A DNA stretch of 64,000 nucleotides from a virus (lineage: Duplodnaviria > Caudoviricetes). The position numbers were made by a program, and so were the translations under genes. Positions 1 to 64,000 of the stretch are shown here, one piece after another. The number at the start of each line of letters is the position of its first letter. Position 1 is the stretch's first letter. The notes below the pieces were generated by a model. That model did no database searches, was not told the DNA's origin, and saw only the letters and a program-made list of their open reading frames with translations. The stretch is from IMG/VR virus record IMGVR_UViG_3300028887_000075, positions 32,001 through 96,000 of that record. One strand, given 5' to 3'.

Positions 1-1
1 G

Positions 2-157
2 ATTCCGCATGGATACGTCTTTGACGGCTACGGTTTCAAGGGGAACGGTCCCCGCGTAATGGACACGCACGACATCCGGGGCGACATCTCCAACTCCGAG
101 GGAATGGACGTGCCGAACATCTGGTTCAACAACTCAGACTGCGGCCAGAATTTCTGA
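2..157 (+). CDS. 3' end of a hypothetical protein (truncated by window start)
   Basis: Open frame from base 2 to TGA at 155-157, immediately followed by a promoter motif. Confidence 0.5.
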   Translation: MPHGYVFDGYGFKGNGPRVMDTHDIRGDISNSEGMDVPNIWFNNSDCGQNF

Positions 158-160
158 TAT

Positions 161-172
161 TTGCTATATTTG
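161..172 (+). promoter_or_regulatory. Class A promoter motif TTGCTATATTTG (first of 15 copies)
   Basis: Copies start at 161, 3927 (ends in C), 14346, 17478, 20164, 25238, 29379, 29466, 33703, 36598, 42812, 46929, 49595, 51412 and 51937, all on + and upstream of genes or RNAs; contains the Bacteroidota -7 element TAnnTTTG. Confidence 0.8.
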
Positions 173-188
173 GTACCGAGGTACATCT

Positions 189-1106
189 ATGCAATTATTG
201 TATGTCAGAGACCCGGAACAGATTGTCGGATATTCCGATACGGTATGGGACATTTGCCAGCGGGCGTATCGTCCTATAGGGGGGTTTAAAAGCCTTTCCC
301 GTAAGGAAGATATCGGAAAACGGGTCCAACTACTGAAACTTGTGCATACCGCAGATGCCGATGGCAATCCGGTGATAGGTGCCTGCGCCTTGTACCTGGA
401 CACCAATGAAGGATTCAAGGGAATCGGTTATGCCGGAAACAAGGGAATAACATCTGACTACAAGGAATGTCTCGAACTAATCATACAGGATGATATTGCC
501 GAGTTCACAGGCTGGTACTGGGTAGAAGCAAGCGGCGCAGTAGACAGTTATTTCATGAAGAATCACGGAATACTGATTCCGAACATATATGTATCTAGAT
601 TGCTGCACAGGGAAATGAGCCAGGAGGATTTATTGCCCGATGGCTTCTGGTATAAAGTCAGGCTAGGATTGTCTGACCCTGAAGTATATACAAAACGGTT
701 GTACGGTTTCCCGAACAAGGAAGCATATGACAGTATTATCTCCACATATTCTACACTGGATAACTTCACCAAGCTGACACAGGATGTTCTCCAAGGTAAA
801 ATCAAGGCAAGTGACCTACCTAAGTTGGAAAGTGAAGAACCGGTTCCGGTAGATAAGCTGAAAGGTGCATTGTGGTACATATTCAACCTGGATGAATGCT
901 GTGTTGCCAATGACTTGTACGAGGTTCCGCCTCTTTGGATTGCTCTTCTCAAGGAGTCGATGGACTTACTGTACAAGTACCATGATAGATACCACAGTAC
1001 ATCAATTAATAACATGATGCGAATCGGAGAAGACCTCACTAAACGGCTTACACCGCTAGCGTTCCACCCATTCGAGACGCATCCGGTTCCTCATATCGAC
1101 TTATAG
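189..1106 (+). CDS. Hypothetical phage protein
   Basis: 305-aa ORF behind a class A promoter and GAGG; no recognised motif. Confidence 0.7.
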   Translation: MQLLYVRDPEQIVGYSDTVWDICQRAYRPIGGFKSLSRKEDIGKRVQLLKLVHTADADGNPVIGACALYLDTNEGFKGIGYAGNKGITSDYKECLELIIQDDIAEFTGWYWVEASGAVDSYFMKNHGILIPNIYVSRLLHREMSQEDLLPDGFWYKVRLGLSDPEVYTKRLYGFPNKEAYDSIISTYSTLDNFTKLTQDVLQGKIKASDLPKLESEEPVPVDKLKGALWYIFNLDECCVANDLYEVPPLWIALLKESMDLLYKYHDRYHSTSINNMMRIGEDLTKRLTPLAFHPFETHPVPHIDL

Positions 1107-1110
1107 AAAA

Positions 1111-1138
1111 CCGGGGCAGCCAACCTGGCCGCCCCGGG
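1111..1138. terminator. GC-rich hairpin between convergent genes
   Basis: CCGGGGCAGCCA...TGGCCGCCCCGG imperfect inverted repeat. Confidence 0.55.
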
Positions 1139-1152
1139 AGAATCCTGCGCTT

Positions 1153-1563
1153 TTAATTGCCTTTAAATATCTTCCCGAACTGCGAGATGAAGTCGGCGGC
1201 GTTGGCCGCGTCAAGCTCGGGATACATGCTTTCGTTCACTTCAGGGGCAGGTCCTGAATACTCCTTCTTGAATTCCCCGTACGGGTCGCCGTCGATGTCG
1301 TACCCGTTCTCTCCCAGTCCATCCAGGAACAGAGTCTGGACATACCTGTCGAGTTCCGGGTCGTCCTCCACCGGTGGCGGCGCGTAGTACTTCGATGTGT
1401 TGAATCGGCTCATGCGGTCGAGCACGTCGTTGTGCCCGTAGACCGGGTTGTCCATCGCCATGCGGTTGAACCGGTCGATTGCGGACTCGGCCGGGAGGTC
1501 GTCAGTCCACCCGCGCCCGTCGACCATGACGAGACCGCCGATTTCGCCTACATCATCAGCCAT
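1153..1563 (-). CDS. Acidic hypothetical protein
   Basis: Start reassigned to MADDVGEIGG (1563), overlapping the upstream gene's stop. Confidence 0.6.
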   Translation of the reverse strand: MADDVGEIGGLVMVDGRGWTDDLPAESAIDRFNRMAMDNPVYGHNDVLDRMSRFNTSKYYAPPPVEDDPELDRYVQTLFLDGLGENGYDIDGDPYGEFKKEYSGPAPEVNESMYPELDAANAADFISQFGKIFKGN

Positions 1564-2221
1564 TGTCCACCTCTGCGTCCACGCGGACGAGCCTGCGGCG
1601 GCCGCTCGGGTCGCGTACGGTAAGCCTCGTCTGGAGGTCCGGTCCCACGTCGGCGACGAACTGCCCGTTCTCGCCAACCTCGTTCTGGATTTCCTCCATC
1701 GTGCGCCTAATCATGTACATCAGTTGCTCCCGGTTGCCAATCTGTACTAGCCCGTTGGCCGACTGGAAGGTGCCGTCGCCGTTGTCGGTGACATTGTTGA
1801 GAATCTGGGGCACGATGGAGCGTACGTTCTCGTTGACACCCATGTCGTCCATGATTCTTGTCATGCCCTGCTCGGTCTCGATGTCGGGAGCAGCAGCGTC
1901 TGCCTGGGGGATTTCCTGGGGCTCGTTCACGGGTGCCCCGTCGGGGAGCAGCCGGTTGGCACCGGGATACTGCACGTCCACCGGCTGTAGCCCCGGGAGG
2001 GCCCTGCGACCGGCGCGTGCCCTGCGTTCCTCGCCAATCATGCCGAGCAGCGTGTGCATCGCGCCCAGCATCTCCTGTTCAGCAGGGCGTTCTCCCTGCT
2101 GGCACCGGGAGATTACGTTGAAGACACCGGCGAGCGGGTTGTCGTTCCTTCCGTTGCCGCCGTATACGTCCTGCCGCCTGGTAATGTTGTTTCCTGGCAT
2201 CGTCGCCCCGTACTTATTCAC
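1556..2221 (-). CDS. Hypothetical protein, putative late/virion
   Basis: GTG start 6 nt after ATAAACT motif. Confidence 0.65.
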   Translation of the reverse strand: MNKYGATMPGNNITRRQDVYGGNGRNDNPLAGVFNVISRCQQGERPAEQEMLGAMHTLLGMIGEERRARAGRRALPGLQPVDVQYPGANRLLPDGAPVNEPQEIPQADAAAPDIETEQGMTRIMDDMGVNENVRSIVPQILNNVTDNGDGTFQSANGLVQIGNREQLMYMIRRTMEEIQNEVGENGQFVADVGPDLQTRLTVRDPSGRRRLVRVDAEVDNG

Positions 2222-2227
2222 TCCGGT

Positions 2228-2265
2228 AGTTTATGGGTGTTTGTTGGAAGCCACCGGGATAAACT
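2228..2265. promoter_or_regulatory. Divergent pair of class B (putative late) promoter motifs ATAAACT
   Basis: AGTTTAT 2228-2234 (-) and ATAAACT 2259-2265 (+); other copies at 9727-, 10934-, 12063+, 14332-, 31399+, 42801-, 48943+, 51399-, 51740+, 60389-, 62317+. Confidence 0.6.
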
Positions 2266-2285
2266 GTCATATGTCGGGTAATTAG

Positions 2286-2708
2286 ATGGCGAAAAAACAG
2301 GTAGTCAGGACTCTCTACGGCAGGAAGATTGCCGCCAGCGTGGCCAGCGAGGACACCAGAGGGCGCGACATAGCGTCCAGTATCGACCGTATTCCCGGAA
2401 AATATATTTCGGGCGCCACTGTCGACGGGGACCACCTCGTTCTTACCGAGGTCGACCAGTCCGGGAAGAATCCGACAACGAGTACCGTGGAGTTCACCGG
2501 TGGTGGAAACGTGAGGGCCGACTGGGCGGAAGACGACCCGGCAGCCGAATCATTTGTCCTCAACAAGCCGGACATCATAATTCCCCTCGCTAGCCCGGCT
2601 GCACAGGGAGGCTACGCCGCACCGCGCAACCTAGTCGTGGTGGACACGATGCCTGCATCGGCAGACATCGACCCGTATACCGTGTACCTTGTGAGGGAAT
2701 CTACCTGA
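2286..2708 (+). CDS. Putative tail/virion accessory protein
   Basis: ADWAEDDPAAESFVLNKP and C-terminal DPYTVYLV segments resemble tail-fibre-associated proteins. Confidence 0.55.
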   Translation: MAKKQVVRTLYGRKIAASVASEDTRGRDIASSIDRIPGKYISGATVDGDHLVLTEVDQSGKNPTTSTVEFTGGGNVRADWAEDDPAAESFVLNKPDIIIPLASPAAQGGYAAPRNLVVVDTMPASADIDPYTVYLVREST

Positions 2709-3901
2709 TGGCGGCAAGTATCGGTTCAGCCGGGATACGCGAGATTCGGTACGGCAATGCCCGTATAGCTAAGGTATACTACGGCAATGTCCTGATATAC
2801 GACCGTCCGTATATCAAGCTGAAGTTCTACTTCGACCGCACCAACATCAACCCGAGGGCGAAACTGGGAACCCGAGCCAAGAAATGCGGTGCGGAATGGC
2901 TGTCCTCATCCGACCCGCACATATGGTATGTCATAACTCCGCTGTATACGCAGGGCGCAGGAACGCACGACCAGCTGGTTGGCATAGGCAAGCTGTTCTG
3001 CGGCGACTCCAGTGACAACGGGCTCCTGCTGGCCTCCCAGCTCGGTACGTGCCAGGTAATGGAAATAACCGGAGACTATGACAGAATCCAGACCATCGAC
3101 CGTGTGTTCCAGAGGTGTACTTCCATCACTAGTGTAAGCACCAGCGGATTCTATTCAAAGTTCTCAGACAGTACAGCACTATTAAATGTCAATAGTGTAT
3201 GTTGCGAATGCACCGGTATAGCCGACGGCTCTTCCCTGGCCGGATATAACATACTCAGCCAGGTTGCTACGGTCAATACGCATGCCGCCACGTTCTCTCA
3301 GGCGGACACCCCGACCAACCTTGTCCAGATTCCTACCTCGTGGGGCGGAACACTCGCGCCTCCGGCCACTCTGCTGAGCTGTACAAAGGCCAATGCCGCC
3401 GGGTGGAATGTCAACACTGCGGACCCGGACTGCCCGGACTTCTCTACTGTATCTGCGCTGGAAGTATTTACCACCTCGAGCATATCGGCATATGCCGGGG
3501 TGAACATGAGGAAGAGCAACATATGGAACCGGGCGCATGGTCTGGCCGTATCTTCGGCCACATACTACTATCCGGCGTTCTTCCAGGGAACTGGTACCTG
3601 GCCTACCAGCGCTACACATACATATACCCCGACCTGGATATTCTGTCCTCCCGGTTACAACGGGATGCTGCCGGCAGGTACTGATACCGGCGACATGCCG
3701 GGAACATTGGACCACGAGCTGTACGGCACGTTCGGGTGCATATATGGAACCTACGATACTGCCAAGCCGGTATATTTCGGTTTCCTTGTCCTGAACGACC
3801 TGTCCGACCTTACCGGATTCAACCCGGCGACGAAGAAGTTCGGAATACACTCGAACACCAATTTCAAGGACATGGCAATCAACTGGTATCTGCCGGACTA
3901 G
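2708..3901 (+). CDS. Putative tail fibre/minor structural protein
   Basis: N-terminal IREIRYGNARIAKVYYGNVLIY typical of phage tail-associated proteins; Thr/Ser/Gly-rich; coupled to upstream gene. Confidence 0.55.
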   Translation: MAASIGSAGIREIRYGNARIAKVYYGNVLIYDRPYIKLKFYFDRTNINPRAKLGTRAKKCGAEWLSSSDPHIWYVITPLYTQGAGTHDQLVGIGKLFCGDSSDNGLLLASQLGTCQVMEITGDYDRIQTIDRVFQRCTSITSVSTSGFYSKFSDSTALLNVNSVCCECTGIADGSSLAGYNILSQVATVNTHAATFSQADTPTNLVQIPTSWGGTLAPPATLLSCTKANAAGWNVNTADPDCPDFSTVSALEVFTTSSISAYAGVNMRKSNIWNRAHGLAVSSATYYYPAFFQGTGTWPTSATHTYTPTWIFCPPGYNGMLPAGTDTGDMPGTLDHELYGTFGCIYGTYDTAKPVYFGFLVLNDLSDLTGFNPATKKFGIHSNTNFKDMAINWYLPD

Positions 3902-3942
3902 ACGACGGTCCACATTCCGGCATTTTTTGCTATATTTCCGGT

Positions 3943-4131
3943 ATGAGAAGAGTATACTGCATATTTACCGAGAACTGCTCCCGGAGAAGGGAGCTGGCAA
4001 CGGGCCGTGTCTACGCCGACCTGTCTACCGCTATCGCCGACCTGAAGAAACTGGTGGCCACCGGGAGGTACCCGGAGGCCGGAATCAGTCCCGTGGAAGT
4101 AGCCGGCGATGAACGGAATGATAGGTGTTGA
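3943..4131 (+). CDS. Small hypothetical protein, probably leaderless
   Basis: ATG 4 nt after class A motif at 3927-3938. Confidence 0.55.
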   Translation: MRRVYCIFTENCSRRRELATGRVYADLSTAIADLKKLVATGRYPEAGISPVEVAGDERNDRC

Positions 4132-4224
4132 AACCACCATAGCCAGCAACTTGAATCGTTGTGCATCGCGTCATGAATTTGGCGCGGGGTTCGTGCGCCT
4201 TGCGGCGCTCCGGTCCCGTTCGCT

Positions 4225-4244
4225 CTAGGCCCAGAAGGGCCTAG
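4225..4244. other. Perfect 8-bp stem / 4-nt loop hairpin just past the FISUMP stop (DGR-type cruciform candidate)
   Basis: CTAGGCCC-AGAA-GGGCCTAG, 7 nt beyond stop at 4252; second hairpin GCGCC-TTGC-GGCGC at 4195-4208. Confidence 0.55.
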
Positions 4245-4251
4245 GCTCACA

Positions 4252-4968
4252 TTAGGAATCCTTGACGAGCCGAACCGAGAAACCGGCGTTCTTGTAGTCC
4301 GTATCCTGGTACATCGTAGCACCCGTATCAAAGTTTCGGCGATAGGCACGACTACCACTCTCTGTAATAGTCCAAAAGTAAGCGTAAGAACCAACATTGA
4401 TGAAACTACCATAGTAGAGACCTGCGGGAAGAACTCCGAAACCGTAATCGTCAGTACCTCCCCAAGACGTAGCCCAACTGACATTTGCGGCCTTGAGTTT
4501 AGTTCCTGCCGTAGATGTCCCGCCGACTGCGTTGGCAAGTGCCGTCCACTCATCATTTGTCGGAACGTGCCAACCCGGACAGAGCGTAGCCCTGTTGTCA
4601 TTCAGAAACTTTACGGCGTACCAGTTGTACAGCAACCCGCATTTTCTAATGCCATCAATGCCATAGGTTGCTTCGTCATTATTGTAATACCAAGCGTTAG
4701 GAGTAGATGGTGTACCGCTACCACCGATATTGCAACCGCTGAACTTGTAGTCAAGATTTTCGGCAAGCCATTCAACTCCACCGATATTGACAGTCCTATA
4801 CGTCCTTCCGACAACAGACCCGCCGCCACCACCACTAATACTAGCAATAAGGTCGGGACAATCATCCAACGCACTCCCGGCAGGCACGTCAACGCCCTTG
4901 TCGCTTATTGCTTGCAATATATCGGACTTCACGCCCTGCAATCTTGTAATTTCGCTTGCAATGCTCAT
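4252..4968 (-). CDS. FISUMP (Fib_succ_major) domain protein, putative receptor-binding, candidate DGR target
   Basis: WLAENL, GLLYNW, CPGWHVPT, GFGVLPAG, YFWT and GFSVRLVKD motifs. Confidence 0.85.
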   Translation of the reverse strand: MSIASEITRLQGVKSDILQAISDKGVDVPAGSALDDCPDLIASISGGGGGSVVGRTYRTVNIGGVEWLAENLDYKFSGCNIGGSGTPSTPNAWYYNNDEATYGIDGIRKCGLLYNWYAVKFLNDNRATLCPGWHVPTNDEWTALANAVGGTSTAGTKLKAANVSWATSWGGTDDYGFGVLPAGLYYGSFINVGSYAYFWTITESGSRAYRRNFDTGATMYQDTDYKNAGFSVRLVKDS

Positions 4969-4977
4969 AGTTCCTCC

Positions 4978-5451
4978 TTACAGTGCAGCCAGCAGCGATT
5001 CCACGTTGCCGATTTCGTCTTCCACGCTCTTCTGTGTCCAGTGTGCCGCCGTCCAGTCCTCGGATGTGGAGATATCCGTGTTGGCCACGTAACGTAAACC
5101 TCCGTACATACAGGCAGTCCCTGTTGCGACCGGGAATGTCAGGTCGGCATAGTCAGGTGCTAATGCTGTAGCAAATGAAGCATCTGAACCGAGCACAATT
5201 CCTTGTTGATTATCTTGAACGAACTTTAATGGGCTATCAGAATCTACACCGATAGGCACTCCGTTAAGCCCTACGTTCACTGTTGTCTGGTCCTGAGATA
5301 CTTCGGATGTAAAGTAATCATCGTCAAATTGTAGATTCTTCGCCTCGTCTATTGCTTGACGAGCCTCTGTGTCCACCGGAACTAACAAATAGACATTTCC
5401 ATCTTTGTCAGTTACCCTAAATTTTTTCATATTTCCATTTGTAGTTGACAT
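4978..5451 (-). CDS. Tail-associated hypothetical protein
   Basis: C-terminal small carbohydrate-binding-like segment (YGGLRYVANTDI...WTAAHW); lies in tail module. Confidence 0.55.
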   Translation of the reverse strand: MSTTNGNMKKFRVTDKDGNVYLLVPVDTEARQAIDEAKNLQFDDDYFTSEVSQDQTTVNVGLNGVPIGVDSDSPLKFVQDNQQGIVLGSDASFATALAPDYADLTFPVATGTACMYGGLRYVANTDISTSEDWTAAHWTQKSVEDEIGNVESLLAAL

Positions 5452-5465
5452 ATAAATATAACCTC

Positions 5466-6197
5466 TTACTTATAATATTTATTAGTAGGAATTGTAAATG
5501 ATTGAAGGTTATTAGAAAAATCACCGTTACGAATTGATAAAAATTCCACATTAAACGTTGAAAAATAGCTAGCACTTTTAATATAAATCGACCCATTATA
5601 TATAATAGTTCCTAATTTAACTTTACATTGTAAAACACCATCTGCAAATCCATAAGCATACAGTTCATTTACATCAATTACTATCGCACAATGAACTTTA
5701 TTAGTATACCGGGTATTTGTTTTTATGTATATATTACTTGAATCTTGACCAAATACATAAGCATTATTGTATAAAGTATACCCTAGTCTATTATTACCGT
5801 AAATGCAAAACCTGGCACATTTATCGTTAGAATCATAGTCAAAAGCAGATATTCCTAAATCAACGTGTTGCCACCCACCGTAAATTCCAACCTGCATTTG
5901 TGAATACATTGTTTCTAATGTAATATAATCCATCTGCTCATAAGATATAGTCCCTGCACTATACGGATTATTTAATATACTAGAATCATCAACTCTTATA
6001 GCCTTACTTCCTGTAAACGCATAAGAATCTACAAGACTAACACACTTTACTTGGCCTGATAAATTAGGCCCTACTTTACTCTTAATGAGAAGTCCATCAG
6101 TACTAAGATTATCACAATTATTTAAAAACAAAAAGTCGGAACCCCACTTGCACAGGTAACTGCTTCCGCCAATTTTCACTTTCAATAAATCGCTCAT
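5466..6197 (-). CDS. Low-GC beta-rich protein (LamG/concanavalin-like?)
   Basis: Start reassigned to MSDLLKVKIGG; HCAIV...FADGVLQ pattern; AT-rich. Confidence 0.5.
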   Translation of the reverse strand: MSDLLKVKIGGSSYLCKWGSDFLFLNNCDNLSTDGLLIKSKVGPNLSGQVKCVSLVDSYAFTGSKAIRVDDSSILNNPYSAGTISYEQMDYITLETMYSQMQVGIYGGWQHVDLGISAFDYDSNDKCARFCIYGNNRLGYTLYNNAYVFGQDSSNIYIKTNTRYTNKVHCAIVIDVNELYAYGFADGVLQCKVKLGTIIYNGSIYIKSASYFSTFNVEFLSIRNGDFSNNLQSFTIPTNKYYK

Positions 6198-6211
6198 ATC
6201 GTTACCTGCCT

Positions 6212-6850
6212 TTATTCTAAGGACTTTACGAGACGGATGTACGTACAATCTGTTTTAGCATAATATGATTCGGAATTCATACTGCTAGGCCCAAATACTA
6301 ATCTATAATAGTAGTTCGTTCCAACCTTAGGTGTCATCTCAGCAAAACCAGCAAAGGTTCCAAATGAATCAAAAACATTATTGTAATGATTCCCACTAGG
6401 TATCACACAGAATCCATAATCATCAGTTCCATTCCATCCAGATGGCCAATTCGATGTTATTGAATTATCCAATGCCTTTAGTTTAGAAGCAAGCCCTTCG
6501 GTTATCGTTATCAAGATTTCATACTCATCCTTCGTAGGCACATGCCATCCGTCTGGTAGTAACGTTAACTTGTTATCCTCTAGGTACTTTGCAGCATACC
6601 AGTTATATAGCAAACCGCATTTATACGTCCCATCAATTCCGTAGTCAGTCTCATTATTGTTATAGTACCAAGCTGCTGGAGTAGTCGGAGGACCCCATTG
6701 CCCGAGGGGAATCTGACTGCCATTTACATCAAACTTGTAGTCCAGATTCTCAGCCATCCACAACTGATTACCTATTTTTACAGCCGGGTACCTGCGTCCA
6801 CCTATCTTTATAGAATATCTCTTTTCAAATTTTAATAATGAGCCAGACAT
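6212..6850 (-). CDS. FISUMP domain protein
   Basis: VKIGNQLWMAENL, GLLYNW, PDGWHVPT, IRLVK. Confidence 0.85.
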   Translation of the reverse strand: MSGSLLKFEKRYSIKIGGRRYPAVKIGNQLWMAENLDYKFDVNGSQIPLGQWGPPTTPAAWYYNNNETDYGIDGTYKCGLLYNWYAAKYLEDNKLTLLPDGWHVPTKDEYEILITITEGLASKLKALDNSITSNWPSGWNGTDDYGFCVIPSGNHYNNVFDSFGTFAGFAEMTPKVGTNYYYRLVFGPSSMNSESYYAKTDCTYIRLVKSLE

Positions 6851-6868
6851 AAATCAATATCCTGTACT

Positions 6869-7489
6869 TTAAATATATTTGCACAAACGTAAAGAACACC
6901 CCGGTTTTCCATTATTCGGGGCGTTGTTGTAGGCACTTGAACTTGTTATAACTAGTTGCGTATCTGGTGTCTCATACATCCAAAATCTACATTGTGAACC
7001 CACATTGTAAAAATTGCCGTCATCGCCACGGAATCCAGCAGGGACGGCATTAAATAGCAATTGGTTTGTACCATTCCAACCGCTTATATCTTCTTTCTTC
7101 CATTTGTTCGGGTTGCTATAAAGGCCATTATCATACAATGTTCTTAAATTGTTCCAAATACTAGCGTAAGTTGCTACAGTCCATCCATCACTTAATTCAT
7201 TATTGATTATTGGAATTGCAAATTTATTATAAAGTAATCCGTATTTTTTTCCATTCCATCCAAACTCACTTTCATTGTTATTTGGATACCATGCCGCAGG
7301 AGTTGTCGGAACACCAGCAACACCAATATATACACCACTAGGAGCAAAATCAAGATTTAGAGTTGTAAATAAAATACCTCCGTATTGATTATAAGGATAC
7401 TTTTTACCGCCTACATCAACTGCTCCTAATGCTTTTTCATAATCAATTTGTTTAACAATAGTTCCATACTGAGAATATAATACAGACAT
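6869..7489 (-). CDS. Divergent FISUMP domain protein
   Basis: YGLLYN, FNAVPAGFR, RFW, SLRLCK. Confidence 0.7.
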   Translation of the reverse strand: MSVLYSQYGTIVKQIDYEKALGAVDVGGKKYPYNQYGGILFTTLNLDFAPSGVYIGVAGVPTTPAAWYPNNNESEFGWNGKKYGLLYNKFAIPIINNELSDGWTVATYASIWNNLRTLYDNGLYSNPNKWKKEDISGWNGTNQLLFNAVPAGFRGDDGNFYNVGSQCRFWMYETPDTQLVITSSSAYNNAPNNGKPGCSLRLCKYI

Positions 7490-9054
7490 TAGTTACCTCC
7501 ATTGTTCACTTGAGGACTAAAATCAAGATGCAATTCTTCATTCACGGAATCATAACTTACAGTAACTGAACTAACATCGCCCCAAGTGCCGTCGCCTCGT
7601 AAGGCCTTGCTGGAATCTCCCGGTGTAGCAGCAGGTACCAACCCGGCCGTTGACCCGGCAAATACGGGAGCCTTGGTCGTTAGGTCATTGTAGCTCCCGG
7701 TTGTAGCCACGGTTGCCAGGGTAGCAAGCTTCTCCACCATCGAGTCGGTCATCAGGCCACCCGTGTAGGTCGGCTCGGAAGGAACCGGGGTGTCCTTTAC
7801 GAGACGTATGGACATACCGTATGCATCTGAGTCGTAATCTTCGTCTATGCCGGTTCGGTCATCGAGATAGTAGTAGTAACTGTTCTTTACACCATTGATA
7901 GTGCCATAAGATGTGGATGTCCAGAAGTATGCGTAACTATCTCGTCCAGTAAATTCCTTATAGTTACTGGTATATACCGCGGCATAACCAGACGGAAGCG
8001 CCTTAAATTCATATGTGTCGTCTCCGTTCCAACCGGAAGGCCAGTTGCTGGTAACGGACTTGTTCTTGGCTTTTATGCTCGTGCCTGCGTTACCGGTAAT
8101 CGACTTACGTAACGCCGCCCATTCTTCCCTGCTGGGAACGTGCCAACCGGGACATATGGTAGCCCTGTTGTCATTTATGTATTGCGCAGCCTTCCAGTTA
8201 TACAGTAGGCCACACTTGTAAGTTCCGTCTATACCGTAATCTGCCTCGTCGTTGTCATAGTACTGCGCGCGCGGAAGCGAGTAGTCGGAAGTTAGGTTCA
8301 GGTAGAGACCCTGCCACTTGTAGTCGAGGTTCTCCGCCAGCCATTCCTTGCCGTCTGGCATTGTGACCGTCTTGTACGTATGGCTACCTATGGTGACCTC
8401 GTGTACTGGGATATCTACTTCGGCATACGGGATGGTAACGGTCTTGTTGACCGGGACAAGTTCGTCCTCCCCGGCATTGACATGCTCGATAACATTGACT
8501 TGCGCACCCGAAGCTATATTGTCAAGCTTCGACTTGTCGCTCCCGGACATCGCCCCGTTCACCCCGGAAGCTGCCAGGGGAATCGTCACGGTGGTCCCGG
8601 ACTTCAGGTTCTCGCCTGAGCCTATCCTTACGGACTGCACGGCGGAATCGGCGGCGGCTCCCTGCGAGGAGGATGCGTAGTCCGAGTGCTTGTGACCCGA
8701 GTCGGTAAGGTTCCCGTTGCTGTCAAGACCGGCGAAGTTGCCGGACGTAGCCCCCGATACCTTCTCGGCATATCCGCTAAGGTCGAGCGAGGTGTCCCCT
8801 ATACATTCCCACTCGCCTTCCTCGCCCTCGGGTTCTGACCAAATCCATTCCTTGTATATGTCGGAACCGGTCGTGCCCGAAACGGCGACCAGGTAGATTA
8901 TGTTGGTCTTCGGGCTGTCTACGTCCGGATGGTTGTCGGCCCCGGCCGGGTCAGCCGTCTGGAAAGACTGGAACTTCCCTATTTCAACCTTCAGGCGGCG
9001 GAAAAGTTCCTTGGCGCCCTCCTTACCTACGAATACCTTCTGTTCAGACATCAT
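7489..9054 (-). CDS. Tail fibre protein with internal FISUMP domain
   Basis: Fibre repeats (GAMSGSDKSKLD, GGLMTDSMVEKL, ATTGSYNDL, ALRGDGTW) flanking WLAENL...CPGWHVPS...SIRLVKD. Confidence 0.8.
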   Translation of the reverse strand: MMSEQKVFVGKEGAKELFRRLKVEIGKFQSFQTADPAGADNHPDVDSPKTNIIYLVAVSGTTGSDIYKEWIWSEPEGEEGEWECIGDTSLDLSGYAEKVSGATSGNFAGLDSNGNLTDSGHKHSDYASSSQGAAADSAVQSVRIGSGENLKSGTTVTIPLAASGVNGAMSGSDKSKLDNIASGAQVNVIEHVNAGEDELVPVNKTVTIPYAEVDIPVHEVTIGSHTYKTVTMPDGKEWLAENLDYKWQGLYLNLTSDYSLPRAQYYDNDEADYGIDGTYKCGLLYNWKAAQYINDNRATICPGWHVPSREEWAALRKSITGNAGTSIKAKNKSVTSNWPSGWNGDDTYEFKALPSGYAAVYTSNYKEFTGRDSYAYFWTSTSYGTINGVKNSYYYYLDDRTGIDEDYDSDAYGMSIRLVKDTPVPSEPTYTGGLMTDSMVEKLATLATVATTGSYNDLTTKAPVFAGSTAGLVPAATPGDSSKALRGDGTWGDVSSVTVSYDSVNEELHLDFSPQVNNGGN

Positions 9055-9719
9055 TCAACCTCGTCTAGCCATGCGTCCATCTCGAGCGCGGTGCATTCCC
9101 TTGCCGCGTCTACTTCTCCCCAGGTGCCGTCTCCCTTGAGGAATTTGTCCTGGTCACCTGCCGATGGTGCTGGTACAGCACCGGGCTTCCCGTCCTTGTT
9201 CGCGGTAGCCCCGGTGAAGTCGTACACGCCGAGCGGGCTGCCCGGGCGGCCGTCTCCATAGAGGACGTCAACGGATTCCTCGTCTATCACAACGGGGAAC
9301 TGGACAGCGCTTACCGTGTAGTTGGAACCCTCGTCGGTAACTTCCTTGCTGACCTTGACGTGGTCTCCCGGAAGCACCTCGGTCTTGTCCGCGTCGGTCG
9401 ACACGGTGTACTTCCACACGAGGTCGTCCTTCTCGACCTCCAGCTCGATGTTCCTCCCGGCGACGAGCTCGACATCGGGCGGGTTCCTGTAAATCCTGGG
9501 AGGGCACGTGCCTTCCGGTTCCGGCTCCGGGTCTGGCGCCGGGCCCGGCGGGCAGCATCCGGGACCTGCCGGTACCCACGGGCCCATACCGCGGTGCATC
9601 GGGGCGCCCCCGTACATCATGTAGTCGAACTGGTCGGGGTAGGTCCTCGACGGGATGTACTCGCTCGGCCCCTTCTGCGGGGGAGGCGGTGGAGTCTGGC
9701 AGTTGCACGGCTTTTTCAT
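9051..9719 (-). CDS. Pro/Cys-rich tail-associated protein
   Basis: Start reassigned to MKKPCNCQ, 7 nt after ATAAACT; GAVPAP..GDQDKFLKGDGTW fibre motif shared with the downstream gene. Confidence 0.65.
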   Translation of the reverse strand: MKKPCNCQTPPPPPQKGPSEYIPSRTYPDQFDYMMYGGAPMHRGMGPWVPAGPGCCPPGPAPDPEPEPEGTCPPRIYRNPPDVELVAGRNIELEVEKDDLVWKYTVSTDADKTEVLPGDHVKVSKEVTDEGSNYTVSAVQFPVVIDEESVDVLYGDGRPGSPLGVYDFTGATANKDGKPGAVPAPSAGDQDKFLKGDGTWGEVDAARECTALEMDAWLDEVE

Positions 9720-9732
9720 AACCGTGAGTTTA

Positions 9733-10491
9733 TCATTCTTCTTCCGGGAGCGGCTCGCCGAGGCTGAACTTGACGCCAGGTTCTCCCTGGTCGTCGAACA
9801 CTTCGTCGACACTGAGCATGTTGGCCTTTATGCGGCGGATTTCGTCGAGTTCCTTGGCCATGTTCTTCTCGAGCTCGTCGAGCCTGCGGAGGTCCGCTTC
9901 CGGAGTATGCGATGAGACGACGTAGGTCTTGTCGCCGGTGCCCGGTTCGACAATCTCCTGCACGTCCGTGTTGTCGCCGGAGACGACGGAGACGTCCCTC
10001 TTGGCGAGCCAGTAAATCTTCGGGTGCGGCGCCTGGACGTTGGAGTCGTAGTCCACCGGGTCGATGTAGGGGTTCGGCTTCTCGACGAGCGGCTGTACGC
10101 ATACCGGGGTTCCCGTTCCCGTGACCGAGGTGACCGCGTGCGGTTCCGGCTTCGGCGGCTTGGGCGGTACGGGTACCGGACAGCAGCACTGGGGCTTGGG
10201 CGCGGGGACTACCGGGAGGACCACGGTTCTTCCGGCGGCCGGGTTCACGATGGGCTTGGTATCCTTGCCCCCGTGCATTCCGCAGGGGATGGGGGCGTGG
10301 TCAAGTGCCGGTACGCAGGGGGGAGCCGGTCTCGGGCCGGGCATCGGTCCGGGGTGCGGTCCCGGGCAGCACTTGGGTGGAGGGGGCTGAATGGGTATGA
10401 AGTAGGGATGGCAGACCGACATCCAGTGGTTCTGCGGCACTATCGCGTTCCGGTATTCCGGTACAACCTTGTCGAACGGGGTGCGCGGCAT
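9733..10491 (-). CDS. Pro/Cys-rich hypothetical protein
   Basis: PPPPKCCPGPHPGP low-complexity N-half, coiled-coil C-end; co-directional with tail genes. Confidence 0.6.
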   Translation of the reverse strand: MPRTPFDKVVPEYRNAIVPQNHWMSVCHPYFIPIQPPPPKCCPGPHPGPMPGPRPAPPCVPALDHAPIPCGMHGGKDTKPIVNPAAGRTVVLPVVPAPKPQCCCPVPVPPKPPKPEPHAVTSVTGTGTPVCVQPLVEKPNPYIDPVDYDSNVQAPHPKIYWLAKRDVSVVSGDNTDVQEIVEPGTGDKTYVVSSHTPEADLRRLDELEKNMAKELDEIRRIKANMLSVDEVFDDQGEPGVKFSLGEPLPEEE

Positions 10492-10494
10492 GGG

Positions 10495-10905
10495 CTACCT
10501 CTTCGCTGCGCGTTTCCTCGGGGGCTTCCCCGGAAGCTTGCGGACCCTCTCGTCGAGTTCCGCAACGTAATGGTTTCCGCCTAAAGCAGTGTAGACCTCG
10601 AACATCGAAATCCAGTTCTTGAGGTCGTACTCTCCGATGTATCCCTGGGAGGCCACCTTGTTGTACAGCTCGGTGAGGTCGTTCCTTAGGGTGGCGATGT
10701 TCGCATCCTTCATGAGGGCCTGCTCGGCGCGTTCCTCGTCGAACCGGACGCTGAGGTCCTTCAGGTCGCTCCCGAACTCCTTGACTGCAACGAGAAGTTT
10801 CCTTATCGGCCTGATGATGCCGGCGACTACCGAGACGGCTCCGGTCAGGGCGACCAGGAAGGATGAGAAGAGCTGAATGTGCGAGGTAAATTCCGAGAGG
10901 TCCAT
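10495..10905 (-). CDS. Single-TM membrane protein, holin-like family
   Basis: N-terminal TM helix, coiled coil and YTALGGN motif seen in phage lysis-region proteins. Confidence 0.55.
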   Translation of the reverse strand: MDLSEFTSHIQLFSSFLVALTGAVSVVAGIIRPIRKLLVAVKEFGSDLKDLSVRFDEERAEQALMKDANIATLRNDLTELYNKVASQGYIGEYDLKNWISMFEVYTALGGNHYVAELDERVRKLPGKPPRKRAAKR

Positions 10906-10965
10906 CGTTCTAGTATCCGTTATCCTGCACCTTAGTTTATCGGGTAAGGATATCCGGTAAATTGC

Positions 10966-11940
10966 TTAGAGGGCCTTTCGCCACTCGTCGGCGAACCTGG
11001 CGTTCTCCTCGTCGTAGTTGCCCTGGTCATCCTGGTCATCCTCGGAGAAGTCATAGCCTTCACGGTCGGGGGACCAGCCGGGGAAGTGCGACCTGCGGAG
11101 GTACTCGCGGTCGTCGTCCTCCCGGGACAGCCGGGCGGCCTCCGCGGGCCTCTCGTAGCGCAGGATGATGTCCTTGATGAGGCGGTGGCGGACGATGTCC
11201 TCCACGCCGAGCTCTACGAAGCCGATGCGCTTTACTCCGTCGAGCAGCCTCATGGCGTGCGTGAAGCCGGACTCGGTCCTCGCCGGGAGGTCGCACTGCT
11301 CGCTGTCGCCGCAGATGACCATCTTGGAGTTCCTGCCGAGGCGGGTGAGCATCGTCTTCATCTGCGAAATCGTAGTGTTCTGGAACTCGTCGCAGACGAT
11401 GAAGGAGTTCGCCAGGGTGGAGCCGCGGATGTATGCGAGCGGGCACACCTGCACCAGGTCGTAGAAGGACTTGCGTTCCCTTGCGTCCTCCTCCTTCTTC
11501 TCGGCGCGGAGCCTCTTCTTCTCCTTGGCGGAGAGGAGCTGTGGCATCTGCTCCGGTTCGGACAGCTTCTCGTCGCGCCCGCCCTTGATGAGGGATATGG
11601 CGTCATACAGGGGCTGCATGTAGGGTGCCACCTTCTCGTCCATTGTCCCCGGGAGGAAACCGAGTTCCTCGCCGGAAGTGACTACCGGGCGTGTCAGTAC
11701 GAGGCGCTCGAAGTTTCCTGCGTCTATCCCGGCTATCCCCACCCATGTCGCCACGGCGGTCTTCCCGGTGCCTGAAGGTCCGTTCACGAAGATGATGTCG
11801 TTGGAGTTGATTGCGTCCACGAGGTCCTGCTGTCCCTGCGTGCGCGCGTATATCGGCTTGCCCTTCCGGGTCCTGATGATTTCCGAGCCGCGGAATCCGT
11901 TCTCCAGCTCGTCGGCCTTTGCCTGCTGTGCCATGCGCAA
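10966..11940 (-). CDS. phoH: PhoH-family ATPase
   Basis: GPSGTGKT, LGFLPG..EK..PY, LAYIRG.TL, DEFQN, LTRLG, GD.EQ.DL, DIVRH. Confidence 0.95.
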   Translation of the reverse strand: MRMAQQAKADELENGFRGSEIIRTRKGKPIYARTQGQQDLVDAINSNDIIFVNGPSGTGKTAVATWVGIAGIDAGNFERLVLTRPVVTSGEELGFLPGTMDEKVAPYMQPLYDAISLIKGGRDEKLSEPEQMPQLLSAKEKKRLRAEKKEEDARERKSFYDLVQVCPLAYIRGSTLANSFIVCDEFQNTTISQMKTMLTRLGRNSKMVICGDSEQCDLPARTESGFTHAMRLLDGVKRIGFVELGVEDIVRHRLIKDIILRYERPAEAARLSREDDDREYLRRSHFPGWSPDREGYDFSEDDQDDQGNYDEENARFADEWRKAL

Positions 11941-12007
11941 TGTCCTTTGTTGGAATTGTTTCCTGGTCTGTCTCTACCGAGTTTAGCATTTTTCTGGCGA
12001 TATTGGG

Positions 12008-12765
12008 GCATAGGGCATCATTCCATGTTGGAATAGTGCACAAAAATCCGAAGCCAGCTCCGATAAACTACCGGCATGCAAGACCTAGAATCACTCACAG
12101 AACTGGCCGCCTGTCTTGGCCGCGGATATGCCGCCTTGGTGGAGGCAGAAGACAAGGTCCCTCCCGGTAACACCCCGGAGCAGTCCGGCGGCAAGACCGA
12201 CGAAGGCCCCGAGGACGTAATGAAGGCGGTCGCCGGTATAGCCGGCGCGGTGCTTTCCCCGAGGATTACCGAGACACTCCAGAACGGCGGGAAGCCGTCG
12301 TGGAAGGATATCCTGGGCGACGCGGCCGAGCTCGGCATCTCGTTCATCCCGGGAGTCGGCGGGGTAGCCAAGCTGGGAAGGCTGCTGAAGGCCTCCCGGG
12401 TAGGCATCAAGGGCGCCCAGCTTGCCAACAAGGTGTCCAAGTCCAAGGCCGGGCTGAAGGCGGCCAAGGTCGCCTCGGCTGCGAAGAAGCACCTCTCCCC
12501 CGAGCAGCAGAAGGCCGCGATGGACTTCATGGAGAAGCTCCGTGCGGGCGCCGTCAAGAAGGTCGAGAAGGAACTCAGGATGGACCTGGAGACTACCGGG
12601 GACAGCAAGAACTACAGGGAACGGCTGCAGGCCCAGGTGCCGAAGATGAAGGAAACCGCCGCCAACTACGCCAGGAAGGTCGCCGAGAAGGTGAACTCTG
12701 CCATCGGCGGCCAGGAAGGTGACACAGCTCCGGTTCCCGCATAGGGAATACTCCAAGTTGGAATA
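12008..12765. repeat. Imperfect ~27-bp direct repeats (12008-12035, 12739-12765) flanking one gene
   Basis: GCATAGGGCATCATTCCATGTTGGAATA vs GCATAGGGAATACTCCAAGTTGGAATA. Confidence 0.55.
12076..12744 (+). CDS. Putative internal head/ejection protein
   Basis: ATG 6 nt after ATAAACT; shared leader motif; Gly/Ala-rich SFIPGVGG segment and basic region. Confidence 0.6.
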   Translation: MQDLESLTELAACLGRGYAALVEAEDKVPPGNTPEQSGGKTDEGPEDVMKAVAGIAGAVLSPRITETLQNGGKPSWKDILGDAAELGISFIPGVGGVAKLGRLLKASRVGIKGAQLANKVSKSKAGLKAAKVASAAKKHLSPEQQKAAMDFMEKLRAGAVKKVEKELRMDLETTGDSKNYRERLQAQVPKMKETAANYARKVAEKVNSAIGGQEGDTAPVPA

Positions 12766-12807
12766 TGAAATTGTCCCGAATTCGAAATGTTTTCGGGATA
12801 TTTTAAT

Positions 12808-12849
12808 ATACTAACAGGATATCAACAGGTTATTCACAAGTTTTCAACA
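12808..12849 (+). promoter_or_regulatory. Four DnaA-box-like 9-mers at 11-bp period
   Basis: ATACTAACA, ATATCAACA, TTATTCACA, TTTTCAACA, each separated by 2 nt; AT-rich stretch upstream. Confidence 0.45.
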
Positions 12850-12881
12850 CGGTTGTTCATCGGCCACTACCATAAATCTTA

Positions 12882-13463
12882 ATGCAGATGGACGACAGTG
12901 TCGATGACATAGAGGAAGAGTCTGAACTCGCCGGGGGTGGTAGCGCCGAGCGAATCATCCGCATTACCGGGGAAATCTCTGAGGAAACTGCAGAGAAGTT
13001 TACCCTTAATCTACACAGAGTGGCGGAGACCCCCGGCGAGATTCATGTCGTCATCGCGTCCGACGGAGGGGACATCGAGTACGGTCTCCGCATAATCGAC
13101 GCCCTGAACATAGCCAAGGCCAAGTCCTGCGTAATCCATACTACCGTGGCCGGAAAGGCATATTCGATGGGTGCGTTCATCGCCCTTGTCGGCGACCGGC
13201 GCACAATCTACCCCCATGCGAGGCTCATGTTCCATTCCGGGAGATACGAGGCCATGGCCGAGGGGGAGGAGATGACCGTCCAGGTCCTCCAGTCAATGGT
13301 GAACGAGATGTCGATGTTCAACAATACCTTCCGGAAACTCCTGGCCGGCGTCGGCCTGTCCAGCGAGATGATTGAGAAGATAATGACGACCGACGTGTAC
13401 ATGAACGCCGAGGAAGCGATTTCCCTCGGCGTGATGCATTCCATAGAGACCGAGATTATCTAG
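12882..13463 (+). CDS. ClpP-like serine protease
   Basis: I.S.GG, GKAYSMG (Ser), LMFH (His), DVYMNAEEA..LG motifs. Confidence 0.85.
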   Translation: MQMDDSVDDIEEESELAGGGSAERIIRITGEISEETAEKFTLNLHRVAETPGEIHVVIASDGGDIEYGLRIIDALNIAKAKSCVIHTTVAGKAYSMGAFIALVGDRRTIYPHARLMFHSGRYEAMAEGEEMTVQVLQSMVNEMSMFNNTFRKLLAGVGLSSEMIEKIMTTDVYMNAEEAISLGVMHSIETEII

Positions 13464-14311
13464 TCCTCGGAACTTCCCGATTGGTAGGCCTTCATGATTT
13501 CCGCGGCCATGCTGGGTGACGGCATGGCCCTTTCCGGCTTCTTCCCGTATTCGTCCGCGTCCGCCCGGGAGGCCCTGGCGAACAGCATGTGGTTCTCGGT
13601 GAGGAACTTCTGCCAGGGATAGACCCCGTGCTTCCTGATGAAGTTCTCGATGCCGGCCATGGCGTTCCTGAAAGTGGCGAGGTTGTCCTCCATTCCCTCC
13701 ATGAGCGGGACATCGAACGATTCGCACTCGCTCTCGTAGAAGTCGTGCATGACTGCTTCCAGGAGCTCCTCCCGGACATCCCCGGCGAACCTCCCGATGC
13801 ATTCCCCGAATGCGAACCGGCGGGATTCCTCGGCGATTGCCGGGTTCTTCCTGATTGAGTCAATCTGGCGGCCTATGCGGATGGCCTCCTTGAAGGAGTT
13901 GCCGAATACAATCCTGTTGTATTCCTGGCGGCCATAGGTGGCGACGAAGTACTTGACGACCTCGCAGTTCTGGAGGAACCGGTTGTAGTCCCTGTCCCAG
14001 CAGTCCGGCTCGAACTTGACCGCACGGTAGATTGCCACGTAGTCCGGGTTGGCCTTCTTCTCGGGGACAACCTGGGGCTGCGGCTGCGTCATCGCGTCGG
14101 CCACCTTCCCGGCGACCTCCCCGACCTTGCTGCGTACCTTCCCGGCTACATCCCCGGCAATCTTCTTGCCTTTTTCGAGGAGTTCCTTCCTGCGGTCGAG
14201 GATTCCCTCGTTGATGACATAGGACTTGAGGACGGCCTCGAGGAACGCGTGGTCCTCCGGATTGTCCCTCTTCAGTACGCTCTCGATGAAAATCTGTTGC
14301 CTGAGGTTCAT
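13460..14311 (-). CDS. Putative internal head protein with leader motif
   Basis: Start reassigned to MNLRQQIFIES behind GGAG and ATAAACT. Confidence 0.65.
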   Translation of the reverse strand: MNLRQQIFIESVLKRDNPEDHAFLEAVLKSYVINEGILDRRKELLEKGKKIAGDVAGKVRSKVGEVAGKVADAMTQPQPQVVPEKKANPDYVAIYRAVKFEPDCWDRDYNRFLQNCEVVKYFVATYGRQEYNRIVFGNSFKEAIRIGRQIDSIRKNPAIAEESRRFAFGECIGRFAGDVREELLEAVMHDFYESECESFDVPLMEGMEDNLATFRNAMAGIENFIRKHGVYPWQKFLTENHMLFARASRADADEYGKKPERAMPSPSMAAEIMKAYQSGSSED

Positions 14312-14377
14312 TTTTGCTTCTCCGAATTGGAAGTTTATCGTCTTTTTGCTATATTTGGCAATAAAAAGAGGTTCAAT

Positions 14378-14638
14378 ATGAAGTATGTCGCGCATTTCTT
14401 CTTCGACGGTGACGGAATAGGAGTTGAGTTCCCGGACGTTCCCGGTGCCTACACGTGCGCCGACTCTATCGAGGATGCACCGAGGGCTGCCCGGGAGGCG
14501 CTGAACGGAGTACTGAAGACCATGCTGGACAGGGGCGAGAAGCTCCCGGAGGCGAAGACGAAGGCCGACTGGAGGGACTGCATGCATGCGATAGAGGTTG
14601 ACGAGGACATCGCGAGGGTGGTAGAAGATGGAAGATAG
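14378..14638 (+). CDS. hicB: HicB-like antitoxin (no adjacent HicA)
   Basis: VEFPDVPGAYTCADSIEDA...AREAL...GEKLP. Confidence 0.85.
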   Translation: MKYVAHFFFDGDGIGVEFPDVPGAYTCADSIEDAPRAAREALNGVLKTMLDRGEKLPEAKTKADWRDCMHAIEVDEDIARVVEDGR

Positions 14639-15488
14639 TGAAAAGTTGCATGGAATCAGGTTGGCAATGAACTATGTCGCCCTTGAGCGTGAGAGCCGCA
14701 TGGAAAAGGACAGGCACACGTTCGACTTCAGCCTGTGCTATGACCCGGATGAACTCGGCAAGTACGGGATAATGGTGATAAACGACGCCCTTGGTAACAC
14801 CTCGTTCGAGCTGCACAACGGGGTCTGCCTGGGATACCTGCTGGACATGGTGGGTGAGCCGTTCAAGTTCGCCGTCCATTTCGGCGTTGAAACGCATCCG
14901 TCCTTTGTGGGACCGGATGCGGCGTTCGGGTTCCGCATGGTCCGGCCCGTGTTCAAGACCGGGAGAAAGTTCTGGTCAAGGGATGAATCCGGTAGGGCGG
15001 TTAAGGTCAAGGAACCACAGCTGAACTGGTACCAGCCGACCATGGGTGCGTTGAATTTCCATGCGGAACTGCTCCGCAGGCTGCTTTTCGCCAAGGCGGA
15101 GTATTTCCGTAGGCTCCCGGAGATGGAGAAGAAGTTCGCGATGATGCAGAAGGTGCGCCGCAGGTCCATGGGCGACCGTGAGTGCATAGAGGGGCTGAAG
15201 CCGGTAGACTACATGGGGAAGGACGGATATACTCTGTCCAGCCTGTATGTTAGGCTGCTGAACGGGCACGAATACATCATGAAACTCCTTCACAAGGAGC
15301 TTGGTGACGATTATTGCCAGTGTACCTGGATTATGTATGACCTGAAGAAGAACGAGCAGGTGGGTGGTCTTCCGCCGAACCTGTACCTGGTACAGGGCGA
15401 CACCGCATCCGGCGAAATGAAGGTACTCATGTGCCTCCCGGGGCTTCGCGTGGACAGGCTGAAGGAAATAGTAGGAAAACTGAAATGA
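14628..15488 (+). CDS. Hypothetical protein
   Basis: 286-aa ORF in operon. Confidence 0.65.
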   Translation: MEDSEKLHGIRLAMNYVALERESRMEKDRHTFDFSLCYDPDELGKYGIMVINDALGNTSFELHNGVCLGYLLDMVGEPFKFAVHFGVETHPSFVGPDAAFGFRMVRPVFKTGRKFWSRDESGRAVKVKEPQLNWYQPTMGALNFHAELLRRLLFAKAEYFRRLPEMEKKFAMMQKVRRRSMGDRECIEGLKPVDYMGKDGYTLSSLYVRLLNGHEYIMKLLHKELGDDYCQCTWIMYDLKKNEQVGGLPPNLYLVQGDTASGEMKVLMCLPGLRVDRLKEIVGKLK

Positions 15489-16087
15489 GAACTTTTTACG
15501 AACTGCCACAACATACCGTAGATACAATGACGTATGCTGGGATAGGAAACCGGGATATAGAATATGTCACCGAACCTGTGTCAGGACAGCCAGTATGCAC
15601 AGTAATGACCTGGATTGCTGGCGAATTGGAAAGACTTGGATACATACTCAACAGCGGTGGTGCCAAGGGCGCGGATTTTGCTTTCGAAGCCGGGGTAAAA
15701 AATGCTGCACACAAGAGGATATTTCGCGCATCCGATGCTACGGACGAGACCCGTGCAATTGCGCAGGAACTGCACCCAGCAAGAAGCAGGCTGTCCGGAT
15801 ATGCGCTCGACCTGTTTGCACGAAATACCTACCAGGTATTCGGCAGGAACTTAGACACGGTGGTCGACTTTGTTCTATGCTATACGCGGGATGGATGCGA
15901 GAGTCATGAGACAAGGTCCAGGGATACCGGAGGAACCGGGCAAGCCATAGAGATGGCTACCAGGAAAGGTTCAGCAGTGTTCAATATGAAAAATCCGGAC
16001 TGGCTGTACCGATTAAACCGTTACCTGCAGAACACCGGGAAAATTCATGCCGGTGCCACCCTGGTCATACCGGGAGGCCGCCAATGA
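15485..16087 (+). CDS. SLOG/DprA-like Rossmann-fold protein
   Basis: YAGIGNR, SGGAKGAD, ARN..QV.G, GGTGQAI. Confidence 0.8.
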   Translation: MRTFYELPQHTVDTMTYAGIGNRDIEYVTEPVSGQPVCTVMTWIAGELERLGYILNSGGAKGADFAFEAGVKNAAHKRIFRASDATDETRAIAQELHPARSRLSGYALDLFARNTYQVFGRNLDTVVDFVLCYTRDGCESHETRSRDTGGTGQAIEMATRKGSAVFNMKNPDWLYRLNRYLQNTGKIHAGATLVIPGGRQ

Positions 16088-17472
16088 AACTGTTGACCAA
16101 GGACCAGCTTACAGACGACCAGAAGGAAGCGCTGGAATACATCAAGGACTTCATCAAGGGACCCAACCGGGAGATGGTGCTGAGAGGTGCCGCCGGTACC
16201 GGAAAGACCGCCCTGGTCAACGTCCTATTGGCGGAACTCGACAAGCAGAAGTTCTTCGAGTACGTCTGCACGGCCACCACCAACAAGGCCGTGGAAGTAA
16301 TCGCGAGGAACACCGGGAGGGAGTACGACCGGACAATCTATTCCCTCGAAGGGCTTACCGTGAAGGATGACGACGACCGCGGTCCGAGACTGGTCAGGGA
16401 ACCGGGTTCCAAGTCCAGGCTCAAGGAGTACGACCTTGTCATAGTCGACGAGGCTTCCATGGTTCCCCTCCAGCTGATACAGGAAATCGAGCAGGACCTG
16501 ATGGAACACAGCAGGGTCAAGGTGCTCTACATCGGGGACCCCTGCCAGTTGCCCCCGGTGTCTGACGCTCAGGAAGGGTATACCGAGTCGGCCGTGTTCA
16601 GGCTTCCCCTGTGGTACGAGCTCACCAAGGTCATGCGTACCGCCCTCGACAACCCTATCCTCAAGATGGTCACACAGATGCGTTCCGACCTAACCTGCGA
16701 GGGGGACAACTTCGAGCACAAGACGGAGACCCTCGAGGACGGTTCCGGGGTGTTCTTCTACGAGAACCGCGACGAGTTCATGGACAAGATGTACGAATAC
16801 TTTACCCGTCCGGAATACCAGGCGGACAGCGACTACGCCATAGCGGTAGCCTGGAGGAACGTGTCCGTCGATGCCATCAATGCGAAAGTAAGGCAGAAGA
16901 TTTACCCGGAAGAGACCAAGGAGTATACCGATGGCGAGGAGGTCAGGGTCACCAAGGCCTTCCGCCGGCCAGTCCCCGGGAAGAAGGACGTGTTCTATCC
17001 TGTGTATTCAATGGAGGAACGCCTGAGAATCATGGATGTAACCGAGTCCGACGACCCGAAGTACGGCCTTCCCTGCTGGAAGGTGACCGTATGCAACTAC
17101 CGGGCGCTCGCCAAGAACCGTACCACTACGGTGGCATTTATCCTGAAGAAGGAAGCTGTGGTTCAGTATGACATGCTCTGCACCCAGGTCGCCCAGGAAA
17201 GCAAGGCCAGGGCGGTCATGCCGGCCCACAACGGAATGGGGCACATGTATACCAAGAAGGAGGCGTGGGCCCCGTACAACGACCTCCGCCGATTCTACCT
17301 GTGGGTGGACTACATCTACGCCCTTACGACCCACAAGGCCCAGGGCAGCACCGTGGAGAACGTGTTCGTCGTCGAGAGGGACATGGACAAGAACCCCATC
17401 ACCCTGGAGAGGAACGAGCTGAAGTACACGGCGTTCACCAGGGCCTCCCGGGAGCTCCACGTGCTCGTCTAG
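16084..17472 (+). CDS. Dda/RecD-like SF1B helicase
   Basis: GAAGTGKT, IVDEASMV, GDPCQLPPV, YALTTHKAQGST, YTAFTRA. Confidence 0.92.
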   Translation: MKLLTKDQLTDDQKEALEYIKDFIKGPNREMVLRGAAGTGKTALVNVLLAELDKQKFFEYVCTATTNKAVEVIARNTGREYDRTIYSLEGLTVKDDDDRGPRLVREPGSKSRLKEYDLVIVDEASMVPLQLIQEIEQDLMEHSRVKVLYIGDPCQLPPVSDAQEGYTESAVFRLPLWYELTKVMRTALDNPILKMVTQMRSDLTCEGDNFEHKTETLEDGSGVFFYENRDEFMDKMYEYFTRPEYQADSDYAIAVAWRNVSVDAINAKVRQKIYPEETKEYTDGEEVRVTKAFRRPVPGKKDVFYPVYSMEERLRIMDVTESDDPKYGLPCWKVTVCNYRALAKNRTTTVAFILKKEAVVQYDMLCTQVAQESKARAVMPAHNGMGHMYTKKEAWAPYNDLRRFYLWVDYIYALTTHKAQGSTVENVFVVERDMDKNPITLERNELKYTAFTRASRELHVLV

Positions 17473-17503
17473 GATTTTTGCTATATTTGGGACCGAGGTT
17501 ACG

Positions 17504-17749
17504 ATGATTAAACATGAAAAACTGAACGGCGTCGCCGACGTGGACAAGTTCATGAACAAGTCCGGATTAAAGCTCCCGCAGGTACAAATTGTATATGCGG
17601 TGCAGAAGTTCGGCGGAAACTACTTCGTGTTCTATGACACAGATGACGTGAAGGTGACCGAGGAGAAACCGGTGGAACCTACCAAGAGGAAGCCGAAGGA
17701 ACCACAGGCGAGCGAACTGTTGCTCACCGATGTAACAGGGAAAAACTAG
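17504..17749 (+). CDS. Small hypothetical protein
   Basis: Behind class A promoter and GAGG. Confidence 0.6.
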   Translation: MIKHEKLNGVADVDKFMNKSGLKLPQVQIVYAVQKFGGNYFVFYDTDDVKVTEEKPVEPTKRKPKEPQASELLLTDVTGKN

Positions 17750-17757
17750 GAGATATT

Positions 17758-19065
17758 ATGTACGGAAAATCCTTAGCACACATAGAGAAAATCAAGTCCG
17801 TCCACCCCATCGAGGGTGCCGACAACATCGAGCGCGTTACCGTTCTCGACTGGAACCTTGTTGCCAAGAAGGGCGAGTTCCAGCCGGGAGACCTGGCACT
17901 CTACGTGGAAATCGGGTCAATCCTCCCGGACGGGCTGGAAGATGCCGACCGTATCCGTGTCAAAGAGCTCGAGAAGATTATCTCCGAGTGGAAGAAGCAC
18001 GAGAAACTTCTGGAGAAGGACGAAGAAAGATGTGTTGAGCCACGTACGGCCCCGGACCTCCCGGTAACAAGGGAGGCTGCCGAGAAGGAAATGGCCGAAA
18101 TCCAGCAGAAGTCCAAGTACCCCTATTTCGAGTTCCTCCGCCCGAAGAAGTTCCGCATCAAGACGATGAACCTCACCAAGTTCGACGTCATCTCCCAGGG
18201 CATCCTGTTCCGTCTCGACGTTGTCGGCATAGACCCTTCCGAGGCGAAAATCGGTGCGGACTTTACCGAGCGCTTCGGAATTACCGAGGAAATCGAGGAT
18301 GCCGAGGAGGCCGGCCTTACCGCCAAGCCTCTCTGGGGTCCGTTCAAGTGGTTCGACAAGAAGCTGATGCGATACAGGTGGTACCGCGACTGGAAGAAGG
18401 CACGTGCCGAGAAGGCCGAGTGGTTCAACTGGTTCCCCGCCAAGTCCGACGAGGAGAACGCCCAGAAGATTTACTCCGGTCTGTACGAGCAGTACGGCGA
18501 CAGGCGCTGGGTGGCCACCGAGAAGCTCGAGGGCCAGTCAATCGCGATTTGCTCCCGGGAAGTGAAGGGGCTGTTCGGGAAGAAAAAGAAGATTTACGTC
18601 GCCTCCCGCACCAGGAACCTCCCGTGGAAGGGATGCTCCACCATGAAGTTCTGGCAAACCGTCAAGAAGCTCGGCCTCGACGAGAAAATCAAGTCTATAC
18701 CGGGAGAATGGTTCTGCCGCGGCGAGCATGTCGGTGAGGGAATCCAGAAGAACATCTACGGGCTCCACGGGAACCTCATCAGGTTCTACGACATCATCCC
18801 GTTCGACAAGGAGAAGGGCAAGTTCTGCGGGAAGTTGGCATACGAGGATACGGTCAGGTTCTGCGAGAAGTACGACCTCCCGTACGTCCCGGTGATTGAC
18901 GACGACTTCCGCCTGCCGGCCGACGTGCAGGACATGCTGAAGATTTCCATCGGGACCACCGTGTTCGGGAACAACCCCAAGCACGAGCGCGAAGGACTTG
19001 TGCTCCGCCTGTACGACAACTACGACGTTTCGTTCAAGGCGAAGTCACCGACCTACAAACTATAG
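17758..19065 (+). CDS. ATP-dependent RNA ligase (DRB0094-like, N-terminal OB domain)
   Basis: HPIEGADNIE N-domain, TEKLEG, RGE..G.GIQ.N, REGLV, SFKAKS. Confidence 0.88.
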   Translation: MYGKSLAHIEKIKSVHPIEGADNIERVTVLDWNLVAKKGEFQPGDLALYVEIGSILPDGLEDADRIRVKELEKIISEWKKHEKLLEKDEERCVEPRTAPDLPVTREAAEKEMAEIQQKSKYPYFEFLRPKKFRIKTMNLTKFDVISQGILFRLDVVGIDPSEAKIGADFTERFGITEEIEDAEEAGLTAKPLWGPFKWFDKKLMRYRWYRDWKKARAEKAEWFNWFPAKSDEENAQKIYSGLYEQYGDRRWVATEKLEGQSIAICSREVKGLFGKKKKIYVASRTRNLPWKGCSTMKFWQTVKKLGLDEKIKSIPGEWFCRGEHVGEGIQKNIYGLHGNLIRFYDIIPFDKEKGKFCGKLAYEDTVRFCEKYDLPYVPVIDDDFRLPADVQDMLKISIGTTVFGNNPKHEREGLVLRLYDNYDVSFKAKSPTYKL

Positions 19066-19066
19066 G

Positions 19067-19591
19067 ATGGACAGGATGTCACTGAATCTCAATGAAATGG
19101 GTGGGGCTGCGTTCGATGTAATGCATTACCTGGTCAAATGGACTCATGATTTCATCCGGCTATGGTGTCTCTCCCGGTATCGCAGCAAATACGGTGACCC
19201 GGACGGACTCTTACCGTATAACCGGTTCGGGTGGATATGCCTGGCTAACGACATGGTTAATTTCTCGGGTGTAACGCTGGGAATATGCCGGATAAAGCGG
19301 GAATTCCTGGACGATTATTGGAAGTCTGGTACCCGGGAGATACCGGGAGAGGACTATGACTCCAGTCCGGAGAAGGTCATATCGGTAATATATTCCAGGT
19401 TTGCTGACGAGGGCATTACCGACCAGGACCAGATTATCGATATTGCTAAGGAATTCAGTTCCAACGTTGACGAACTAATCAGGATAGTATCATCCGGCTC
19501 TCCCGAAGAAGTTGTCGCACATGCCGATAAATGGCTTGCTGTTACCGGTGAAGCTCCCGTGCGTACCCGGAGGAACCGGCGTAGACAGTAG
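19067..19591 (+). CDS. Hypothetical protein
   Basis: ORF in operon, start reassigned. Confidence 0.55.
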   Translation: MDRMSLNLNEMGGAAFDVMHYLVKWTHDFIRLWCLSRYRSKYGDPDGLLPYNRFGWICLANDMVNFSGVTLGICRIKREFLDDYWKSGTREIPGEDYDSSPEKVISVIYSRFADEGITDQDQIIDIAKEFSSNVDELIRIVSSGSPEEVVAHADKWLAVTGEAPVRTRRNRRRQ

Positions 19592-19600
19592 AACTTTAAC

Positions 19601-19673
19601 GCGGGAGTAGTTCAGTAGGTAGAACGCGACCTTCCCAAGGTCGAAGTCGAGGGTTCGAGACCCTTTTCCCGCT
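19601..19673 (+). tRNA. tRNA-Gly(CCC), CCA not encoded
   Basis: Acceptor GCGGGAG/TTCCCGC, D-arm GTTC/GAAC, anticodon arm CGACC-TTCCCAA-GGTCG, T-loop TTCGAGA. Confidence 0.93.
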
Positions 19674-19713
19674 CTAAACTCTAAACTCTAAACCCTAAAG
19701 AAAAGGAAACCAT

Positions 19714-20145
19714 ATGTCAGAGAAAATTACCGTGCAGTACCTGGACGACACTGTCAAGCGTCTCAGCATCAACGACAAGGGAGACTGGATTGACCTCTAT
19801 GCGGCGGAGACGGTCGAGATGAAGCAGGGCGAACACAAGCTCATCCACCTGGGAGTAGCCATGAAGCTCCCGGAAGGCTACGAGGCGCACCTCGTTCCCC
19901 GCTCGTCCACCTACAAGAAGTGGGGCATCATCCAGGCCAACCATGTTGGCATCATCGACAACTCCTACTCCGGGCCGAACGACTGGTGGATGCTCTCGGC
20001 AATCGCCATGCGCGACACCCGTATCGAGAAGGGCGACAAGATTTGCCAGTTCCGCATTATCCAGCGCCAGCCCGAGATAGAGCTGGCCGAAGGGAAGATG
20101 GAAGGTGCCGACCGGGGAGGCTTCGGGAGCACCGGCACTAAGTAG
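19714..20145 (+). CDS. dut: Trimeric dUTPase
   Basis: [31 protein letters not shown]. Confidence 0.95.
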
Positions 20146-20219
20146 CCATCACCGGCTACTTTTTTGCTATATTTGAGGCACAAGAAACTTACAAACATCA
20201 ACCGACAAGGAATCAACAA

Positions 20220-21038
20220 ATGGCCATTAAGGTTCATACCAAGACAATCTCCCCGGCTATGGCTAAGTCCATGCTGGAAACTTCCTACTCCCTCGGCGTC
20301 ACCAACCGCAAGGTGAGCAATCGTCATGTCGACATCTATGCGGAGGAAATGCGTTCCGGCCGTTGGAAACTCAACGGTGTCGCCATCAAGCTCGACTCCC
20401 AGGGCGGCATCCTCGACGGTCAGCATCGCCTCCTCGCCTGCGTCCAGTCCGGCGTCCCCTTCCAGACCATCGTGATGAACGGGGTAGACCGTGACACGTT
20501 CGACACGCTTGACTGCGGACGTGTCCGAACCACGGCACAGGTTCTCCAGATGGCGAACATCAAGTACAACTCGCTCATCGCCAGCATCATCCGCGGAGTG
20601 GCCGAAATCCGCACCGTCGGAAACATGTCCTACAAGGAGAAACCCATTTCCAACACGGCCTCCCTGGAGGAATACAACAAGCATTCCGCCGCATACGACA
20701 TGGCTGCTGCAATCGGTGCCACGGCCGTTGCCGGTACCAAGGCGATGACCGCCAAGATGTGCGGAGCAATCTACTACCACCTCACCCAGGACCTCAAGCA
20801 GTCCAAGGAAGAGGTCGAGAAGTTCATCCGCGAGATTACCTCTTTCGACAGCAGCAAGAATCCTATTGTCGACAAGCTCCGCAAGTGGAACCTTGCCAAC
20901 CGTGGAATGAAGGTGTCCGACCGTAACCGTCTCGGATATACCATCCTCACCTGGAACGCCATGGTGAACAAGGCAAGGACCGCCCCCAAGTTCTGTGAGG
21001 CGAGCCTCAAGGATTTCCCTGAGTTTGCGGTCAAGTAA
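20220..21038 (+). CDS. ParB-like/DGQHR-motif protein
   Basis: NR..S..HV..YA.EM..G.W, ILDGQHRLLA, D.GR.RT. Confidence 0.65.
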   Translation: MAIKVHTKTISPAMAKSMLETSYSLGVTNRKVSNRHVDIYAEEMRSGRWKLNGVAIKLDSQGGILDGQHRLLACVQSGVPFQTIVMNGVDRDTFDTLDCGRVRTTAQVLQMANIKYNSLIASIIRGVAEIRTVGNMSYKEKPISNTASLEEYNKHSAAYDMAAAIGATAVAGTKAMTAKMCGAIYYHLTQDLKQSKEEVEKFIREITSFDSSKNPIVDKLRKWNLANRGMKVSDRNRLGYTILTWNAMVNKARTAPKFCEASLKDFPEFAVK

Positions 21039-21047
21039 AGGAGAAAG

Positions 21048-21737
21048 ATGCGTAACAATTTCTTCATCAAGTCCCCCGTAGTCGAGCTCCTCGACGAAAA
21101 TCGCAAGTCCCTCGGCACGATGCCGTCGGGAAAGGCCAAGGACTTGGCCAATGCGAAGGACATCATGCTCGTCCTCGTCGACGGGCGTGCCAACCCTCCT
21201 GTATACGCTCTGGGTAATGGACCCGAGGACGAAATCATCACGGAGACCGTCCGTCTCCTGGATTCCGACCGCGAGTTCATCGGCATCGTGAGCGCAGCCG
21301 AGGCCAGGAAGATGGCCACGGAGCGCGAGGAGGACATCATCGTCCTCAATGTCAAGGCCGACCCGAACGTCTGCATGCTCGGCGACCGCAAGAAGTACGA
21401 GTACGACAGGAAGAAGGCTGCGAAGGAGAACGACAAGAAGCAGCGTCTGGCCGCGAAGGCCAACGAGCTTAAGGAGCTGAAGCTCCCGGCAGACACGTCG
21501 GACTCCTCAAAGGGTGACCGGATGAGGCTCTTCGAGAGGGCGAAGGAATTCTCCGCCGAGGGACACCCGGTCAAGCTGACCGTGCGCTTCCGCGGCAGGC
21601 AGATGTCCCACGCCAACGACGTCATGGACCGTCTATACGACGAGGCCGTGGCGACTCTCGAGGGGATAACGGTTTCGAGGCCGGTAGCCGCCGGCAACTT
21701 CTTCTCTATGATGTGCCAGCCGGCAAAGAAGAAGTAG
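21048..21737 (+). CDS. infC: Translation initiation factor IF3 with duplicated N-domain
   Basis: Two IF3-N repeats, KYEY..KK linker, C-domain KELKL...G..VKLTVRFRGRQ. Confidence 0.85.
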   Translation: MRNNFFIKSPVVELLDENRKSLGTMPSGKAKDLANAKDIMLVLVDGRANPPVYALGNGPEDEIITETVRLLDSDREFIGIVSAAEARKMATEREEDIIVLNVKADPNVCMLGDRKKYEYDRKKAAKENDKKQRLAAKANELKELKLPADTSDSSKGDRMRLFERAKEFSAEGHPVKLTVRFRGRQMSHANDVMDRLYDEAVATLEGITVSRPVAAGNFFSMMCQPAKKK

Positions 21738-21762
21738 CTCGCAAGAGTCCCCAATCCTAAGG

Positions 21763-21792
21763 GCGACCCGGGAAACTCCCGGGCGCTTTTTT
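21763..21792 (+). terminator. Intrinsic terminator
   Basis: CCCGGGA-AAC-TCCCGGG stem followed by T-tract. Confidence 0.75.
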
Positions 21793-21838
21793 ATTTTGTG
21801 TAAAAATATTTTTTTCTTATTTTTGTGTTGATTTACTG

Positions 21839-21867
21839 TTGACAAGCTGAAAATAGTTTTTTAATAT
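21839..21867 (+). promoter_or_regulatory. Sigma70-like promoter
   Basis: TTGACA-17 bp-TAATAT with AT-rich upstream element. Confidence 0.55.
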
Positions 21868-21924
21868 ATAGTTTGTAACGTGGGCAACGTGATGCCCATC
21901 AACATACAACGGAAAACACGGAAA

Positions 21925-23259
21925 ATGAGCAAGAAAGATACCGCAGAGTCCAAGAAGATACTCAAGCTTCTCGGAAAACCGACAACGACAACTCGCATCA
22001 CCAAGAACAACAACCCGGCCATCCAGAAGCTGATACACTACTTCGAGGGCGACCTGCAGCAGGTCTACCGCTGGTTCGGCACGCTAGTGACTCTCGGCTG
22101 GTTTGAGGGCGACTACATGGAGTTCCTCAAGAGCGTCAAGAAGAACAAGCAGAAACTCGAGAACCCTGACGGCTCAATCGAATACCCGATGGGAGGAGAA
22201 TGCTCCGAGGTGGTATCCCAGGCGGCTGCCGCGCTCGACGAGGGAATGCTCGTCACGATGCGTAGGGAACTGAACACCGCCAGGACCCAGCTTAAGAACA
22301 TGCAGGCCGCCGACTACGAGAAGCGCCGTCTCATCGAGTCCCTCCGGGAGGAACTGGATGCCGCTAGGCCGGACAAGTTCACGGTAAATGTTCAGAAGGC
22401 GAAGCCGCGCATCAAGGGGAACTACTACAACATCCTTCCGATTTCCGATGTGCATTACGGGGAAACCGTGAAGCCGCAGGACGTGAACGGCCTCAACGAG
22501 TACAACTTCAAGATTTCAAAGCAGCGCCATATCGAGCTGTTCCGCCAGAACCACGAGTTCGCCCAGGCGTTCGGATGCGAGGAGCTTGACATATTCATGC
22601 TGGGTGACATCTTCTCCGGCAACATCCACGACGAGCTCCGGGAGAACAACGAGGCTCCCATTACCAAGTGCATCGTGGACTACTACAAGTTCATTACCGG
22701 GCTCATCGACGCCTACAAGGGCTTCTACAAGACGGTCCGCATCCACTGCGTGGTCGGAAACCATGCCCGTACCACCCAGAAGTACCAGTTCAAGAACAAG
22801 GGTGTCGAGAACTACGAGTATATCCTCTATGCCTTCATCGAGGACAAGTACAATTCCACTAGCGACAACGTGACCGTCAGCCTCGGCGAGTCCACAATCC
22901 TCTTCGCCACCGTCGGCGAGCAGGTCTGGAAGCTCGAGCACGGCGACCGCTACAAGGGAGGCTCCGCCTTCGTGTCCCCGCTGTCCACCACCGTCCGCGA
23001 CAACTTCAAGGACCAGGGCATGTTCGAGACGACCGGTCAGCGCTTCGATGCAGTCATGATGGGTCACTGGCATATTGGTGGCGAATGGTACCTCCCGGGT
23101 ACTACCACGCCCGTCTACATGAACCCCAGCCTCATCGGCCCGGGCGAGTTCGCGGTACACAACTGTCACAGCGCATTCCCGGCCTCCTGCTACTCCTTCA
23201 TTACCGACGGTCACGAGGTCGTCGACAAGAGGCTCATCAACCTGGCCAAGGTGAGATGA
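21925..23259 (+). CDS. Metallophosphoesterase with N-terminal coiled coil
   Basis: SDVHYG, LGD, GNH, HGD, GHWH. Confidence 0.8.
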   Translation: MSKKDTAESKKILKLLGKPTTTTRITKNNNPAIQKLIHYFEGDLQQVYRWFGTLVTLGWFEGDYMEFLKSVKKNKQKLENPDGSIEYPMGGECSEVVSQAAAALDEGMLVTMRRELNTARTQLKNMQAADYEKRRLIESLREELDAARPDKFTVNVQKAKPRIKGNYYNILPISDVHYGETVKPQDVNGLNEYNFKISKQRHIELFRQNHEFAQAFGCEELDIFMLGDIFSGNIHDELRENNEAPITKCIVDYYKFITGLIDAYKGFYKTVRIHCVVGNHARTTQKYQFKNKGVENYEYILYAFIEDKYNSTSDNVTVSLGESTILFATVGEQVWKLEHGDRYKGGSAFVSPLSTTVRDNFKDQGMFETTGQRFDAVMMGHWHIGGEWYLPGTTTPVYMNPSLIGPGEFAVHNCHSAFPASCYSFITDGHEVVDKRLINLAKVR

Positions 23260-24026
23260 TTGTAATTTCAGAGAATTCCGTTGTGTTCGCCGAAGTGGAA
23301 CGCATGCTTCATGCGCTCCACGACGGCGATTCCGCTTTTGACGACAAGGTCGTCGTCCTCGGATACAACGTGGTCAAGTACCTCCCGCAGGCGCTCAGGA
23401 GAAAGTACCCTGGCAAGAAGATAGTGGTCTACCAGCTCGAGCAGCTGTTCCCCGGCTCCAAGTGGGCCAACCAGCACGCAGAGAAGTGGCTCCGCAACGT
23501 GGACGAGGTCTGGGAGTACGACCTGTCCAACATGGACTACCTGAACCGCACTGGGTTCAAGAACATAGTATACCGCCCGATGACCTACTGCGAGGCCCTC
23601 CGGGACATCCCGGAAGCTCCCAAGGACATCGACATACTCTTCTACGGCTATCCCACGCCAAGGAGACTGGAAGTACTGGGGAGCCTGATGGAGCATACCT
23701 GGACGAGGTACTCGCTCGTGTGGGCTACCGGGGTGACCGGGGAGAAGCTGCGCAACCTTGTTTCCCGCTCGAAGGTGATACTGAACGTCCATGCCTTCAG
23801 GGAGAACTGCCGGCAGGAACAGGTGAGGATGTTCTATCCTGTCATAAACGGCGCCTGCGTGGTTTCGGAGAAGTCCCCGCACAACGAGTTCGGAAAGTCG
23901 ATAGTCGTGTGCGACACGGGCAAGATTGCCGCCACCGTAGCCCATGTGCTCAACAGGGGGCTCTGGGAGGAAGTCGGGAAGAACGCCCCGGAAGTCTACC
24001 GGAAGCACTGCGAGGAGAGGAAATGA
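23256..24026 (+). CDS. Glycosyltransferase-like (GT-B) protein
   Basis: DIDILFYG...RR, SKVILNVH, RMFY..INGACVVSE. Confidence 0.7.
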   Translation: MIVISENSVVFAEVERMLHALHDGDSAFDDKVVVLGYNVVKYLPQALRRKYPGKKIVVYQLEQLFPGSKWANQHAEKWLRNVDEVWEYDLSNMDYLNRTGFKNIVYRPMTYCEALRDIPEAPKDIDILFYGYPTPRRLEVLGSLMEHTWTRYSLVWATGVTGEKLRNLVSRSKVILNVHAFRENCRQEQVRMFYPVINGACVVSEKSPHNEFGKSIVVCDTGKIAATVAHVLNRGLWEEVGKNAPEVYRKHCEERK

Positions 24027-24892
24027 GGACAGCTCTCGTAGTCCTGTGCAAGAACCAGCAGAAGTACGCCGGGCGGATAGCGTCCGGCATTCTGTCGCAG
24101 ACGGTGAAGCCGGATACCGTACTGGTAGTGGTGGACCGTCCCGCATACGGGGAATTTGAGGAAATCCGGGAAGCATATTCCTCCGTGGAAGGTTGCCGGT
24201 TCCTCGCCGTGGAAGGGATGCCGAGACCGCTCGGGAGGCCCCGGATGCTGCACGGCATACCCCCGTTCTGTGCCGGGTACTGCCGGGATTCCGCGCTGGA
24301 ATACCTTGACGGCCAGTACGACGTTGCTATATTTACGGACGGCGACTGCATCCCGCAGTCACAGCTGGTGGAGTCCCACCTTTCCGCCACGGTTCCCGGA
24401 TGCGTCACAGTCGGGAGACGGCTGGAGAAGATGTGGGACGGGCTCGACCAGAGGCAGGCCTACAGGGAAAGGCTCATAGACATATTCGGGGAGACTCCCC
24501 GGGACATAGACAACGAGGTATACGTGGCCGATTCCGGAGTGATGTGGACATGCAACGTGGGGTTCACCGCGGACGCCGTGGGTTCTCTCCGGGAGCTCAA
24601 CCGGAGGCTGTACGGCATTTCCTGCGTATTCCACCCGGACTTCTGCGGCAGGTGGGGAGGGGAGGACGGGTTCCTCGGGATGGAGTGCCTCTACGGGGGA
24701 ATCCCGATGCGCTCGTGCCCAGTAATGGAGCATGACGGGGTGGAGCATATGGAGCACCCGCGTCCGGACGGGTACTACGACCACGGGACGTTCCTGGAGT
24801 TCCTTGACTCAAAGCGGCGGGAACTGATGTGCCTGCTGGGAATGGCCGGGAAGTTCCGGCCGCTGCTAGACATGGTGGGGATACGGAAATGA
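24023..24892 (+). CDS. GT2-family glycosyltransferase
   Basis: VLVVVD, FTDGDC DxD motif, F.GRWGGED. Confidence 0.8.
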   Translation: MRTALVVLCKNQQKYAGRIASGILSQTVKPDTVLVVVDRPAYGEFEEIREAYSSVEGCRFLAVEGMPRPLGRPRMLHGIPPFCAGYCRDSALEYLDGQYDVAIFTDGDCIPQSQLVESHLSATVPGCVTVGRRLEKMWDGLDQRQAYRERLIDIFGETPRDIDNEVYVADSGVMWTCNVGFTADAVGSLRELNRRLYGISCVFHPDFCGRWGGEDGFLGMECLYGGIPMRSCPVMEHDGVEHMEHPRPDGYYDHGTFLEFLDSKRRELMCLLGMAGKFRPLLDMVGIRK

Positions 24893-25233
24893 GGGAAGCC
24901 CCGGACTTCATGAAGGGGCCGCGGAAGGCCCTGCTGGAATGGGTGGGCGAGGACGAGCGCGTCATGGCCCTCGTCCAGTACGCCGACAGCAACGGGGTGG
25001 AGCTCCGGTTCATCCCGGGGCGGACCGTGTGCTTCATCGACGTGATGGGTCCGGACGGCACCGCGATGGTGTTCGACGGAATACACAGCATGATGATAGA
25101 CCTGGTCAGCGACCGGGTGACCCTTTTCGGCTCAGAGGACATACGTAGTCAGTTCGACATAATCGACAAGGCGTACGCCTACAAGGGCGACTTGGCGCTG
25201 AAGGCAGAAATCCGCTCCCTGCTGACTCTGTAA
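24889..25233 (+). CDS. Hypothetical protein
   Basis: Translationally coupled ORF. Confidence 0.55.
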   Translation: MREAPDFMKGPRKALLEWVGEDERVMALVQYADSNGVELRFIPGRTVCFIDVMGPDGTAMVFDGIHSMMIDLVSDRVTLFGSEDIRSQFDIIDKAYAYKGDLALKAEIRSLLTL

Positions 25234-25254
25234 TTTTTTGCTATATTTGGTGGC

Positions 25255-25794
25255 ATGAAGAATGCCAAGAAGAAAAAGACCGCCAAGGCCGCTGAGCAGA
25301 ACCAGCAAAAGCTCAAGGTTGTCAAGAAAAGCGACAATCCACCGACATACCAATGGGTTCGCGACGAAGATTGCAAGCCTAAAAGCAATCTTACCATAGA
25401 AATGCCGGTTACTCGCCCGTCAATCCCCACGAGCTGGATTACCACCTCCCTGGACGACATCAAGCTGCCCCGCGACTGGGGCGACATCCCGGACTATGTT
25501 CTCCGGCAGTTCACCGATAGCGCTCCCGGTAGGTCCCTGGAAAGCGAGGTGGAGCTCGACCACGTGTTCAGGCTGACCTACACGACGAAATCCTACATTG
25601 CTACCGTCCAGGTCAACATCGGCGACTGGAAGGACGAGATGGGCGAATCCATTCGTGTCGAGTCGACCACCTGGAAGGAACAGGCAAAGTACAAGGTGCA
25701 CGGGTCCGCATCGGGAAACGACATAGCGAAGCATGTCAACCTGAAGATACTATACGACCGCATAATGGACGACCTGGAGAAGTTCGGGGGCTAA
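25255..25794 (+). CDS. Hypothetical protein, probably leaderless
   Basis: ATG 5 nt after class A motif. Confidence 0.65.
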   Translation: MKNAKKKKTAKAAEQNQQKLKVVKKSDNPPTYQWVRDEDCKPKSNLTIEMPVTRPSIPTSWITTSLDDIKLPRDWGDIPDYVLRQFTDSAPGRSLESEVELDHVFRLTYTTKSYIATVQVNIGDWKDEMGESIRVESTTWKEQAKYKVHGSASGNDIAKHVNLKILYDRIMDDLEKFGG

Positions 25795-25795
25795 C

Positions 25796-26032
25796 ATGAG
25801 CAGACATACAGAAGTACAAGTAAATGACGTCTGCAGCTGCGACATATGTGGCCAGCCGATAAACGGTGATGGTGGCGGCATATCCGGGCTGCGGCAGTGT
25901 GTTCTCGTCGGTAACAGGACAGTGGACGTGACATACGACATAAAGGCATTCCTGTACGACAGTCAGTCTGCGCAGGACATATGCCCGAATTGCCGGGCAT
26001 CGATAATCAAGGCCATAGCGGAGAGGTACTGA
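25796..26032 (+). CDS. Small zinc-finger protein
   Basis: CDIC...CPNC. Confidence 0.6.
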   Translation: MSRHTEVQVNDVCSCDICGQPINGDGGGISGLRQCVLVGNRTVDVTYDIKAFLYDSQSAQDICPNCRASIIKAIAERY

Positions 26033-26033
26033 C

Positions 26034-27182
26034 TTGACCATAGAGGAACTTGAAAGGACCGGCTGGATTGAAATGGAAGCCATAGTGGGCAGCCAGTCGT
26101 TCGGGCTGGCTACCGAGAACTCCGACGTGGACACGCGCGGGGTCTTCGTGCTGCCCATTCGCGAGCGTATCGCCTACGGGGCGATAGACCAGGTGGCAGA
26201 CGAGAAGAACAACAGGGTGTTTTGGGAGATGGCGAAGTTCCTGAAGCTGCTAAGGGATGGCAACCCGTCCGCGCTTGAGTTCCTCAATTCCCCGGAAAAA
26301 TGCATACTGAAGGGAAAGGAAATGTTCGACCTTATCCCGAAGGACATCTGGGTCACCCCCAAGTGCCGCCAGTCCTTCCTGGAGTATGCCAGGAACCAGC
26401 TGTCCCGTGCATACGGGCTAAACAAGAAGATTTTCAACCCGCAGCCGACTGAACCTCCCAGGGTCCTCGACTACTGCTACGTGGTTACCCGGGAGAAGCC
26501 CCCGGTGGCCTTCCGGAAGTTCCTCGTGATGCAGCCGGAGAGGTTCATGCGTGAGCAGAAGTGGTACGCGCTCGCCAGCCTGGACCACATCACGGACGGC
26601 TACGGGCTGTACTGGCAGGACCCCATGTCCGGCTCCTCCGAGAAGGAGCACGAGTGGCGCTGGGCCTACGGCGTGGTGAGCGACGAGGCGAAGGCCAACG
26701 ACATCCAGCTCGCCCCGCACATCCCGCAGGGGCTGCTGCCGGTGGCCACCCTGTTCTTCAACAAGAACGCCTACTCGCACGACTGCGCGGAGCATACCAA
26801 GTACTGGCACTGGGTCAAGGAGCGTAACGAGTCCCGCTACGAGGAGACCCTGAAGCACGGCAAGGGATATGACGCCAAGAACACCATGCACTGCATCAGG
26901 CTGCTGATGACCGCGAAGGAACTGGCAGAGACCGGGAAGGTACGGGTCGACCGTAGCAATGACCGGGAGTTCCTATTGGGGATAAAGGCGGGCAAGTATT
27001 CCTACGAGGAGATGATGTCACTTTCCGACCGACTGGTGAAGGAGACCGGGGAGGCGTTCGAAAAAACCCGGTGGCTCCGGCCGGTAATGACCGACGGAGA
27101 GCTCAGCGAGCTGCTGTGCAGGATTCTGCGGACAATGGAACCGAAATACAACATGATTTTAACCCGGCATGAGGATTTATGA
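26034..27182 (+). CDS. Pol-beta-superfamily nucleotidyltransferase (RlaP/YcgL-like)
   Basis: GSQSFGLATENSDVDTRGVF, GNPSALE, GYDAKN.MHCIRL. Confidence 0.85.
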   Translation: MTIEELERTGWIEMEAIVGSQSFGLATENSDVDTRGVFVLPIRERIAYGAIDQVADEKNNRVFWEMAKFLKLLRDGNPSALEFLNSPEKCILKGKEMFDLIPKDIWVTPKCRQSFLEYARNQLSRAYGLNKKIFNPQPTEPPRVLDYCYVVTREKPPVAFRKFLVMQPERFMREQKWYALASLDHITDGYGLYWQDPMSGSSEKEHEWRWAYGVVSDEAKANDIQLAPHIPQGLLPVATLFFNKNAYSHDCAEHTKYWHWVKERNESRYEETLKHGKGYDAKNTMHCIRLLMTAKELAETGKVRVDRSNDREFLLGIKAGKYSYEEMMSLSDRLVKETGEAFEKTRWLRPVMTDGELSELLCRILRTMEPKYNMILTRHEDL

Positions 27183-27580
27183 GTGGAAACCGAACAGCAG
27201 ATATAGGAAACCTTCTCAAGAACTACGGGCAGAAGCAGGTGCTGCTGGAACTTGAGTCCCTGGTCAACCAGTACAAGCGGCACGACTCACTGAAGCCCGG
27301 CATATATACATGCGGAGTAATCGCGGGAGTTACCGGGATATATTGCCCGGTGTCGTTCATACTGGAGGCCAGGATGTCCGTGGTCGCTATGCTCGGCATC
27401 ATGTGCATTGTTTCCCTGTGCATAATATTTGCACTCTGTGCCATTACGAATCGCAGACTGTCCAAGTCTACGATACAAACGAGAATCATAGCACTGGCAC
27501 AGAAGCTGGAGGACCCGACATTAAGAGAACTATATACTAATTTCGGAAAGTATCCCAATAGCTGTGTGAGCCTTCTATGA
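27179..27580 (+). CDS. Two-TM membrane protein
   Basis: Two hydrophobic segments. Confidence 0.5.
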   Translation: MSGNRTADIGNLLKNYGQKQVLLELESLVNQYKRHDSLKPGIYTCGVIAGVTGIYCPVSFILEARMSVVAMLGIMCIVSLCIIFALCAITNRRLSKSTIQTRIIALAQKLEDPTLRELYTNFGKYPNSCVSLL

Positions 27581-28263
27581 GCACTGAAAGAACATTCTTC
27601 GACATAGACCTCCCGGGCACTGCCCGGCTATTCTTCGTGTCCGACACGCACTTCGGCCACAGGCGCCTCGTCACGTCCTGCCCGACGCACTTCGAGAGGT
27701 GCCGCCGGTACGAGACAGTGGACGAGATGAATGCCGACATCATGGAGAAGTGGAACGCCCAGGTAGCCCCCGGTGACTACGTGGTGTTCCTCGGGGACTT
27801 CCTGTTCGGAAAGTGGGAAGAGGGGGAGATGGATGCGGCAGACCTGTGGAATAGGCTCAACGGAATCAAGTTCTTCGTACGCGGCAACCATGACCAGAGA
27901 ATCAAGGGAGAGATAATCGACATCAGGGACTATGCCATGTTCAGGTACCGTGGTCTTACCTACCTGTGCCAGCACTTTCCTTATGGAAACGGGCCGGACA
28001 GCGACATGTCCATACTGGGACACCTGAAGTCCACGTTGAGACCGGAGACTACCGTATTGGTGCACGGCCACACCCACTTCGAGGACAGGTACTCCCGGAC
28101 GCTCCGAAAGGACTTCTCGTTGCAGAACGACGTGTCCTGGGAGGCATGGTACGGGATGGCCCCGGCGGAGAAACTATATGCAGCCAACAGGACATACGTG
28201 GGCAAGTGCCTGGGGCACCCGGTGGTGGCCAACTTCTCAAAGGAGTGCTCAGATGAGCAGTAG
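27577..28263 (+). CDS. Calcineurin-like phosphoesterase
   Basis: SDTHFGH, LGDF, RGNHD, HFP, HGHTH. Confidence 0.88.
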   Translation: MSTERTFFDIDLPGTARLFFVSDTHFGHRRLVTSCPTHFERCRRYETVDEMNADIMEKWNAQVAPGDYVVFLGDFLFGKWEEGEMDAADLWNRLNGIKFFVRGNHDQRIKGEIIDIRDYAMFRYRGLTYLCQHFPYGNGPDSDMSILGHLKSTLRPETTVLVHGHTHFEDRYSRTLRKDFSLQNDVSWEAWYGMAPAEKLYAANRTYVGKCLGHPVVANFSKECSDEQ

Positions 28264-28483
28264 TGACAGATACGTGATAATGAATTCTGACGGCAAGTTC
28301 GCCGTAGAGTTCGGCGGAGGCCAGCAGGTACGCTTCGGGGACTTTCATCCCCCTATCACGACCTTGTACTATTCTGAACGCGAGGCGAGGAACACCATCG
28401 CAGAACTGCACAAGCGTGGGCATTTCCTCGACGACGGCCTCAAGGTGGCCAAGTTCGGAATCATCCCATTGGAGGACACATGA
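28253..28483 (+). CDS. Small hypothetical protein
   Basis: AGGAG RBS; start reassigned to MSSSDRY. Confidence 0.5.
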   Translation: MSSSDRYVIMNSDGKFAVEFGGGQQVRFGDFHPPITTLYYSEREARNTIAELHKRGHFLDDGLKVAKFGIIPLEDT

Positions 28484-28574
28484 AAGGCGTATCACTGGTG
28501 CCAAACCCGGCATTCGACCGGGCATGGAAACGCTTCATGAAGAAGCAGCTCAAGGAAAGCAGAGGAAATAACAA

Positions 28575-28736
28575 ATGATGGAATGCGACATTTGCGGGGA
28601 ACCGCGCCCGTGCAAGATGTACAGGTGCACATTCGGGCAGTACACCGAGTTCATGTGCCTATGCGACGACTGTGTGAAGATACAGGAAAAGGAAGGACCC
28701 GTAGTGGAGGACAAGTCTTGCGAGCCTGGTGTCTGA
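28575..28736 (+). CDS. Small zinc-finger protein (not in ORF track)
   Basis: MMECDICG...CLCDDC, 53 aa. Confidence 0.5.
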   Translation: MMECDICGEPRPCKMYRCTFGQYTEFMCLCDDCVKIQEKEGPVVEDKSCEPGV

Positions 28737-29212
28737 GTAAGCGGGGATTTACCCTATATTGCCGCGGCAAGGGATGGCATCACGAGGAGAACCCCTCGGA
28801 GGCCGTCATCTCTATTTGCTGCAACCCGGACGTTGCCAACAAGGTGCTCCGCGACCCGGACCCGCACTGGTTCGCTTCCGGTCTGCCCAACGTGTGTAAC
28901 GTAGAGTTCGACGACATCACCGAGGACGAGTGTACCTACGTAGGAACCGAGCTGGACGGGTACGACACCGTGACCGCCTACGGCATTACCCCGGATACCG
29001 CCAAGCGCATCGTGAGGTTCGTCGAGGAGCACCGGGGGATGGACTTCGTGATACACTGCAGGGCCGGTAAGTCCAGGTCCCAGGCCGTACTCCGGTACAT
29101 AACCGAGTTCTATCCGGAATATACAGAGACGAACCCGGACAACCCGTGCGTCCATCCCAACATCCACACCTATCTCGGACTCAGGAATGCCCGGGAGGAA
29201 CTCGGGCTATGA
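28718..29212 (+). CDS. Cys-based (PTP/DSP-like) phosphatase
   Basis: HCRAGKSRS P-loop; TTG start behind GGAGG. Confidence 0.8.
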   Translation: MRAWCLSKRGFTLYCRGKGWHHEENPSEAVISICCNPDVANKVLRDPDPHWFASGLPNVCNVEFDDITEDECTYVGTELDGYDTVTAYGITPDTAKRIVRFVEEHRGMDFVIHCRAGKSRSQAVLRYITEFYPEYTETNPDNPCVHPNIHTYLGLRNAREELGL

Positions 29213-29325
29213 GCTGCTGCAGTACGGTAATTGCGCTTATAATAGGCGCAATAATGGTTGCTGTGGCGATAGTGGCAGGTGCCATCGAGTTTGTACTTGG
29301 ATTGCTAATGGCAATCTTCGCGTGA
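29209..29325 (+). CDS. 38-aa hydrophobic peptide (not in ORF track)
   Basis: MSCCSTVIALIIGAIMVAVAIVAGAIEFVLGLLMAIFA; ATGA overlap with upstream stop. Confidence 0.5.
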   Translation: MSCCSTVIALIIGAIMVAVAIVAGAIEFVLGLLMAIFA

Positions 29326-29394
29326 TTATTTTGGGTATGTCAACCCAAAGTGTTGCTATTGCATAATCAAAAAATAAATTGCTATATTTGCAAT

Positions 29395-29465
29395 AGGCTA
29401 ACTCCCGTTCATTTCGTAGCGAAAAATGCCTGAGCAACAACTTGGGTGGACAAAGCCATTATTTT
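29395..29465 (+). ncRNA. Candidate ~70-nt structured small RNA
   Basis: Own class A promoter (29379); GGCT/AGCC closing stem, internal hairpins, ends in T-tract; no plausible ORF. Confidence 0.4.
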
Positions 29466-29488
29466 TTGCTATATTTGGAGAAACAACT

Positions 29489-29605
29489 AGCAGGGGGACA
29501 TTTCGTTGTGCGTATGTCCTTAAATGAGGGTCCGACGGCGGGGTCGGCTGCTGGCAGACGTGCCAGATGAGCCGGATACCCAACGCCCATTAGAAAAACC
29601 CTGCT
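29489..29605 (+). ncRNA. Candidate ~120-nt structured RNA or leader
   Basis: Class A promoter (29466); AGCAGGG/CCCTGCT closing stem, GGACAT/ATGTCC hairpin, long nested hairpin 29537-29587. Confidence 0.55.
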
Positions 29606-29631
29606 TATTAACTTAAACAGGAGACCAAACA

Positions 29632-30033
29632 ATGGCCAAGCAGAAACTTCCCAATCTTCCCCAGCATGTCAAGGACACCGTAGTTCGCTACTTCAAGGAC
29701 GTAGCCAAGAAACTCCCGGTGTGCAAGACTATCCAGCCTCTCAAGGCGGAGGAATCCAACGGAATCACCGGATTTAGCCACTTCAATGCCGAGGTGACCG
29801 AGGAGAACGCCGAGCAGATGTGGTGCAGGGATACCGTCTGCATCGCGGACGTAATCTACTTCAAGGACGGAATGGCGCTTCTTTCCGTTACAGTATACCG
29901 TCGGCTTGCCGAGTGCAACGGCCAGTATTTCGGTTCCTCCACCGAGGAGTACCATGCTGATGGCAGCAACGTCGGCTGGCTCGAGTGCCTCGCCACCAAG
30001 GTCGAGAAGAAGGAACTCCCGCAGGATGGTTGA
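29632..30033 (+). CDS. Hypothetical protein
   Basis: AGGAG RBS. Confidence 0.65.
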   Translation: MAKQKLPNLPQHVKDTVVRYFKDVAKKLPVCKTIQPLKAEESNGITGFSHFNAEVTEENAEQMWCRDTVCIADVIYFKDGMALLSVTVYRRLAECNGQYFGSSTEEYHADGSNVGWLECLATKVEKKELPQDG

Positions 30034-30727
30034 TAACTTCGACATCGTCCGTTCGCTGATGCATTTCGAACTGGACGGGGACATCTACTTCCTGGAGATT
30101 ATCCGCCGAGGCAAGGACTTCGGGGAAACCGGGGATCGGTTTGTCAGGGACTACCATATCCACTCGTTCGAACAGTTCGACAAGCTGAAGCCCGAAATCA
30201 TCTCCCAGTGCGAATCGAATGGCGCCCGGGCCTACATCAGGCTGAACCAGAGGAACATCGAGGACGCGAACATTCACGCCCAGATGGAGATGCTGAAGGA
30301 TCAGCTGACGAGGAACCAAACTATCCGCAAGATGCGCCGTACCGGGAACACGAACACCCTGTTGCACAAGAAGCTGAACAAGATGCGCTCGGCTACCAAG
30401 GTGTACGGCTCGGTTCTCGGGCAGTACAGCTCGGAGGGCAGGGCCACGACCAAGTGGATTATCGACATCGATGCCGACAGGATTGTTCCTGACATCCCGG
30501 AGTTCGCATCGTTGGGCGCAATCGCCGACACCTACTCGAAGTTCATCGAGTCCGAGTGCGACCCGAAGGGAGTGTTCAAGGAACTGGCCAGGATTCCTTC
30601 CAAGACCGGCCTGCACCTCGTTACCCGCCCGTTCAACGTGAAGCCATTCTCCGACAGGTTCGGCAAGGACAAGAACGGGGACGCATTCGTCAAGAGCGAC
30701 GGCATAACAAACCTCTATATCCCGTAG
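30026..30727 (+). CDS. Hypothetical protein, possible AEP primase-polymerase-like fold
   Basis: WIIDID and SKTGLHL resemble AEP motifs I and II. Confidence 0.5.
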   Translation: MVDNFDIVRSLMHFELDGDIYFLEIIRRGKDFGETGDRFVRDYHIHSFEQFDKLKPEIISQCESNGARAYIRLNQRNIEDANIHAQMEMLKDQLTRNQTIRKMRRTGNTNTLLHKKLNKMRSATKVYGSVLGQYSSEGRATTKWIIDIDADRIVPDIPEFASLGAIADTYSKFIESECDPKGVFKELARIPSKTGLHLVTRPFNVKPFSDRFGKDKNGDAFVKSDGITNLYIP

Positions 30728-30762
30728 TTGATATAGTTTCTCCGGTAGATACGGAGGTTATC

Positions 30763-31059
30763 ATGAAGTTCACACTTGACGGCGTATACTGCAGCCACCT
30801 TGTAATCATTGACGACGCCGAGCAAACTCCCGGTGCATCCCGGTCGATTACCCGGTTCCGTCAGGAATGCGTCGCACCCATCGAGACTGCGATGATTGAA
30901 CTGAAGCCGCCCGACAGGTTCACCGACCTCAGCGAGGTACATAGCCTGGTATCCGGAATTCTCGGACAGCACGGGTTCAAGGTCGACCGCGCGGCCTTCG
31001 AGACTGACCGCAACGACGGACTTGTCAAGGCCACCTTCGAAATCAGCAGCGAGGAATAG
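30763..31059 (+). CDS. Hypothetical protein
   Basis: GGAGG RBS. Confidence 0.55.
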   Translation: MKFTLDGVYCSHLVIIDDAEQTPGASRSITRFRQECVAPIETAMIELKPPDRFTDLSEVHSLVSGILGQHGFKVDRAAFETDRNDGLVKATFEISSEE

Positions 31060-31061
31060 AT

Positions 31062-31388
31062 ATGCCTACATTGCAGGACTTGACCGCCGTAAACCAGGGC
31101 GAGATGGTCGAGAAGGCCGTCGAAGCCAAGCGCGAAGAACTCCAGAACATGTGTGTAAAGGCATGGATGGCTGCATCCGAGGAATACGCCAAGTGGGAAC
31201 CTAAGAATCTCGACAAAACCGTCCCTGAACGGCTCAACCACCTGCAGGAGAACCTCTGCAAGGAATACATGAAGGCCACCATTGATGCCTTCAATTCCGG
31301 CTTCATCACCGGTCTGAACACGGCCTTCGACATCGTCGAGGCCAAGGCCATGGAGCTAGGACAGATACCCAAGGAAGCCCTGAACTAG
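31062..31388 (+). CDS. Hypothetical protein
   Basis: GAGG RBS; helical. Confidence 0.6.
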   Translation: MPTLQDLTAVNQGEMVEKAVEAKREELQNMCVKAWMAASEEYAKWEPKNLDKTVPERLNHLQENLCKEYMKATIDAFNSGFITGLNTAFDIVEAKAMELGQIPKEALN

Positions 31389-31412
31389 CCATGCCGGTAT
31401 AAACTCCCGGTT

Positions 31413-33095
31413 ATGCAGATGATATTCAATGAACCCGGGCCGGTATTCGAGGCGGCAAACCTTGCGTTCAACGCCCTATTTGAAGGCGTAAACGTCGCAA
31501 ACGCGCTCAGCAAGGCCAGGCACGACCTAATCAACGACTACGAAGTCGCTCCCGAAAATGCAGCATACATAGTGAACCTGGTAAAGAATACCGTGTTCGA
31601 CCCGATGGCCGCTCCCGGCGCGAAGCCGGAATCCGACCCGACGGTAAAGAAGTATATCAGCCTGATGCCCATTATCGCACGGTACGTGGCCAAAGAAATC
31701 ATCGAGATGCATTTTGGCGAGATAAACGAGAATACCAGGCAGCGTACTGCCTATCTCGGAGAGGAAATCCGCAAATATCTGGAATCGACCCCAAATCCGA
31801 ACCTTGACGAGAGCAAGTTGTTTGAACTGGACAAGGCCGGTGCATATAACGTGACCAACACGGTACCCAAGGATATGGGCTATAAGGCGATTCCGGTCAA
31901 GTCATCCGCAGAACTTAACCGGAAGCTGGTCGAACTCGGGGCAGACGAGGTACCGTGGTGCATAAGGAAGGAGGACCCGTGGAGGTCGTATTCCAATGAC
32001 GGAGTTAACTCGTTCTATATCCTGTACAACGGGTCTCTGCCCAAGACTGACCCCATGTCGGTAATCGGCACGTTCGTTACGCCGGGTGGAAGGGTTTCGT
32101 CAGCGTTCGACCGTCCGAACCATGCGGTGAACTTCGAGCAGACCGCCGACCTTCTGGCATCTACCGGTGTAAAGGTTGCAACCGACCATACGCTTAACTC
32201 TATACTGAAGGACGGGCTGTACGAGTTGGAGAACGTGGTCGAGAAGTGCGACAAGATAACAAGCGACCTATACCTGGTGAAGAATCATCACGGCGACCTG
32301 TCAAACATAGTAGCGTACTACAAGGGACAGTACAAGGCGGTCATACCGGACTGGGTGGACAGCGAGAAATTCGCTATAATCTATGACGGGAATTATCCCC
32401 TTTTCGTAACGGACGGGCAGAACGTATATTCGCTCAGCGAGCCGTACGAGAAGTGGTGCAGCATACCGGATGGACTTAGGGTCACCGGCGAAAGGGCGTC
32501 AGAGGACAACGCTGCCATTGTATACGTGAAGCGGGATGACCGTATCGTCAACATTCTTGATATCGACTATGGGGAACTACTGCTGGATGCCGCGAGCGAT
32601 GTGCCGTTCGACGATTCTCGGTTCTATAGTAAATGGGAGTCAAGTTCAGGTAGGCGACGCGAGCATCCGTCGACGAGGCTAACTGAAAACTCCTCATGGG
32701 TACTGGAGTATCATACTCCCAGGAAACGCGAGAAGTATCCAGACATGCGCGTTTCCCGTGATGTGCAGACCGAGCCTGACATATTATACGTGGTAACTGA
32801 GCAGGGAAAGAACCTTGCCGATTGCCCGAAGGTTGAGATACCGGTGGATTGGTATGTCACCTATGTATCCAGGAATGGAAAATACTGCCTCATCAAGAGA
32901 GCCCGTGGCATTCCGGCGAATGACCCGGACTTCAACCGGTATTTTCTCATGGTCGATGGGCAGGTTAGCCAAAAGTCATTCGAGGATATAGATGACAACG
33001 GCGACGGCATATGGTCACTATATCCGAGTCTTGAAAAAGGTTCCGTCTATTATGACCTGAATACAGAAACCGGCGAAATTGAGGCCAAGACATAA
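31413..33095 (+). CDS. Putative virion/ejection protein with leader motif
   Basis: ATG 7 nt after ATAAACT; N-terminal FEAANLAFNALFEG; internal PWCI..W..Y. Confidence 0.65.
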   Translation: MQMIFNEPGPVFEAANLAFNALFEGVNVANALSKARHDLINDYEVAPENAAYIVNLVKNTVFDPMAAPGAKPESDPTVKKYISLMPIIARYVAKEIIEMHFGEINENTRQRTAYLGEEIRKYLESTPNPNLDESKLFELDKAGAYNVTNTVPKDMGYKAIPVKSSAELNRKLVELGADEVPWCIRKEDPWRSYSNDGVNSFYILYNGSLPKTDPMSVIGTFVTPGGRVSSAFDRPNHAVNFEQTADLLASTGVKVATDHTLNSILKDGLYELENVVEKCDKITSDLYLVKNHHGDLSNIVAYYKGQYKAVIPDWVDSEKFAIIYDGNYPLFVTDGQNVYSLSEPYEKWCSIPDGLRVTGERASEDNAAIVYVKRDDRIVNILDIDYGELLLDAASDVPFDDSRFYSKWESSSGRRREHPSTRLTENSSWVLEYHTPRKREKYPDMRVSRDVQTEPDILYVVTEQGKNLADCPKVEIPVDWYVTYVSRNGKYCLIKRARGIPANDPDFNRYFLMVDGQVSQKSFEDIDDNGDGIWSLYPSLEKGSVYYDLNTETGEIEAKT

Positions 33096-33096
33096 T

Positions 33097-33663
33097 CTAG
33101 AGGCTCTTCCAGTCAGCCCTGGCACGCGCCAGGGCGTTTTCGTATTCTGACTTTGCCTGTATCATGTAGGCGGCTATGTAGCCCTTGAGCAGGTCTGCGG
33201 CTACCTGCCGGTAGCCCCCGGAGAAGTATACCCGGTTCCCAGCCTGGCAGTACCCCTTGGCATCCACCTGGACCTCGGCGTAGCTGTCGCACTCGTCCAC
33301 CTCGGACTCGGAAATACCGTTGACTAGGTCCCACTTCATCTCGTATATCGCGTCCGGTTTCGGCCGGGTGACGTCTACCGTGACCGTGATTTCGTTCCCG
33401 GCCATGTCCTTGAAGATGACCGCCTTGCCGGAGGTAGTGGTGGCCACCTGGACCACGGATAGCGAATCCGGTCGCTTCTCCGAGTGCTGTCCGGCGGTGG
33501 CTCCCGGGTGGTAAATCATCTTGTGGTGCGTGGGGCACAGGGGTATGGTGACGTCCTTGTTCAGGGTGACCCCCAGTTCCTTCGGGTGGATGTGATGGAA
33601 CTCTATAAGGGACCTGTCGTCGGTCTCGTACTGGCAATTAGGGAACACGCACCTGTACTTCAT
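33097..33663 (-). CDS. HNH endonuclease-like protein
   Basis: C..PNC, EFHHIHP, LCPTHH. Confidence 0.7.
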   Translation of the reverse strand: MKYRCVFPNCQYETDDRSLIEFHHIHPKELGVTLNKDVTIPLCPTHHKMIYHPGATAGQHSEKRPDSLSVVQVATTTSGKAVIFKDMAGNEITVTVDVTRPKPDAIYEMKWDLVNGISESEVDECDSYAEVQVDAKGYCQAGNRVYFSGGYRQVAADLLKGYIAAYMIQAKSEYENALARARADWKSL

Positions 33664-33718
33664 GGCCTGAAACTACTCCATATTCCGCGGAACGGCGATT
33701 TTTTGCTATATTTGTGGC

Positions 33719-34219
33719 ATGCGGTTCATGAAGTACATACTGCTCCTGGCATCCCTGGCACTGTCGGCCGAATACGGGATGATGTCCGTCTGCACCAGGC
33801 TGGACGGGCACGAGTACTGCTATACCGCCGAGAGCAGGTATGTCGCCATAGAGATTGGGGGAACCCTCCTCGTGGCCAACGGGTTCAACCACCAGAAGTT
33901 CTTCCAGGCCGGGAAGGATACTACCTTCTACAACAAGGACAGCATCATGATATGGTACGCCCCGATGAAGGACGAGGACTCTACCTTGTTCCTCGTCCAC
34001 GAGTTCCGGGACGACGATGCACACGGCAAGACAAAGAACCTGTGGATTTCCGATACCACAGGGTGCGTCACAGTGAAGTACGCCGGGGGCAACCGGGAGA
34101 ACTACGACAGGTTCTACCGGAGCTTCCGGGTGGACACGATGGAACACGAGTTGATGCTTATAGGCAAGTGCCAGGACAAGAGATATGGAAAACAGCCCGA
34201 AAAAATTACCAAGCCTTGA
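33719..34219 (+). CDS. Secreted hypothetical protein, probably leaderless
   Basis: Signal peptide MKYILLLASLALSA; ATG 4 nt after class A motif. Confidence 0.6.
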   Translation: MRFMKYILLLASLALSAEYGMMSVCTRLDGHEYCYTAESRYVAIEIGGTLLVANGFNHQKFFQAGKDTTFYNKDSIMIWYAPMKDEDSTLFLVHEFRDDDAHGKTKNLWISDTTGCVTVKYAGGNRENYDRFYRSFRVDTMEHELMLIGKCQDKRYGKQPEKITKP

Positions 34220-35378
34220 CGAGTACCTGAAGGAGGCCGAGGGACCCTGCCTGAACAAGACGGTGTCCCCGGACGGCAAGTACGTCAAGTTCAAGTATAC
34301 CGACCACTGCACCTACTCGATGGGGTGGAACGAGGTGACCCTGCATGCCAGGGGGCACGTGTTCCGCCTTTCCGACGGCAAGTGCGTACTCCGTCCCTGG
34401 GACAAGTTCTTCAACTACGGGGAACTGTTCGGTCAGGACGGGAAACCCACCCAGCTGTACAAATTGCTCGACGATACTCCGGACATGCGCCCCGAGCGTG
34501 CCCTGCAGGGCCCGTTTACGGCCACCGAGAAGTTCGACGGCTCGCTCTGCATAGCGGGCATCGTGGATGGTGCACTTCTGTGCACTAGTTCCGGGTCGTT
34601 CACCGCGTGGCAGGCGGAGTGGGCCAGTGACTGGCTCGAGCGCAACAACGTAGACAAGTGCATGCGCGAGGGAATGACCTACCTGTTCGAGATTATCGCC
34701 GATGCCGACCTGCATCCTATCCGTTATGCCTTCGAAGGCTGTGTATTGCTCGGAATCATCGACAACGATACCGGTATCGAGCTCCCGTATGACGAACTTA
34801 TGGATTTCGGACCGCCACTCCACCTGCCGGTAACTCCCAGGACCTTCTGCGTGAACCTCAACGACGCCATGTCATATGTAAGGAACCTCCCGAAGACACA
34901 GGAAGGCCTCGTGGTGACATACCCGTCCGGATTCAAGCTGAAGCTTAAGGGGCCGGAGTTCCTGAAGATACAGAAGGTGTTCCACAGCCTGTCCGAGAAG
35001 AGTCTCCTGGAGGCGTTCGATTATCACAGGGGAGACTTCCCTGCTGATATACGGGAAGTTGTACCGGAGGAGTTCAAGGACCTCTGGGCTTTCATGAACA
35101 ACTTCAAGGCCGACTACGAGATGAACCTGTGCATGTGCCTGGGATACAGGGCATATGCTATTGCCCACGAGTATACCCCCAGGGAAGTATGGGATGGGGC
35201 AAACCGGGTATTCACTGGGAGGAGCCGGTTAATCGGGGCGGCCACGGCAGCAGCGAAAGTCAAGTGTATCGACGACCCGTTTCTCCATTCCATATGGAAA
35301 ATTGTATATGACGCCATGGTCAAGGAATGGAAGGACAAGAAGGACAACAAGGACAACAAGGAAGTTAGCAATGGCTAA
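34185..35378 (+). CDS. T4 Rnl1-like RNA ligase
   Basis: ARG..F, KFFNYGE, TEKFDGS, TYLFEI, EGLVV, KLK. Confidence 0.88.
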   Translation: MENSPKKLPSLDEYLKEAEGPCLNKTVSPDGKYVKFKYTDHCTYSMGWNEVTLHARGHVFRLSDGKCVLRPWDKFFNYGELFGQDGKPTQLYKLLDDTPDMRPERALQGPFTATEKFDGSLCIAGIVDGALLCTSSGSFTAWQAEWASDWLERNNVDKCMREGMTYLFEIIADADLHPIRYAFEGCVLLGIIDNDTGIELPYDELMDFGPPLHLPVTPRTFCVNLNDAMSYVRNLPKTQEGLVVTYPSGFKLKLKGPEFLKIQKVFHSLSEKSLLEAFDYHRGDFPADIREVVPEEFKDLWAFMNNFKADYEMNLCMCLGYRAYAIAHEYTPREVWDGANRVFTGRSRLIGAATAAAKVKCIDDPFLHSIWKIVYDAMVKEWKDKKDNKDNKEVSNG

Positions 35379-36597
35379 TCACTTACCGCAAATCATCGAG
35401 TATCTCAGCGACAACGACTTCTACAAGTATACCATGGGGCAGATGTTCGTGCACCAGTTCCCCGACGCAACCTGCGAGTGGACCTACAAGAACCGCGACC
35501 CCGAGCGCAAGTTCACAAGGGAGATGATTGACGAAATAAACTACCAGATTGACCTGTACTCCAAGCTCCGCTATACCGAGTGGGAACTCGATCAGTTCGC
35601 AAAGATTCCGTTCATCAAGGGCGACTACGTGAACTTCCTCCGCAGGTACACTGTAGACCGCAGCCACATCACCTGCGAGTTCGACGAGCAGACCGAGCAG
35701 CCGGTAATCCATTTCCGCGGCTACAACGTGGACGAGAGCTACCACGAGGTGCCGGTGATGGCCATCGTGTCCGAGGTGTGGTTCCGCATGACCTACAGCG
35801 AGGAGCAGCAGGCGGCAATCATCGCCGACGCCAAGGCCAGGTTCAGCGAGAAGCTGGATTCCCTCATCTCCGGCAAGGTCAAGCTCGGGGCGTTCTCCGA
35901 GTTCGGTACCCGCCGGAGGTTCTGCCGGGAGTTCCAGGAATGGGCCGTGGACGAATTGATGAAGTACAAATTCGACGGGACCAAGTATGTAGGCACGTCC
36001 AACGTGTACATCTCCTTCGTGAAGGGGACTTCCCCGAAGGGCACGATGGCCCACGAGGCCAACGAGCTTGTCGGCCAGGGATATCCTTTCCATAACCCGT
36101 CATACTCCAACTACTACCTGATGAAGGCGTGGATTAAGGAATACGGTGTACAGAACGGCATCTTCCTTACTGACTGCATCACCACCGACTGCTTCCTGAA
36201 GGACTTCGACATAACGTACGCTACGCTCTTCAGCGGTCTCCGCCACGATTCCGGCGACCCGATGGAGTGGGGCGAGAAGATGCTCTCCCACTACCAGAAG
36301 CTCGGCATCGACACAAGGACAAAAACCCTCCTGTTCAGCGACAGCCTGGACTTCCAGCGCGCCGAGGTGATATACCAGAGGTTCTCGCTCCGTTGCGGCG
36401 TCGCGTTCGGAATCGGCACGTGGCTCCTGAACGACACAGGGCACTTCAAGGCAATGAACCAGGTAATCAAGCTCACCGAGGTCAACGGAATCCCGGTATG
36501 CAAGATTTCGGACGCTCCCGGCAAGTTCATGGGGAAATCCGAGGAGTACCGCAACTACCTCCAGCGGGCAATCGACTGGCGAGTGAACCACGGATAA
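35371..36597 (+). CDS. pncB: Nicotinate phosphoribosyltransferase
   Basis: DNDFYKYTM, EFGTRRR, GTSNV, GTMAHE, RHDSGDP, FSDSLD, FGIGT, KISDAPGK. Confidence 0.93.
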   Translation: MANHLPQIIEYLSDNDFYKYTMGQMFVHQFPDATCEWTYKNRDPERKFTREMIDEINYQIDLYSKLRYTEWELDQFAKIPFIKGDYVNFLRRYTVDRSHITCEFDEQTEQPVIHFRGYNVDESYHEVPVMAIVSEVWFRMTYSEEQQAAIIADAKARFSEKLDSLISGKVKLGAFSEFGTRRRFCREFQEWAVDELMKYKFDGTKYVGTSNVYISFVKGTSPKGTMAHEANELVGQGYPFHNPSYSNYYLMKAWIKEYGVQNGIFLTDCITTDCFLKDFDITYATLFSGLRHDSGDPMEWGEKMLSHYQKLGIDTRTKTLLFSDSLDFQRAEVIYQRFSLRCGVAFGIGTWLLNDTGHFKAMNQVIKLTEVNGIPVCKISDAPGKFMGKSEEYRNYLQRAIDWRVNHG

Positions 36598-36617
36598 TTG
36601 CTATATTTGGAAGCAAC

Positions 36618-37805
36618 ATGGATAACAAGAAGCATACATTGGTTTACGGTGGCGCCTTCGACCCGCCCACCGTTGCCCACGAGGCGATAATCCGCGACCT
36701 GGTCCGCATGGCCGAGGTTTCGGGCGATACCAGAATCCTAATCTACGTCACCGACAACGACGAGAAGAAGTATTCCGCCCAGGTCGCCGACCGCGTAAAC
36801 ATGGTGAAGGCCATGCTGCGGACGATGCGAATCTATGCCGGGACAATAACGCTGAGCCCGGAAGGCATGGACATAGACGTACTGCCGCAGAAGAACAGGC
36901 TGTACAAACAGCTAGGCATCGACCACCTGCTTGACGGGTCGGCGACGGTATGCCTCGGAATGGACGAGTGGGATGACCTGTGCATGGGTGCCCGCGGGGC
37001 GTTCCGCATTGCCAACGGTACCATCCAGTGCATAAGCCAATGGGACAGTCCGGCCGAACTTGCCGAGAAGGTATGTTTCCGCATATACTCCAGGGACCGC
37101 CAGAAGCAACCGGAGTACACCCCGAAGACCCTGGGGGTCGACTACGTGCCCATCCCGATACCGCCGGCATCGTCCACGGAGGCAAGGAAGACTCTCGGGT
37201 TCAGCCCGTTCGCCGCCCCCGCGGAAATCCCCCCGAGCGTAAGGGAATACATCTCGCTTCACCGGCTGTACGGGCAGGAGCGCATGCTTGACCACATGTC
37301 CGAGGAACGCGAGTTCCTTAGGCTGTACTCTGCGAAGGACTTCCCGAAGCCATCGGTTACTGCCACGGTGGTCATCCATAACGACCGCCAGGTACTCCTG
37401 GTCAGGAGGAAGGCTCCCCCGTTCAAGGGATACTGGTGCTTCCCCGGAGGCTTCTCGGAGCCGTTCGAGGACATCGAGGAAGTTGGACTCAGGGAGCTCC
37501 GGGAGGAGACCTGGATTGAATCCAGGCTGCCGGTAACCCACCTGGGCGTATACACCCCGGACGACCCCAGGGTATCCCGGGAGAGGGGCGAGTGGGCGTA
37601 CGACGTCGCGCTCGAGATAGACATTGGCTCCGATGTCACCCCGGTCGCGAAGGCGGGCGACGACGCGGCCGACGTGAAGTGGGTGGACTTCGAGGACATG
37701 GACAGGGTAGACCTGGCGTTCCACCACCGCAAGATATGGAATGTTTTCAACAGCAACCGTGGCGGAATCACGGTGAATCCGGTTCCGCGCACGATACCGG
37801 TATAG
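36618..37805 (+). CDS. nadD: NadD-type adenylyltransferase fused to ADP-ribose-type Nudix hydrolase
   Basis: GGAFDPPTVAH, G.D, SSTEAR, V.EYI..HRLY; Nudix box GG..EPFEDIEEVGLRELREET, AGDDA, LAFHH. Confidence 0.88.
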   Translation: MDNKKHTLVYGGAFDPPTVAHEAIIRDLVRMAEVSGDTRILIYVTDNDEKKYSAQVADRVNMVKAMLRTMRIYAGTITLSPEGMDIDVLPQKNRLYKQLGIDHLLDGSATVCLGMDEWDDLCMGARGAFRIANGTIQCISQWDSPAELAEKVCFRIYSRDRQKQPEYTPKTLGVDYVPIPIPPASSTEARKTLGFSPFAAPAEIPPSVREYISLHRLYGQERMLDHMSEEREFLRLYSAKDFPKPSVTATVVIHNDRQVLLVRRKAPPFKGYWCFPGGFSEPFEDIEEVGLRELREETWIESRLPVTHLGVYTPDDPRVSRERGEWAYDVALEIDIGSDVTPVAKAGDDAADVKWVDFEDMDRVDLAFHHRKIWNVFNSNRGGITVNPVPRTIPV

Positions 37806-37817
37806 GATGGTACTGCA

Positions 37818-38417
37818 ATGCACATAGACAAGAACAACAAGGAAATACTCGTAGTCGTCGACATGCAGAACGACTTCATCGACGGGGTACTCGAGAACCC
37901 CGCGGCCAAGCGCATCGTTCCCGCCGTAGTGGAGGAAATCCGCCGGTGGGAGGGGAAGGTGGTAGCCACCCGAGACACACACTTCGCCGACGGATTCTCC
38001 GATTCCATCGAGGGAAAGCGCCTGCCGATGCATTGCGAGTACGGTACGCACGGCTGGGAAATCGAGAAGAGCGTGGACAAGGCTCTCCGGGACCAGTGCG
38101 CCACGTTCGTCGACAAGCACAACTTCGGCTTCATCGACTGGCCGAAGGTGCTGTTCGGCATAGATTCCACCGACCAGGACGCGGTCGCCGCGCTCACTGC
38201 CGGGAAGAACATCAGAATCAGGTTCCTGGGCACCTGCACGGACATATGCGACCTGTCCAACGTGGCAATATGCCGTACGTGGTTCCCGGATGCGGTAATC
38301 GAGGTGGTCGAGGGTGCCACCGCCGCGTCGTTCGACGACGCCAACCAGAAGGCCGCCCTCGACATGTGCCGCTCGATGCTGTGTGACGTGGTGCCTACCG
38401 TCTACGAGGAGAAATAA
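37818..38417 (+). CDS. pncA: Nicotinamidase
   Basis: VVDMQNDF, TRDTH, HC..GT.GW, DK..FG, GTCTDIC. Confidence 0.9.
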   Translation: MHIDKNNKEILVVVDMQNDFIDGVLENPAAKRIVPAVVEEIRRWEGKVVATRDTHFADGFSDSIEGKRLPMHCEYGTHGWEIEKSVDKALRDQCATFVDKHNFGFIDWPKVLFGIDSTDQDAVAALTAGKNIRIRFLGTCTDICDLSNVAICRTWFPDAVIEVVEGATAASFDDANQKAALDMCRSMLCDVVPTVYEEK

Positions 38418-38419
38418 CA

Positions 38420-38602
38420 ATGTTCGGCGTATTCAAGAGAAACCAGGATGGTACCGAGGAACTTGTCGCCCGCTCCGGCGACTGGCTCAAGGCGCACGAC
38501 TACGCCGATTCGCTAAACGAGGACCGGAATGGTCCGGATGGTGCAACCTACCAAGTGAAGGAAGTGGAAAATGCTTCGAACGCTGTCATTGTTCAGGATT
38601 GA
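38420..38602 (+). CDS. 60-aa hypothetical protein inside the NAD cluster
   Basis: GAGGAG RBS, between pncA and nadE. Confidence 0.55.
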   Translation: MFGVFKRNQDGTEELVARSGDWLKAHDYADSLNEDRNGPDGATYQVKEVENASNAVIVQD

Positions 38603-39401
38603 AACCCCGGAAGCTGCCGCGGATACCGCCCGGAAGATTACGGAATGGATAAGGAAGTACTTCGAGACTACCCGAGGTACCCATGCGGTACTCGGGATGT
38701 CCGGGGGAAAGGACTCGACCATCTGCGCGAAGCTTCTTGTGGACGCGCTCGGGCCTGGCCGGGTGATTGGGGTGTTCATGCCCAACTGGGGACAGGCGGA
38801 CCTGTCCGACGCGCTCGACGCGGCGAAGGCGGCAGGCCTTACCAGGACAATGATGCTCGACATAGGCGGAGCATACGACGCCGTGGTGAATGGACTGGCT
38901 ATGGCCGGTACCGAGATAGACCGCGGGGGAAGGGCCGGCATCAACCTGGCTCCCCGCATCCGAATGGTTCACCTGTATGCCGTCGCCCAGTCGTTCGTCG
39001 ATGGCCGCGTATGCTGCACCGGCAACCTCTCTGAGGCGATGGTTGGATACTGCACCCTGTACGGCGACCTGGCAGGAGACTTCGCACCGCTTGCCGAGCT
39101 GTTCAAGGAGGATGTCTGCCTGCTAGGCAAGGCTCTAGGGCTGCCGGGCAGTCTGGTGGACAAGGTGCCGAGCGACGGGCTCAGCGGGCTTACCGACGAG
39201 GATAACCTCGGGTTTACATACGGCGACATCCGGAAGTTCTGCCTCGGCGAGATGGACATGACCTCCGAACTGGCTGCACGAATCTCCACGAAGATGAGCG
39301 CGGCTAGGTTCAAGATGGACATTGTGAGGATTCCCCGGTGGATGCCGGAAGTGTCCGAGCCGGAAGTTCCATCGTTGGTCACGTATACTTCGGCTGACTG
39401 A
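38571..39401 (+). CDS. nadE: Ammonia-dependent NAD+ synthetase
   Basis: GMSGGKDS, N..PRIRM..LY, TGNLSE..VGY.T.YGD, PSDGL..TDEDNLG; no glutaminase domain. Confidence 0.93.
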   Translation: MLRTLSLFRIETPEAAADTARKITEWIRKYFETTRGTHAVLGMSGGKDSTICAKLLVDALGPGRVIGVFMPNWGQADLSDALDAAKAAGLTRTMMLDIGGAYDAVVNGLAMAGTEIDRGGRAGINLAPRIRMVHLYAVAQSFVDGRVCCTGNLSEAMVGYCTLYGDLAGDFAPLAELFKEDVCLLGKALGLPGSLVDKVPSDGLSGLTDEDNLGFTYGDIRKFCLGEMDMTSELAARISTKMSAARFKMDIVRIPRWMPEVSEPEVPSLVTYTSAD

Positions 39402-39444
39402 GGCGACACGGACGGCGCAACCTATTCGCTCAAGGAAATCGAGA

Positions 39445-39942
39445 ATGCCTCAAATACAAAAGACGACAAGTAATATCCCAGAAAAGAAAGACCTCCGCGA
39501 ATGGTTCTACCGGTACCGGGTGCACTATGATGTGGGCTACCGGAACACGGTCGGATTCGGTTCTGATACGATAGAGCAGAAATTCCATGACCTCATAGGA
39601 GAAGCGCGGGACAAGCTGCATGCGTTATATAGGCTACCTGCGCCTAACATTATCATGCTTAACTGCATGCGGCCTATATATTTCTGTGGATGGTATGCTA
39701 CTGTAGACTTCCTTGAATGGGGACCGAACAGGACCAACAGAAACTGGCCGCATGATGTCGAAGTAGTCGACCGGCTGGTCAACTATGTCGTCGAGGGAAT
39801 GGGCGGGAAGGTAACCAACCGCGAACTGTTCGAGATGCCGATTGAACTCAAGGACGCAAGTGCCCGGCTGCTGCTTCCCTTGCAGAAGGAACAGCCGGAT
39901 ACCCAACCGGAGATTACCGAAGATGAAAACTCGCCTTTCTAG
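39445..39942 (+). CDS. Hypothetical protein
   Basis: ORF in + strand gene run. Confidence 0.6.
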   Translation: MPQIQKTTSNIPEKKDLREWFYRYRVHYDVGYRNTVGFGSDTIEQKFHDLIGEARDKLHALYRLPAPNIIMLNCMRPIYFCGWYATVDFLEWGPNRTNRNWPHDVEVVDRLVNYVVEGMGGKVTNRELFEMPIELKDASARLLLPLQKEQPDTQPEITEDENSPF

Positions 39943-40019
39943 CATATTCCGCACCATAGCGGAAATCGCGCTGCTCCCGGTAGCAGCCATAGTAACCATC
40001 ATAGCATTTAGGAACAAGA

Positions 40020-40502
40020 ATGGACGTTGAGAAGAAACAGGCGAAACTGGCGAAGGTAAATGCCGCCATAGAGAAGCTGAAGGAACAGCGGGACAACATC
40101 GAGAGGGAACTGGAGAACTCCGACCTCTCCGTATGGAACAAGAAGTTCGCCGGGAATATGCTTGCAATACACGAGCATACCATGACGAAGATGTACACTG
40201 CGTCCTCCCGCGTGCTCGGAAGCACGACATATGCAAGGGTAATCCGGTGCATGAGCCACGACAGGTTCGGCCACATCAAGCTCGAGGTATACGGAAGCGC
40301 CCAGGTAGATACCAGCGAGGATGGTGCTGTTACCCTCAAGTACAAGAACAGCGTACACGAGATTTCAATACACGAGATTGACCTGGAGAAGAAGTTCGTC
40401 GAGGTTATATCCACCGACGCTGCCTTGGCGCACATAGCGAATGCCGAGGCGTCATCCCTGTCGATAACGCGCAGGATGCGGGATATACTGAAGGAGAGAT
40501 AA
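40020..40502 (+). CDS. Hypothetical protein
   Basis: N-terminal coiled coil. Confidence 0.6.
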   Translation: MDVEKKQAKLAKVNAAIEKLKEQRDNIERELENSDLSVWNKKFAGNMLAIHEHTMTKMYTASSRVLGSTTYARVIRCMSHDRFGHIKLEVYGSAQVDTSEDGAVTLKYKNSVHEISIHEIDLEKKFVEVISTDAALAHIANAEASSLSITRRMRDILKER

Positions 40503-40503
40503 C

Positions 40504-40728
40504 ATGAAGAAACTGCTGATTTTACCATTGCTTGCAATGTTTGCAGGTTGCTGTCCGGATGATGCCCGTAAGGACGCTACGAAGCATCCGGTACATATTA
40601 CCGGACCTGGCTACGAATGCACAGGTACACTGGACCGGGCATGCACTGGTCATCACTGCGAATGGACGGTGAAGTGCCAGGATGACCGGACATATTTCAA
40701 CGCGTCAAACTTCAGTGTAGGTAACTGA
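40504..40728 (+). CDS. Small lipoprotein
   Basis: MKKLLILPLLAMFAG-C lipobox. Confidence 0.65.
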   Translation: MKKLLILPLLAMFAGCCPDDARKDATKHPVHITGPGYECTGTLDRACTGHHCEWTVKCQDDRTYFNASNFSVGN

Positions 40729-40729
40729 C

Positions 40730-41542
40730 ATGCAGAAGTTCCTCGTAGGACCCGGGATAGGCGGGGCACGTATTACATGGAAGGGAGTCAAAACCCTAGT
40801 GTACAAGTTCGGAATGGGGCTTGACCCTCTCTATGGATACAGACTGGGAGACCTGTTCGAGTCATTCGGCCGGATAGGGATAAACGACATTTTCAGCCCG
40901 CTTCTGTCCGCCTGGTGGCAGCGTTATTACTCATGTAACACCGACGCCAACTTTGAAGAACTCGAGGATGACGACTCGGTACATCTCGGGTATGGGGACG
41001 ATGAACTCCGGGAGAGACTGATTCCGTTCATAGAGGCAATGCAGGGAGACTTCGCCGATTTCGACGAGGCTAACGACGATAACCAGCTCCGCGTGGTCGA
41101 GGTGCCAGAAGGCTACCAGTGCATTGTCGTGGAGGACCCGGAGATGGGCTGCGAGACCGTACAGGAAGTCTCCCGCATGTGGCCGGTCCCCCCTGACGAC
41201 GAATGGAGAGCTATACTTGCAGTCCGCAAGTTCTGCCATGATGCCGAGGTGCACCCGGACGCAAAGATAGAGGATGGGATACCGTATCCATGCGTAGGCG
41301 TTACCATGATGTTCCTGGGAGAATACGGGGTGGCCAGGTTATCCAACGGGGACTACATGTTTCTGAAGAAGAACACCTACTACAAGGCAACCGATGACCA
41401 CGGAAAGGAATGCTTCGATATTGTCGGCGATAGGCCAAACAAGTTCATCACGGAAAGGCCGGTCAAGGACGGAAAGGCAGTTCTGGCCTATGCAGAACTG
41501 GTGAATTTGATGGAGAAACACAAGAATGATATTCAGCCTTAG
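40730..41542 (+). CDS. Hypothetical protein
   Basis: 270-aa ORF in operon. Confidence 0.6.
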   Translation: MQKFLVGPGIGGARITWKGVKTLVYKFGMGLDPLYGYRLGDLFESFGRIGINDIFSPLLSAWWQRYYSCNTDANFEELEDDDSVHLGYGDDELRERLIPFIEAMQGDFADFDEANDDNQLRVVEVPEGYQCIVVEDPEMGCETVQEVSRMWPVPPDDEWRAILAVRKFCHDAEVHPDAKIEDGIPYPCVGVTMMFLGEYGVARLSNGDYMFLKKNTYYKATDDHGKECFDIVGDRPNKFITERPVKDGKAVLAYAELVNLMEKHKNDIQP

Positions 41543-41966
41543 GAACTACTGTGACCTCGGCCGGTGTTCCCTTGGTACGCTCCGTGACCACTGGGACACC
41601 GAGAAGGACGAAATCTACCTACAGGGAAAGAAAGTCGAAATCAACCGGATAGAGGACTTGTTCCCCTTCCTGTGGCAGCCGGCAGGTTCCTGGTGCCGCG
41701 ACGGCGACAGCACAGTCTCCAACTTCGGCAGTGAGGGCACCCACTGGCACCATGACTACGACAAATCCGTGGAGAGTTGCGAGAGAAATGCCAGGAAGTA
41801 CCGGAATAAGATGGAGAAGGCAACTACAGACAGTGCCAGAGAGAAATACCGGGTGCGGTTGGAATCCGAACTGGAACATGCCGGGGCGCTCCGTAAGATG
41901 ATGGATAGGCTGGATATAGAGCTGAAGGCGCAACAGGATGCATTGATTGCCGAGAATTCCAAATGA
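41526..41966 (+). CDS. Hypothetical protein
   Basis: Overlaps upstream gene; followed by hairpin. Confidence 0.55.
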   Translation: MIFSLRNYCDLGRCSLGTLRDHWDTEKDEIYLQGKKVEINRIEDLFPFLWQPAGSWCRDGDSTVSNFGSEGTHWHHDYDKSVESCERNARKYRNKMEKATTDSAREKYRVRLESELEHAGALRKMMDRLDIELKAQQDALIAENSK

Positions 41967-41991
41967 GAAAGGCGGGTGATGCCCGCCTTCT
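41966..41991. terminator. Hairpin between convergent genes
   Basis: AAGGCGGG-TGATG-CCCGCCTT. Confidence 0.65.
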
Positions 41992-41992
41992 T

Positions 41993-42223
41993 CTATTTCC
42001 TGGCCTTGATTTCCTTGTTGTGCCCGTTGATGTCGAGCATCTTCCTGTCGAAAAGGAAGACCCTAACGAACTTGTTTCCTGTATAGTCGGTCATCCACTG
42101 CCAGGTCTTTGCGTCCTCGATGACCTGGACGTAGCAGAAGTTCGGATAACAGATATCGAACACTAGTGGCTTTGCCGGTACTAATGCAGCGATGAACAGG
42201 ATAATGAACAGGAATTTCTTCAT
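41993..42223 (-). CDS. Small secreted protein
   Basis: Signal peptide MKKFLFIILFIAALVPA. Confidence 0.55.
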   Translation of the reverse strand: MKKFLFIILFIAALVPAKPLVFDICYPNFCYVQVIEDAKTWQWMTDYTGNKFVRVFLFDRKMLDINGHNKEIKARK

Positions 42224-42774
42224 TGTATGTCTCCGTTTGTTTCAAGAATTGCGTTGTAGCCGGAAATGAGGGCATCCCCCAGTGACTCCGCCTTTGCATG
42301 CTTGTAGTATTCCATCTGCTTCAGGTGTTCCTCGGCCTTCTCCTTGGACTTGTGTGACGAGAGAATCTTTCCGGTCTTGCAGGAAACGATTGTCCACGGG
42401 GCGGATTCTCCCTTCGAGTTCTTGTGTCCCTTCTTGTAAACTACCATCTCCACCAGGGGCCTCCCGGTGACTTCCGCGGCTTCGTCCATCGGACGCCCAC
42501 GGTTGATGCGGGCTGCATGCATGATGTCCTCGCAGGAGTATGCGTCATCGAACACGTGGATGCCGTAATACATGGCAATCTGCTTCATCAGGACGCAGCG
42601 CATCATGGGGTCTCCGGATAGCGCCTGCTGCACTATGTTGGCGTCCTGATTTGCTCGGATATAGTTGTCCACCTGTGTACGGTCGAGAGCCGACTGGTCG
42701 ACAATCCAGTCTACTGTCGGGGATATCGGATGGCTAGGAGTCATCATGTCCTGGAACCACTGAAATCTTGTCAT
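42220..42774 (-). CDS. Putative virion protein with C-terminal copy of the leader motif
   Basis: Behind ATAAACT (42801-42807); ends SLGDALISGYNAILET. Confidence 0.6.
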   Translation of the reverse strand: MTRFQWFQDMMTPSHPISPTVDWIVDQSALDRTQVDNYIRANQDANIVQQALSGDPMMRCVLMKQIAMYYGIHVFDDAYSCEDIMHAARINRGRPMDEAAEVTGRPLVEMVVYKKGHKNSKGESAPWTIVSCKTGKILSSHKSKEKAEEHLKQMEYYKHAKAESLGDALISGYNAILETNGDIQ

Positions 42775-42827
42775 ATTTTTGTCTCTTTTTTAACTTCAAT
42801 AGTTTATATTTTTGCTATATTTGAGGC

Positions 42828-43130
42828 ATGCGAATCTATGACCTTTACCGAGAGGAATTCTACCGTGGACTGAAGCTCCGGCACCAGCTGATGTTCCTCT
42901 CGCTGGCAACGTTCGCCTTTGCCATGCTGCTACTTGTGATTGCCACAGTACTGGGCCTGGTAATATGGTCAATCGTGGCCGTGGTCAACATATTTGAGAA
43001 CCTATTGGCAACGTGCTTCCTGTGGGCCGGGCTGCTGTCCATAGAAGTACCGTTGCTGTTCATGTTGTGCAAAGGGCTGAACAGGTTGATGTTCGCCGAG
43101 TTCTTCACAGGCAGGAAAGAAAGATGCTAG
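42828..43130 (+). CDS. Membrane protein, probably leaderless
   Basis: Two TM segments; ATG 4 nt after class A motif. Confidence 0.6.
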   Translation: MRIYDLYREEFYRGLKLRHQLMFLSLATFAFAMLLLVIATVLGLVIWSIVAVVNIFENLLATCFLWAGLLSIEVPLLFMLCKGLNRLMFAEFFTGRKERC

Positions 43131-43699
43131 ACATACCACTAATCGTGTTCGAGGGAATCGACCACTCGGGCAAGACGACGATTTCCAAGAAACTGGCCGA
43201 GCGATACACCGAATTCAAGTGGAGCAAGGAACCCGTATTCCCGAGCTCGATGGCAGACCGGCTCAACTCTGACGAGTTCAGGGACAAGCCGGCCAAGCGA
43301 GAGGTGCTGTTCCTGAAGGGAAGGCTCGCCAAGCAGTCACTCTACCGGAGCACCCCGGTAATCCTCGACAGGTATCTCTGGAGCGGGCTTGCGTACGCCA
43401 AGGCGTTCTCCCCGGAAATCTACCCGTTCGTCCAGGAACTCTACCAGGAGTACGACATATTCAAGAAGCCGACAATCACCTTCTTCATGAGCACCCCAGT
43501 GCAGACCTGCTTCGACCGGAAGGAGCCGGAGTCCACCGAGACGATGGAGAGGCTGACCTCACTGATGCAGGCCTATATTGACACCGAGCAGTACGTGAAC
43601 ACCCCGATTGTCCTCGTTGACGGCAAGCGGAGCATCGACGAGTGCGTCGCCCAGTGCGAGGAAGAACTCAAGAAATACTGCCCGAAGTACTTCATCTAG
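43124..43699 (+). CDS. tmk: Thymidylate (dNMP) kinase
   Basis: FEGIDHSGKTT, KEP, ILDRY..S..AY. Confidence 0.85.
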   Translation: MLDIPLIVFEGIDHSGKTTISKKLAERYTEFKWSKEPVFPSSMADRLNSDEFRDKPAKREVLFLKGRLAKQSLYRSTPVILDRYLWSGLAYAKAFSPEIYPFVQELYQEYDIFKKPTITFFMSTPVQTCFDRKEPESTETMERLTSLMQAYIDTEQYVNTPIVLVDGKRSIDECVAQCEEELKKYCPKYFI

Positions 43700-43708
43700 G
43701 AGCAATAA

Positions 43709-43891
43709 ATGAACGTGATGATTATAGCCCTGGTACTGTTCACTACCGCGATGTTCGTCCTGTTCCTGATGGGCAGGCGATGCAAGCACGAGTGGCAGAA
43801 CATCCACCACATGGAGAAGGACGGGAAGTGCACCTATATCCAGCAGTGCAAGAAGTGCGGGAAGCTGAGGAAGGAAGAATTCGATGATTGA
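43709..43891 (+). CDS. Small TM + zinc-ribbon protein
   Basis: TM helix, CKHEW...CKKCG. Confidence 0.55.
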   Translation: MNVMIIALVLFTTAMFVLFLMGRRCKHEWQNIHHMEKDGKCTYIQQCKKCGKLRKEEFDD

Positions 43892-44393
43892 CGTTACCGA
43901 CAAATATGCGTTCTTCTACACTGAATGGCCTTCCAACTTCAAGCAGTGCCGCTTCGAGTACACCAGCATGTTCACCGGCGAAACCCGGGAATTCTTCTGT
44001 ACGGAACAGGCTTTCATGTGGGAGAAGGCCAACAAGTTCGGGGATTTCGACACCGCCGAGAAGATTATGCGGGCGGAAACTCCGATGACCGCCAAGGAAC
44101 TTGGACGTATAGTCAAGCCGTTCAGAACCGAAGACTGGGAACAGGTCAGATACGATGTCATGTACCGGGTAAACCTCGAGAAGTACCGGCAGAACGCCGA
44201 ATTGAGAGAAAAGCTTCTTGACCCCAGGTTCGACGGGAAGACCTTCGTCGAGGCAAGCCCGTACGATTCCATATGGGGTATCTGTCTTCCGAAGGGTTGC
44301 GACGAGCTTAATGATGAACAGAACTGGAAAGGAAGAAATTTGCTAGGGAAGGTAATTACTGATGTTAGAAACAAACTTAAAGATGAATCCTAA
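43884..44393 (+). CDS. NADAR (YbiA-like) family hydrolase
   Basis: SNF, EQAFMWEKA..FGD, AKELGR.V, VEASPYD.IWGI, G.NLLGK. Confidence 0.92.
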   Translation: MIDVTDKYAFFYTEWPSNFKQCRFEYTSMFTGETREFFCTEQAFMWEKANKFGDFDTAEKIMRAETPMTAKELGRIVKPFRTEDWEQVRYDVMYRVNLEKYRQNAELREKLLDPRFDGKTFVEASPYDSIWGICLPKGCDELNDEQNWKGRNLLGKVITDVRNKLKDES

Positions 44394-45543
44394 GGCAAAG
44401 CCGGAATTCGACTATCTTATGGTAGGCGCCGGGCTGTTCAACGCTGTACTGACCGCTAAGTTCGTGGCAGCAGGCAAGAAGGTGCTCGTCGTCGAGCGCC
44501 GCAAGGTCGTAGGCGGAAACTGCTACACTTATGACGATGACGGTATAACAGTCCACAAGTACGGGGCCCACATATTCCACACCTCCAACCGGGACGTATG
44601 GGATTTCGCCAACAAGTATGCCGATTTCCACCCGTTCGTCAACTCGCCAATCGCGATGGTCGATACCCCGAATGGAACCCAGGCATGGAACCTCCCGTTC
44701 AACATGAACACCCTTACCCGCTTCGACCCGGCTTGCCTTACACCTGCAGATGCCGAGCACCTGCTGGCTGAACTGCGTGCCCCTTTCTACAAGGACCACT
44801 ACGATAACCTCGAGGAGAAGGCCCTGTCGATGGTCGGGCTCGGAATATACGACATGTTCATCAGGGGATATACCGAGAAGCAGTGGGGAAAGCCATGCGA
44901 CGAGCTTCCCCCGGAAATCATCACGAGAATCCCGGTGCGCACCACGTATGACAACAACTACTTCAACGACGACTACCAGGGGATTCCGGTAGGGGGATAC
45001 ACCAGGTGGATTATCAACATGCTGGCCGGGTCTACCGTCCTGACAGGCATGGACTATCTTTCCAACCGGGAGAAGCTGGATTCTTCCGCCCGCATAGTGT
45101 TCTATTCCGGCCGTCCCGACGAGCTGTTCGACTACAAGCTGGGCGAGCTTGAATACCGTGGGCTCCGGTTCGAGACCGAAGATTGCCCCGGGGAGAACTA
45201 CCAGGGAGTCGCCGTGGTCAACTATCCTTCCAAGACCGTGCCATATACCAGGAAGATTGAGCACAGGCACTTCATGTCCCGAACGGAGCAGGCCAGCATC
45301 AAGAGGACCCACACTGTAGTATCCACGGAGTATCCGGTGGCCGCAGCGAAGGGAGACGATGCGTTCTACCCGGTAAATACTACGGAGAACAGGGACAGGT
45401 ATCATGAATACGTGGCGATGAAGCCGGCCAACATGGTATTTACCGGGAGACTGGGACTTAACCGTTACAACGACATGGACGACACAATCGCCCAGGCACT
45501 AGACATGGCGGAGATATTTCTAAATGCGAAAGAAACCAAGTAA
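44383..45543 (+). CDS. glf: UDP-galactopyranose mutase
   Basis: VGAG, GGNCY, HKYGAHIFHT, GYTEKQWG, YFND.YQGIP, EYP, GRLG...Y.DMD. Confidence 0.93.
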   Translation: MNPKAKPEFDYLMVGAGLFNAVLTAKFVAAGKKVLVVERRKVVGGNCYTYDDDGITVHKYGAHIFHTSNRDVWDFANKYADFHPFVNSPIAMVDTPNGTQAWNLPFNMNTLTRFDPACLTPADAEHLLAELRAPFYKDHYDNLEEKALSMVGLGIYDMFIRGYTEKQWGKPCDELPPEIITRIPVRTTYDNNYFNDDYQGIPVGGYTRWIINMLAGSTVLTGMDYLSNREKLDSSARIVFYSGRPDELFDYKLGELEYRGLRFETEDCPGENYQGVAVVNYPSKTVPYTRKIEHRHFMSRTEQASIKRTHTVVSTEYPVAAAKGDDAFYPVNTTENRDRYHEYVAMKPANMVFTGRLGLNRYNDMDDTIAQALDMAEIFLNAKETK

Positions 45544-45844
45544 ACCGAATTACGAGGTCGGCATCTACCTTGCCGGCTCGAAAGCGTTCATGCCCCTCTA
45601 CCAGTGCATGTGCCTGGTCGAGGCGATAAACGCGACCACCAAGATGAAGGCGGCCCTCCCGGTGCTCCCGGCGAAGATGGCCAAGATTGGATGGCAGAAG
45701 TGCGACAACTACGACCCGGACTGCGGCGTGTGGCGTGCCAGGAAAATCATGGAGGCAACCGGGATGGAACAGATGCAGGCTGACGAACTGCAGGATGCCA
45801 TCGACTCCCTCCCAGTATCATTCAAGGAGGAAAGAGATGTTTGA
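45524..45844 (+). CDS. Hypothetical protein
   Basis: ORF in operon. Confidence 0.55.
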   Translation: MRKKPSKPNYEVGIYLAGSKAFMPLYQCMCLVEAINATTKMKAALPVLPAKMAKIGWQKCDNYDPDCGVWRARKIMEATGMEQMQADELQDAIDSLPVSFKEERDV

Positions 45845-46097
45845 TGTGAAGGATAGTGCACAGATGGGCACTTACCGAGTGAAGTTCCGTGTCAACGGTA
45901 GAAGCTACTACGCCGGGGAATACCAGGCGAGGTCGGTGGAGGCAGGAAAGCCGAAGGCCATGGAGCTTCTCAGCAGGAGGCGCCTGAGGACACTGGACGG
46001 GGCGGAGATAGAGAATGCCGGAGGCCAGGCGGTTGCCCTGCTCCGCATGGACGCGTTCCGCGCCGGAAGGATTGAGTTCATTACAGTGAGGTCATAG
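45837..46097 (+). CDS. Hypothetical protein
   Basis: AGGAGG RBS; start reassigned to MFDVKDS. Confidence 0.55.
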   Translation: MFDVKDSAQMGTYRVKFRVNGRSYYAGEYQARSVEAGKPKAMELLSRRRLRTLDGAEIENAGGQAVALLRMDAFRAGRIEFITVRS

Positions 46098-46228
46098 AAT
46101 GATGTTCTACGTGGAAATCAAGAACGACAAGGGTGAATACGAGCCGGTAGGCATGATGCCCCTGGACAAGGCGCTAGAGTACTCTTGGACACACCAGCAC
46201 CGCGCCGTGCACCTGCAGAAGGTAGCCG

Positions 46229-46663
46229 ATGGCAAGGAAAAAGACTGACCCCCATGTAGATATCGACTGGAACCGCTGGCACGGCATAGTCATGGAGAGC
46301 GTACTGGCGTTCTCGTTGGACGCGACACTGTACCTGTGCAACACGCTCGGCATACGCCACTTCTCCAAGGACGAATGCGGTGAGCACGAGATGGTTACTG
46401 CGGAGACCCTGCAGAGGGAAATGTTCAGCATAGCCGAGGAGATGCTGAGAATACACCTGGGTGGCAACATGGACCTTCCCCGGCGTACAGCCAGCGACCG
46501 CAACGTGTTCTTCGACGAGGCGGGCACCCTCACCACCCAGCTGGAGCTGTGGACGGACTCTACGAGCCGGCTTAGCATCCCGTACGTCGAGTTCAAGCTG
46601 TATACTGAACCGGGTAACGAGGTTCTGGCAATCAATTTCATACTGACGGGACAGATATTCTAA
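46229..46663 (+). CDS. Hypothetical protein
   Basis: ORF in operon. Confidence 0.55.
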   Translation: MARKKTDPHVDIDWNRWHGIVMESVLAFSLDATLYLCNTLGIRHFSKDECGEHEMVTAETLQREMFSIAEEMLRIHLGGNMDLPRRTASDRNVFFDEAGTLTTQLELWTDSTSRLSIPYVEFKLYTEPGNEVLAINFILTGQIF

Positions 46664-46717
46664 TGTTCGCCGTCCTCGCATTCGTCGCCATCGTAGTCAC
46701 TATAGAAATCGTCCGTC

Positions 46718-46924
46718 ATGTCGGATAAGGATAAAAATATGGAAAGGACCCACAACAAATGGATTGCGTTCATGCTGTGTTTCTTCGGGGGATTCCTCGG
46801 ACTGCACAGGTTCTACGAGGGAAAAGTCGCCACCGGTATCATCTGGCTGTTAACCGCAGGCTTCTTCGGAGTCGGCTGGATTATCGACCTCATTCTCATC
46901 GTGATGAAGCCAGAAACATACTAA
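46718..46924 (+). CDS. TM2-domain membrane protein
   Basis: LC.FGG.LGLHRFY.GK..TG..WL.T.G.FG.GW..DL. Confidence 0.88.
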
Positions 46925-46969
46925 AAAATTGCTATATTTGTGGAAACGAAATCACACAAGGAGTTTAAG

Positions 46970-47140
46970 ATGAAGTTCCCAAAAATCAAGTTCCCGAAAA
47001 TCAAGTTCGCCAAGCCCAAGTTCAATGTGGACAACGTCCTCAAGTGGGCCCAGTACGGAACCTACGCGTACATCGTCGTGCGCATCGTCATCTACCTCGT
47101 CCAGCAGCTCAAGAAGCTCACCTTCAAGAAGAGCGCATAG
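46970..47140 (+). CDS. Small basic membrane protein
   Basis: KFPKI repeats plus TM; AAGGAG RBS behind class A promoter. Confidence 0.55.
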   Translation: MKFPKIKFPKIKFAKPKFNVDNVLKWAQYGTYAYIVVRIVIYLVQQLKKLTFKKSA

Positions 47141-47143
47141 CGG

Positions 47144-48946
47144 ATGGCGGCTGAGATTACATTCCCTCCCAAGATGCGGTGGTCGGCCGAACAGCCGGAA
47201 GACCCGGAGAAATCCAAGTCCGCCACAGGTGTATTCCAGCCGCAGTTCATCGAGGCCCTGCGTACTCTGACAAGCAGCATCCCGGGGCTGCACGTTGAGG
47301 CCAAGCACAGCACCTTCCGGGAAGCCCTGGTGGACAACGAGGACTTCCGGAAGAACCTCATGCAGTTCCTGCTGATTGCCACTTCCACGGTATCCGAGAT
47401 TACGGACAAGGACAGGCACCCGGTAATCCACGGTGCATCCACGTTCATCAGGAACGTGATTGCACTGAACAACATCTACGGGCAGCTGAAGGAGAAGTTC
47501 GTCGTTACCGGAGGCACCAATCTCGACAACTGGAAGGATATGGTGGAGTCGGTATCTCCCGGCAAGCCCCTGGTAGGCCGCTACGTGCCTCCCGGACTTT
47601 CCGGCCACGACGTGTTCCTCGAGACCGTCGGCATCGAGCAGGTAGTGGGCGAGACCCTGTACAAGCTGTACGAACTCGGCACGAAGGGAGGAACGATAGA
47701 CGTCGAGCACGGGTACATGATGAACCGCTGGAAGATAACCAGCGAGTACCTGTATGCCCCCAAGGTGAGGGAGGCCAGCAGGGACGGGGAGGTCACCGGG
47801 GTGTACCTGGATGACGACCCTAACAAGATGTACTGGCTGCAGGTTATATGCGTCAAGGTATATACCGACTGGGTCAACCCGTTCACCAAGGAAATTGACG
47901 CGCCGAAGGAGTACAGGTTCATCCTGCACTGCGGACAGCACAAGCCCACCAACATGCGGGACGACAGGACAATCCCGTCTCTGTTCATGACGGTACTAGG
48001 CATGTGCCGGGAGACCAAGGATTATCCGTTTATCAATGTCAGTGCGGACGAGCTGAAGAAGAGCGTGATATCCATGCTAGGCAACATGATGAAGACCCTG
48101 TTCAGCGTGTTCAGGTTCAACGCGTTCAAGCCGGAGAAGCAGAGGCTGCTGGTAGCGCTGACCTCGGTGCATGAGATGCCGAGGCCCCTGAAGTACTCCG
48201 GGCCGGACTCCGTACACCTCATGAACGACTACGAGCATATCCGGGAAGGAATAAAGAACTGCATCGAGAAGGGAAAGCCGAGGGGCTACGCCTTCGTCGG
48301 CTACCCGGGAACCGGGAAGACCATCATGATGGAGCAGCTCACCAACGAGTTCCTGGATGTGCCGGTGGTGTACTTCACCATCGCGGGACTGATGCAGGTA
48401 GGCGGCGGACCGGAAGGGGATAGCATGTCGTGCATAATGGAGACCCTATCGGGGCTGAAGGGTGCAGGCTACAAGTGCGTATTCCTGTGCTGCGACGACC
48501 TGGATGCGGTCGAGCTTTCCGAGAAGAATGCCAACGTTACTCGGCTAATCAACCTGCTGGACCAGCTCCGCATGGACTGCATGCCGACCGTCATATTCAT
48601 GTGCACGGTCAACGACCCAACGTCCCTGCACGGGACAATCATCAGGCGCGGCTGCCGCATTGACGAGGTCGTTGAGGTGGGACTGCCTTCAGTCGAGTCG
48701 CTGGGCAGGCTAATCAATGCCTTCCGTGACGATACCGATACCACCGACTACTCAAATGAGCAGTATATTCCTGCCCTGGAGAAGATGGTCGAACTGAAGT
48801 TCAGCTTCGCCGACCTTGCCAACGTCATGAGCAGCATGGTCATCTACTATACCGCCGGAGACACCGGGTACACCCCGGAGCAGCTGGAGGATGCCGTGGT
48901 CAAGGTCGGGGAGAGCCGGGAGAACGCCGGCAAGAACTACGCATAA
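47144..48946 (+). CDS. AAA+ ATPase with long N-terminal region
   Basis: GYPGTGKT, hhhhDDLD, T.N, R.GCRIDE. Confidence 0.82.
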   Translation: MAAEITFPPKMRWSAEQPEDPEKSKSATGVFQPQFIEALRTLTSSIPGLHVEAKHSTFREALVDNEDFRKNLMQFLLIATSTVSEITDKDRHPVIHGASTFIRNVIALNNIYGQLKEKFVVTGGTNLDNWKDMVESVSPGKPLVGRYVPPGLSGHDVFLETVGIEQVVGETLYKLYELGTKGGTIDVEHGYMMNRWKITSEYLYAPKVREASRDGEVTGVYLDDDPNKMYWLQVICVKVYTDWVNPFTKEIDAPKEYRFILHCGQHKPTNMRDDRTIPSLFMTVLGMCRETKDYPFINVSADELKKSVISMLGNMMKTLFSVFRFNAFKPEKQRLLVALTSVHEMPRPLKYSGPDSVHLMNDYEHIREGIKNCIEKGKPRGYAFVGYPGTGKTIMMEQLTNEFLDVPVVYFTIAGLMQVGGGPEGDSMSCIMETLSGLKGAGYKCVFLCCDDLDAVELSEKNANVTRLINLLDQLRMDCMPTVIFMCTVNDPTSLHGTIIRRGCRIDEVVEVGLPSVESLGRLINAFRDDTDTTDYSNEQYIPALEKMVELKFSFADLANVMSSMVIYYTAGDTGYTPEQLEDAVVKVGESRENAGKNYA

Positions 48947-48956
48947 ACTAACCGGT

Positions 48957-49118
48957 ATGGACCGGGAAGAATTCTGCGTTATATACATTGACGGAACCGG
49001 GAAGACCGGTTCCGTTGTCGTATCGTACGAGTCCTATGACATCATAGGTATCACGCGGGAAGTCCACCGGCTGCTACCGGGAACTGACGTTAGGTGCATT
49101 ATCCCCAGGAAACGGTAA
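48957..49118 (+). CDS. Small hypothetical protein
   Basis: ATG 7 nt after ATAAACT. Confidence 0.45.
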   Translation: MDREEFCVIYIDGTGKTGSVVVSYESYDIIGITREVHRLLPGTDVRCIIPRKR

Positions 49119-49554
49119 TCTCGCCTTCCATGCTCATCCGCTGGTACTCAATCATTCGCTTGGTCTGTGCATCGAGCGAGATGTCCAGGATGGACGGGAG
49201 GTCCGGCTTGGTCACGGTAACCTTGAAACCCTTGTCCTCCAGCATCTTCATGGCCTCCTTCTGGGAGTTGTAGAGTTCCTTGGCAAATTCCTCGATGGTC
49301 TTGTTTGTCGGAATCTCGAGCCTGTCCTTGGTGGCGATGAAGAACTGCTCTGTCATCAGCGGCTTCTTGAGCTCGGTTCCTCCCGTAGTCTCCGCGATTG
49401 CCTTCGCCTCCTCTATGATTGCGTTGACCGTGCGTTCCGCCTGGGTCATGGTCTTCGTCTTCCGTGAAATCTCCCGGAGCTCCTCGGCCACTGTAGGCAC
49501 ATGGTGCTTCAGGGTCTTACATTCGTCGAGTTCGTTAGGTCCTGGATTGCACAT
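49099..49554 (-). CDS. Hypothetical protein
   Basis: AGGAG RBS on minus strand. Confidence 0.6.
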   Translation of the reverse strand: MCNPGPNELDECKTLKHHVPTVAEELREISRKTKTMTQAERTVNAIIEEAKAIAETTGGTELKKPLMTEQFFIATKDRLEIPTNKTIEEFAKELYNSQKEAMKMLEDKGFKVTVTKPDLPSILDISLDAQTKRMIEYQRMSMEGEITVSWG

Positions 49555-49629
49555 AAATGTCTCCTGTTATTTTTCGATTCAAAACTAATATTTTTTGCTA
49601 TATTTGCCAATGGAAAACAAGGAAAGAAA

Positions 49630-50382
49630 ATGGCAATCTATACGGAAGATACCGACGTCTACGGATACCTGTTCAGGGATGGGTCGAAGGCCCCGGAATT
49701 CACTACGTATTCAACAATGCTCCAGTCCGACCCTTCGGCCGTCCTGGTTCCCTTCCGGATGCACTCGTGGCGGTTCGAGTCCGCCATAGGGGCGCTCCGC
49801 TCGGGCATCGCCGGTGGCATCATGGTGCAGCCGGCGCTTGCCGCGGAGGCGTACGAGTATGCCGATGCCTATACCGACCTGTCCATGCGCACGAAGCTGG
49901 TCGACACCCTGCTCGTCAACCGAGACACCCGGCAGGTCACCGGGGACTGTGCTGGAGTAGTTGCAATCAGGGCACTTCACGGGAAGGCCATATCTGAGAT
50001 ATCGGAGCCCAGGGTGCTAATCATAGGCGACCAGGCATTCACCCGTATGGCGCTGGTGGCAATAGCCGGGCAGGTGCAGTACGCCATGATTATGACAGAC
50101 GAGGAATGGGGTAGCCAGATTGCCGAGGACCCGATGATTACCCTTGGCATCAAGGTTGACGTCTGTACCTCGGAGGAACTCCAGGACAGGATACACGATA
50201 CCAACTACATAGTGCAGCGGGAGCGTCTGAGGACACCTCCCGGACTCAACGAGGCATACCTCCTGGCATCTACCGTCGGGCTGTTCCGGGAGGTGCCCGA
50301 TGCCCTGGTGGGGAAGACTGCCGAGTCATACATGGATATCTACAGCCTCGAAGAGGCGAGAAAAAAATTCAAGGATATATAA
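49630..50382 (+). CDS. Degenerate shikimate-dehydrogenase-like protein
   Basis: Spacing GIMVQP...LVDTL...TGD..G...VLIIG parallels AroE but key residues differ. Confidence 0.45.
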   Translation: MAIYTEDTDVYGYLFRDGSKAPEFTTYSTMLQSDPSAVLVPFRMHSWRFESAIGALRSGIAGGIMVQPALAAEAYEYADAYTDLSMRTKLVDTLLVNRDTRQVTGDCAGVVAIRALHGKAISEISEPRVLIIGDQAFTRMALVAIAGQVQYAMIMTDEEWGSQIAEDPMITLGIKVDVCTSEELQDRIHDTNYIVQRERLRTPPGLNEAYLLASTVGLFREVPDALVGKTAESYMDIYSLEEARKKFKDI

Positions 50383-50394
50383 ACAAACCGCTTG

Positions 50395-50460
50395 AACGGG
50401 CCAGCCTCTACCCTGCGTACTTGACGAGGGCAAGCCGAACGGGCCCGTTTTTTTTCTTTT
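50395..50460 (+). terminator. Multi-stem structure ending in T-tract
   Basis: AACGGGCC...GGCCCGTT-TTTTTT. Confidence 0.55.
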
Positions 50461-50513
50461 TCCGACAAGAAAATGGTATAGTTTCCTTACTGCCGAGAGG
50501 CAAGGAGACCATT

Positions 50514-50882
50514 ATGGAAAGGATAATGCCGGGAATCTTCAGGGTGCTCTACGTGTCGATATTCCTCATGTTCGTGAGGCGCATCATCGACAAGACCAGG
50601 ATTATGTTCGACGAGGACATCCCGGTGCACCACGAGGACGAGGAGGGGTGGTTCTGCGTCCGCCTCTACAAGAAGTACATCATCTACGACGACATGAACC
50701 AGCGCACTGCGACGGCACTGGCCCGCTACATCATACACAAGGTTCCCCACCTGTCTGGACACGTGGACATACTGGAACTGTGCGAGGCCGAATGCACATA
50801 CCTTGCCGACATCGACAAGCTTACCAGGTCGGACGCCCAGCTCATCCGGGACGCATACGACGAGTGCCCGGAATACGACTAG
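50514..50882 (+). CDS. Membrane-anchored hypothetical protein
   Basis: AAGGAG RBS, N-terminal TM. Confidence 0.55.
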   Translation: MERIMPGIFRVLYVSIFLMFVRRIIDKTRIMFDEDIPVHHEDEEGWFCVRLYKKYIIYDDMNQRTATALARYIIHKVPHLSGHVDILELCEAECTYLADIDKLTRSDAQLIRDAYDECPEYD

Positions 50883-50933
50883 AATCTTTAAGCATAGTGG
50901 AAGGGGGGGCGGTTGCCTCCCCTTTCTTGTTTC

Positions 50934-51392
50934 CTATATTTTGAGCTTTCCCTGCATGATTTCCATCATGGCCTGGCTGCAGGCCTTCTGGTATATCCTG
51001 TCCGGGTTTGCCGAGGAGTCCTGCGAAGTCATCTGTGTGAGCAGCTCGGTCACCCTGTCCTGGTAGGCCTGGCTGTTGGTGAGGTTCTTCAGGTCTGCCT
51101 TGGTAACCGTAGTCGAGCCGGACTTGGTGTTTTTCACGGTCTTCTTGATTGTGGCCGAGGGTGCTGCCTTGGTCTTCTGGTAGGTGCTGGCCTTCTTCGG
51201 GGCGGCCTCGGCGTGGCTGAGCAGGCCCATGGCCATGGCGGCGATGATGGTTCCCTTGGCGAGCTTGCGGCCGAAGTCGGCCAGGATTCCTTCCATTAGG
51301 GCATTTTTGGATATCTCCCGGTAGCCTTCCAGTAGGCAACCGGCAAGTTCCGGGGGGATACCGGCAGATTCGAGTAGGTTTTCAATTTCCAT
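50934..51392 (-). CDS. Putative virion protein with leader motif and internal signal-like peptide
   Basis: ATG 6 nt after ATAAACT; ELAGCLLEGY...LMEG then RKLAKGTIIAAMAMGLLSHAEA. Confidence 0.65.
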   Translation of the reverse strand: MEIENLLESAGIPPELAGCLLEGYREISKNALMEGILADFGRKLAKGTIIAAMAMGLLSHAEAAPKKASTYQKTKAAPSATIKKTVKNTKSGSTTVTKADLKNLTNSQAYQDRVTELLTQMTSQDSSANPDRIYQKACSQAMMEIMQGKLKI

Positions 51393-51427
51393 GCCTGCAG
51401 TTTATCGGTTTTTGCTATATTTGGGGC

Positions 51428-51781
51428 ATGCCTTTCCGTTCAGAGAAGATAAGATTGCCGGAGAACCTGGACCGCCGGGTAAAGCTCACCGCGGCCCAGA
51501 AAGCCGAAATCCGCCACCGCTACCTTGCCGGCGGATGTACACTGCGTTCCCTCGCGGCAGAATACGGCGTATCGCACAAGACAGTGCTGCTGATTGTGAA
51601 TCCGGAGTCGAAGGCGGTAAACGACAGGCGGATAAAGGAACACTGGAAGGACTACCAGGAGTCCCGGGAGAAGCATGCGGCGACTGTCCGGGAGCACCGG
51701 AGGTACAAGCAGGATTTGCTCAACAGAGGCGAAATTTCAATAAACTCAGCAGAAAGCGGAGGTAACAATGACGCGAACTAA
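51428..51781 (+). CDS. HTH DNA-binding protein, probably leaderless
   Basis: KLT...AEIR.RY..G.TLRSLAAEYGVS..TV..IV. Confidence 0.75.
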   Translation: MPFRSEKIRLPENLDRRVKLTAAQKAEIRHRYLAGGCTLRSLAAEYGVSHKTVLLIVNPESKAVNDRRIKEHWKDYQESREKHAATVREHRRYKQDLLNRGEISINSAESGGNNDAN

Positions 51782-52031
51782 GGAAAGCGCCCGGCTCCGC
51801 GAGGAACGGATTGCCGGGACAGACAACGGCCTCACACTGAGAACCAGGGTCGTGAGGGACAGGAAGAAGTACACCAGGAAGATTAAGCACCGCAAGTCCA
51901 TCGCAGAAGCGATGGATTTCGCTTTATGCGGCAATTTTGCTATATTTGTGGCATGGCTAAGAAGAAAACACAAAAAATCGCTATCTATCCCGGCAGCTTC
52001 GACCCCATCCACCCGGGGCACATGGAAGTAA
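51768..52031 (+). CDS. ArfA-like basic peptide with internal hairpin (candidate ribosome-rescue factor)
   Basis: GGAGG RBS; LRTRVVRDRKKYTRKIKH; 11-bp hairpin 51894-51919 before the stop. Confidence 0.5.
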   Translation: MTRTKESARLREERIAGTDNGLTLRTRVVRDRKKYTRKIKHRKSIAEAMDFALCGNFAIFVAWLRRKHKKSLSIPAASTPSTRGTWK

Positions 52032-52522
52032 TCTTCCAGGCTGCCAAGGTATTCGACAAGGTAATCGTCCTAGTCGCGGACAATCCGGATAAGGACTACA
52101 AGGTTTCCGCAGAAGACCGGGTCAGTCTAATCAAGGAATTCATTAGGCTTTACCGGGACGAGTGTTCCAATGTCACTGTAGACCGTACTTATGACACCCT
52201 GTACGGATACTGCCAGGATAAATCCAAGTATGACCCGGATAACGCAGTCGGGTTCATCGTGCGCGGGATAAGGAACGGAGCTGACCTCGAGTTCGAGCAG
52301 TCGCAAAAGTATTTCGTATCCGTCATGGGCGATGCCTGTCTTTCGCTTACCTATGCATACTTCACTACCAGGCCGGTCATGTCGGTGTTGTCTTCCAGTG
52401 CGCTCCGCCAGGTCATCCAGTTGGCAACCAATGAAGAATTCTGCATGGCATACTGGCCAGACATTCCGGTGGAATCTGAAATGTCGTCCCGTATTTACAA
52501 CATGTACAAGGGGAAATGCTGA
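51953..52522 (+). CDS. coaD: Phosphopantetheine adenylyltransferase
   Basis: AIYPGSFDPIH.GH, V.V..NP.K, IVRGIR...D.EFE, LSSS. Confidence 0.88.
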   Translation: MAKKKTQKIAIYPGSFDPIHPGHMEVIFQAAKVFDKVIVLVADNPDKDYKVSAEDRVSLIKEFIRLYRDECSNVTVDRTYDTLYGYCQDKSKYDPDNAVGFIVRGIRNGADLEFEQSQKYFVSVMGDACLSLTYAYFTTRPVMSVLSSSALRQVIQLATNEEFCMAYWPDIPVESEMSSRIYNMYKGKC

Positions 52523-53334
52523 TGGCCAGATTCATCCTCCTCACCGGAATTATCGGTTCCGGGAAATCATATGTCGCCAACATGCTGCGGGCCAAGCGCT
52601 ATACGGTAGTCGACTCCGATTCGTGGGCAAAGCATCAGTATGAGGACTCCGAAACGTTCAAGATGGTAGTCGAACGTCTTGGACCGATGTGCCTCGATGA
52701 CCATGGGAAGATTGACCTCGGCTACATCAAGCGGTACATCCTCCGGCATGACCCGGACGACCGTGACCTGTTTACCTGGGGACTGGCCACAAGGGTAGCC
52801 GACGGCATATTGACCATGTTCGGCGGCCTGAAGGAAATCGTGTTCGTCGAGGCTGCCCCGACCGCCCAGGTAGGCCACATGTGCAACTACCTCGGCATAG
52901 ACACGGCAATCGTGGTAAAGCGCAATCACACCATCCGCCGGCAGTTCCTGATGGATACCCGGGCGATGTCCGGCGGAGATATCGACGCATTCGAAAATCT
53001 CCAGGACCTGAGCTATATCCACCGGACATACGACAGAAATCGCCGGGATGTCAAGAAGGTGATACTAGACAACGACCTTGCTCCGGAAGCTTTAAACGGG
53101 CAGCTTATGGACATCATCGAGAAGGATATCCAGCCTACCCCGGAAGAGAAGTTCGCACTATACGAGAGGTACCTCCGGGAGTCTCCCGACTACTGCAAGC
53201 AGAACGCCATGTGCTACTCGTTCTACAACCTGGGCGGTTGCAACAACTGCCCGTTCCCCTGCTCGCAGCAGGACCGGAACTTCGAAAGGGCGAACCGGGA
53301 ATTCATGAAGGAAAAGAAGGGAACCAATGATTAA
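52516..53334 (+). CDS. coaE: Dephospho-CoA kinase with Cys-rich C-terminal extension
   Basis: LTGIIGSGKS.VA, VVDSD..A, G.ID; C-terminal C..AMC...GCNNCPFPC. Confidence 0.75.
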   Translation: MLMARFILLTGIIGSGKSYVANMLRAKRYTVVDSDSWAKHQYEDSETFKMVVERLGPMCLDDHGKIDLGYIKRYILRHDPDDRDLFTWGLATRVADGILTMFGGLKEIVFVEAAPTAQVGHMCNYLGIDTAIVVKRNHTIRRQFLMDTRAMSGGDIDAFENLQDLSYIHRTYDRNRRDVKKVILDNDLAPEALNGQLMDIIEKDIQPTPEEKFALYERYLRESPDYCKQNAMCYSFYNLGGCNNCPFPCSQQDRNFERANREFMKEKKGTND

Positions 53335-53530
53335 GAAAATCCAGATAGAGTTCGACGGTCCGGACAAGGACGGACTGAGCGAAATGCAGGAACAGGAACT
53401 CAACGTGGTTCTCGACAGGGCGATTGATGGCATGCTCGATTATGCAAGCGTGAAGAAGGTCACCGTTGACGGGAACGTATACTACCTTAGGAGCAATAAT
53501 GGAACAGCAGAAACAGCCGAAACGGATTAA
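53327..53530 (+). CDS. Small hypothetical protein
   Basis: Coupled ORF. Confidence 0.5.
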   Translation: MIKKIQIEFDGPDKDGLSEMQEQELNVVLDRAIDGMLDYASVKKVTVDGNVYYLRSNNGTAETAETD

Positions 53531-54278
53531 GGTGTCGCTGAAGCGCAAGAAGCCTGCTGGCAAGCCCCCGGTGGCTCCCGAGGAATCCCCGAAGACTAAG
53601 CCGCTGGGCAGGAAGTCTGCTCCGCGCAAGAAGCCCAACATATTCCAGCAGATGCAGCAGGATGCCATCGAGCAGCTCAACAAGCTTGACTCCGTATTTA
53701 AGCAGAAGCCTACATGCCAGCTCCAGGAGGTTTCCCCGGTCCTTACAGATATGCTCCAGAAGCTGTCCGGGTGGACCCCGCAGTCCAACGAGGGTGTCCT
53801 GGAGGTGGCCAACAGGCTGGCCCAGGCGGCCAAGGAGGAAATCGACAAGGGCATCGAGAAGAAGGCCAAGGTCGATACTGTTGAATACGCAAAGGGACTG
53901 CTGTTCCATACCCTTACCTACTGGAACGGTGTCTCCAGCGAGCATTCCCTGATAACCGGCGTTGAGTACAGCAAGGGAAACTCCACAGTATCGTTCCGCA
54001 TGGTCCGCGTGTTCAACTACAACAGGATAGGCACACCGGCCATGCTCTACTCGTCGCCGACATACTCCGTGACGGACATCCATCCGCCCATGACTAAGCA
54101 GCGACAGGACGAGGTGTGCATCCAGGGGAAGTACTACCACATAGACATGCCAAAGGCAATGGACGCCATCATGACCGAGGTCATCAGGTACCAGGAGCAG
54201 TTCAAGTGGCTTATCGACAACGCAAAAGTAGGGAGATTGAAGAAACTATGGGACAGAAGCAAAAAGTCGACCCGATAG
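53499..54278 (+). CDS. Hypothetical protein with basic N-terminus
   Basis: AGGAG RBS; start reassigned. Confidence 0.6.
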   Translation: MEQQKQPKRIKVSLKRKKPAGKPPVAPEESPKTKPLGRKSAPRKKPNIFQQMQQDAIEQLNKLDSVFKQKPTCQLQEVSPVLTDMLQKLSGWTPQSNEGVLEVANRLAQAAKEEIDKGIEKKAKVDTVEYAKGLLFHTLTYWNGVSSEHSLITGVEYSKGNSTVSFRMVRVFNYNRIGTPAMLYSSPTYSVTDIHPPMTKQRQDEVCIQGKYYHIDMPKAMDAIMTEVIRYQEQFKWLIDNAKVGRLKKLWDRSKKSTR

Positions 54279-54634
54279 GGATTAAGAACGTGAACTTCTC
54301 CGTGGAGGTTCCGGGAGCGCCCAAGAAGTTCCTTGCCAAGTGGAGGAGCCAGCGGCTCTCCCGGGGATTCGATGATACTGAACTTTACAACCTGGATACT
54401 ACCATAGCGAAGTTCCTCGTGCCTAGACTAAGGGCGCTCCGGGAAAGCACCTGTTCCTATCCGAGCGGGCTTACGATGAGGAAATGGAAGACCTACCTGA
54501 GGAAGATGGAACTCGCGTTCGAGCTGTACGCGGACAAGTTCAACTGGTCCTCCCGGAAGGAACGCGGGAACGTCCGGAAGGTGGACGAGGGGCTCGGCCT
54601 GTTCCGGGCGTATTTCAGCGACTTATGGTGGTGA
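54248..54634 (+). CDS. Phage hypothetical protein
   Basis: RGFDD.ELYNLD..IA.F..PRL...EGL.LF..YF.DLWW. Confidence 0.6.
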   Translation: MGQKQKVDPIGIKNVNFSVEVPGAPKKFLAKWRSQRLSRGFDDTELYNLDTTIAKFLVPRLRALRESTCSYPSGLTMRKWKTYLRKMELAFELYADKFNWSSRKERGNVRKVDEGLGLFRAYFSDLWW

Positions 54635-54635
54635 T

Positions 54636-54818
54636 ATGTTCATCCAGGAAACAATAAATCAATATGTCACAGTGGACATTATATGCGGCATTGTATTCGT
54701 CCTCGGAATAGCAATAGTCCTACTATATTATTGGCTAGACTACAAGCTGTTCTGCCGTAGGCTTGAAAAATCCTACCGGAAGGAACAGGAAAGGAAAGCG
54801 AAGAATCCATTAGAATAA
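54636..54818 (+). CDS. Small membrane protein
   Basis: Single TM with basic tail. Confidence 0.5.
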   Translation: MFIQETINQYVTVDIICGIVFVLGIAIVLLYYWLDYKLFCRRLEKSYRKEQERKAKNPLE

Positions 54819-54978
54819 GGTTGGAATGCTAAAATGAAAGGTCGCACATGCACTCCGTGTGGAATACTCTATACACCGTATAAGAAGCCGACTATCTTTG
54901 AACGCATACGGTTGAAACTCATGCGTATGTTTGGGAAACCAAAGAAGTTGAAACGCAAATGGGACGCTCTTCCATAAG

Positions 54979-55004
54979 AAAGGGCGGCATCTAGCCGCCC
55001 CTTT
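54979..55004. terminator. Bidirectional terminator
   Basis: AAGGGCGGC-ATCTA-GCCGCCC(C)TTT between convergent genes. Confidence 0.7.
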
Positions 55005-55009
55005 CAGTA

Positions 55010-58000
55010 CTATTTCTTCGGACGCTTGTAACCGAATATCTTGGTCGTGCTCTCCTTCTTCACCGTCTTCTCGCCCTTGCGTTGTTCCTTGTAGTCGCAA
55101 CGGTGCTTGGCGATGGACTTGCTGTAGAGCGTGGTGATGTAGGAAGAGGTGCCGAGCTGGTGCCCGTTGAACGCGTTGACCGAGCCGTTCTTGTCGGCCA
55201 GCCAGTCGATGACCATCTGCACGGTGCCCGCCTCGCTGGCCACGGCTTCGTCGTTCAGGGTGTATTCGACCACGAAGTCGTTGACATACCCGGCCGTAGT
55301 CGTCCATACCCAGAGATGGAGGTGGTACTTGATGTCGTACAGCGGGATATTGAGCCCGTGCTTCGCATAGTCCTCCTGGAACTCGGTAGTGCAGTGCTCC
55401 TCGACATACTTGTCTACCGGTATTCCCTTGGTGGACGCGCCGACTATGTTGCCCTTGTCGTCCACCGGTATCTGCCCGTTCTTGACCAGGTCGTTTAGCG
55501 AGGCAAGCCCCCCGGTAGGAGACACGGTGGGCAGGGCGATATCCACGATGAACCCTATGCCTATCACGGAAGGAACCGAGTCGGACTTCGGGTCGACCAC
55601 CTTTACCTTGTATGGCTTGTCCTCGTTGTACTTGTGTCCTTCGGAGTAGTAGGCATCAACCTTGCCCTGGTCCACCTCGGTGACCGGGTGGATGATGCGA
55701 ACGTCGATGTCCTTGGCCTCCTTCATTATTACGACCACCGTGGCGACAGCCTCGTTACCTGCCTTGTCCACGTAGCGGCGGGTGATTGCGTTGGTTCCCT
55801 TCTCCAGCCTCTGCAGTGTCAGGGTATCCTGGACCTCGCCGTTGACCGTCCACTTGACCTCGACCGCGTTAGTGTTGAAGATGTCGTTCTTGACCGGGGA
55901 GAGTATTTCGACGACCGGCGGGATGTCGTCATATACGATGTCGACGCTGGCGAAAGCCTTGTTTCCGAAGTCGTCCACGTACTCGTAGCCGATGGTATAG
56001 CCGATGTTGCCCTCGTCGTTCTTGACGATATGCTTCTTATCGTCCATGAAGTAGGACACGCTGGTGCAGGAGTCGAGCATGTAGGAAACAGTGAAGTCGC
56101 CCTTGCGGTTACCGGTACTCGGGTCTACCATGTAGGAGACCACGGCATCCTTGCCGTCCACCTTGGTAGTGTAGGATACGGTCTGGAACTTCCCAACGGG
56201 TTCCTTCGTCTCTGCATCGACCACCTGCTTGATGGATACCTTCACTCCGTCGCTGATAACGACCTGCTCAAGTTCAACCAGTCCGTTGCCGATGGGGGTA
56301 GCCTCCGCGGCGAACTCGTCGAGCACGTATCCGTAGTCCTCGAGATGCACCTTCTTGGACGGGAGTGTATCGAGATTGACCTCGATTTCGAACTTCTGCT
56401 CGGTCTTCCGTACAGTGTCCTTGACGGTGACGGTAATCGGGTTGTCCTTCTTGTTGACGTAAATCTTGTCGTCCTTCTGCTCCTCGATGGTGATGTAGTC
56501 GATGCTGGCAGTAGTTGACGTGGCGTTAGTCAGTGTGACAACCGGCGGGGCGTCGTTGAAGAGGATTACCACCTGGTCGCAGGAGGTCCTCTTCTCGTTG
56601 CAGACGGTAATAGTGGTGTCCCTGTGTACCTTCACTCCGAGACTGTCGAACTTGCAGACTCCGCCCTCGCATACCTCCCAGTCAATCTTGTGGTCCGGGT
56701 CGTTGGTCTTGATGGTATCCTGCTTCGGCTTGTCGTCCACTTCGGTAATCGTGGTCTTCTCAGGAACATCCATCACGCGGATGATGACCTGGGCGGTATC
56801 CGAGAAGGTTCCGTCGGTAACGATGACTGTCACGGTATCTACCGGTGTCTCCTCGAAGTCAATCGGGTTCTTGATTACGAGCTTCCCGGTGGAGTCAATG
56901 GAGTAGTTCGTGGTGTCATCGACACTGTAGACTGGCTTCGTTCCGTCATCGTCCTTTGCCGGTATGGTGCATACCTCGCCTGTGTAGTTCTCCCGGACTG
57001 AACAGGTGGTGTCGTTGACATGCACCGGTTCGTTCACGTTCTCTACCTTGATTGTGTAGTCGAGGGAGTCCCTGGCGCCGGACGGGTCAGTGACGGTCAC
57101 CTTTACGGTAATCTCCTTCTCGGCCTCGTAGTCCACCGGTTCCTTCGAGGCAATCTTCCCGGTGGAGTCTATGTCGAACCTGGGGTCGTCAATGGTGTAG
57201 GTCAGGGTGTCCCCGTCCCCGTCAGTTGCGATGACCTGGCCGACCGTGCATCCAGTGCAGTTCTCCGGGACTGCCAGGGAATCGTTCGGCTGGAGCACCG
57301 GCGTCTCGTTCACGTTCTCCACATTGATGACCACCTTCGCAGTATCGGTGAAGGTGCCGTCGGTTACGAACACAAGGACGGTATCCTCCTTAGTGGTCTC
57401 GTAGTCGAACGGAGTCTTGACAGTGATGGTGCCGGTAGAGTCGATGGAATACTTACTTGTATCGGGCACGGAGAATTCCGGGGTGGTCCCGTCCTCGTCA
57501 GTGGCGGTCACCTTGCCGATAGGACCGGTGTAGTCTTCCGGAACACTCAAGGTAGTGTCCTTGGCATGGACTGGCTCGTTGACGTCGGTAACCTTGACCA
57601 CGTAGTCTAGGGTATCTGCACCGCCATACGGGTCCTTCACGACTACCTTCACCGAGGTTTCCTTGGTGGTCTCGTAGTCGTACGGGTCGGTAACGGTGAC
57701 CTTCCCAGTAGAGTCGATGGAGAATCCGGGAGTGAGCACCTCGTATGTCAGCCTGTCATTGTCGTCATCGGTAGCGGTGACCTTTCCTGCGGAGCATCCC
57801 CCGCAGTTTTCCGGGACGGACAGGGTGTCCGGGACAAGGTCCGGGTCAACATTGAGGTTATTTACCGAGATAATGACCCGGGCAGTATCCTTGAACTCTC
57901 CGTCGGTGACGAACACCAGGACGGTATCGGCCTTGGTCTCCTCGTAGTCGAACGGCGTCTTCAGGGAGAGCAACCCGTAGGAACTGACGGTGTACCGGGA

Positions 58001-60361
58001 GGTGTCGGAAACCGAGTAGGCCGGGTTGGTGCCGTCCTCATCGGAAGCCTTGACCTGGCCAACAGTACCGATACGGCCCTCGTCCACGGTAAATGTTGTA
58101 TCCCTGACATGCACCGGCTCGTTCACGTTGTCCACGATTACTGTAATAGTGGCAGTGGAGGTCAGCGTACCGTCGGATACCTTGACCGTGACCGTGTAGC
58201 GGTTGGTGGTCTCGAAATCGAACGGGACGGTGTTGAACAGGGTACCGTCGGTGCCGTTTGTGAACTTGCTGTCGGTAACCGTATAGGTGATTGTCTTGCC
58301 TTCCGGGTCTACAGCAACGAACTTGCCGATGGTTCCGGTGAAGTTCTCGTTGACATGGAAGGTGGTATCCTTGACGGACGGGCTCTCGTTCACGTCGGTA
58401 AGCACGAACTTGACCGTGGCGGTATCGGCAAGGCCCGGGTTGGTCTTGTCGTAGACCCTGACAGTGAGCTCGATTTCCTTCGGGTCGGTCTCGAAGTCGA
58501 ACACCTTGGTCGTGTACACCGAACCGTCCGGCTGCACAGTAATGCCTTCGGCGGGTACAATGACCTCCACGGCATTGTCCCGGTATGCGGCAAGAATATC
58601 CTCGTCAGCCCACGAAATGGTACCGATTTTTGCCGGTACCGGCAAGTTTTCGCTGAAATTCACCTCCGCAGTAGTAATAACCGGGGCCTCGTTGACGTCA
58701 ACGATTGCTACCGGGAGGTACCCGGTGACAGAGTATCCGGCCGTATCGGTCAGCGTAACCTTGATTGTATCTACCGGCTGGGTCTCATAATCTACCGGTG
58801 TCAGCAGGGTGAGCACCCCGGTAAGGCTGTCGAGCGAGTAGCGGCCCTCGAAGGCGGAGTCAAGGACGAACCTGGTAGAGTCGGTCCTGTTGACCACCTT
58901 GATGTCGAACGCGGTGCCGGTGTAGTTCTCCGGCTCGGAGTAGACCGCTGTCGTGTCGAATTCCGGCCTCAATGTCAGGTCGGCGTCGATAATCTTGATT
59001 TTGAGTTCGCCGTCGGTCTTGTTGTTCGGGAGCACGGCGCCGGACTCGATGCTGATTTTCAGCACCAGGTAGTCGTTCGGCTCGACGATTGTATCCTTCT
59101 TGACGTTGACCTTGATGGTGTCGGTCGGAACCTTCTTGCCCGTAGGAATCATGACTGTCTTGGAGGATTCTCCGCAAATTGGGAAGTCGGTGACCAGGTT
59201 GAAGTCGTCTGTCGTAACTCCGTCACGCAGGTCGAAACAGTAGCTGAAGTAGACATCTACTGTAGCGGTGTCGCTCAGCTTGATTGGAATGATGACTGTG
59301 GAGTCGTTCTCGCGGAGGCCGCCGTCCTTGTTCAATTCCGGGTCGATATCCAGCGTATCCGGGTCAAACGGGACGAACTTGAAGTTCTCGCCCTTGAAAT
59401 CGTCGCCGATGTAGAGCTGGTTGGCCAGGAGCTGCCCGGCGAAGTCCAGGTTGCACTTCAGCGAAATCTTCTCGGTACTGATGAAGGTTCCCTGGATGGG
59501 CACGTTGTCGGTATTGACGAAGGTGATGTTGTTGTCCGAGTAGAACATTACGTTTCCGCGGTACTGCTTCTGGGTCTGCACCACGTCGCCCTCGTCGGTA
59601 CGGTAGATGACGTTGATTGTCGTGTGGTTACCAATCTGCAGGTCGTGGACGAAAATACGGGTAAGGCGTCCCCCGTCCTGCATGCGGATGTAGAGCTTCG
59701 CCCCCTCCTTGCCGGAACCGTTCTCGGTCTCTCGGTTGAGGTGAATCCGGTCGAAGTACACGTCGTAGGTATCCGTGCCGTCCGGGACGTCGATATAGGC
59801 CGTCCCGTAGTTGTCATCTATCAGGATATCTGCTTGGTAACCATCGGCAGGCCATTCCATGGTAGGAATCGAGAGGTTCACCGGGGGTTCCGGGAGGTCC
59901 GGGCAGGTAGAAGTGAGCGTACCTCCGGCACGGTTTATACCGGTCTGCACCGGCTGTGATACCGAGGTGTTCGCCAGGCAGACAGTCCCGCCGAACATGT
60001 GGCCACCGTTGTCGTTACCGGCAGTCAGTGCCTGCGCCCTGATTGGGCCAGTGGTAAGCTGGCAGGCGTCGCCGAGGGAAATGGAGCCTCCTGCGAGGGT
60101 GGTACCGCCAAGCGAAATCTGCTCAGCGGAGGTGATGTCATTGGCACTGCCGTTCCAGCCGGACTTGTCCGGGATGATGACGCGGCGTCCCATCTGGATG
60201 TAGTCCCTTCCGAACAGCTTGTACTTGAGCATGTAGTCGAACTCGTCCTGCTGTGCTGCCGAGTCGTCGGCGACGTTCTCGAAGTGGAACGGACGGACAT
60301 CCGCGGAGAACACCGATGTCGCCAGGGCGAGCAGGTAAATGAGCCAGTAACGCATTGTCAA
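55010..60361 (-). CDS. Giant secreted cadherin-repeat protein (Fibrobacter-like)
   Basis: Signal peptide MRYWLIYLLALATSVFSA; ~8 cadherin repeats (D[YF]ET...[DN]VNE.P); basic C-terminus. Confidence 0.85.
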   Translation of the reverse strand: MTMRYWLIYLLALATSVFSADVRPFHFENVADDSAAQQDEFDYMLKYKLFGRDYIQMGRRVIIPDKSGWNGSANDITSAEQISLGGTTLAGGSISLGDACQLTTGPIRAQALTAGNDNGGHMFGGTVCLANTSVSQPVQTGINRAGGTLTSTCPDLPEPPVNLSIPTMEWPADGYQADILIDDNYGTAYIDVPDGTDTYDVYFDRIHLNRETENGSGKEGAKLYIRMQDGGRLTRIFVHDLQIGNHTTINVIYRTDEGDVVQTQKQYRGNVMFYSDNNITFVNTDNVPIQGTFISTEKISLKCNLDFAGQLLANQLYIGDDFKGENFKFVPFDPDTLDIDPELNKDGGLRENDSTVIIPIKLSDTATVDVYFSYCFDLRDGVTTDDFNLVTDFPICGESSKTVMIPTGKKVPTDTIKVNVKKDTIVEPNDYLVLKISIESGAVLPNNKTDGELKIKIIDADLTLRPEFDTTAVYSEPENYTGTAFDIKVVNRTDSTRFVLDSAFEGRYSLDSLTGVLTLLTPVDYETQPVDTIKVTLTDTAGYSVTGYLPVAIVDVNEAPVITTAEVNFSENLPVPAKIGTISWADEDILAAYRDNAVEVIVPAEGITVQPDGSVYTTKVFDFETDPKEIELTVRVYDKTNPGLADTATVKFVLTDVNESPSVKDTTFHVNENFTGTIGKFVAVDPEGKTITYTVTDSKFTNGTDGTLFNTVPFDFETTNRYTVTVKVSDGTLTSTATITVIVDNVNEPVHVRDTTFTVDEGRIGTVGQVKASDEDGTNPAYSVSDTSRYTVSSYGLLSLKTPFDYEETKADTVLVFVTDGEFKDTARVIISVNNLNVDPDLVPDTLSVPENCGGCSAGKVTATDDDNDRLTYEVLTPGFSIDSTGKVTVTDPYDYETTKETSVKVVVKDPYGGADTLDYVVKVTDVNEPVHAKDTTLSVPEDYTGPIGKVTATDEDGTTPEFSVPDTSKYSIDSTGTITVKTPFDYETTKEDTVLVFVTDGTFTDTAKVVINVENVNETPVLQPNDSLAVPENCTGCTVGQVIATDGDGDTLTYTIDDPRFDIDSTGKIASKEPVDYEAEKEITVKVTVTDPSGARDSLDYTIKVENVNEPVHVNDTTCSVRENYTGEVCTIPAKDDDGTKPVYSVDDTTNYSIDSTGKLVIKNPIDFEETPVDTVTVIVTDGTFSDTAQVIIRVMDVPEKTTITEVDDKPKQDTIKTNDPDHKIDWEVCEGGVCKFDSLGVKVHRDTTITVCNEKRTSCDQVVILFNDAPPVVTLTNATSTTASIDYITIEEQKDDKIYVNKKDNPITVTVKDTVRKTEQKFEIEVNLDTLPSKKVHLEDYGYVLDEFAAEATPIGNGLVELEQVVISDGVKVSIKQVVDAETKEPVGKFQTVSYTTKVDGKDAVVSYMVDPSTGNRKGDFTVSYMLDSCTSVSYFMDDKKHIVKNDEGNIGYTIGYEYVDDFGNKAFASVDIVYDDIPPVVEILSPVKNDIFNTNAVEVKWTVNGEVQDTLTLQRLEKGTNAITRRYVDKAGNEAVATVVVIMKEAKDIDVRIIHPVTEVDQGKVDAYYSEGHKYNEDKPYKVKVVDPKSDSVPSVIGIGFIVDIALPTVSPTGGLASLNDLVKNGQIPVDDKGNIVGASTKGIPVDKYVEEHCTTEFQEDYAKHGLNIPLYDIKYHLHLWVWTTTAGYVNDFVVEYTLNDEAVASEAGTVQMVIDWLADKNGSVNAFNGHQLGTSSYITTLYSKSIAKHRCDYKEQRKGEKTVKKESTTKIFGYKRPKK

Positions 60362-60502
60362 CTCCCGTGTTTTTAGTTAATCTTCCGTAGTTTATCCCTG
60401 ATTGTTTCATTCTGTTTACAATATAGCGGCGAGAAAGATACCGCCCGATGCCGCTAGGCATCGGGGAACCCTTTAGGGCGGTATATGAGAGCCGCTTCCC
60501 TC

Positions 60503-60907
60503 CTATCCCTGGTTCCTAATGTACTCTACGATTGTCTTCTCGGAAACATCCCCTATTGTGGATGCAAAATACCCTCTGGTCCACAGGTGGTGCTGTCCGG
60601 ACCAGTAGTACTGGGTAAGGTAGTAATGGTACTTCTTCCACATCAGGTATGTCGACTGCTGTTTCAGTGCTTTGACGACGTTGTCGATTGATTCACATGG
60701 CCTGATACGGACCAGAAGGTGGACATGGTCCTGGTCGACCTCGGCAATCTCGACATGGAACCTACCGTTCTTTTCGGCAGCGTCGTCCATGGCAGCTAGA
60801 AGGTCATCCCGTATTGGGTTAAGTACCTTGCGGCGGTACTTGGTGGAGAAGATTAGGTGGTACCTCAGGAAGGTCTTTGCGTGTCCGAAACGTTCATACT
60901 TGCTCAT
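60503..60907 (-). CDS. tnpA: IS200-type Y1 HUH transposase
   Basis: YHLIFSTKYRR, DHVHLL, LWTRGYF..T.G. Confidence 0.95.
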   Translation of the reverse strand: MSKYERFGHAKTFLRYHLIFSTKYRRKVLNPIRDDLLAAMDDAAEKNGRFHVEIAEVDQDHVHLLVRIRPCESIDNVVKALKQQSTYLMWKKYHYYLTQYYWSGQHHLWTRGYFASTIGDVSEKTIVEYIRNQG

Positions 60908-60990
60908 GCAATAAAATATAGTTATTTTTTCGAAAAAAAGTCTTGCATTTTTAAGAAAAAATAACTAAATTATGTTATAAACTTAATGGT

Positions 60991-62268
60991 ATGAGCATGA
61001 CCGAAGAACAGCGACTTGCGAAGAACGCTTCAATCAGGGAAGCGATGAAGGCTACGCACGAGAAGCGCAAGTCGCAGGTCTGCCGTGTCTATATGCTGAA
61101 GGTACAGAAGAATGCCTTGTCAGCAAGACAGAAAGAAGACTTCAAGATGCTGTTCGTAGAAGCAAAGTGGCTGTACAACGACATCCTCAATTATGGTTCC
61201 GTTAAGGGGCAGTCCATCTTCGACTACGAGATTGGAAATACAGTAGAGGTTAAGCTTCCGGACGGGACATTCGACGGGCGAAGCCTGGACCATATCGGTT
61301 CGCAGATGAAGCAGTCCGTCTATGCCGACATCAAGGCTTCCATCAAGGCTTTGTCGAAGCTCAAGAAGAATGGATTCAAGGTAGGGAGGCTGAAGTTCAA
61401 GTCCGAAATCGGTGCAGTGTCCTTGAAGCAGTACGGAACGACCTACAAGTTCCATAACGACCACTTGGTAAAGATACAGAATATTCACGGTCTGGTACGA
61501 GTAAACGGTCTCGACCAGATTAAGGACAATGTAGAGTTCGCCAATGCGAAACTCCTCAACAGGGCTGACGGCTACTATCTGGCAGTCACGACCTATACAG
61601 AAAGAAAACCGTATTCCAACCGGCCTCACGCTGATGTCGGTATCGACATGGGTTGTCATACCTCCTTCACCTTTTCAACGGGCGAGGAGATAGACGTCAA
61701 GATTAAGGAACCGGAGCACCTGAAAAGACTGCAACGCAAGCAGAACAGACAGAAGAAGGGCTCCAATGGTCGAAGGCGAACAATCCACAAGATACGGAAA
61801 CAGCATCAGCGGCTGGTTAACCGAAAGAACGACAGGGCTAACAAGATTGTTGCCGACTTAAATAATAGGTTCAGCCTTATATACATCCAGGATGAAAACC
61901 TGTCCGGATGGCAGAAGGACGGACATGGCAAGGCGGTGCAGCACAGTTGCCTTGGACGTGTCAAGGCGAAACTGAAAGCGCAGGATAACGTCTATGTCGT
62001 TGACCGATGGGAACCCACCACGCAGAAGTGCATCAACTGTGGCAAGAAACATCCTATGCCACAGAACGAACGCACTTTCAGGTGTGATTGTGGAATGTGT
62101 ATGCCCAGGGACCTTCATTCGGCTAACCGCATGGTTCAGGAAGGTAGGAAACTAGTACCTCCGGAACGGAGGGAGTTCATGAGCGCTGACTGGTGGACCT
62201 CATATATCCTGCCCTGTCTCGGGCGGGACAAGTCCGCTGGGGTGACGCGCGAAGCTGCCACCCTTTAG
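60991..62268 (+). CDS. tnpB: TnpB RNA-guided nuclease
   Basis: VGIDMG (RuvC-I), TTQKC..CG / C.CG zinc finger, RD.HSA (RuvC-III). Confidence 0.9.
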   Translation: MSMTEEQRLAKNASIREAMKATHEKRKSQVCRVYMLKVQKNALSARQKEDFKMLFVEAKWLYNDILNYGSVKGQSIFDYEIGNTVEVKLPDGTFDGRSLDHIGSQMKQSVYADIKASIKALSKLKKNGFKVGRLKFKSEIGAVSLKQYGTTYKFHNDHLVKIQNIHGLVRVNGLDQIKDNVEFANAKLLNRADGYYLAVTTYTERKPYSNRPHADVGIDMGCHTSFTFSTGEEIDVKIKEPEHLKRLQRKQNRQKKGSNGRRRTIHKIRKQHQRLVNRKNDRANKIVADLNNRFSLIYIQDENLSGWQKDGHGKAVQHSCLGRVKAKLKAQDNVYVVDRWEPTTQKCINCGKKHPMPQNERTFRCDCGMCMPRDLHSANRMVQEGRKLVPPERREFMSADWWTSYILPCLGRDKSAGVTREAATL

Positions 62269-62351
62269 GGTGGCGGTAGTTCACAATATATATTTAAAAT
62301 GACCACACCGGTAGATATAAACTCTCTTTCCGAAGAACGAAGGGTTCCAAG

Positions 62352-62945
62352 ATGACCGAAATAGCCAAGCAGTTCTGTACATTCATCGAGAGCGAATGCG
62401 GCAGGCTCAACTGCCCCGACATGATTCCCGCCCTCAAGCAGGGATTCCATATCATTTGCGAGTCCTCCGAGCAGCTTGACATTTCCGATACCGGCCCGTT
62501 CGACATGGACTACGGCGCATGGGAAGGCGATGACTTCTGGAAGTTCACTCCCGGTACTTCCCTCGGCGAACTCCGGCTGACTCTCAACCTCCCGGCCTGG
62601 TTCAAGGCTTCCGGAGTGGCAGGCCTGCTTTCCGCCGACGAATTTGCCGGTATACTCGACGGCTGGCGCGGTGAGAACCTCAGGAACGACAACTTCGGCA
62701 CGGCCTCCATAAGCGGATGGTATTCCCGTCCTGGACAGTATGACCCGGGTGACGGCGACTGCCACTGCCGAATCGATACCCTCCCCTCCGAGGACGAGCT
62801 CTCCGGATTGCTTTCCAACGACATCGACTTCATCCAGGACACCACGTGTCCCGACCTTGGGAAGCCCGGGGTCAAGGAAGCCCTGATGTCCTCCGTACCG
62901 GAACTCGCCTCCGAACTAGCCACCTACATAGGATACGAGGACTGA
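62352..62945 (+). CDS. Acidic putative virion protein with leader motif
   Basis: Behind ATAAACT (62317-62323); FIES...MIPALKQGFHIICES. Confidence 0.6.
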   Translation: MTEIAKQFCTFIESECGRLNCPDMIPALKQGFHIICESSEQLDISDTGPFDMDYGAWEGDDFWKFTPGTSLGELRLTLNLPAWFKASGVAGLLSADEFAGILDGWRGENLRNDNFGTASISGWYSRPGQYDPGDGDCHCRIDTLPSEDELSGLLSNDIDFIQDTTCPDLGKPGVKEALMSSVPELASELATYIGYED

Positions 62946-62948
62946 CCC

Positions 62949-64000
62949 ATGTCTCTACCGGTGCCTACACAGGGTCTTCCCGATGAACTTTCCGACGCTC
63001 TCGCCGGGGGCTACCGGTATATACTGGAAGGCGTTGGTGACGCCCGCAAGGCGGAAACCCTGTACGGTTACTTCCTCCCACTGATATTCAACGACATATT
63101 CAGCAAGGATAGCCTTAACAGGCTGTACCGGTTCGCCAACAGCAAGGACGGAGAGTATGTCACAGTATCCTCCCGGGAGGAGTTCAAGGACCTTGAAAAG
63201 GGCCAGCCCCTGGTGGTCAGGTTCACCAGGAGCAACTGCCACCCGTCCTACAACGAGCAGCTTAACGTCATCGAGGTGCCGATAATGCCGTTCCTGGCGC
63301 ACGCCCAGTACAGCCTGGTTTACGGAAAGACCCGGGAGAAGCCCCTGTATCTGAAGGTGGCCATGCCGTTCGAGGAGATGTGCAGGCAGCTGGCGAAGGC
63401 ATGGCGGGAGAACACTCCAGGTACTTACGACACCACCTGCCTGCGGGATACCATCCTGCACGAGTTCACCCATTGGTACGACTTCCGGCTGAAAAGGAAG
63501 ACTATAATCAACCCCGACCGGAAGAAACCGGCATACCCAGACAGCGCCGAGGGCGAATATTCCGCCTGGAAGGACGAGAACTTCCCCAGGTACGTCAGCT
63601 CCCGGTTCTCCGGGGACGATGCCGACCTGCTCCAGGTTCCCGACTGGGTCAACCCGGACGTCATGTGGAAGGTCAAGAGGATTCGCCGGCAGATTGCCGA
63701 GAACATATCCCGGAAGAACCGGGGTCTTGCCGAAATCCCCCTCTCCGAGGAGGACGACGCCTACATCGACTGGTTCCGCAAGATGAGCAACCGGCACAAG
63801 GCGAAGGGATACCATGCGAACACGGCCGAGCTTTCCGCAAGGATTGTCGAGCAGGTTCCCTGGCTCATCGAACTGAAGGACAAGGCGGACGCCAAGGGTG
63901 AGAAGATACCGGTCCACCCGACGCTCGAGCAGATGCTTGACCGGATATTCGACATCCACCCGGACGGACCCGGGTTCATGCACGACAAGCACGAACTTAC
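62949..64000 (+). CDS. Protein with leader motif and HExxH zinc-peptidase motif (runs off window; not in ORF track)
   Basis: MSLPVPTQGLPDELSDALAGGYRYILEG...TILHEFTHWYD; no stop seen. Confidence 0.65.
   Translation, partial: MSLPVPTQGLPDELSDALAGGYRYILEGVGDARKAETLYGYFLPLIFNDIFSKDSLNRLYRFANSKDGEYVTVSSREEFKDLEKGQPLVVRFTRSNCHPSYNEQLNVIEVPIMPFLAHAQYSLVYGKTREKPLYLKVAMPFEEMCRQLAKAWRENTPGTYDTTCLRDTILHEFTHWYDFRLKRKTIINPDRKKPAYPDSAEGEYSAWKDENFPRYVSSRFSGDDADLLQVPDWVNPDVMWKVKRIRRQIAENISRKNRGLAEIPLSEEDDAYIDWFRKMSNRHKAKGYHANTAELSARIVEQVPWLIELKDKADAKGEKIPVHPTLEQMLDRIFDIHPDGPGFMHDKHEL

Follow-up and report, generated by a model that had tools for sequence, protein, structure and literature searches.

The gene cluster at positions 35371-39401 of the window, the 64,000-nucleotide stretch of phage DNA analysed here, raises the question of whether a phage can carry the entire pathway that rebuilds NAD+ from nicotinamide through deamidated intermediates, and of what such a pathway would be for. 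The cluster lies on the plus strand and comprises, in this order, PncB, a NadD-like/Nudix fusion, a PncA-type protein, a 60-aa protein and NadE, all found where the initial annotation had placed them. Our analysis indicates that the region very probably corresponds to a complete phage-encoded deamidating NAD+ salvage cassette, with all the steps involved and with maintenance of the NAD+ pool as its purpose. The contig, 170.7 kb long and deposited as a virus in IMG/VR with an estimated completeness of 41%, is a fragment of a jumbo phage of the ruminant gut (cattle, sheep), whose relatives have genomes of 308-424 kb, with direct terminal repeats in one of them. The features discussed below are listed in Table 1.

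Table 1. Features of the NAD+ salvage cassette and its surroundings (positions in the window)
Feature	Position	Strand	Supporting match or remark
Promoter-like motif TTGCTATATTTG	33703..33714	+	exact copy; ATG 4 nt on, at 33719
T4 RnlA/gp63-like RNA ligase	34185..35378	+	RNA_lig_T4_1 1e-12; phrog_562 2.4e-38
PncB, type I nicotinate phosphoribosyltransferase (nicotinate + PRPP -> NaMN)	35371..36597	+	NAPRTase_N and NAPRTase domains
Internal promoter-like motif TTGCTATATTTG	36598..36609	+	directly 3' of the pncB stop; 8 nt before the fusion-gene ATG
NadD-like/Nudix fusion gene	36618-37805	+	NUDIX 9.2e-20; CTP_transf_like 1e-4
NadD-like nucleotidyltransferase domain (NaMN or NMN + ATP -> NaAD or NAD+)	36618..37277	+	CTP_transf_like 1e-4
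Nudix domain of the fusion, probably ADP-ribose pyrophosphatase (ADPR -> AMP + ribose-5-P)	37353..37733	+	NUDIX 9.2e-20
PncA-type nicotinamidase (nicotinamide -> nicotinate + NH3)	37818..38417	+	Isochorismatase PF00857 1.7e-13; phrog_19305 2.2e-27
orf60, small phage protein	38420..38602	+	shares 32 nt with the nadE start
NadE, single-domain NH3-dependent NAD+ synthetase (NaAD + ATP + NH3 -> NAD+)	38571..39401	+	NAD_synthase 2.2e-45
NADAR-domain (YbiA-like) protein	43884..44393	+	PF08719 1.7e-40; TIGR02464 138 bits (cut-off 73.7)

Profile searches of the four enzymes gave a divided answer, with PncB and NadE scoring over the model cut-offs and the PncA-like and NadD-like proteins staying under those of the equivalog models. 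The catalytic motifs, described as intact in the initial annotation, proved to be kept across phage homologues for all four. PncB exceeded the curated cut-offs of NF003704 (407 bits against 379) and TIGR01514 (337 bits against 269.55, aligned over model positions 1-396 of 399), and its best PDB match was 1YIR (4e-76). Its GTMAHE histidine (H228), the phospho-histidine of ATP-coupled enzymes, and R181 and R182 of the FGTRRR PRPP-binding motif align with 1YIR and are kept in 23 phage homologues. PncB shows a weak match (5.8e-12) to phrog_448, the Nampt family of phages, and no second gene of the NAPRTase family was found in the 170-kb fragment of this incomplete genome.

The PncA-like protein has nicotinamidases as its top PDB matches (Pyrococcus 1ILW, 4.7e-9; 3PL1), and both its D15/K100/C144 triad and its D53/H55/H72 metal site are kept in 17 phage homologues. 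An Asp-His-His metal site is typical of nicotinamidases, and D53, H55 and H72 align with 1ILW, the metal site of the P. horikoshii enzyme being formed by D52, H54 and H71. That the protein might be some other isochorismatase-family hydrolase, in which case the pathway would start at nicotinate as a plain Preiss-Handler route, is suggested by a score of only 18.3 bits against NF008623, the NCBIfam equivalog model of E. coli-type nicotinamidases (cut-off 174, not reached), and by a PHROG family without assigned function. This reading is nevertheless very unlikely given the identity of the closest solved relatives, the conservation of both the D-H-H metal triad and the D-K-C triad, and the fact that over ten phage lineages have the gene beside those for PncB, the NadD fusion and NadE. 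The protein is best described as a divergent subfamily (phrog_19305) for which nicotinamide is the probable substrate, as judged from motifs and gene company.

At the other end of the route, NadE scored 153 bits against TIGR00552 (cut-off 63.65). It is a 276-aa protein with one domain, devoid of a glutaminase domain, in which the PP-loop SGGxDS (S44-G-G-x-D-S49) is conserved and the start codon is backed by alignment from residue 1 with the protein of another phage lineage (L044). The preceding step would be performed by the N-terminal domain of the fusion protein, which aligned with positions 1-194 of the NadD model TIGR00482 at 46.7 bits and is called NadD-like here because the equivalog cut-off of 112.45 was not reached. 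Its motifs T18-x-x-H21 and S186-S-T-x-x-R190 could be recognised, with T18, H21 and R190 being invariant in 42 homologues. The two enzymes could also work in the opposite, Francisella-type order, NadE acting as an NMN synthetase (NaMN to NMN) before the adenylyltransferase converts NMN to NAD+, as NadM-Nudix enzymes do. Among solved structures, the F. tularensis protein 3FIU (2.8e-25), an NMN synthetase, ranks second for NadE. Moreover, the entire fusion best matches the NadM-Nudix NMN adenylyltransferases 2QJO and 2QJT, and cultured jumbo phages have NMNAT/Nudix proteins to which it is a distant relative (20-27% identity). However, the best NadE match is Pyrococcus 2E18 (3e-29), the N-terminal domain of the fusion fits NadD while giving no match to the NadM model TIGR01527, and the first structural match that is an adenylyltransferase only is the NaMN enzyme NadD 1YUM, so that the Francisella order appears quite improbable. 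Adenylylation of NaMN is the probable reading, as judged from motifs and neighbouring genes, a preference between NaMN and NMN being beyond what a sequence can show.

The Nudix half of the fusion, to which the initial annotation had assigned the cleavage of ADP-ribose, most resembles the ADP-ribose pyrophosphatase domain found in NadM-Nudix enzymes, its best sequence and fold matches being the NadM-Nudix proteins 2QJO and 2QJT and the ADP-ribose-bound Nudix domain of NrtR, 3GZ8. An AF2 model of the fusion (pLDDT 86.6) had 2QJO, 2QJT and 2R5W as best matches (E 1e-16 to 1e-15), and the domain order is that of NadM-Nudix, with an N-terminal adenylyltransferase and a C-terminal Nudix domain in one chain. 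The PRK05379 profile (NadM-Nudix/NatV) was matched over residues 200-370 only, with 70.7 bits at best (cut-off 397). Within the Nudix box (GX5EX7REUXEEXGU), R292, E293, E296 and E297 do not vary among 42 homologues, and the final glycine is a tryptophan in the protein of this window. This last substitution, the match to the NrtR/NtrR regulator family (NF050029 7.6e-11; 3GZ8, 3GZ5) and the difficulty of telling the substrate range of Nudix proteins by sequence leave some room for a domain that does not recycle ADP-ribose, but acts on NAD(H)/NaAD, NAD-capped RNA or ADPR-derived immune signals, or senses a ligand in the way of NrtR. Such a function is unlikely, since the four catalytic residues are invariant and the nearest enzymes are ADP-ribose pyrophosphatases; as for a regulator, the Nudix box of NrtR-type proteins is typically degenerate and the fusion has no DNA-binding domain. 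Hydrolysis of ADP-ribose is retained here as the probable activity.

Together, the four enzymes would provide the complete nicotinamide, nicotinate, NaMN, NaAD and NAD+ route that had been proposed, the enzymes being identified by sequence and the chemistry of each step taken from the respective families. PncA would deamidate nicotinamide to nicotinate, which PncB would join to host-made PRPP to give NaMN; the NadD-like domain would adenylylate NaMN to NaAD, and the NH3-type NadE would amidate the latter to NAD+. The fused Nudix domain, as in NadM-Nudix and in KVP40 NatV, would most likely split ADP-ribose into AMP and ribose-5-phosphate, clearing the second product of NAD+ breakdown and sending its carbon back towards PRPP. 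The absence of prs from the window, already pointed out in the initial annotation, extends to the whole 170.7-kb contig (no match to TIGR01251), and none was found in five near-complete relatives either. It follows that PRPP should come from the host, and that rebuilding NAD+ from both cleavage products would need the host Prs; ATP and ammonia would equally be drawn from the infected cell.

The synteny survey showed the cassette to be conserved in many jumbo phages. The order PncB, fusion, PncA and NadE recurs in no fewer than six further phage lineages (L016, L022, L023, L024/25, L026/27 and L044), a recurrence that shows selection to act on the pathway. Each of the four relatives that are at least 90% complete has all four genes, and the cultured Sinorhizobium phage Phosso carries the same gene set, also clustered. 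The histories of the individual genes seem to differ. PncB of the window is 73-79% identical to its counterparts in L003-L015 and 30-33% to those of L016 and L044, whereas PncA (64-70% to L016 and L044, only about 33% to L003-L015) and NadE (51-52% and only about 33%, respectively) display the reverse pattern. By these identities, PncB of the window seems to have come from a different lineage through gene exchange; the pathway is kept though single genes are exchanged. At closer range, cattle and sheep gut contigs from three other studies span positions 35313-39472 with about 96% identity, their indels over the cassette being confined to intergenic spacers.

The 60-aa gene between pncA and nadE is also intact, with no frameshift, in strains from the three other studies. 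It had no Pfam, PHROG or NCBIfam match, and its five relatives (P0121, P0122, P0124, P0126 and P0127; 50-66 aa, 44-98% identity) include four that have in common the motif ...DYAxSLNEDxxxPDGAxY.... Within the cassette it constitutes a lineage-specific insertion, being absent between PncA and NadE in L044, L016 and L023.

Expression of the genes seems to follow phage signals. The sequence TTGCTATATTTG, noted before as a "class A promoter" ahead of nadD, is a recurring motif: its first 11 bases have 14 exact copies and the full 12-mer 13, all on the plus strand and none on the minus strand, and 19 matches with up to two mismatches were found against 2.3 expected. It includes TAnnTTTG, the -7 box of Bacteroidota-type promoters, and there was no enrichment of sigma-70-type promoters. 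From the motif positions, pncB would be co-read with the upstream T4-type RNA ligase, in a transcription unit (orf166, RNA ligase, PncB) headed by the copy at 33703..33714, while the fusion gene, pncA, orf60 and nadE would be read from the copy that directly follows pncB. The RNA ligase (TIGR02308 3.9e-10, under the model cut-off), the 3' end of which shares 8 nt with the pncB start, is a conserved upstream neighbour of the cassette, L016 and L044 too having it ahead of PncB.

The initial annotation had put the pathway forward as a candidate third NAD-reconstitution route and had counted an earlier description of the same four-gene phage pathway as speaking against it. The third place is already taken and such a description largely exists; the interpretation as a whole is only partly supported. 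Clusters of pncB, nadD and nadE amounting to a complete Preiss-Handler pathway were published in 2024 for gut "NAD-jumbo phages" (Microbiome; PMC11662467), with a phage pncA being noted and a counter-defence role against NAD+ depletion being proposed and flagged as needing experimental verification. The present phage resembles them in being a jumbo phage from cattle and sheep guts (theirs including those of other animals) and in having pncB, the nadD-like gene and nadE clustered, all less than 4 kb apart on a jumbo-phage fragment. It differs in that PncA is a syntenic, integral fourth member that makes nicotinamide the input, where the paper describes three genes starting from nicotinate, and in that the adenylyltransferase is a NadD-like/Nudix fusion. 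The kind of gene cluster and the counter-defence idea are accordingly known since 2024, and the cassette is a real, well-conserved module. The name of third route is held by NARP3, which consists of PnuC and a NadR-like enzyme (2026; PMC13464706).

Among the described phage pathways, NARP2 (Nampt and Nmnat/Nudix; NadV/NatV of Vibrio phage KVP40) shares with the cassette the input of nicotinamide and host PRPP and the joining of adenylyltransferase and Nudix domain in one protein, which is here predicted to fold like NadM-Nudix. In contrast to NARP2, there is no Nampt (NadV), the lone NAPRTase-family gene of the incomplete 170-kb fragment being a type I PncB; the N-terminal domain of the fusion is NadD-like and not NadM-like, and PncA and NadE would route the flux via nicotinate, NaMN and NaAD. 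The logic is that of NARP2 with Nampt replaced by PncA and PncB, plus NadE. A deamidating route takes more ATP and more steps than NARP2, which speaks against the explanation favoured here. Phage-encoded rebuilding of NAD+ against its depletion would also be common ground with NARP1 (Adps and Namat) and NARP3. Yet the 170-kb fragment has neither a Prs/Adps-like nor a second NAPRTase/Namat-like gene, the substrate of NARP1 being ADPR-PP, and it has no PnuC (no PF04973 match), imported nicotinamide riboside being the substrate of NARP3. The cassette can be considered a good candidate for a fourth, deamidating route of NAD+ reconstitution. The same enzymes and chemistry, with an NrtR/ADPR-pyrophosphatase-type Nudix domain linked to the genes, are found in bacterial pncA-pncB-nadE(-nadD) operons under NrtR (for example P. 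aeruginosa PA4918-4920); here, however, the genes are on a phage with phage promoter-like motifs, and the Nudix domain has retained the catalytic residues and has an adenylyltransferase, not a DNA-binding domain, as its fusion partner.

As to the purpose, the cassette would sustain NAD+ levels during infection, to the benefit of phage NAD+-consuming enzymes and of recovery from NAD+ breakdown, including that caused by host NADase defences. Plain cofactor supply, for phage NAD+-consuming enzymes and a long, costly infection and with no specific anti-immunity role, has a substantial chance of being the whole explanation, although a somewhat less than even one. A LigA-type NAD-dependent DNA ligase is encoded by four of the five near-complete relatives, which makes cofactor supply just as good a reason for carrying the cassette; adding the CoaD- and CoaE-like genes (final steps of CoA synthesis) of the same phage, the former being the only other CTP_transf_like gene in the fragment, general cofactor supply would explain the cassette without a defence role. 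Furthermore, KVP40 NARP2 raised NAD+ without any defence system (Osterman study). Against this, entry at nicotinamide and an ADP-ribose hydrolase match both products of NADase effectors, and in the close analogues NARP2 and NARP3 ordinary salvage enzymes from phages do beat Thoeris, DSR and Sir2-HerA; the two roles are, in any case, not exclusive. The cassette could defeat NAD-depleting defences, ADP-ribose might be recycled via the Nudix domain, and the deamidated intermediates might escape the NADases.

A broader proposal, which we regard as tentative and less likely than not, is that the cassette represents a true fourth, deamidating and nicotinamide-only NAD+ reconstitution pathway, in which PncA and NadE form a portable by-pass that also occurs on NARP1-like pairs. 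If so, phages would be rescued not only from TIR and SIR2 NADases but also from those of the RES type, by which the ADP-ribose moiety is spoiled. The cluster of the gut phage Phass-1 (PncA, Prs/Adps-like, Nampt/Namat-like, an orf and NadE) suggests such a "deamidation by-pass" joined to a NARP1-like pair. Finally, the neighbourhood of the cassette contains RNA-repair genes and a NADAR gene, the latter located 4.5 kb downstream and mentioned here as context only.

The module of four salvage enzymes that the initial annotation had claimed at 35371-39401 is real, conserved and complete, and its catalytic motifs are intact. It belongs to a run of six tightly packed genes on the + strand (34185-39401). 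The window covers bases 32001-96000 of a 170.7-kb IMG/VR virus contig, whose completeness CheckV estimated at 41%, a value that implies a jumbo phage. An origin of the cassette from contaminating bacterial DNA or from a prophage flank was considered and rejected, because the contig is recorded as viral, promoter motifs specific to the phage occur throughout the cassette, and the same genes are found in complete genomes of jumbo phages (up to 424 kb).

Genes of the cassette and its immediate upstream neighbour
Feature	Position	Strand	Evidence or remark
T4 RnlA/gp63-like RNA ligase	34185-35378	+	
PncB	35371-36597	+	nicotinate phosphoribosyltransferase models, 1YIR
NadD-like adenylyltransferase/Nudix fusion	36618-37805	+	motifs, NadD model, AlphaFold fold
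PncA-like isochorismatase-family protein	37818-38417	+	nicotinamidase structures, catalytic and metal residues
orf60 (60 aa)	38420-38602	+	overlaps nadE by 32 nt
NadE	38571-39401	+	TIGR00552

PncB scored above the curated cut-off on each of two models for nicotinate phosphoribosyltransferases (407 vs 379 bits and 337 vs 269.55 bits) and matched Pseudomonas aeruginosa PncB2 (1YIR) at 4e-76, while NadE, a 276-aa, single-domain protein of the NH3 type, scored 153 bits on TIGR00552 (cut-off 63.65). The PncA-like protein is divergent (18 bits on the E. coli-type equivalog model); among proteins of solved structure it is nearest to nicotinamidases (1ILW, 4.7e-9), and 17 phage homologues keep the Asp-Lys-Cys triad (D15, K100, C144) as well as the Asp-His-His metal site (D53, H55, H72). 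The fusion protein presents the TxxH and SSTxxR nucleotidyltransferase motifs together with an intact Nudix box, all invariant in 42 homologues. Its N-terminal half can be aligned over the full length of the NadD model, at a score below the cut-off (46.7 vs 112 bits), and the nearest matches of its Nudix half are NadM-Nudix ADP-ribose pyrophosphatase domains and also NrtR. The family defined by this fusion has more than 170 members, most of which come from metagenomic contigs, in many cases with lengths of up to several hundred kilobases. Three further fusion proteins (P0001-P0003) are 88-92% identical to this one.

By family chemistry, PncA would deamidate nicotinamide to nicotinate, PncB would combine nicotinate with PRPP to yield NaMN, the transferase domain would convert NaMN and ATP to NaAD, and NadE would produce NAD+ from NaAD, ATP and NH3. 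This sequence of intermediates is, judging from the encoded proteins, the most likely route, with the Nudix domain probably hydrolysing ADP-ribose to AMP and ribose-5-phosphate. A different order of the last two steps, as in Francisella, with a transferase using NMN, may apply instead: the Francisella enzyme 3FIU is another close relative of NadE, and the fusion is similar to the NMN-using NadM-Nudix enzymes, which provided the top matches (2QJO, 2QJT, 2R5W) to its AlphaFold model (pLDDT 86.6). The first structural match consisting of an adenylyltransferase only was the NaMN enzyme 1YUM. As for the deamidating route, its PRPP must be host-derived, since the lack of a PRPP synthetase noted for the window extends to the whole 170.7-kb fragment and to five near-complete relatives, none of which has prs. 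Genes for Nampt-like, Adps-like and PnuC proteins were not found in the 170.7-kb fragment, an estimated 41% of the genome.

The 12-mer TTGCTATATTTG follows the stop codon of pncB directly and lies 8 nt upstream of the ATG of the fusion gene. Exact matches to its first 11 bases number 14 and to the full 12-mer 13, all on the + strand; with up to two mismatches there are 19 matches against 2.3 expected, and at least eight copies have an ORF start 4-60 nt downstream. The "internal class A promoter" described earlier at this position is thus, by copy number, a real recurring signal with putative promoter activity. It contains TAnnTTTG, the -7 element of Bacteroidota-type promoters. A scan for sigma-70 promoters and terminators returned nothing above chance, sigma-70-type sites not being enriched. 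From its position, the motif likely divides the cassette into orf166 - RNA ligase - pncB and fusion - pncA - orf60 - nadE. Elsewhere, two copies 87 nt apart (29379-29477) fall in a stretch devoid of long ORFs (about 29213-29600), which may harbour a small RNA or a very short gene.

Across phage genomes, the order PncB - fusion - PncA - NadE proved recurrent among jumbo-phage relatives, being found in the IMG/VR contigs L016, L022, L023, L024/25 and L026/27 and in the metagenome contig L044, with the RNA ligase also upstream in L016 and L044. Three other relatives (L017, L019 and L021) keep PncB - fusion - PncA, and NadE - PncB - Nudix - PncA arrangements occur in L041, L042 and the cultured Sinorhizobium phage Phosso, the latter having a separate adenylyltransferase gene between its Nudix and PncA-like genes. 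Of five near-complete relatives (308-424 kb), all encode the fusion and four encode NadE. Relatives of the fusion protein in IMG/VR were recovered by an alignment-based scan, a single-protein scan having returned none, and a megablast of the cassette against GenBank phages gave no match. The interval 35313-39472 is also covered, with identities of about 96%, by cattle and sheep gut metagenome contigs from three further studies, in which indels are confined to intergenic spacers.

The identities within the cassette are mosaic. PncB is 73-79% identical to its counterparts in the relatives L003-L015 and 30-33% to those of L016 and L044; PncA (64-70%) and NadE (51-52%) are closest to L016/L044 and about 33% identical to L003-L015, and the RNA ligase is also closest to the L016/L044 group. 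This pattern suggests a gene-sized replacement, in which pncB would have been swapped for the copy of another phage lineage while the pathway was kept whole, and it speaks for selection acting on the entire route. The downstream edge of the putative replacement coincides with the internal promoter motif.

The 60-aa ORF reported between pncA and nadE is present and is a real small gene, outside the pathway. Five small relatives (50-66 aa, 44-98% identity) were found, four of which share with it the core ...DYAxSLNEDxxxPDGAxY..., and no family was matched in Pfam, PHROG or NCBIfam. The Atlas matches were all below 0.9 and unnamed, some look-alike clusters being recorded as viral; a SPOR-like fold is a weak lead. 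Matches to large Ig-repeat or helicase proteins looked spurious. The nearest cassettes lack orf60, with pncA and nadE abutting.

Regarding the role of the cassette, two explanations appear likely and are not mutually exclusive. It would likely counter NAD+-depleting immunity, as its predicted inputs are the two compounds that NADase effectors release, Thoeris, DSR and Sir2-HerA can be beaten with ordinary salvage enzymes, as shown by NARP2 and NARP3, and RNA-repair genes and a NADAR gene are located nearby. Plain cofactor supply is likely as well: four of the five relatives encode a NAD-dependent ligase, and the same phage carries CoaD- and CoaE-like genes, a second cofactor-finishing module.

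The CoaD/CoaE-like pair (51953-53334) starts 4 nt past a copy of the promoter motif, with the CoaD-like protein marginally below the TIGR01510 cut-off (97.9 vs 103.3 bits). The NADAR-domain protein (43884-44393; PF08719, 1.7e-40; above the cut-off of the YbiA-type model TIGR02464) is encoded 4.5 kb downstream of the cassette, followed by a UDP-galactopyranose mutase (44362-45543). RNA-repair-type genes at 17758-19065, 26034-27182, 27577-28263 and 34185-35378 specify two RNA ligases (one with PHA02142 OB and RNA_ligase matches, the other the T4 RnlA-like protein of 34185-35378), an RlaP pol-beta-family nucleotidyltransferase and a metallophosphoesterase, a group that fits repair of tRNA cleaved by host nucleases. 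A TnpB/Cas12f-like protein with OrfB_IS605 and Cas12f1-like TNB domains is encoded at 60991-62268.

NAD+ is a central battleground between bacteria and phages, and since 2024 phages have been proven to rebuild it by three routes. The label of "third NAD-reconstitution route" initially given to the cassette already belongs to NARP3 (PnuC plus a NadR-like enzyme, August 2026; PMC13464706), which followed NARP1 and NARP2 (2024). Moreover, the cassette is of a kind already described: among 668 animal-gut jumbo phages, 174 were termed "NAD-jumbo phages", pncB, nadD and nadE clusters were described as a complete Preiss-Handler pathway, phage pncA was mentioned, and NAD+ synthesis was proposed as a possible counter to NAD+ depletion, pending experiments (Microbiome 2024, PMC11662467). 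The refutation that the initial annotation set for itself, an existing description of the same four-gene phage pathway, largely applies. Added here are PncA as syntenic fourth gene, the NadD-like/Nudix fusion family and gene-by-gene replacement inside a preserved cassette. Viral pncA, pncB and nadE also appear elsewhere in lists of auxiliary metabolic genes, and a 2022 survey of viral NAD+/ADPr systems covered NadV with NadM or NadR and not the deamidating route. Neither an experimental test of this route nor a phage "NARP4" was found in the literature searched.

The four-enzyme deamidating route in gut jumbo phages is so far a prediction, and the main value of the cassette is as a ready candidate for bench testing: about 4 kb, compact, well conserved and clonable, with nicotinamide in, NAD+ out and an ADP-ribose hydrolase attached, and with relatives retaining the pathway despite exchange of single genes. 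If the counter-defence role is true, it would constitute a fourth route, one that works whatever the condition of the ADP-ribose moiety; if false, NAD synthesis in jumbo phages would mainly serve the phage's own enzymes.

A related arrangement is found in the human gut Phage Phass-1 (OQ749652.1), where positions 6992-11430 encode a PncA-like nicotinamidase, Prs/Adps-like and Nampt/Namat-like proteins, a 139-aa ORF and a NadE whose annotation reads hypothetical, with no adenylyltransferase in the cluster. The arrangement resembles a NARP1-type pair with a deamidase on one side and an amidating enzyme on the other, and may operate as a deamidated NARP1 (nicotinate + ADPR-PP -> NaAD -> NAD+).
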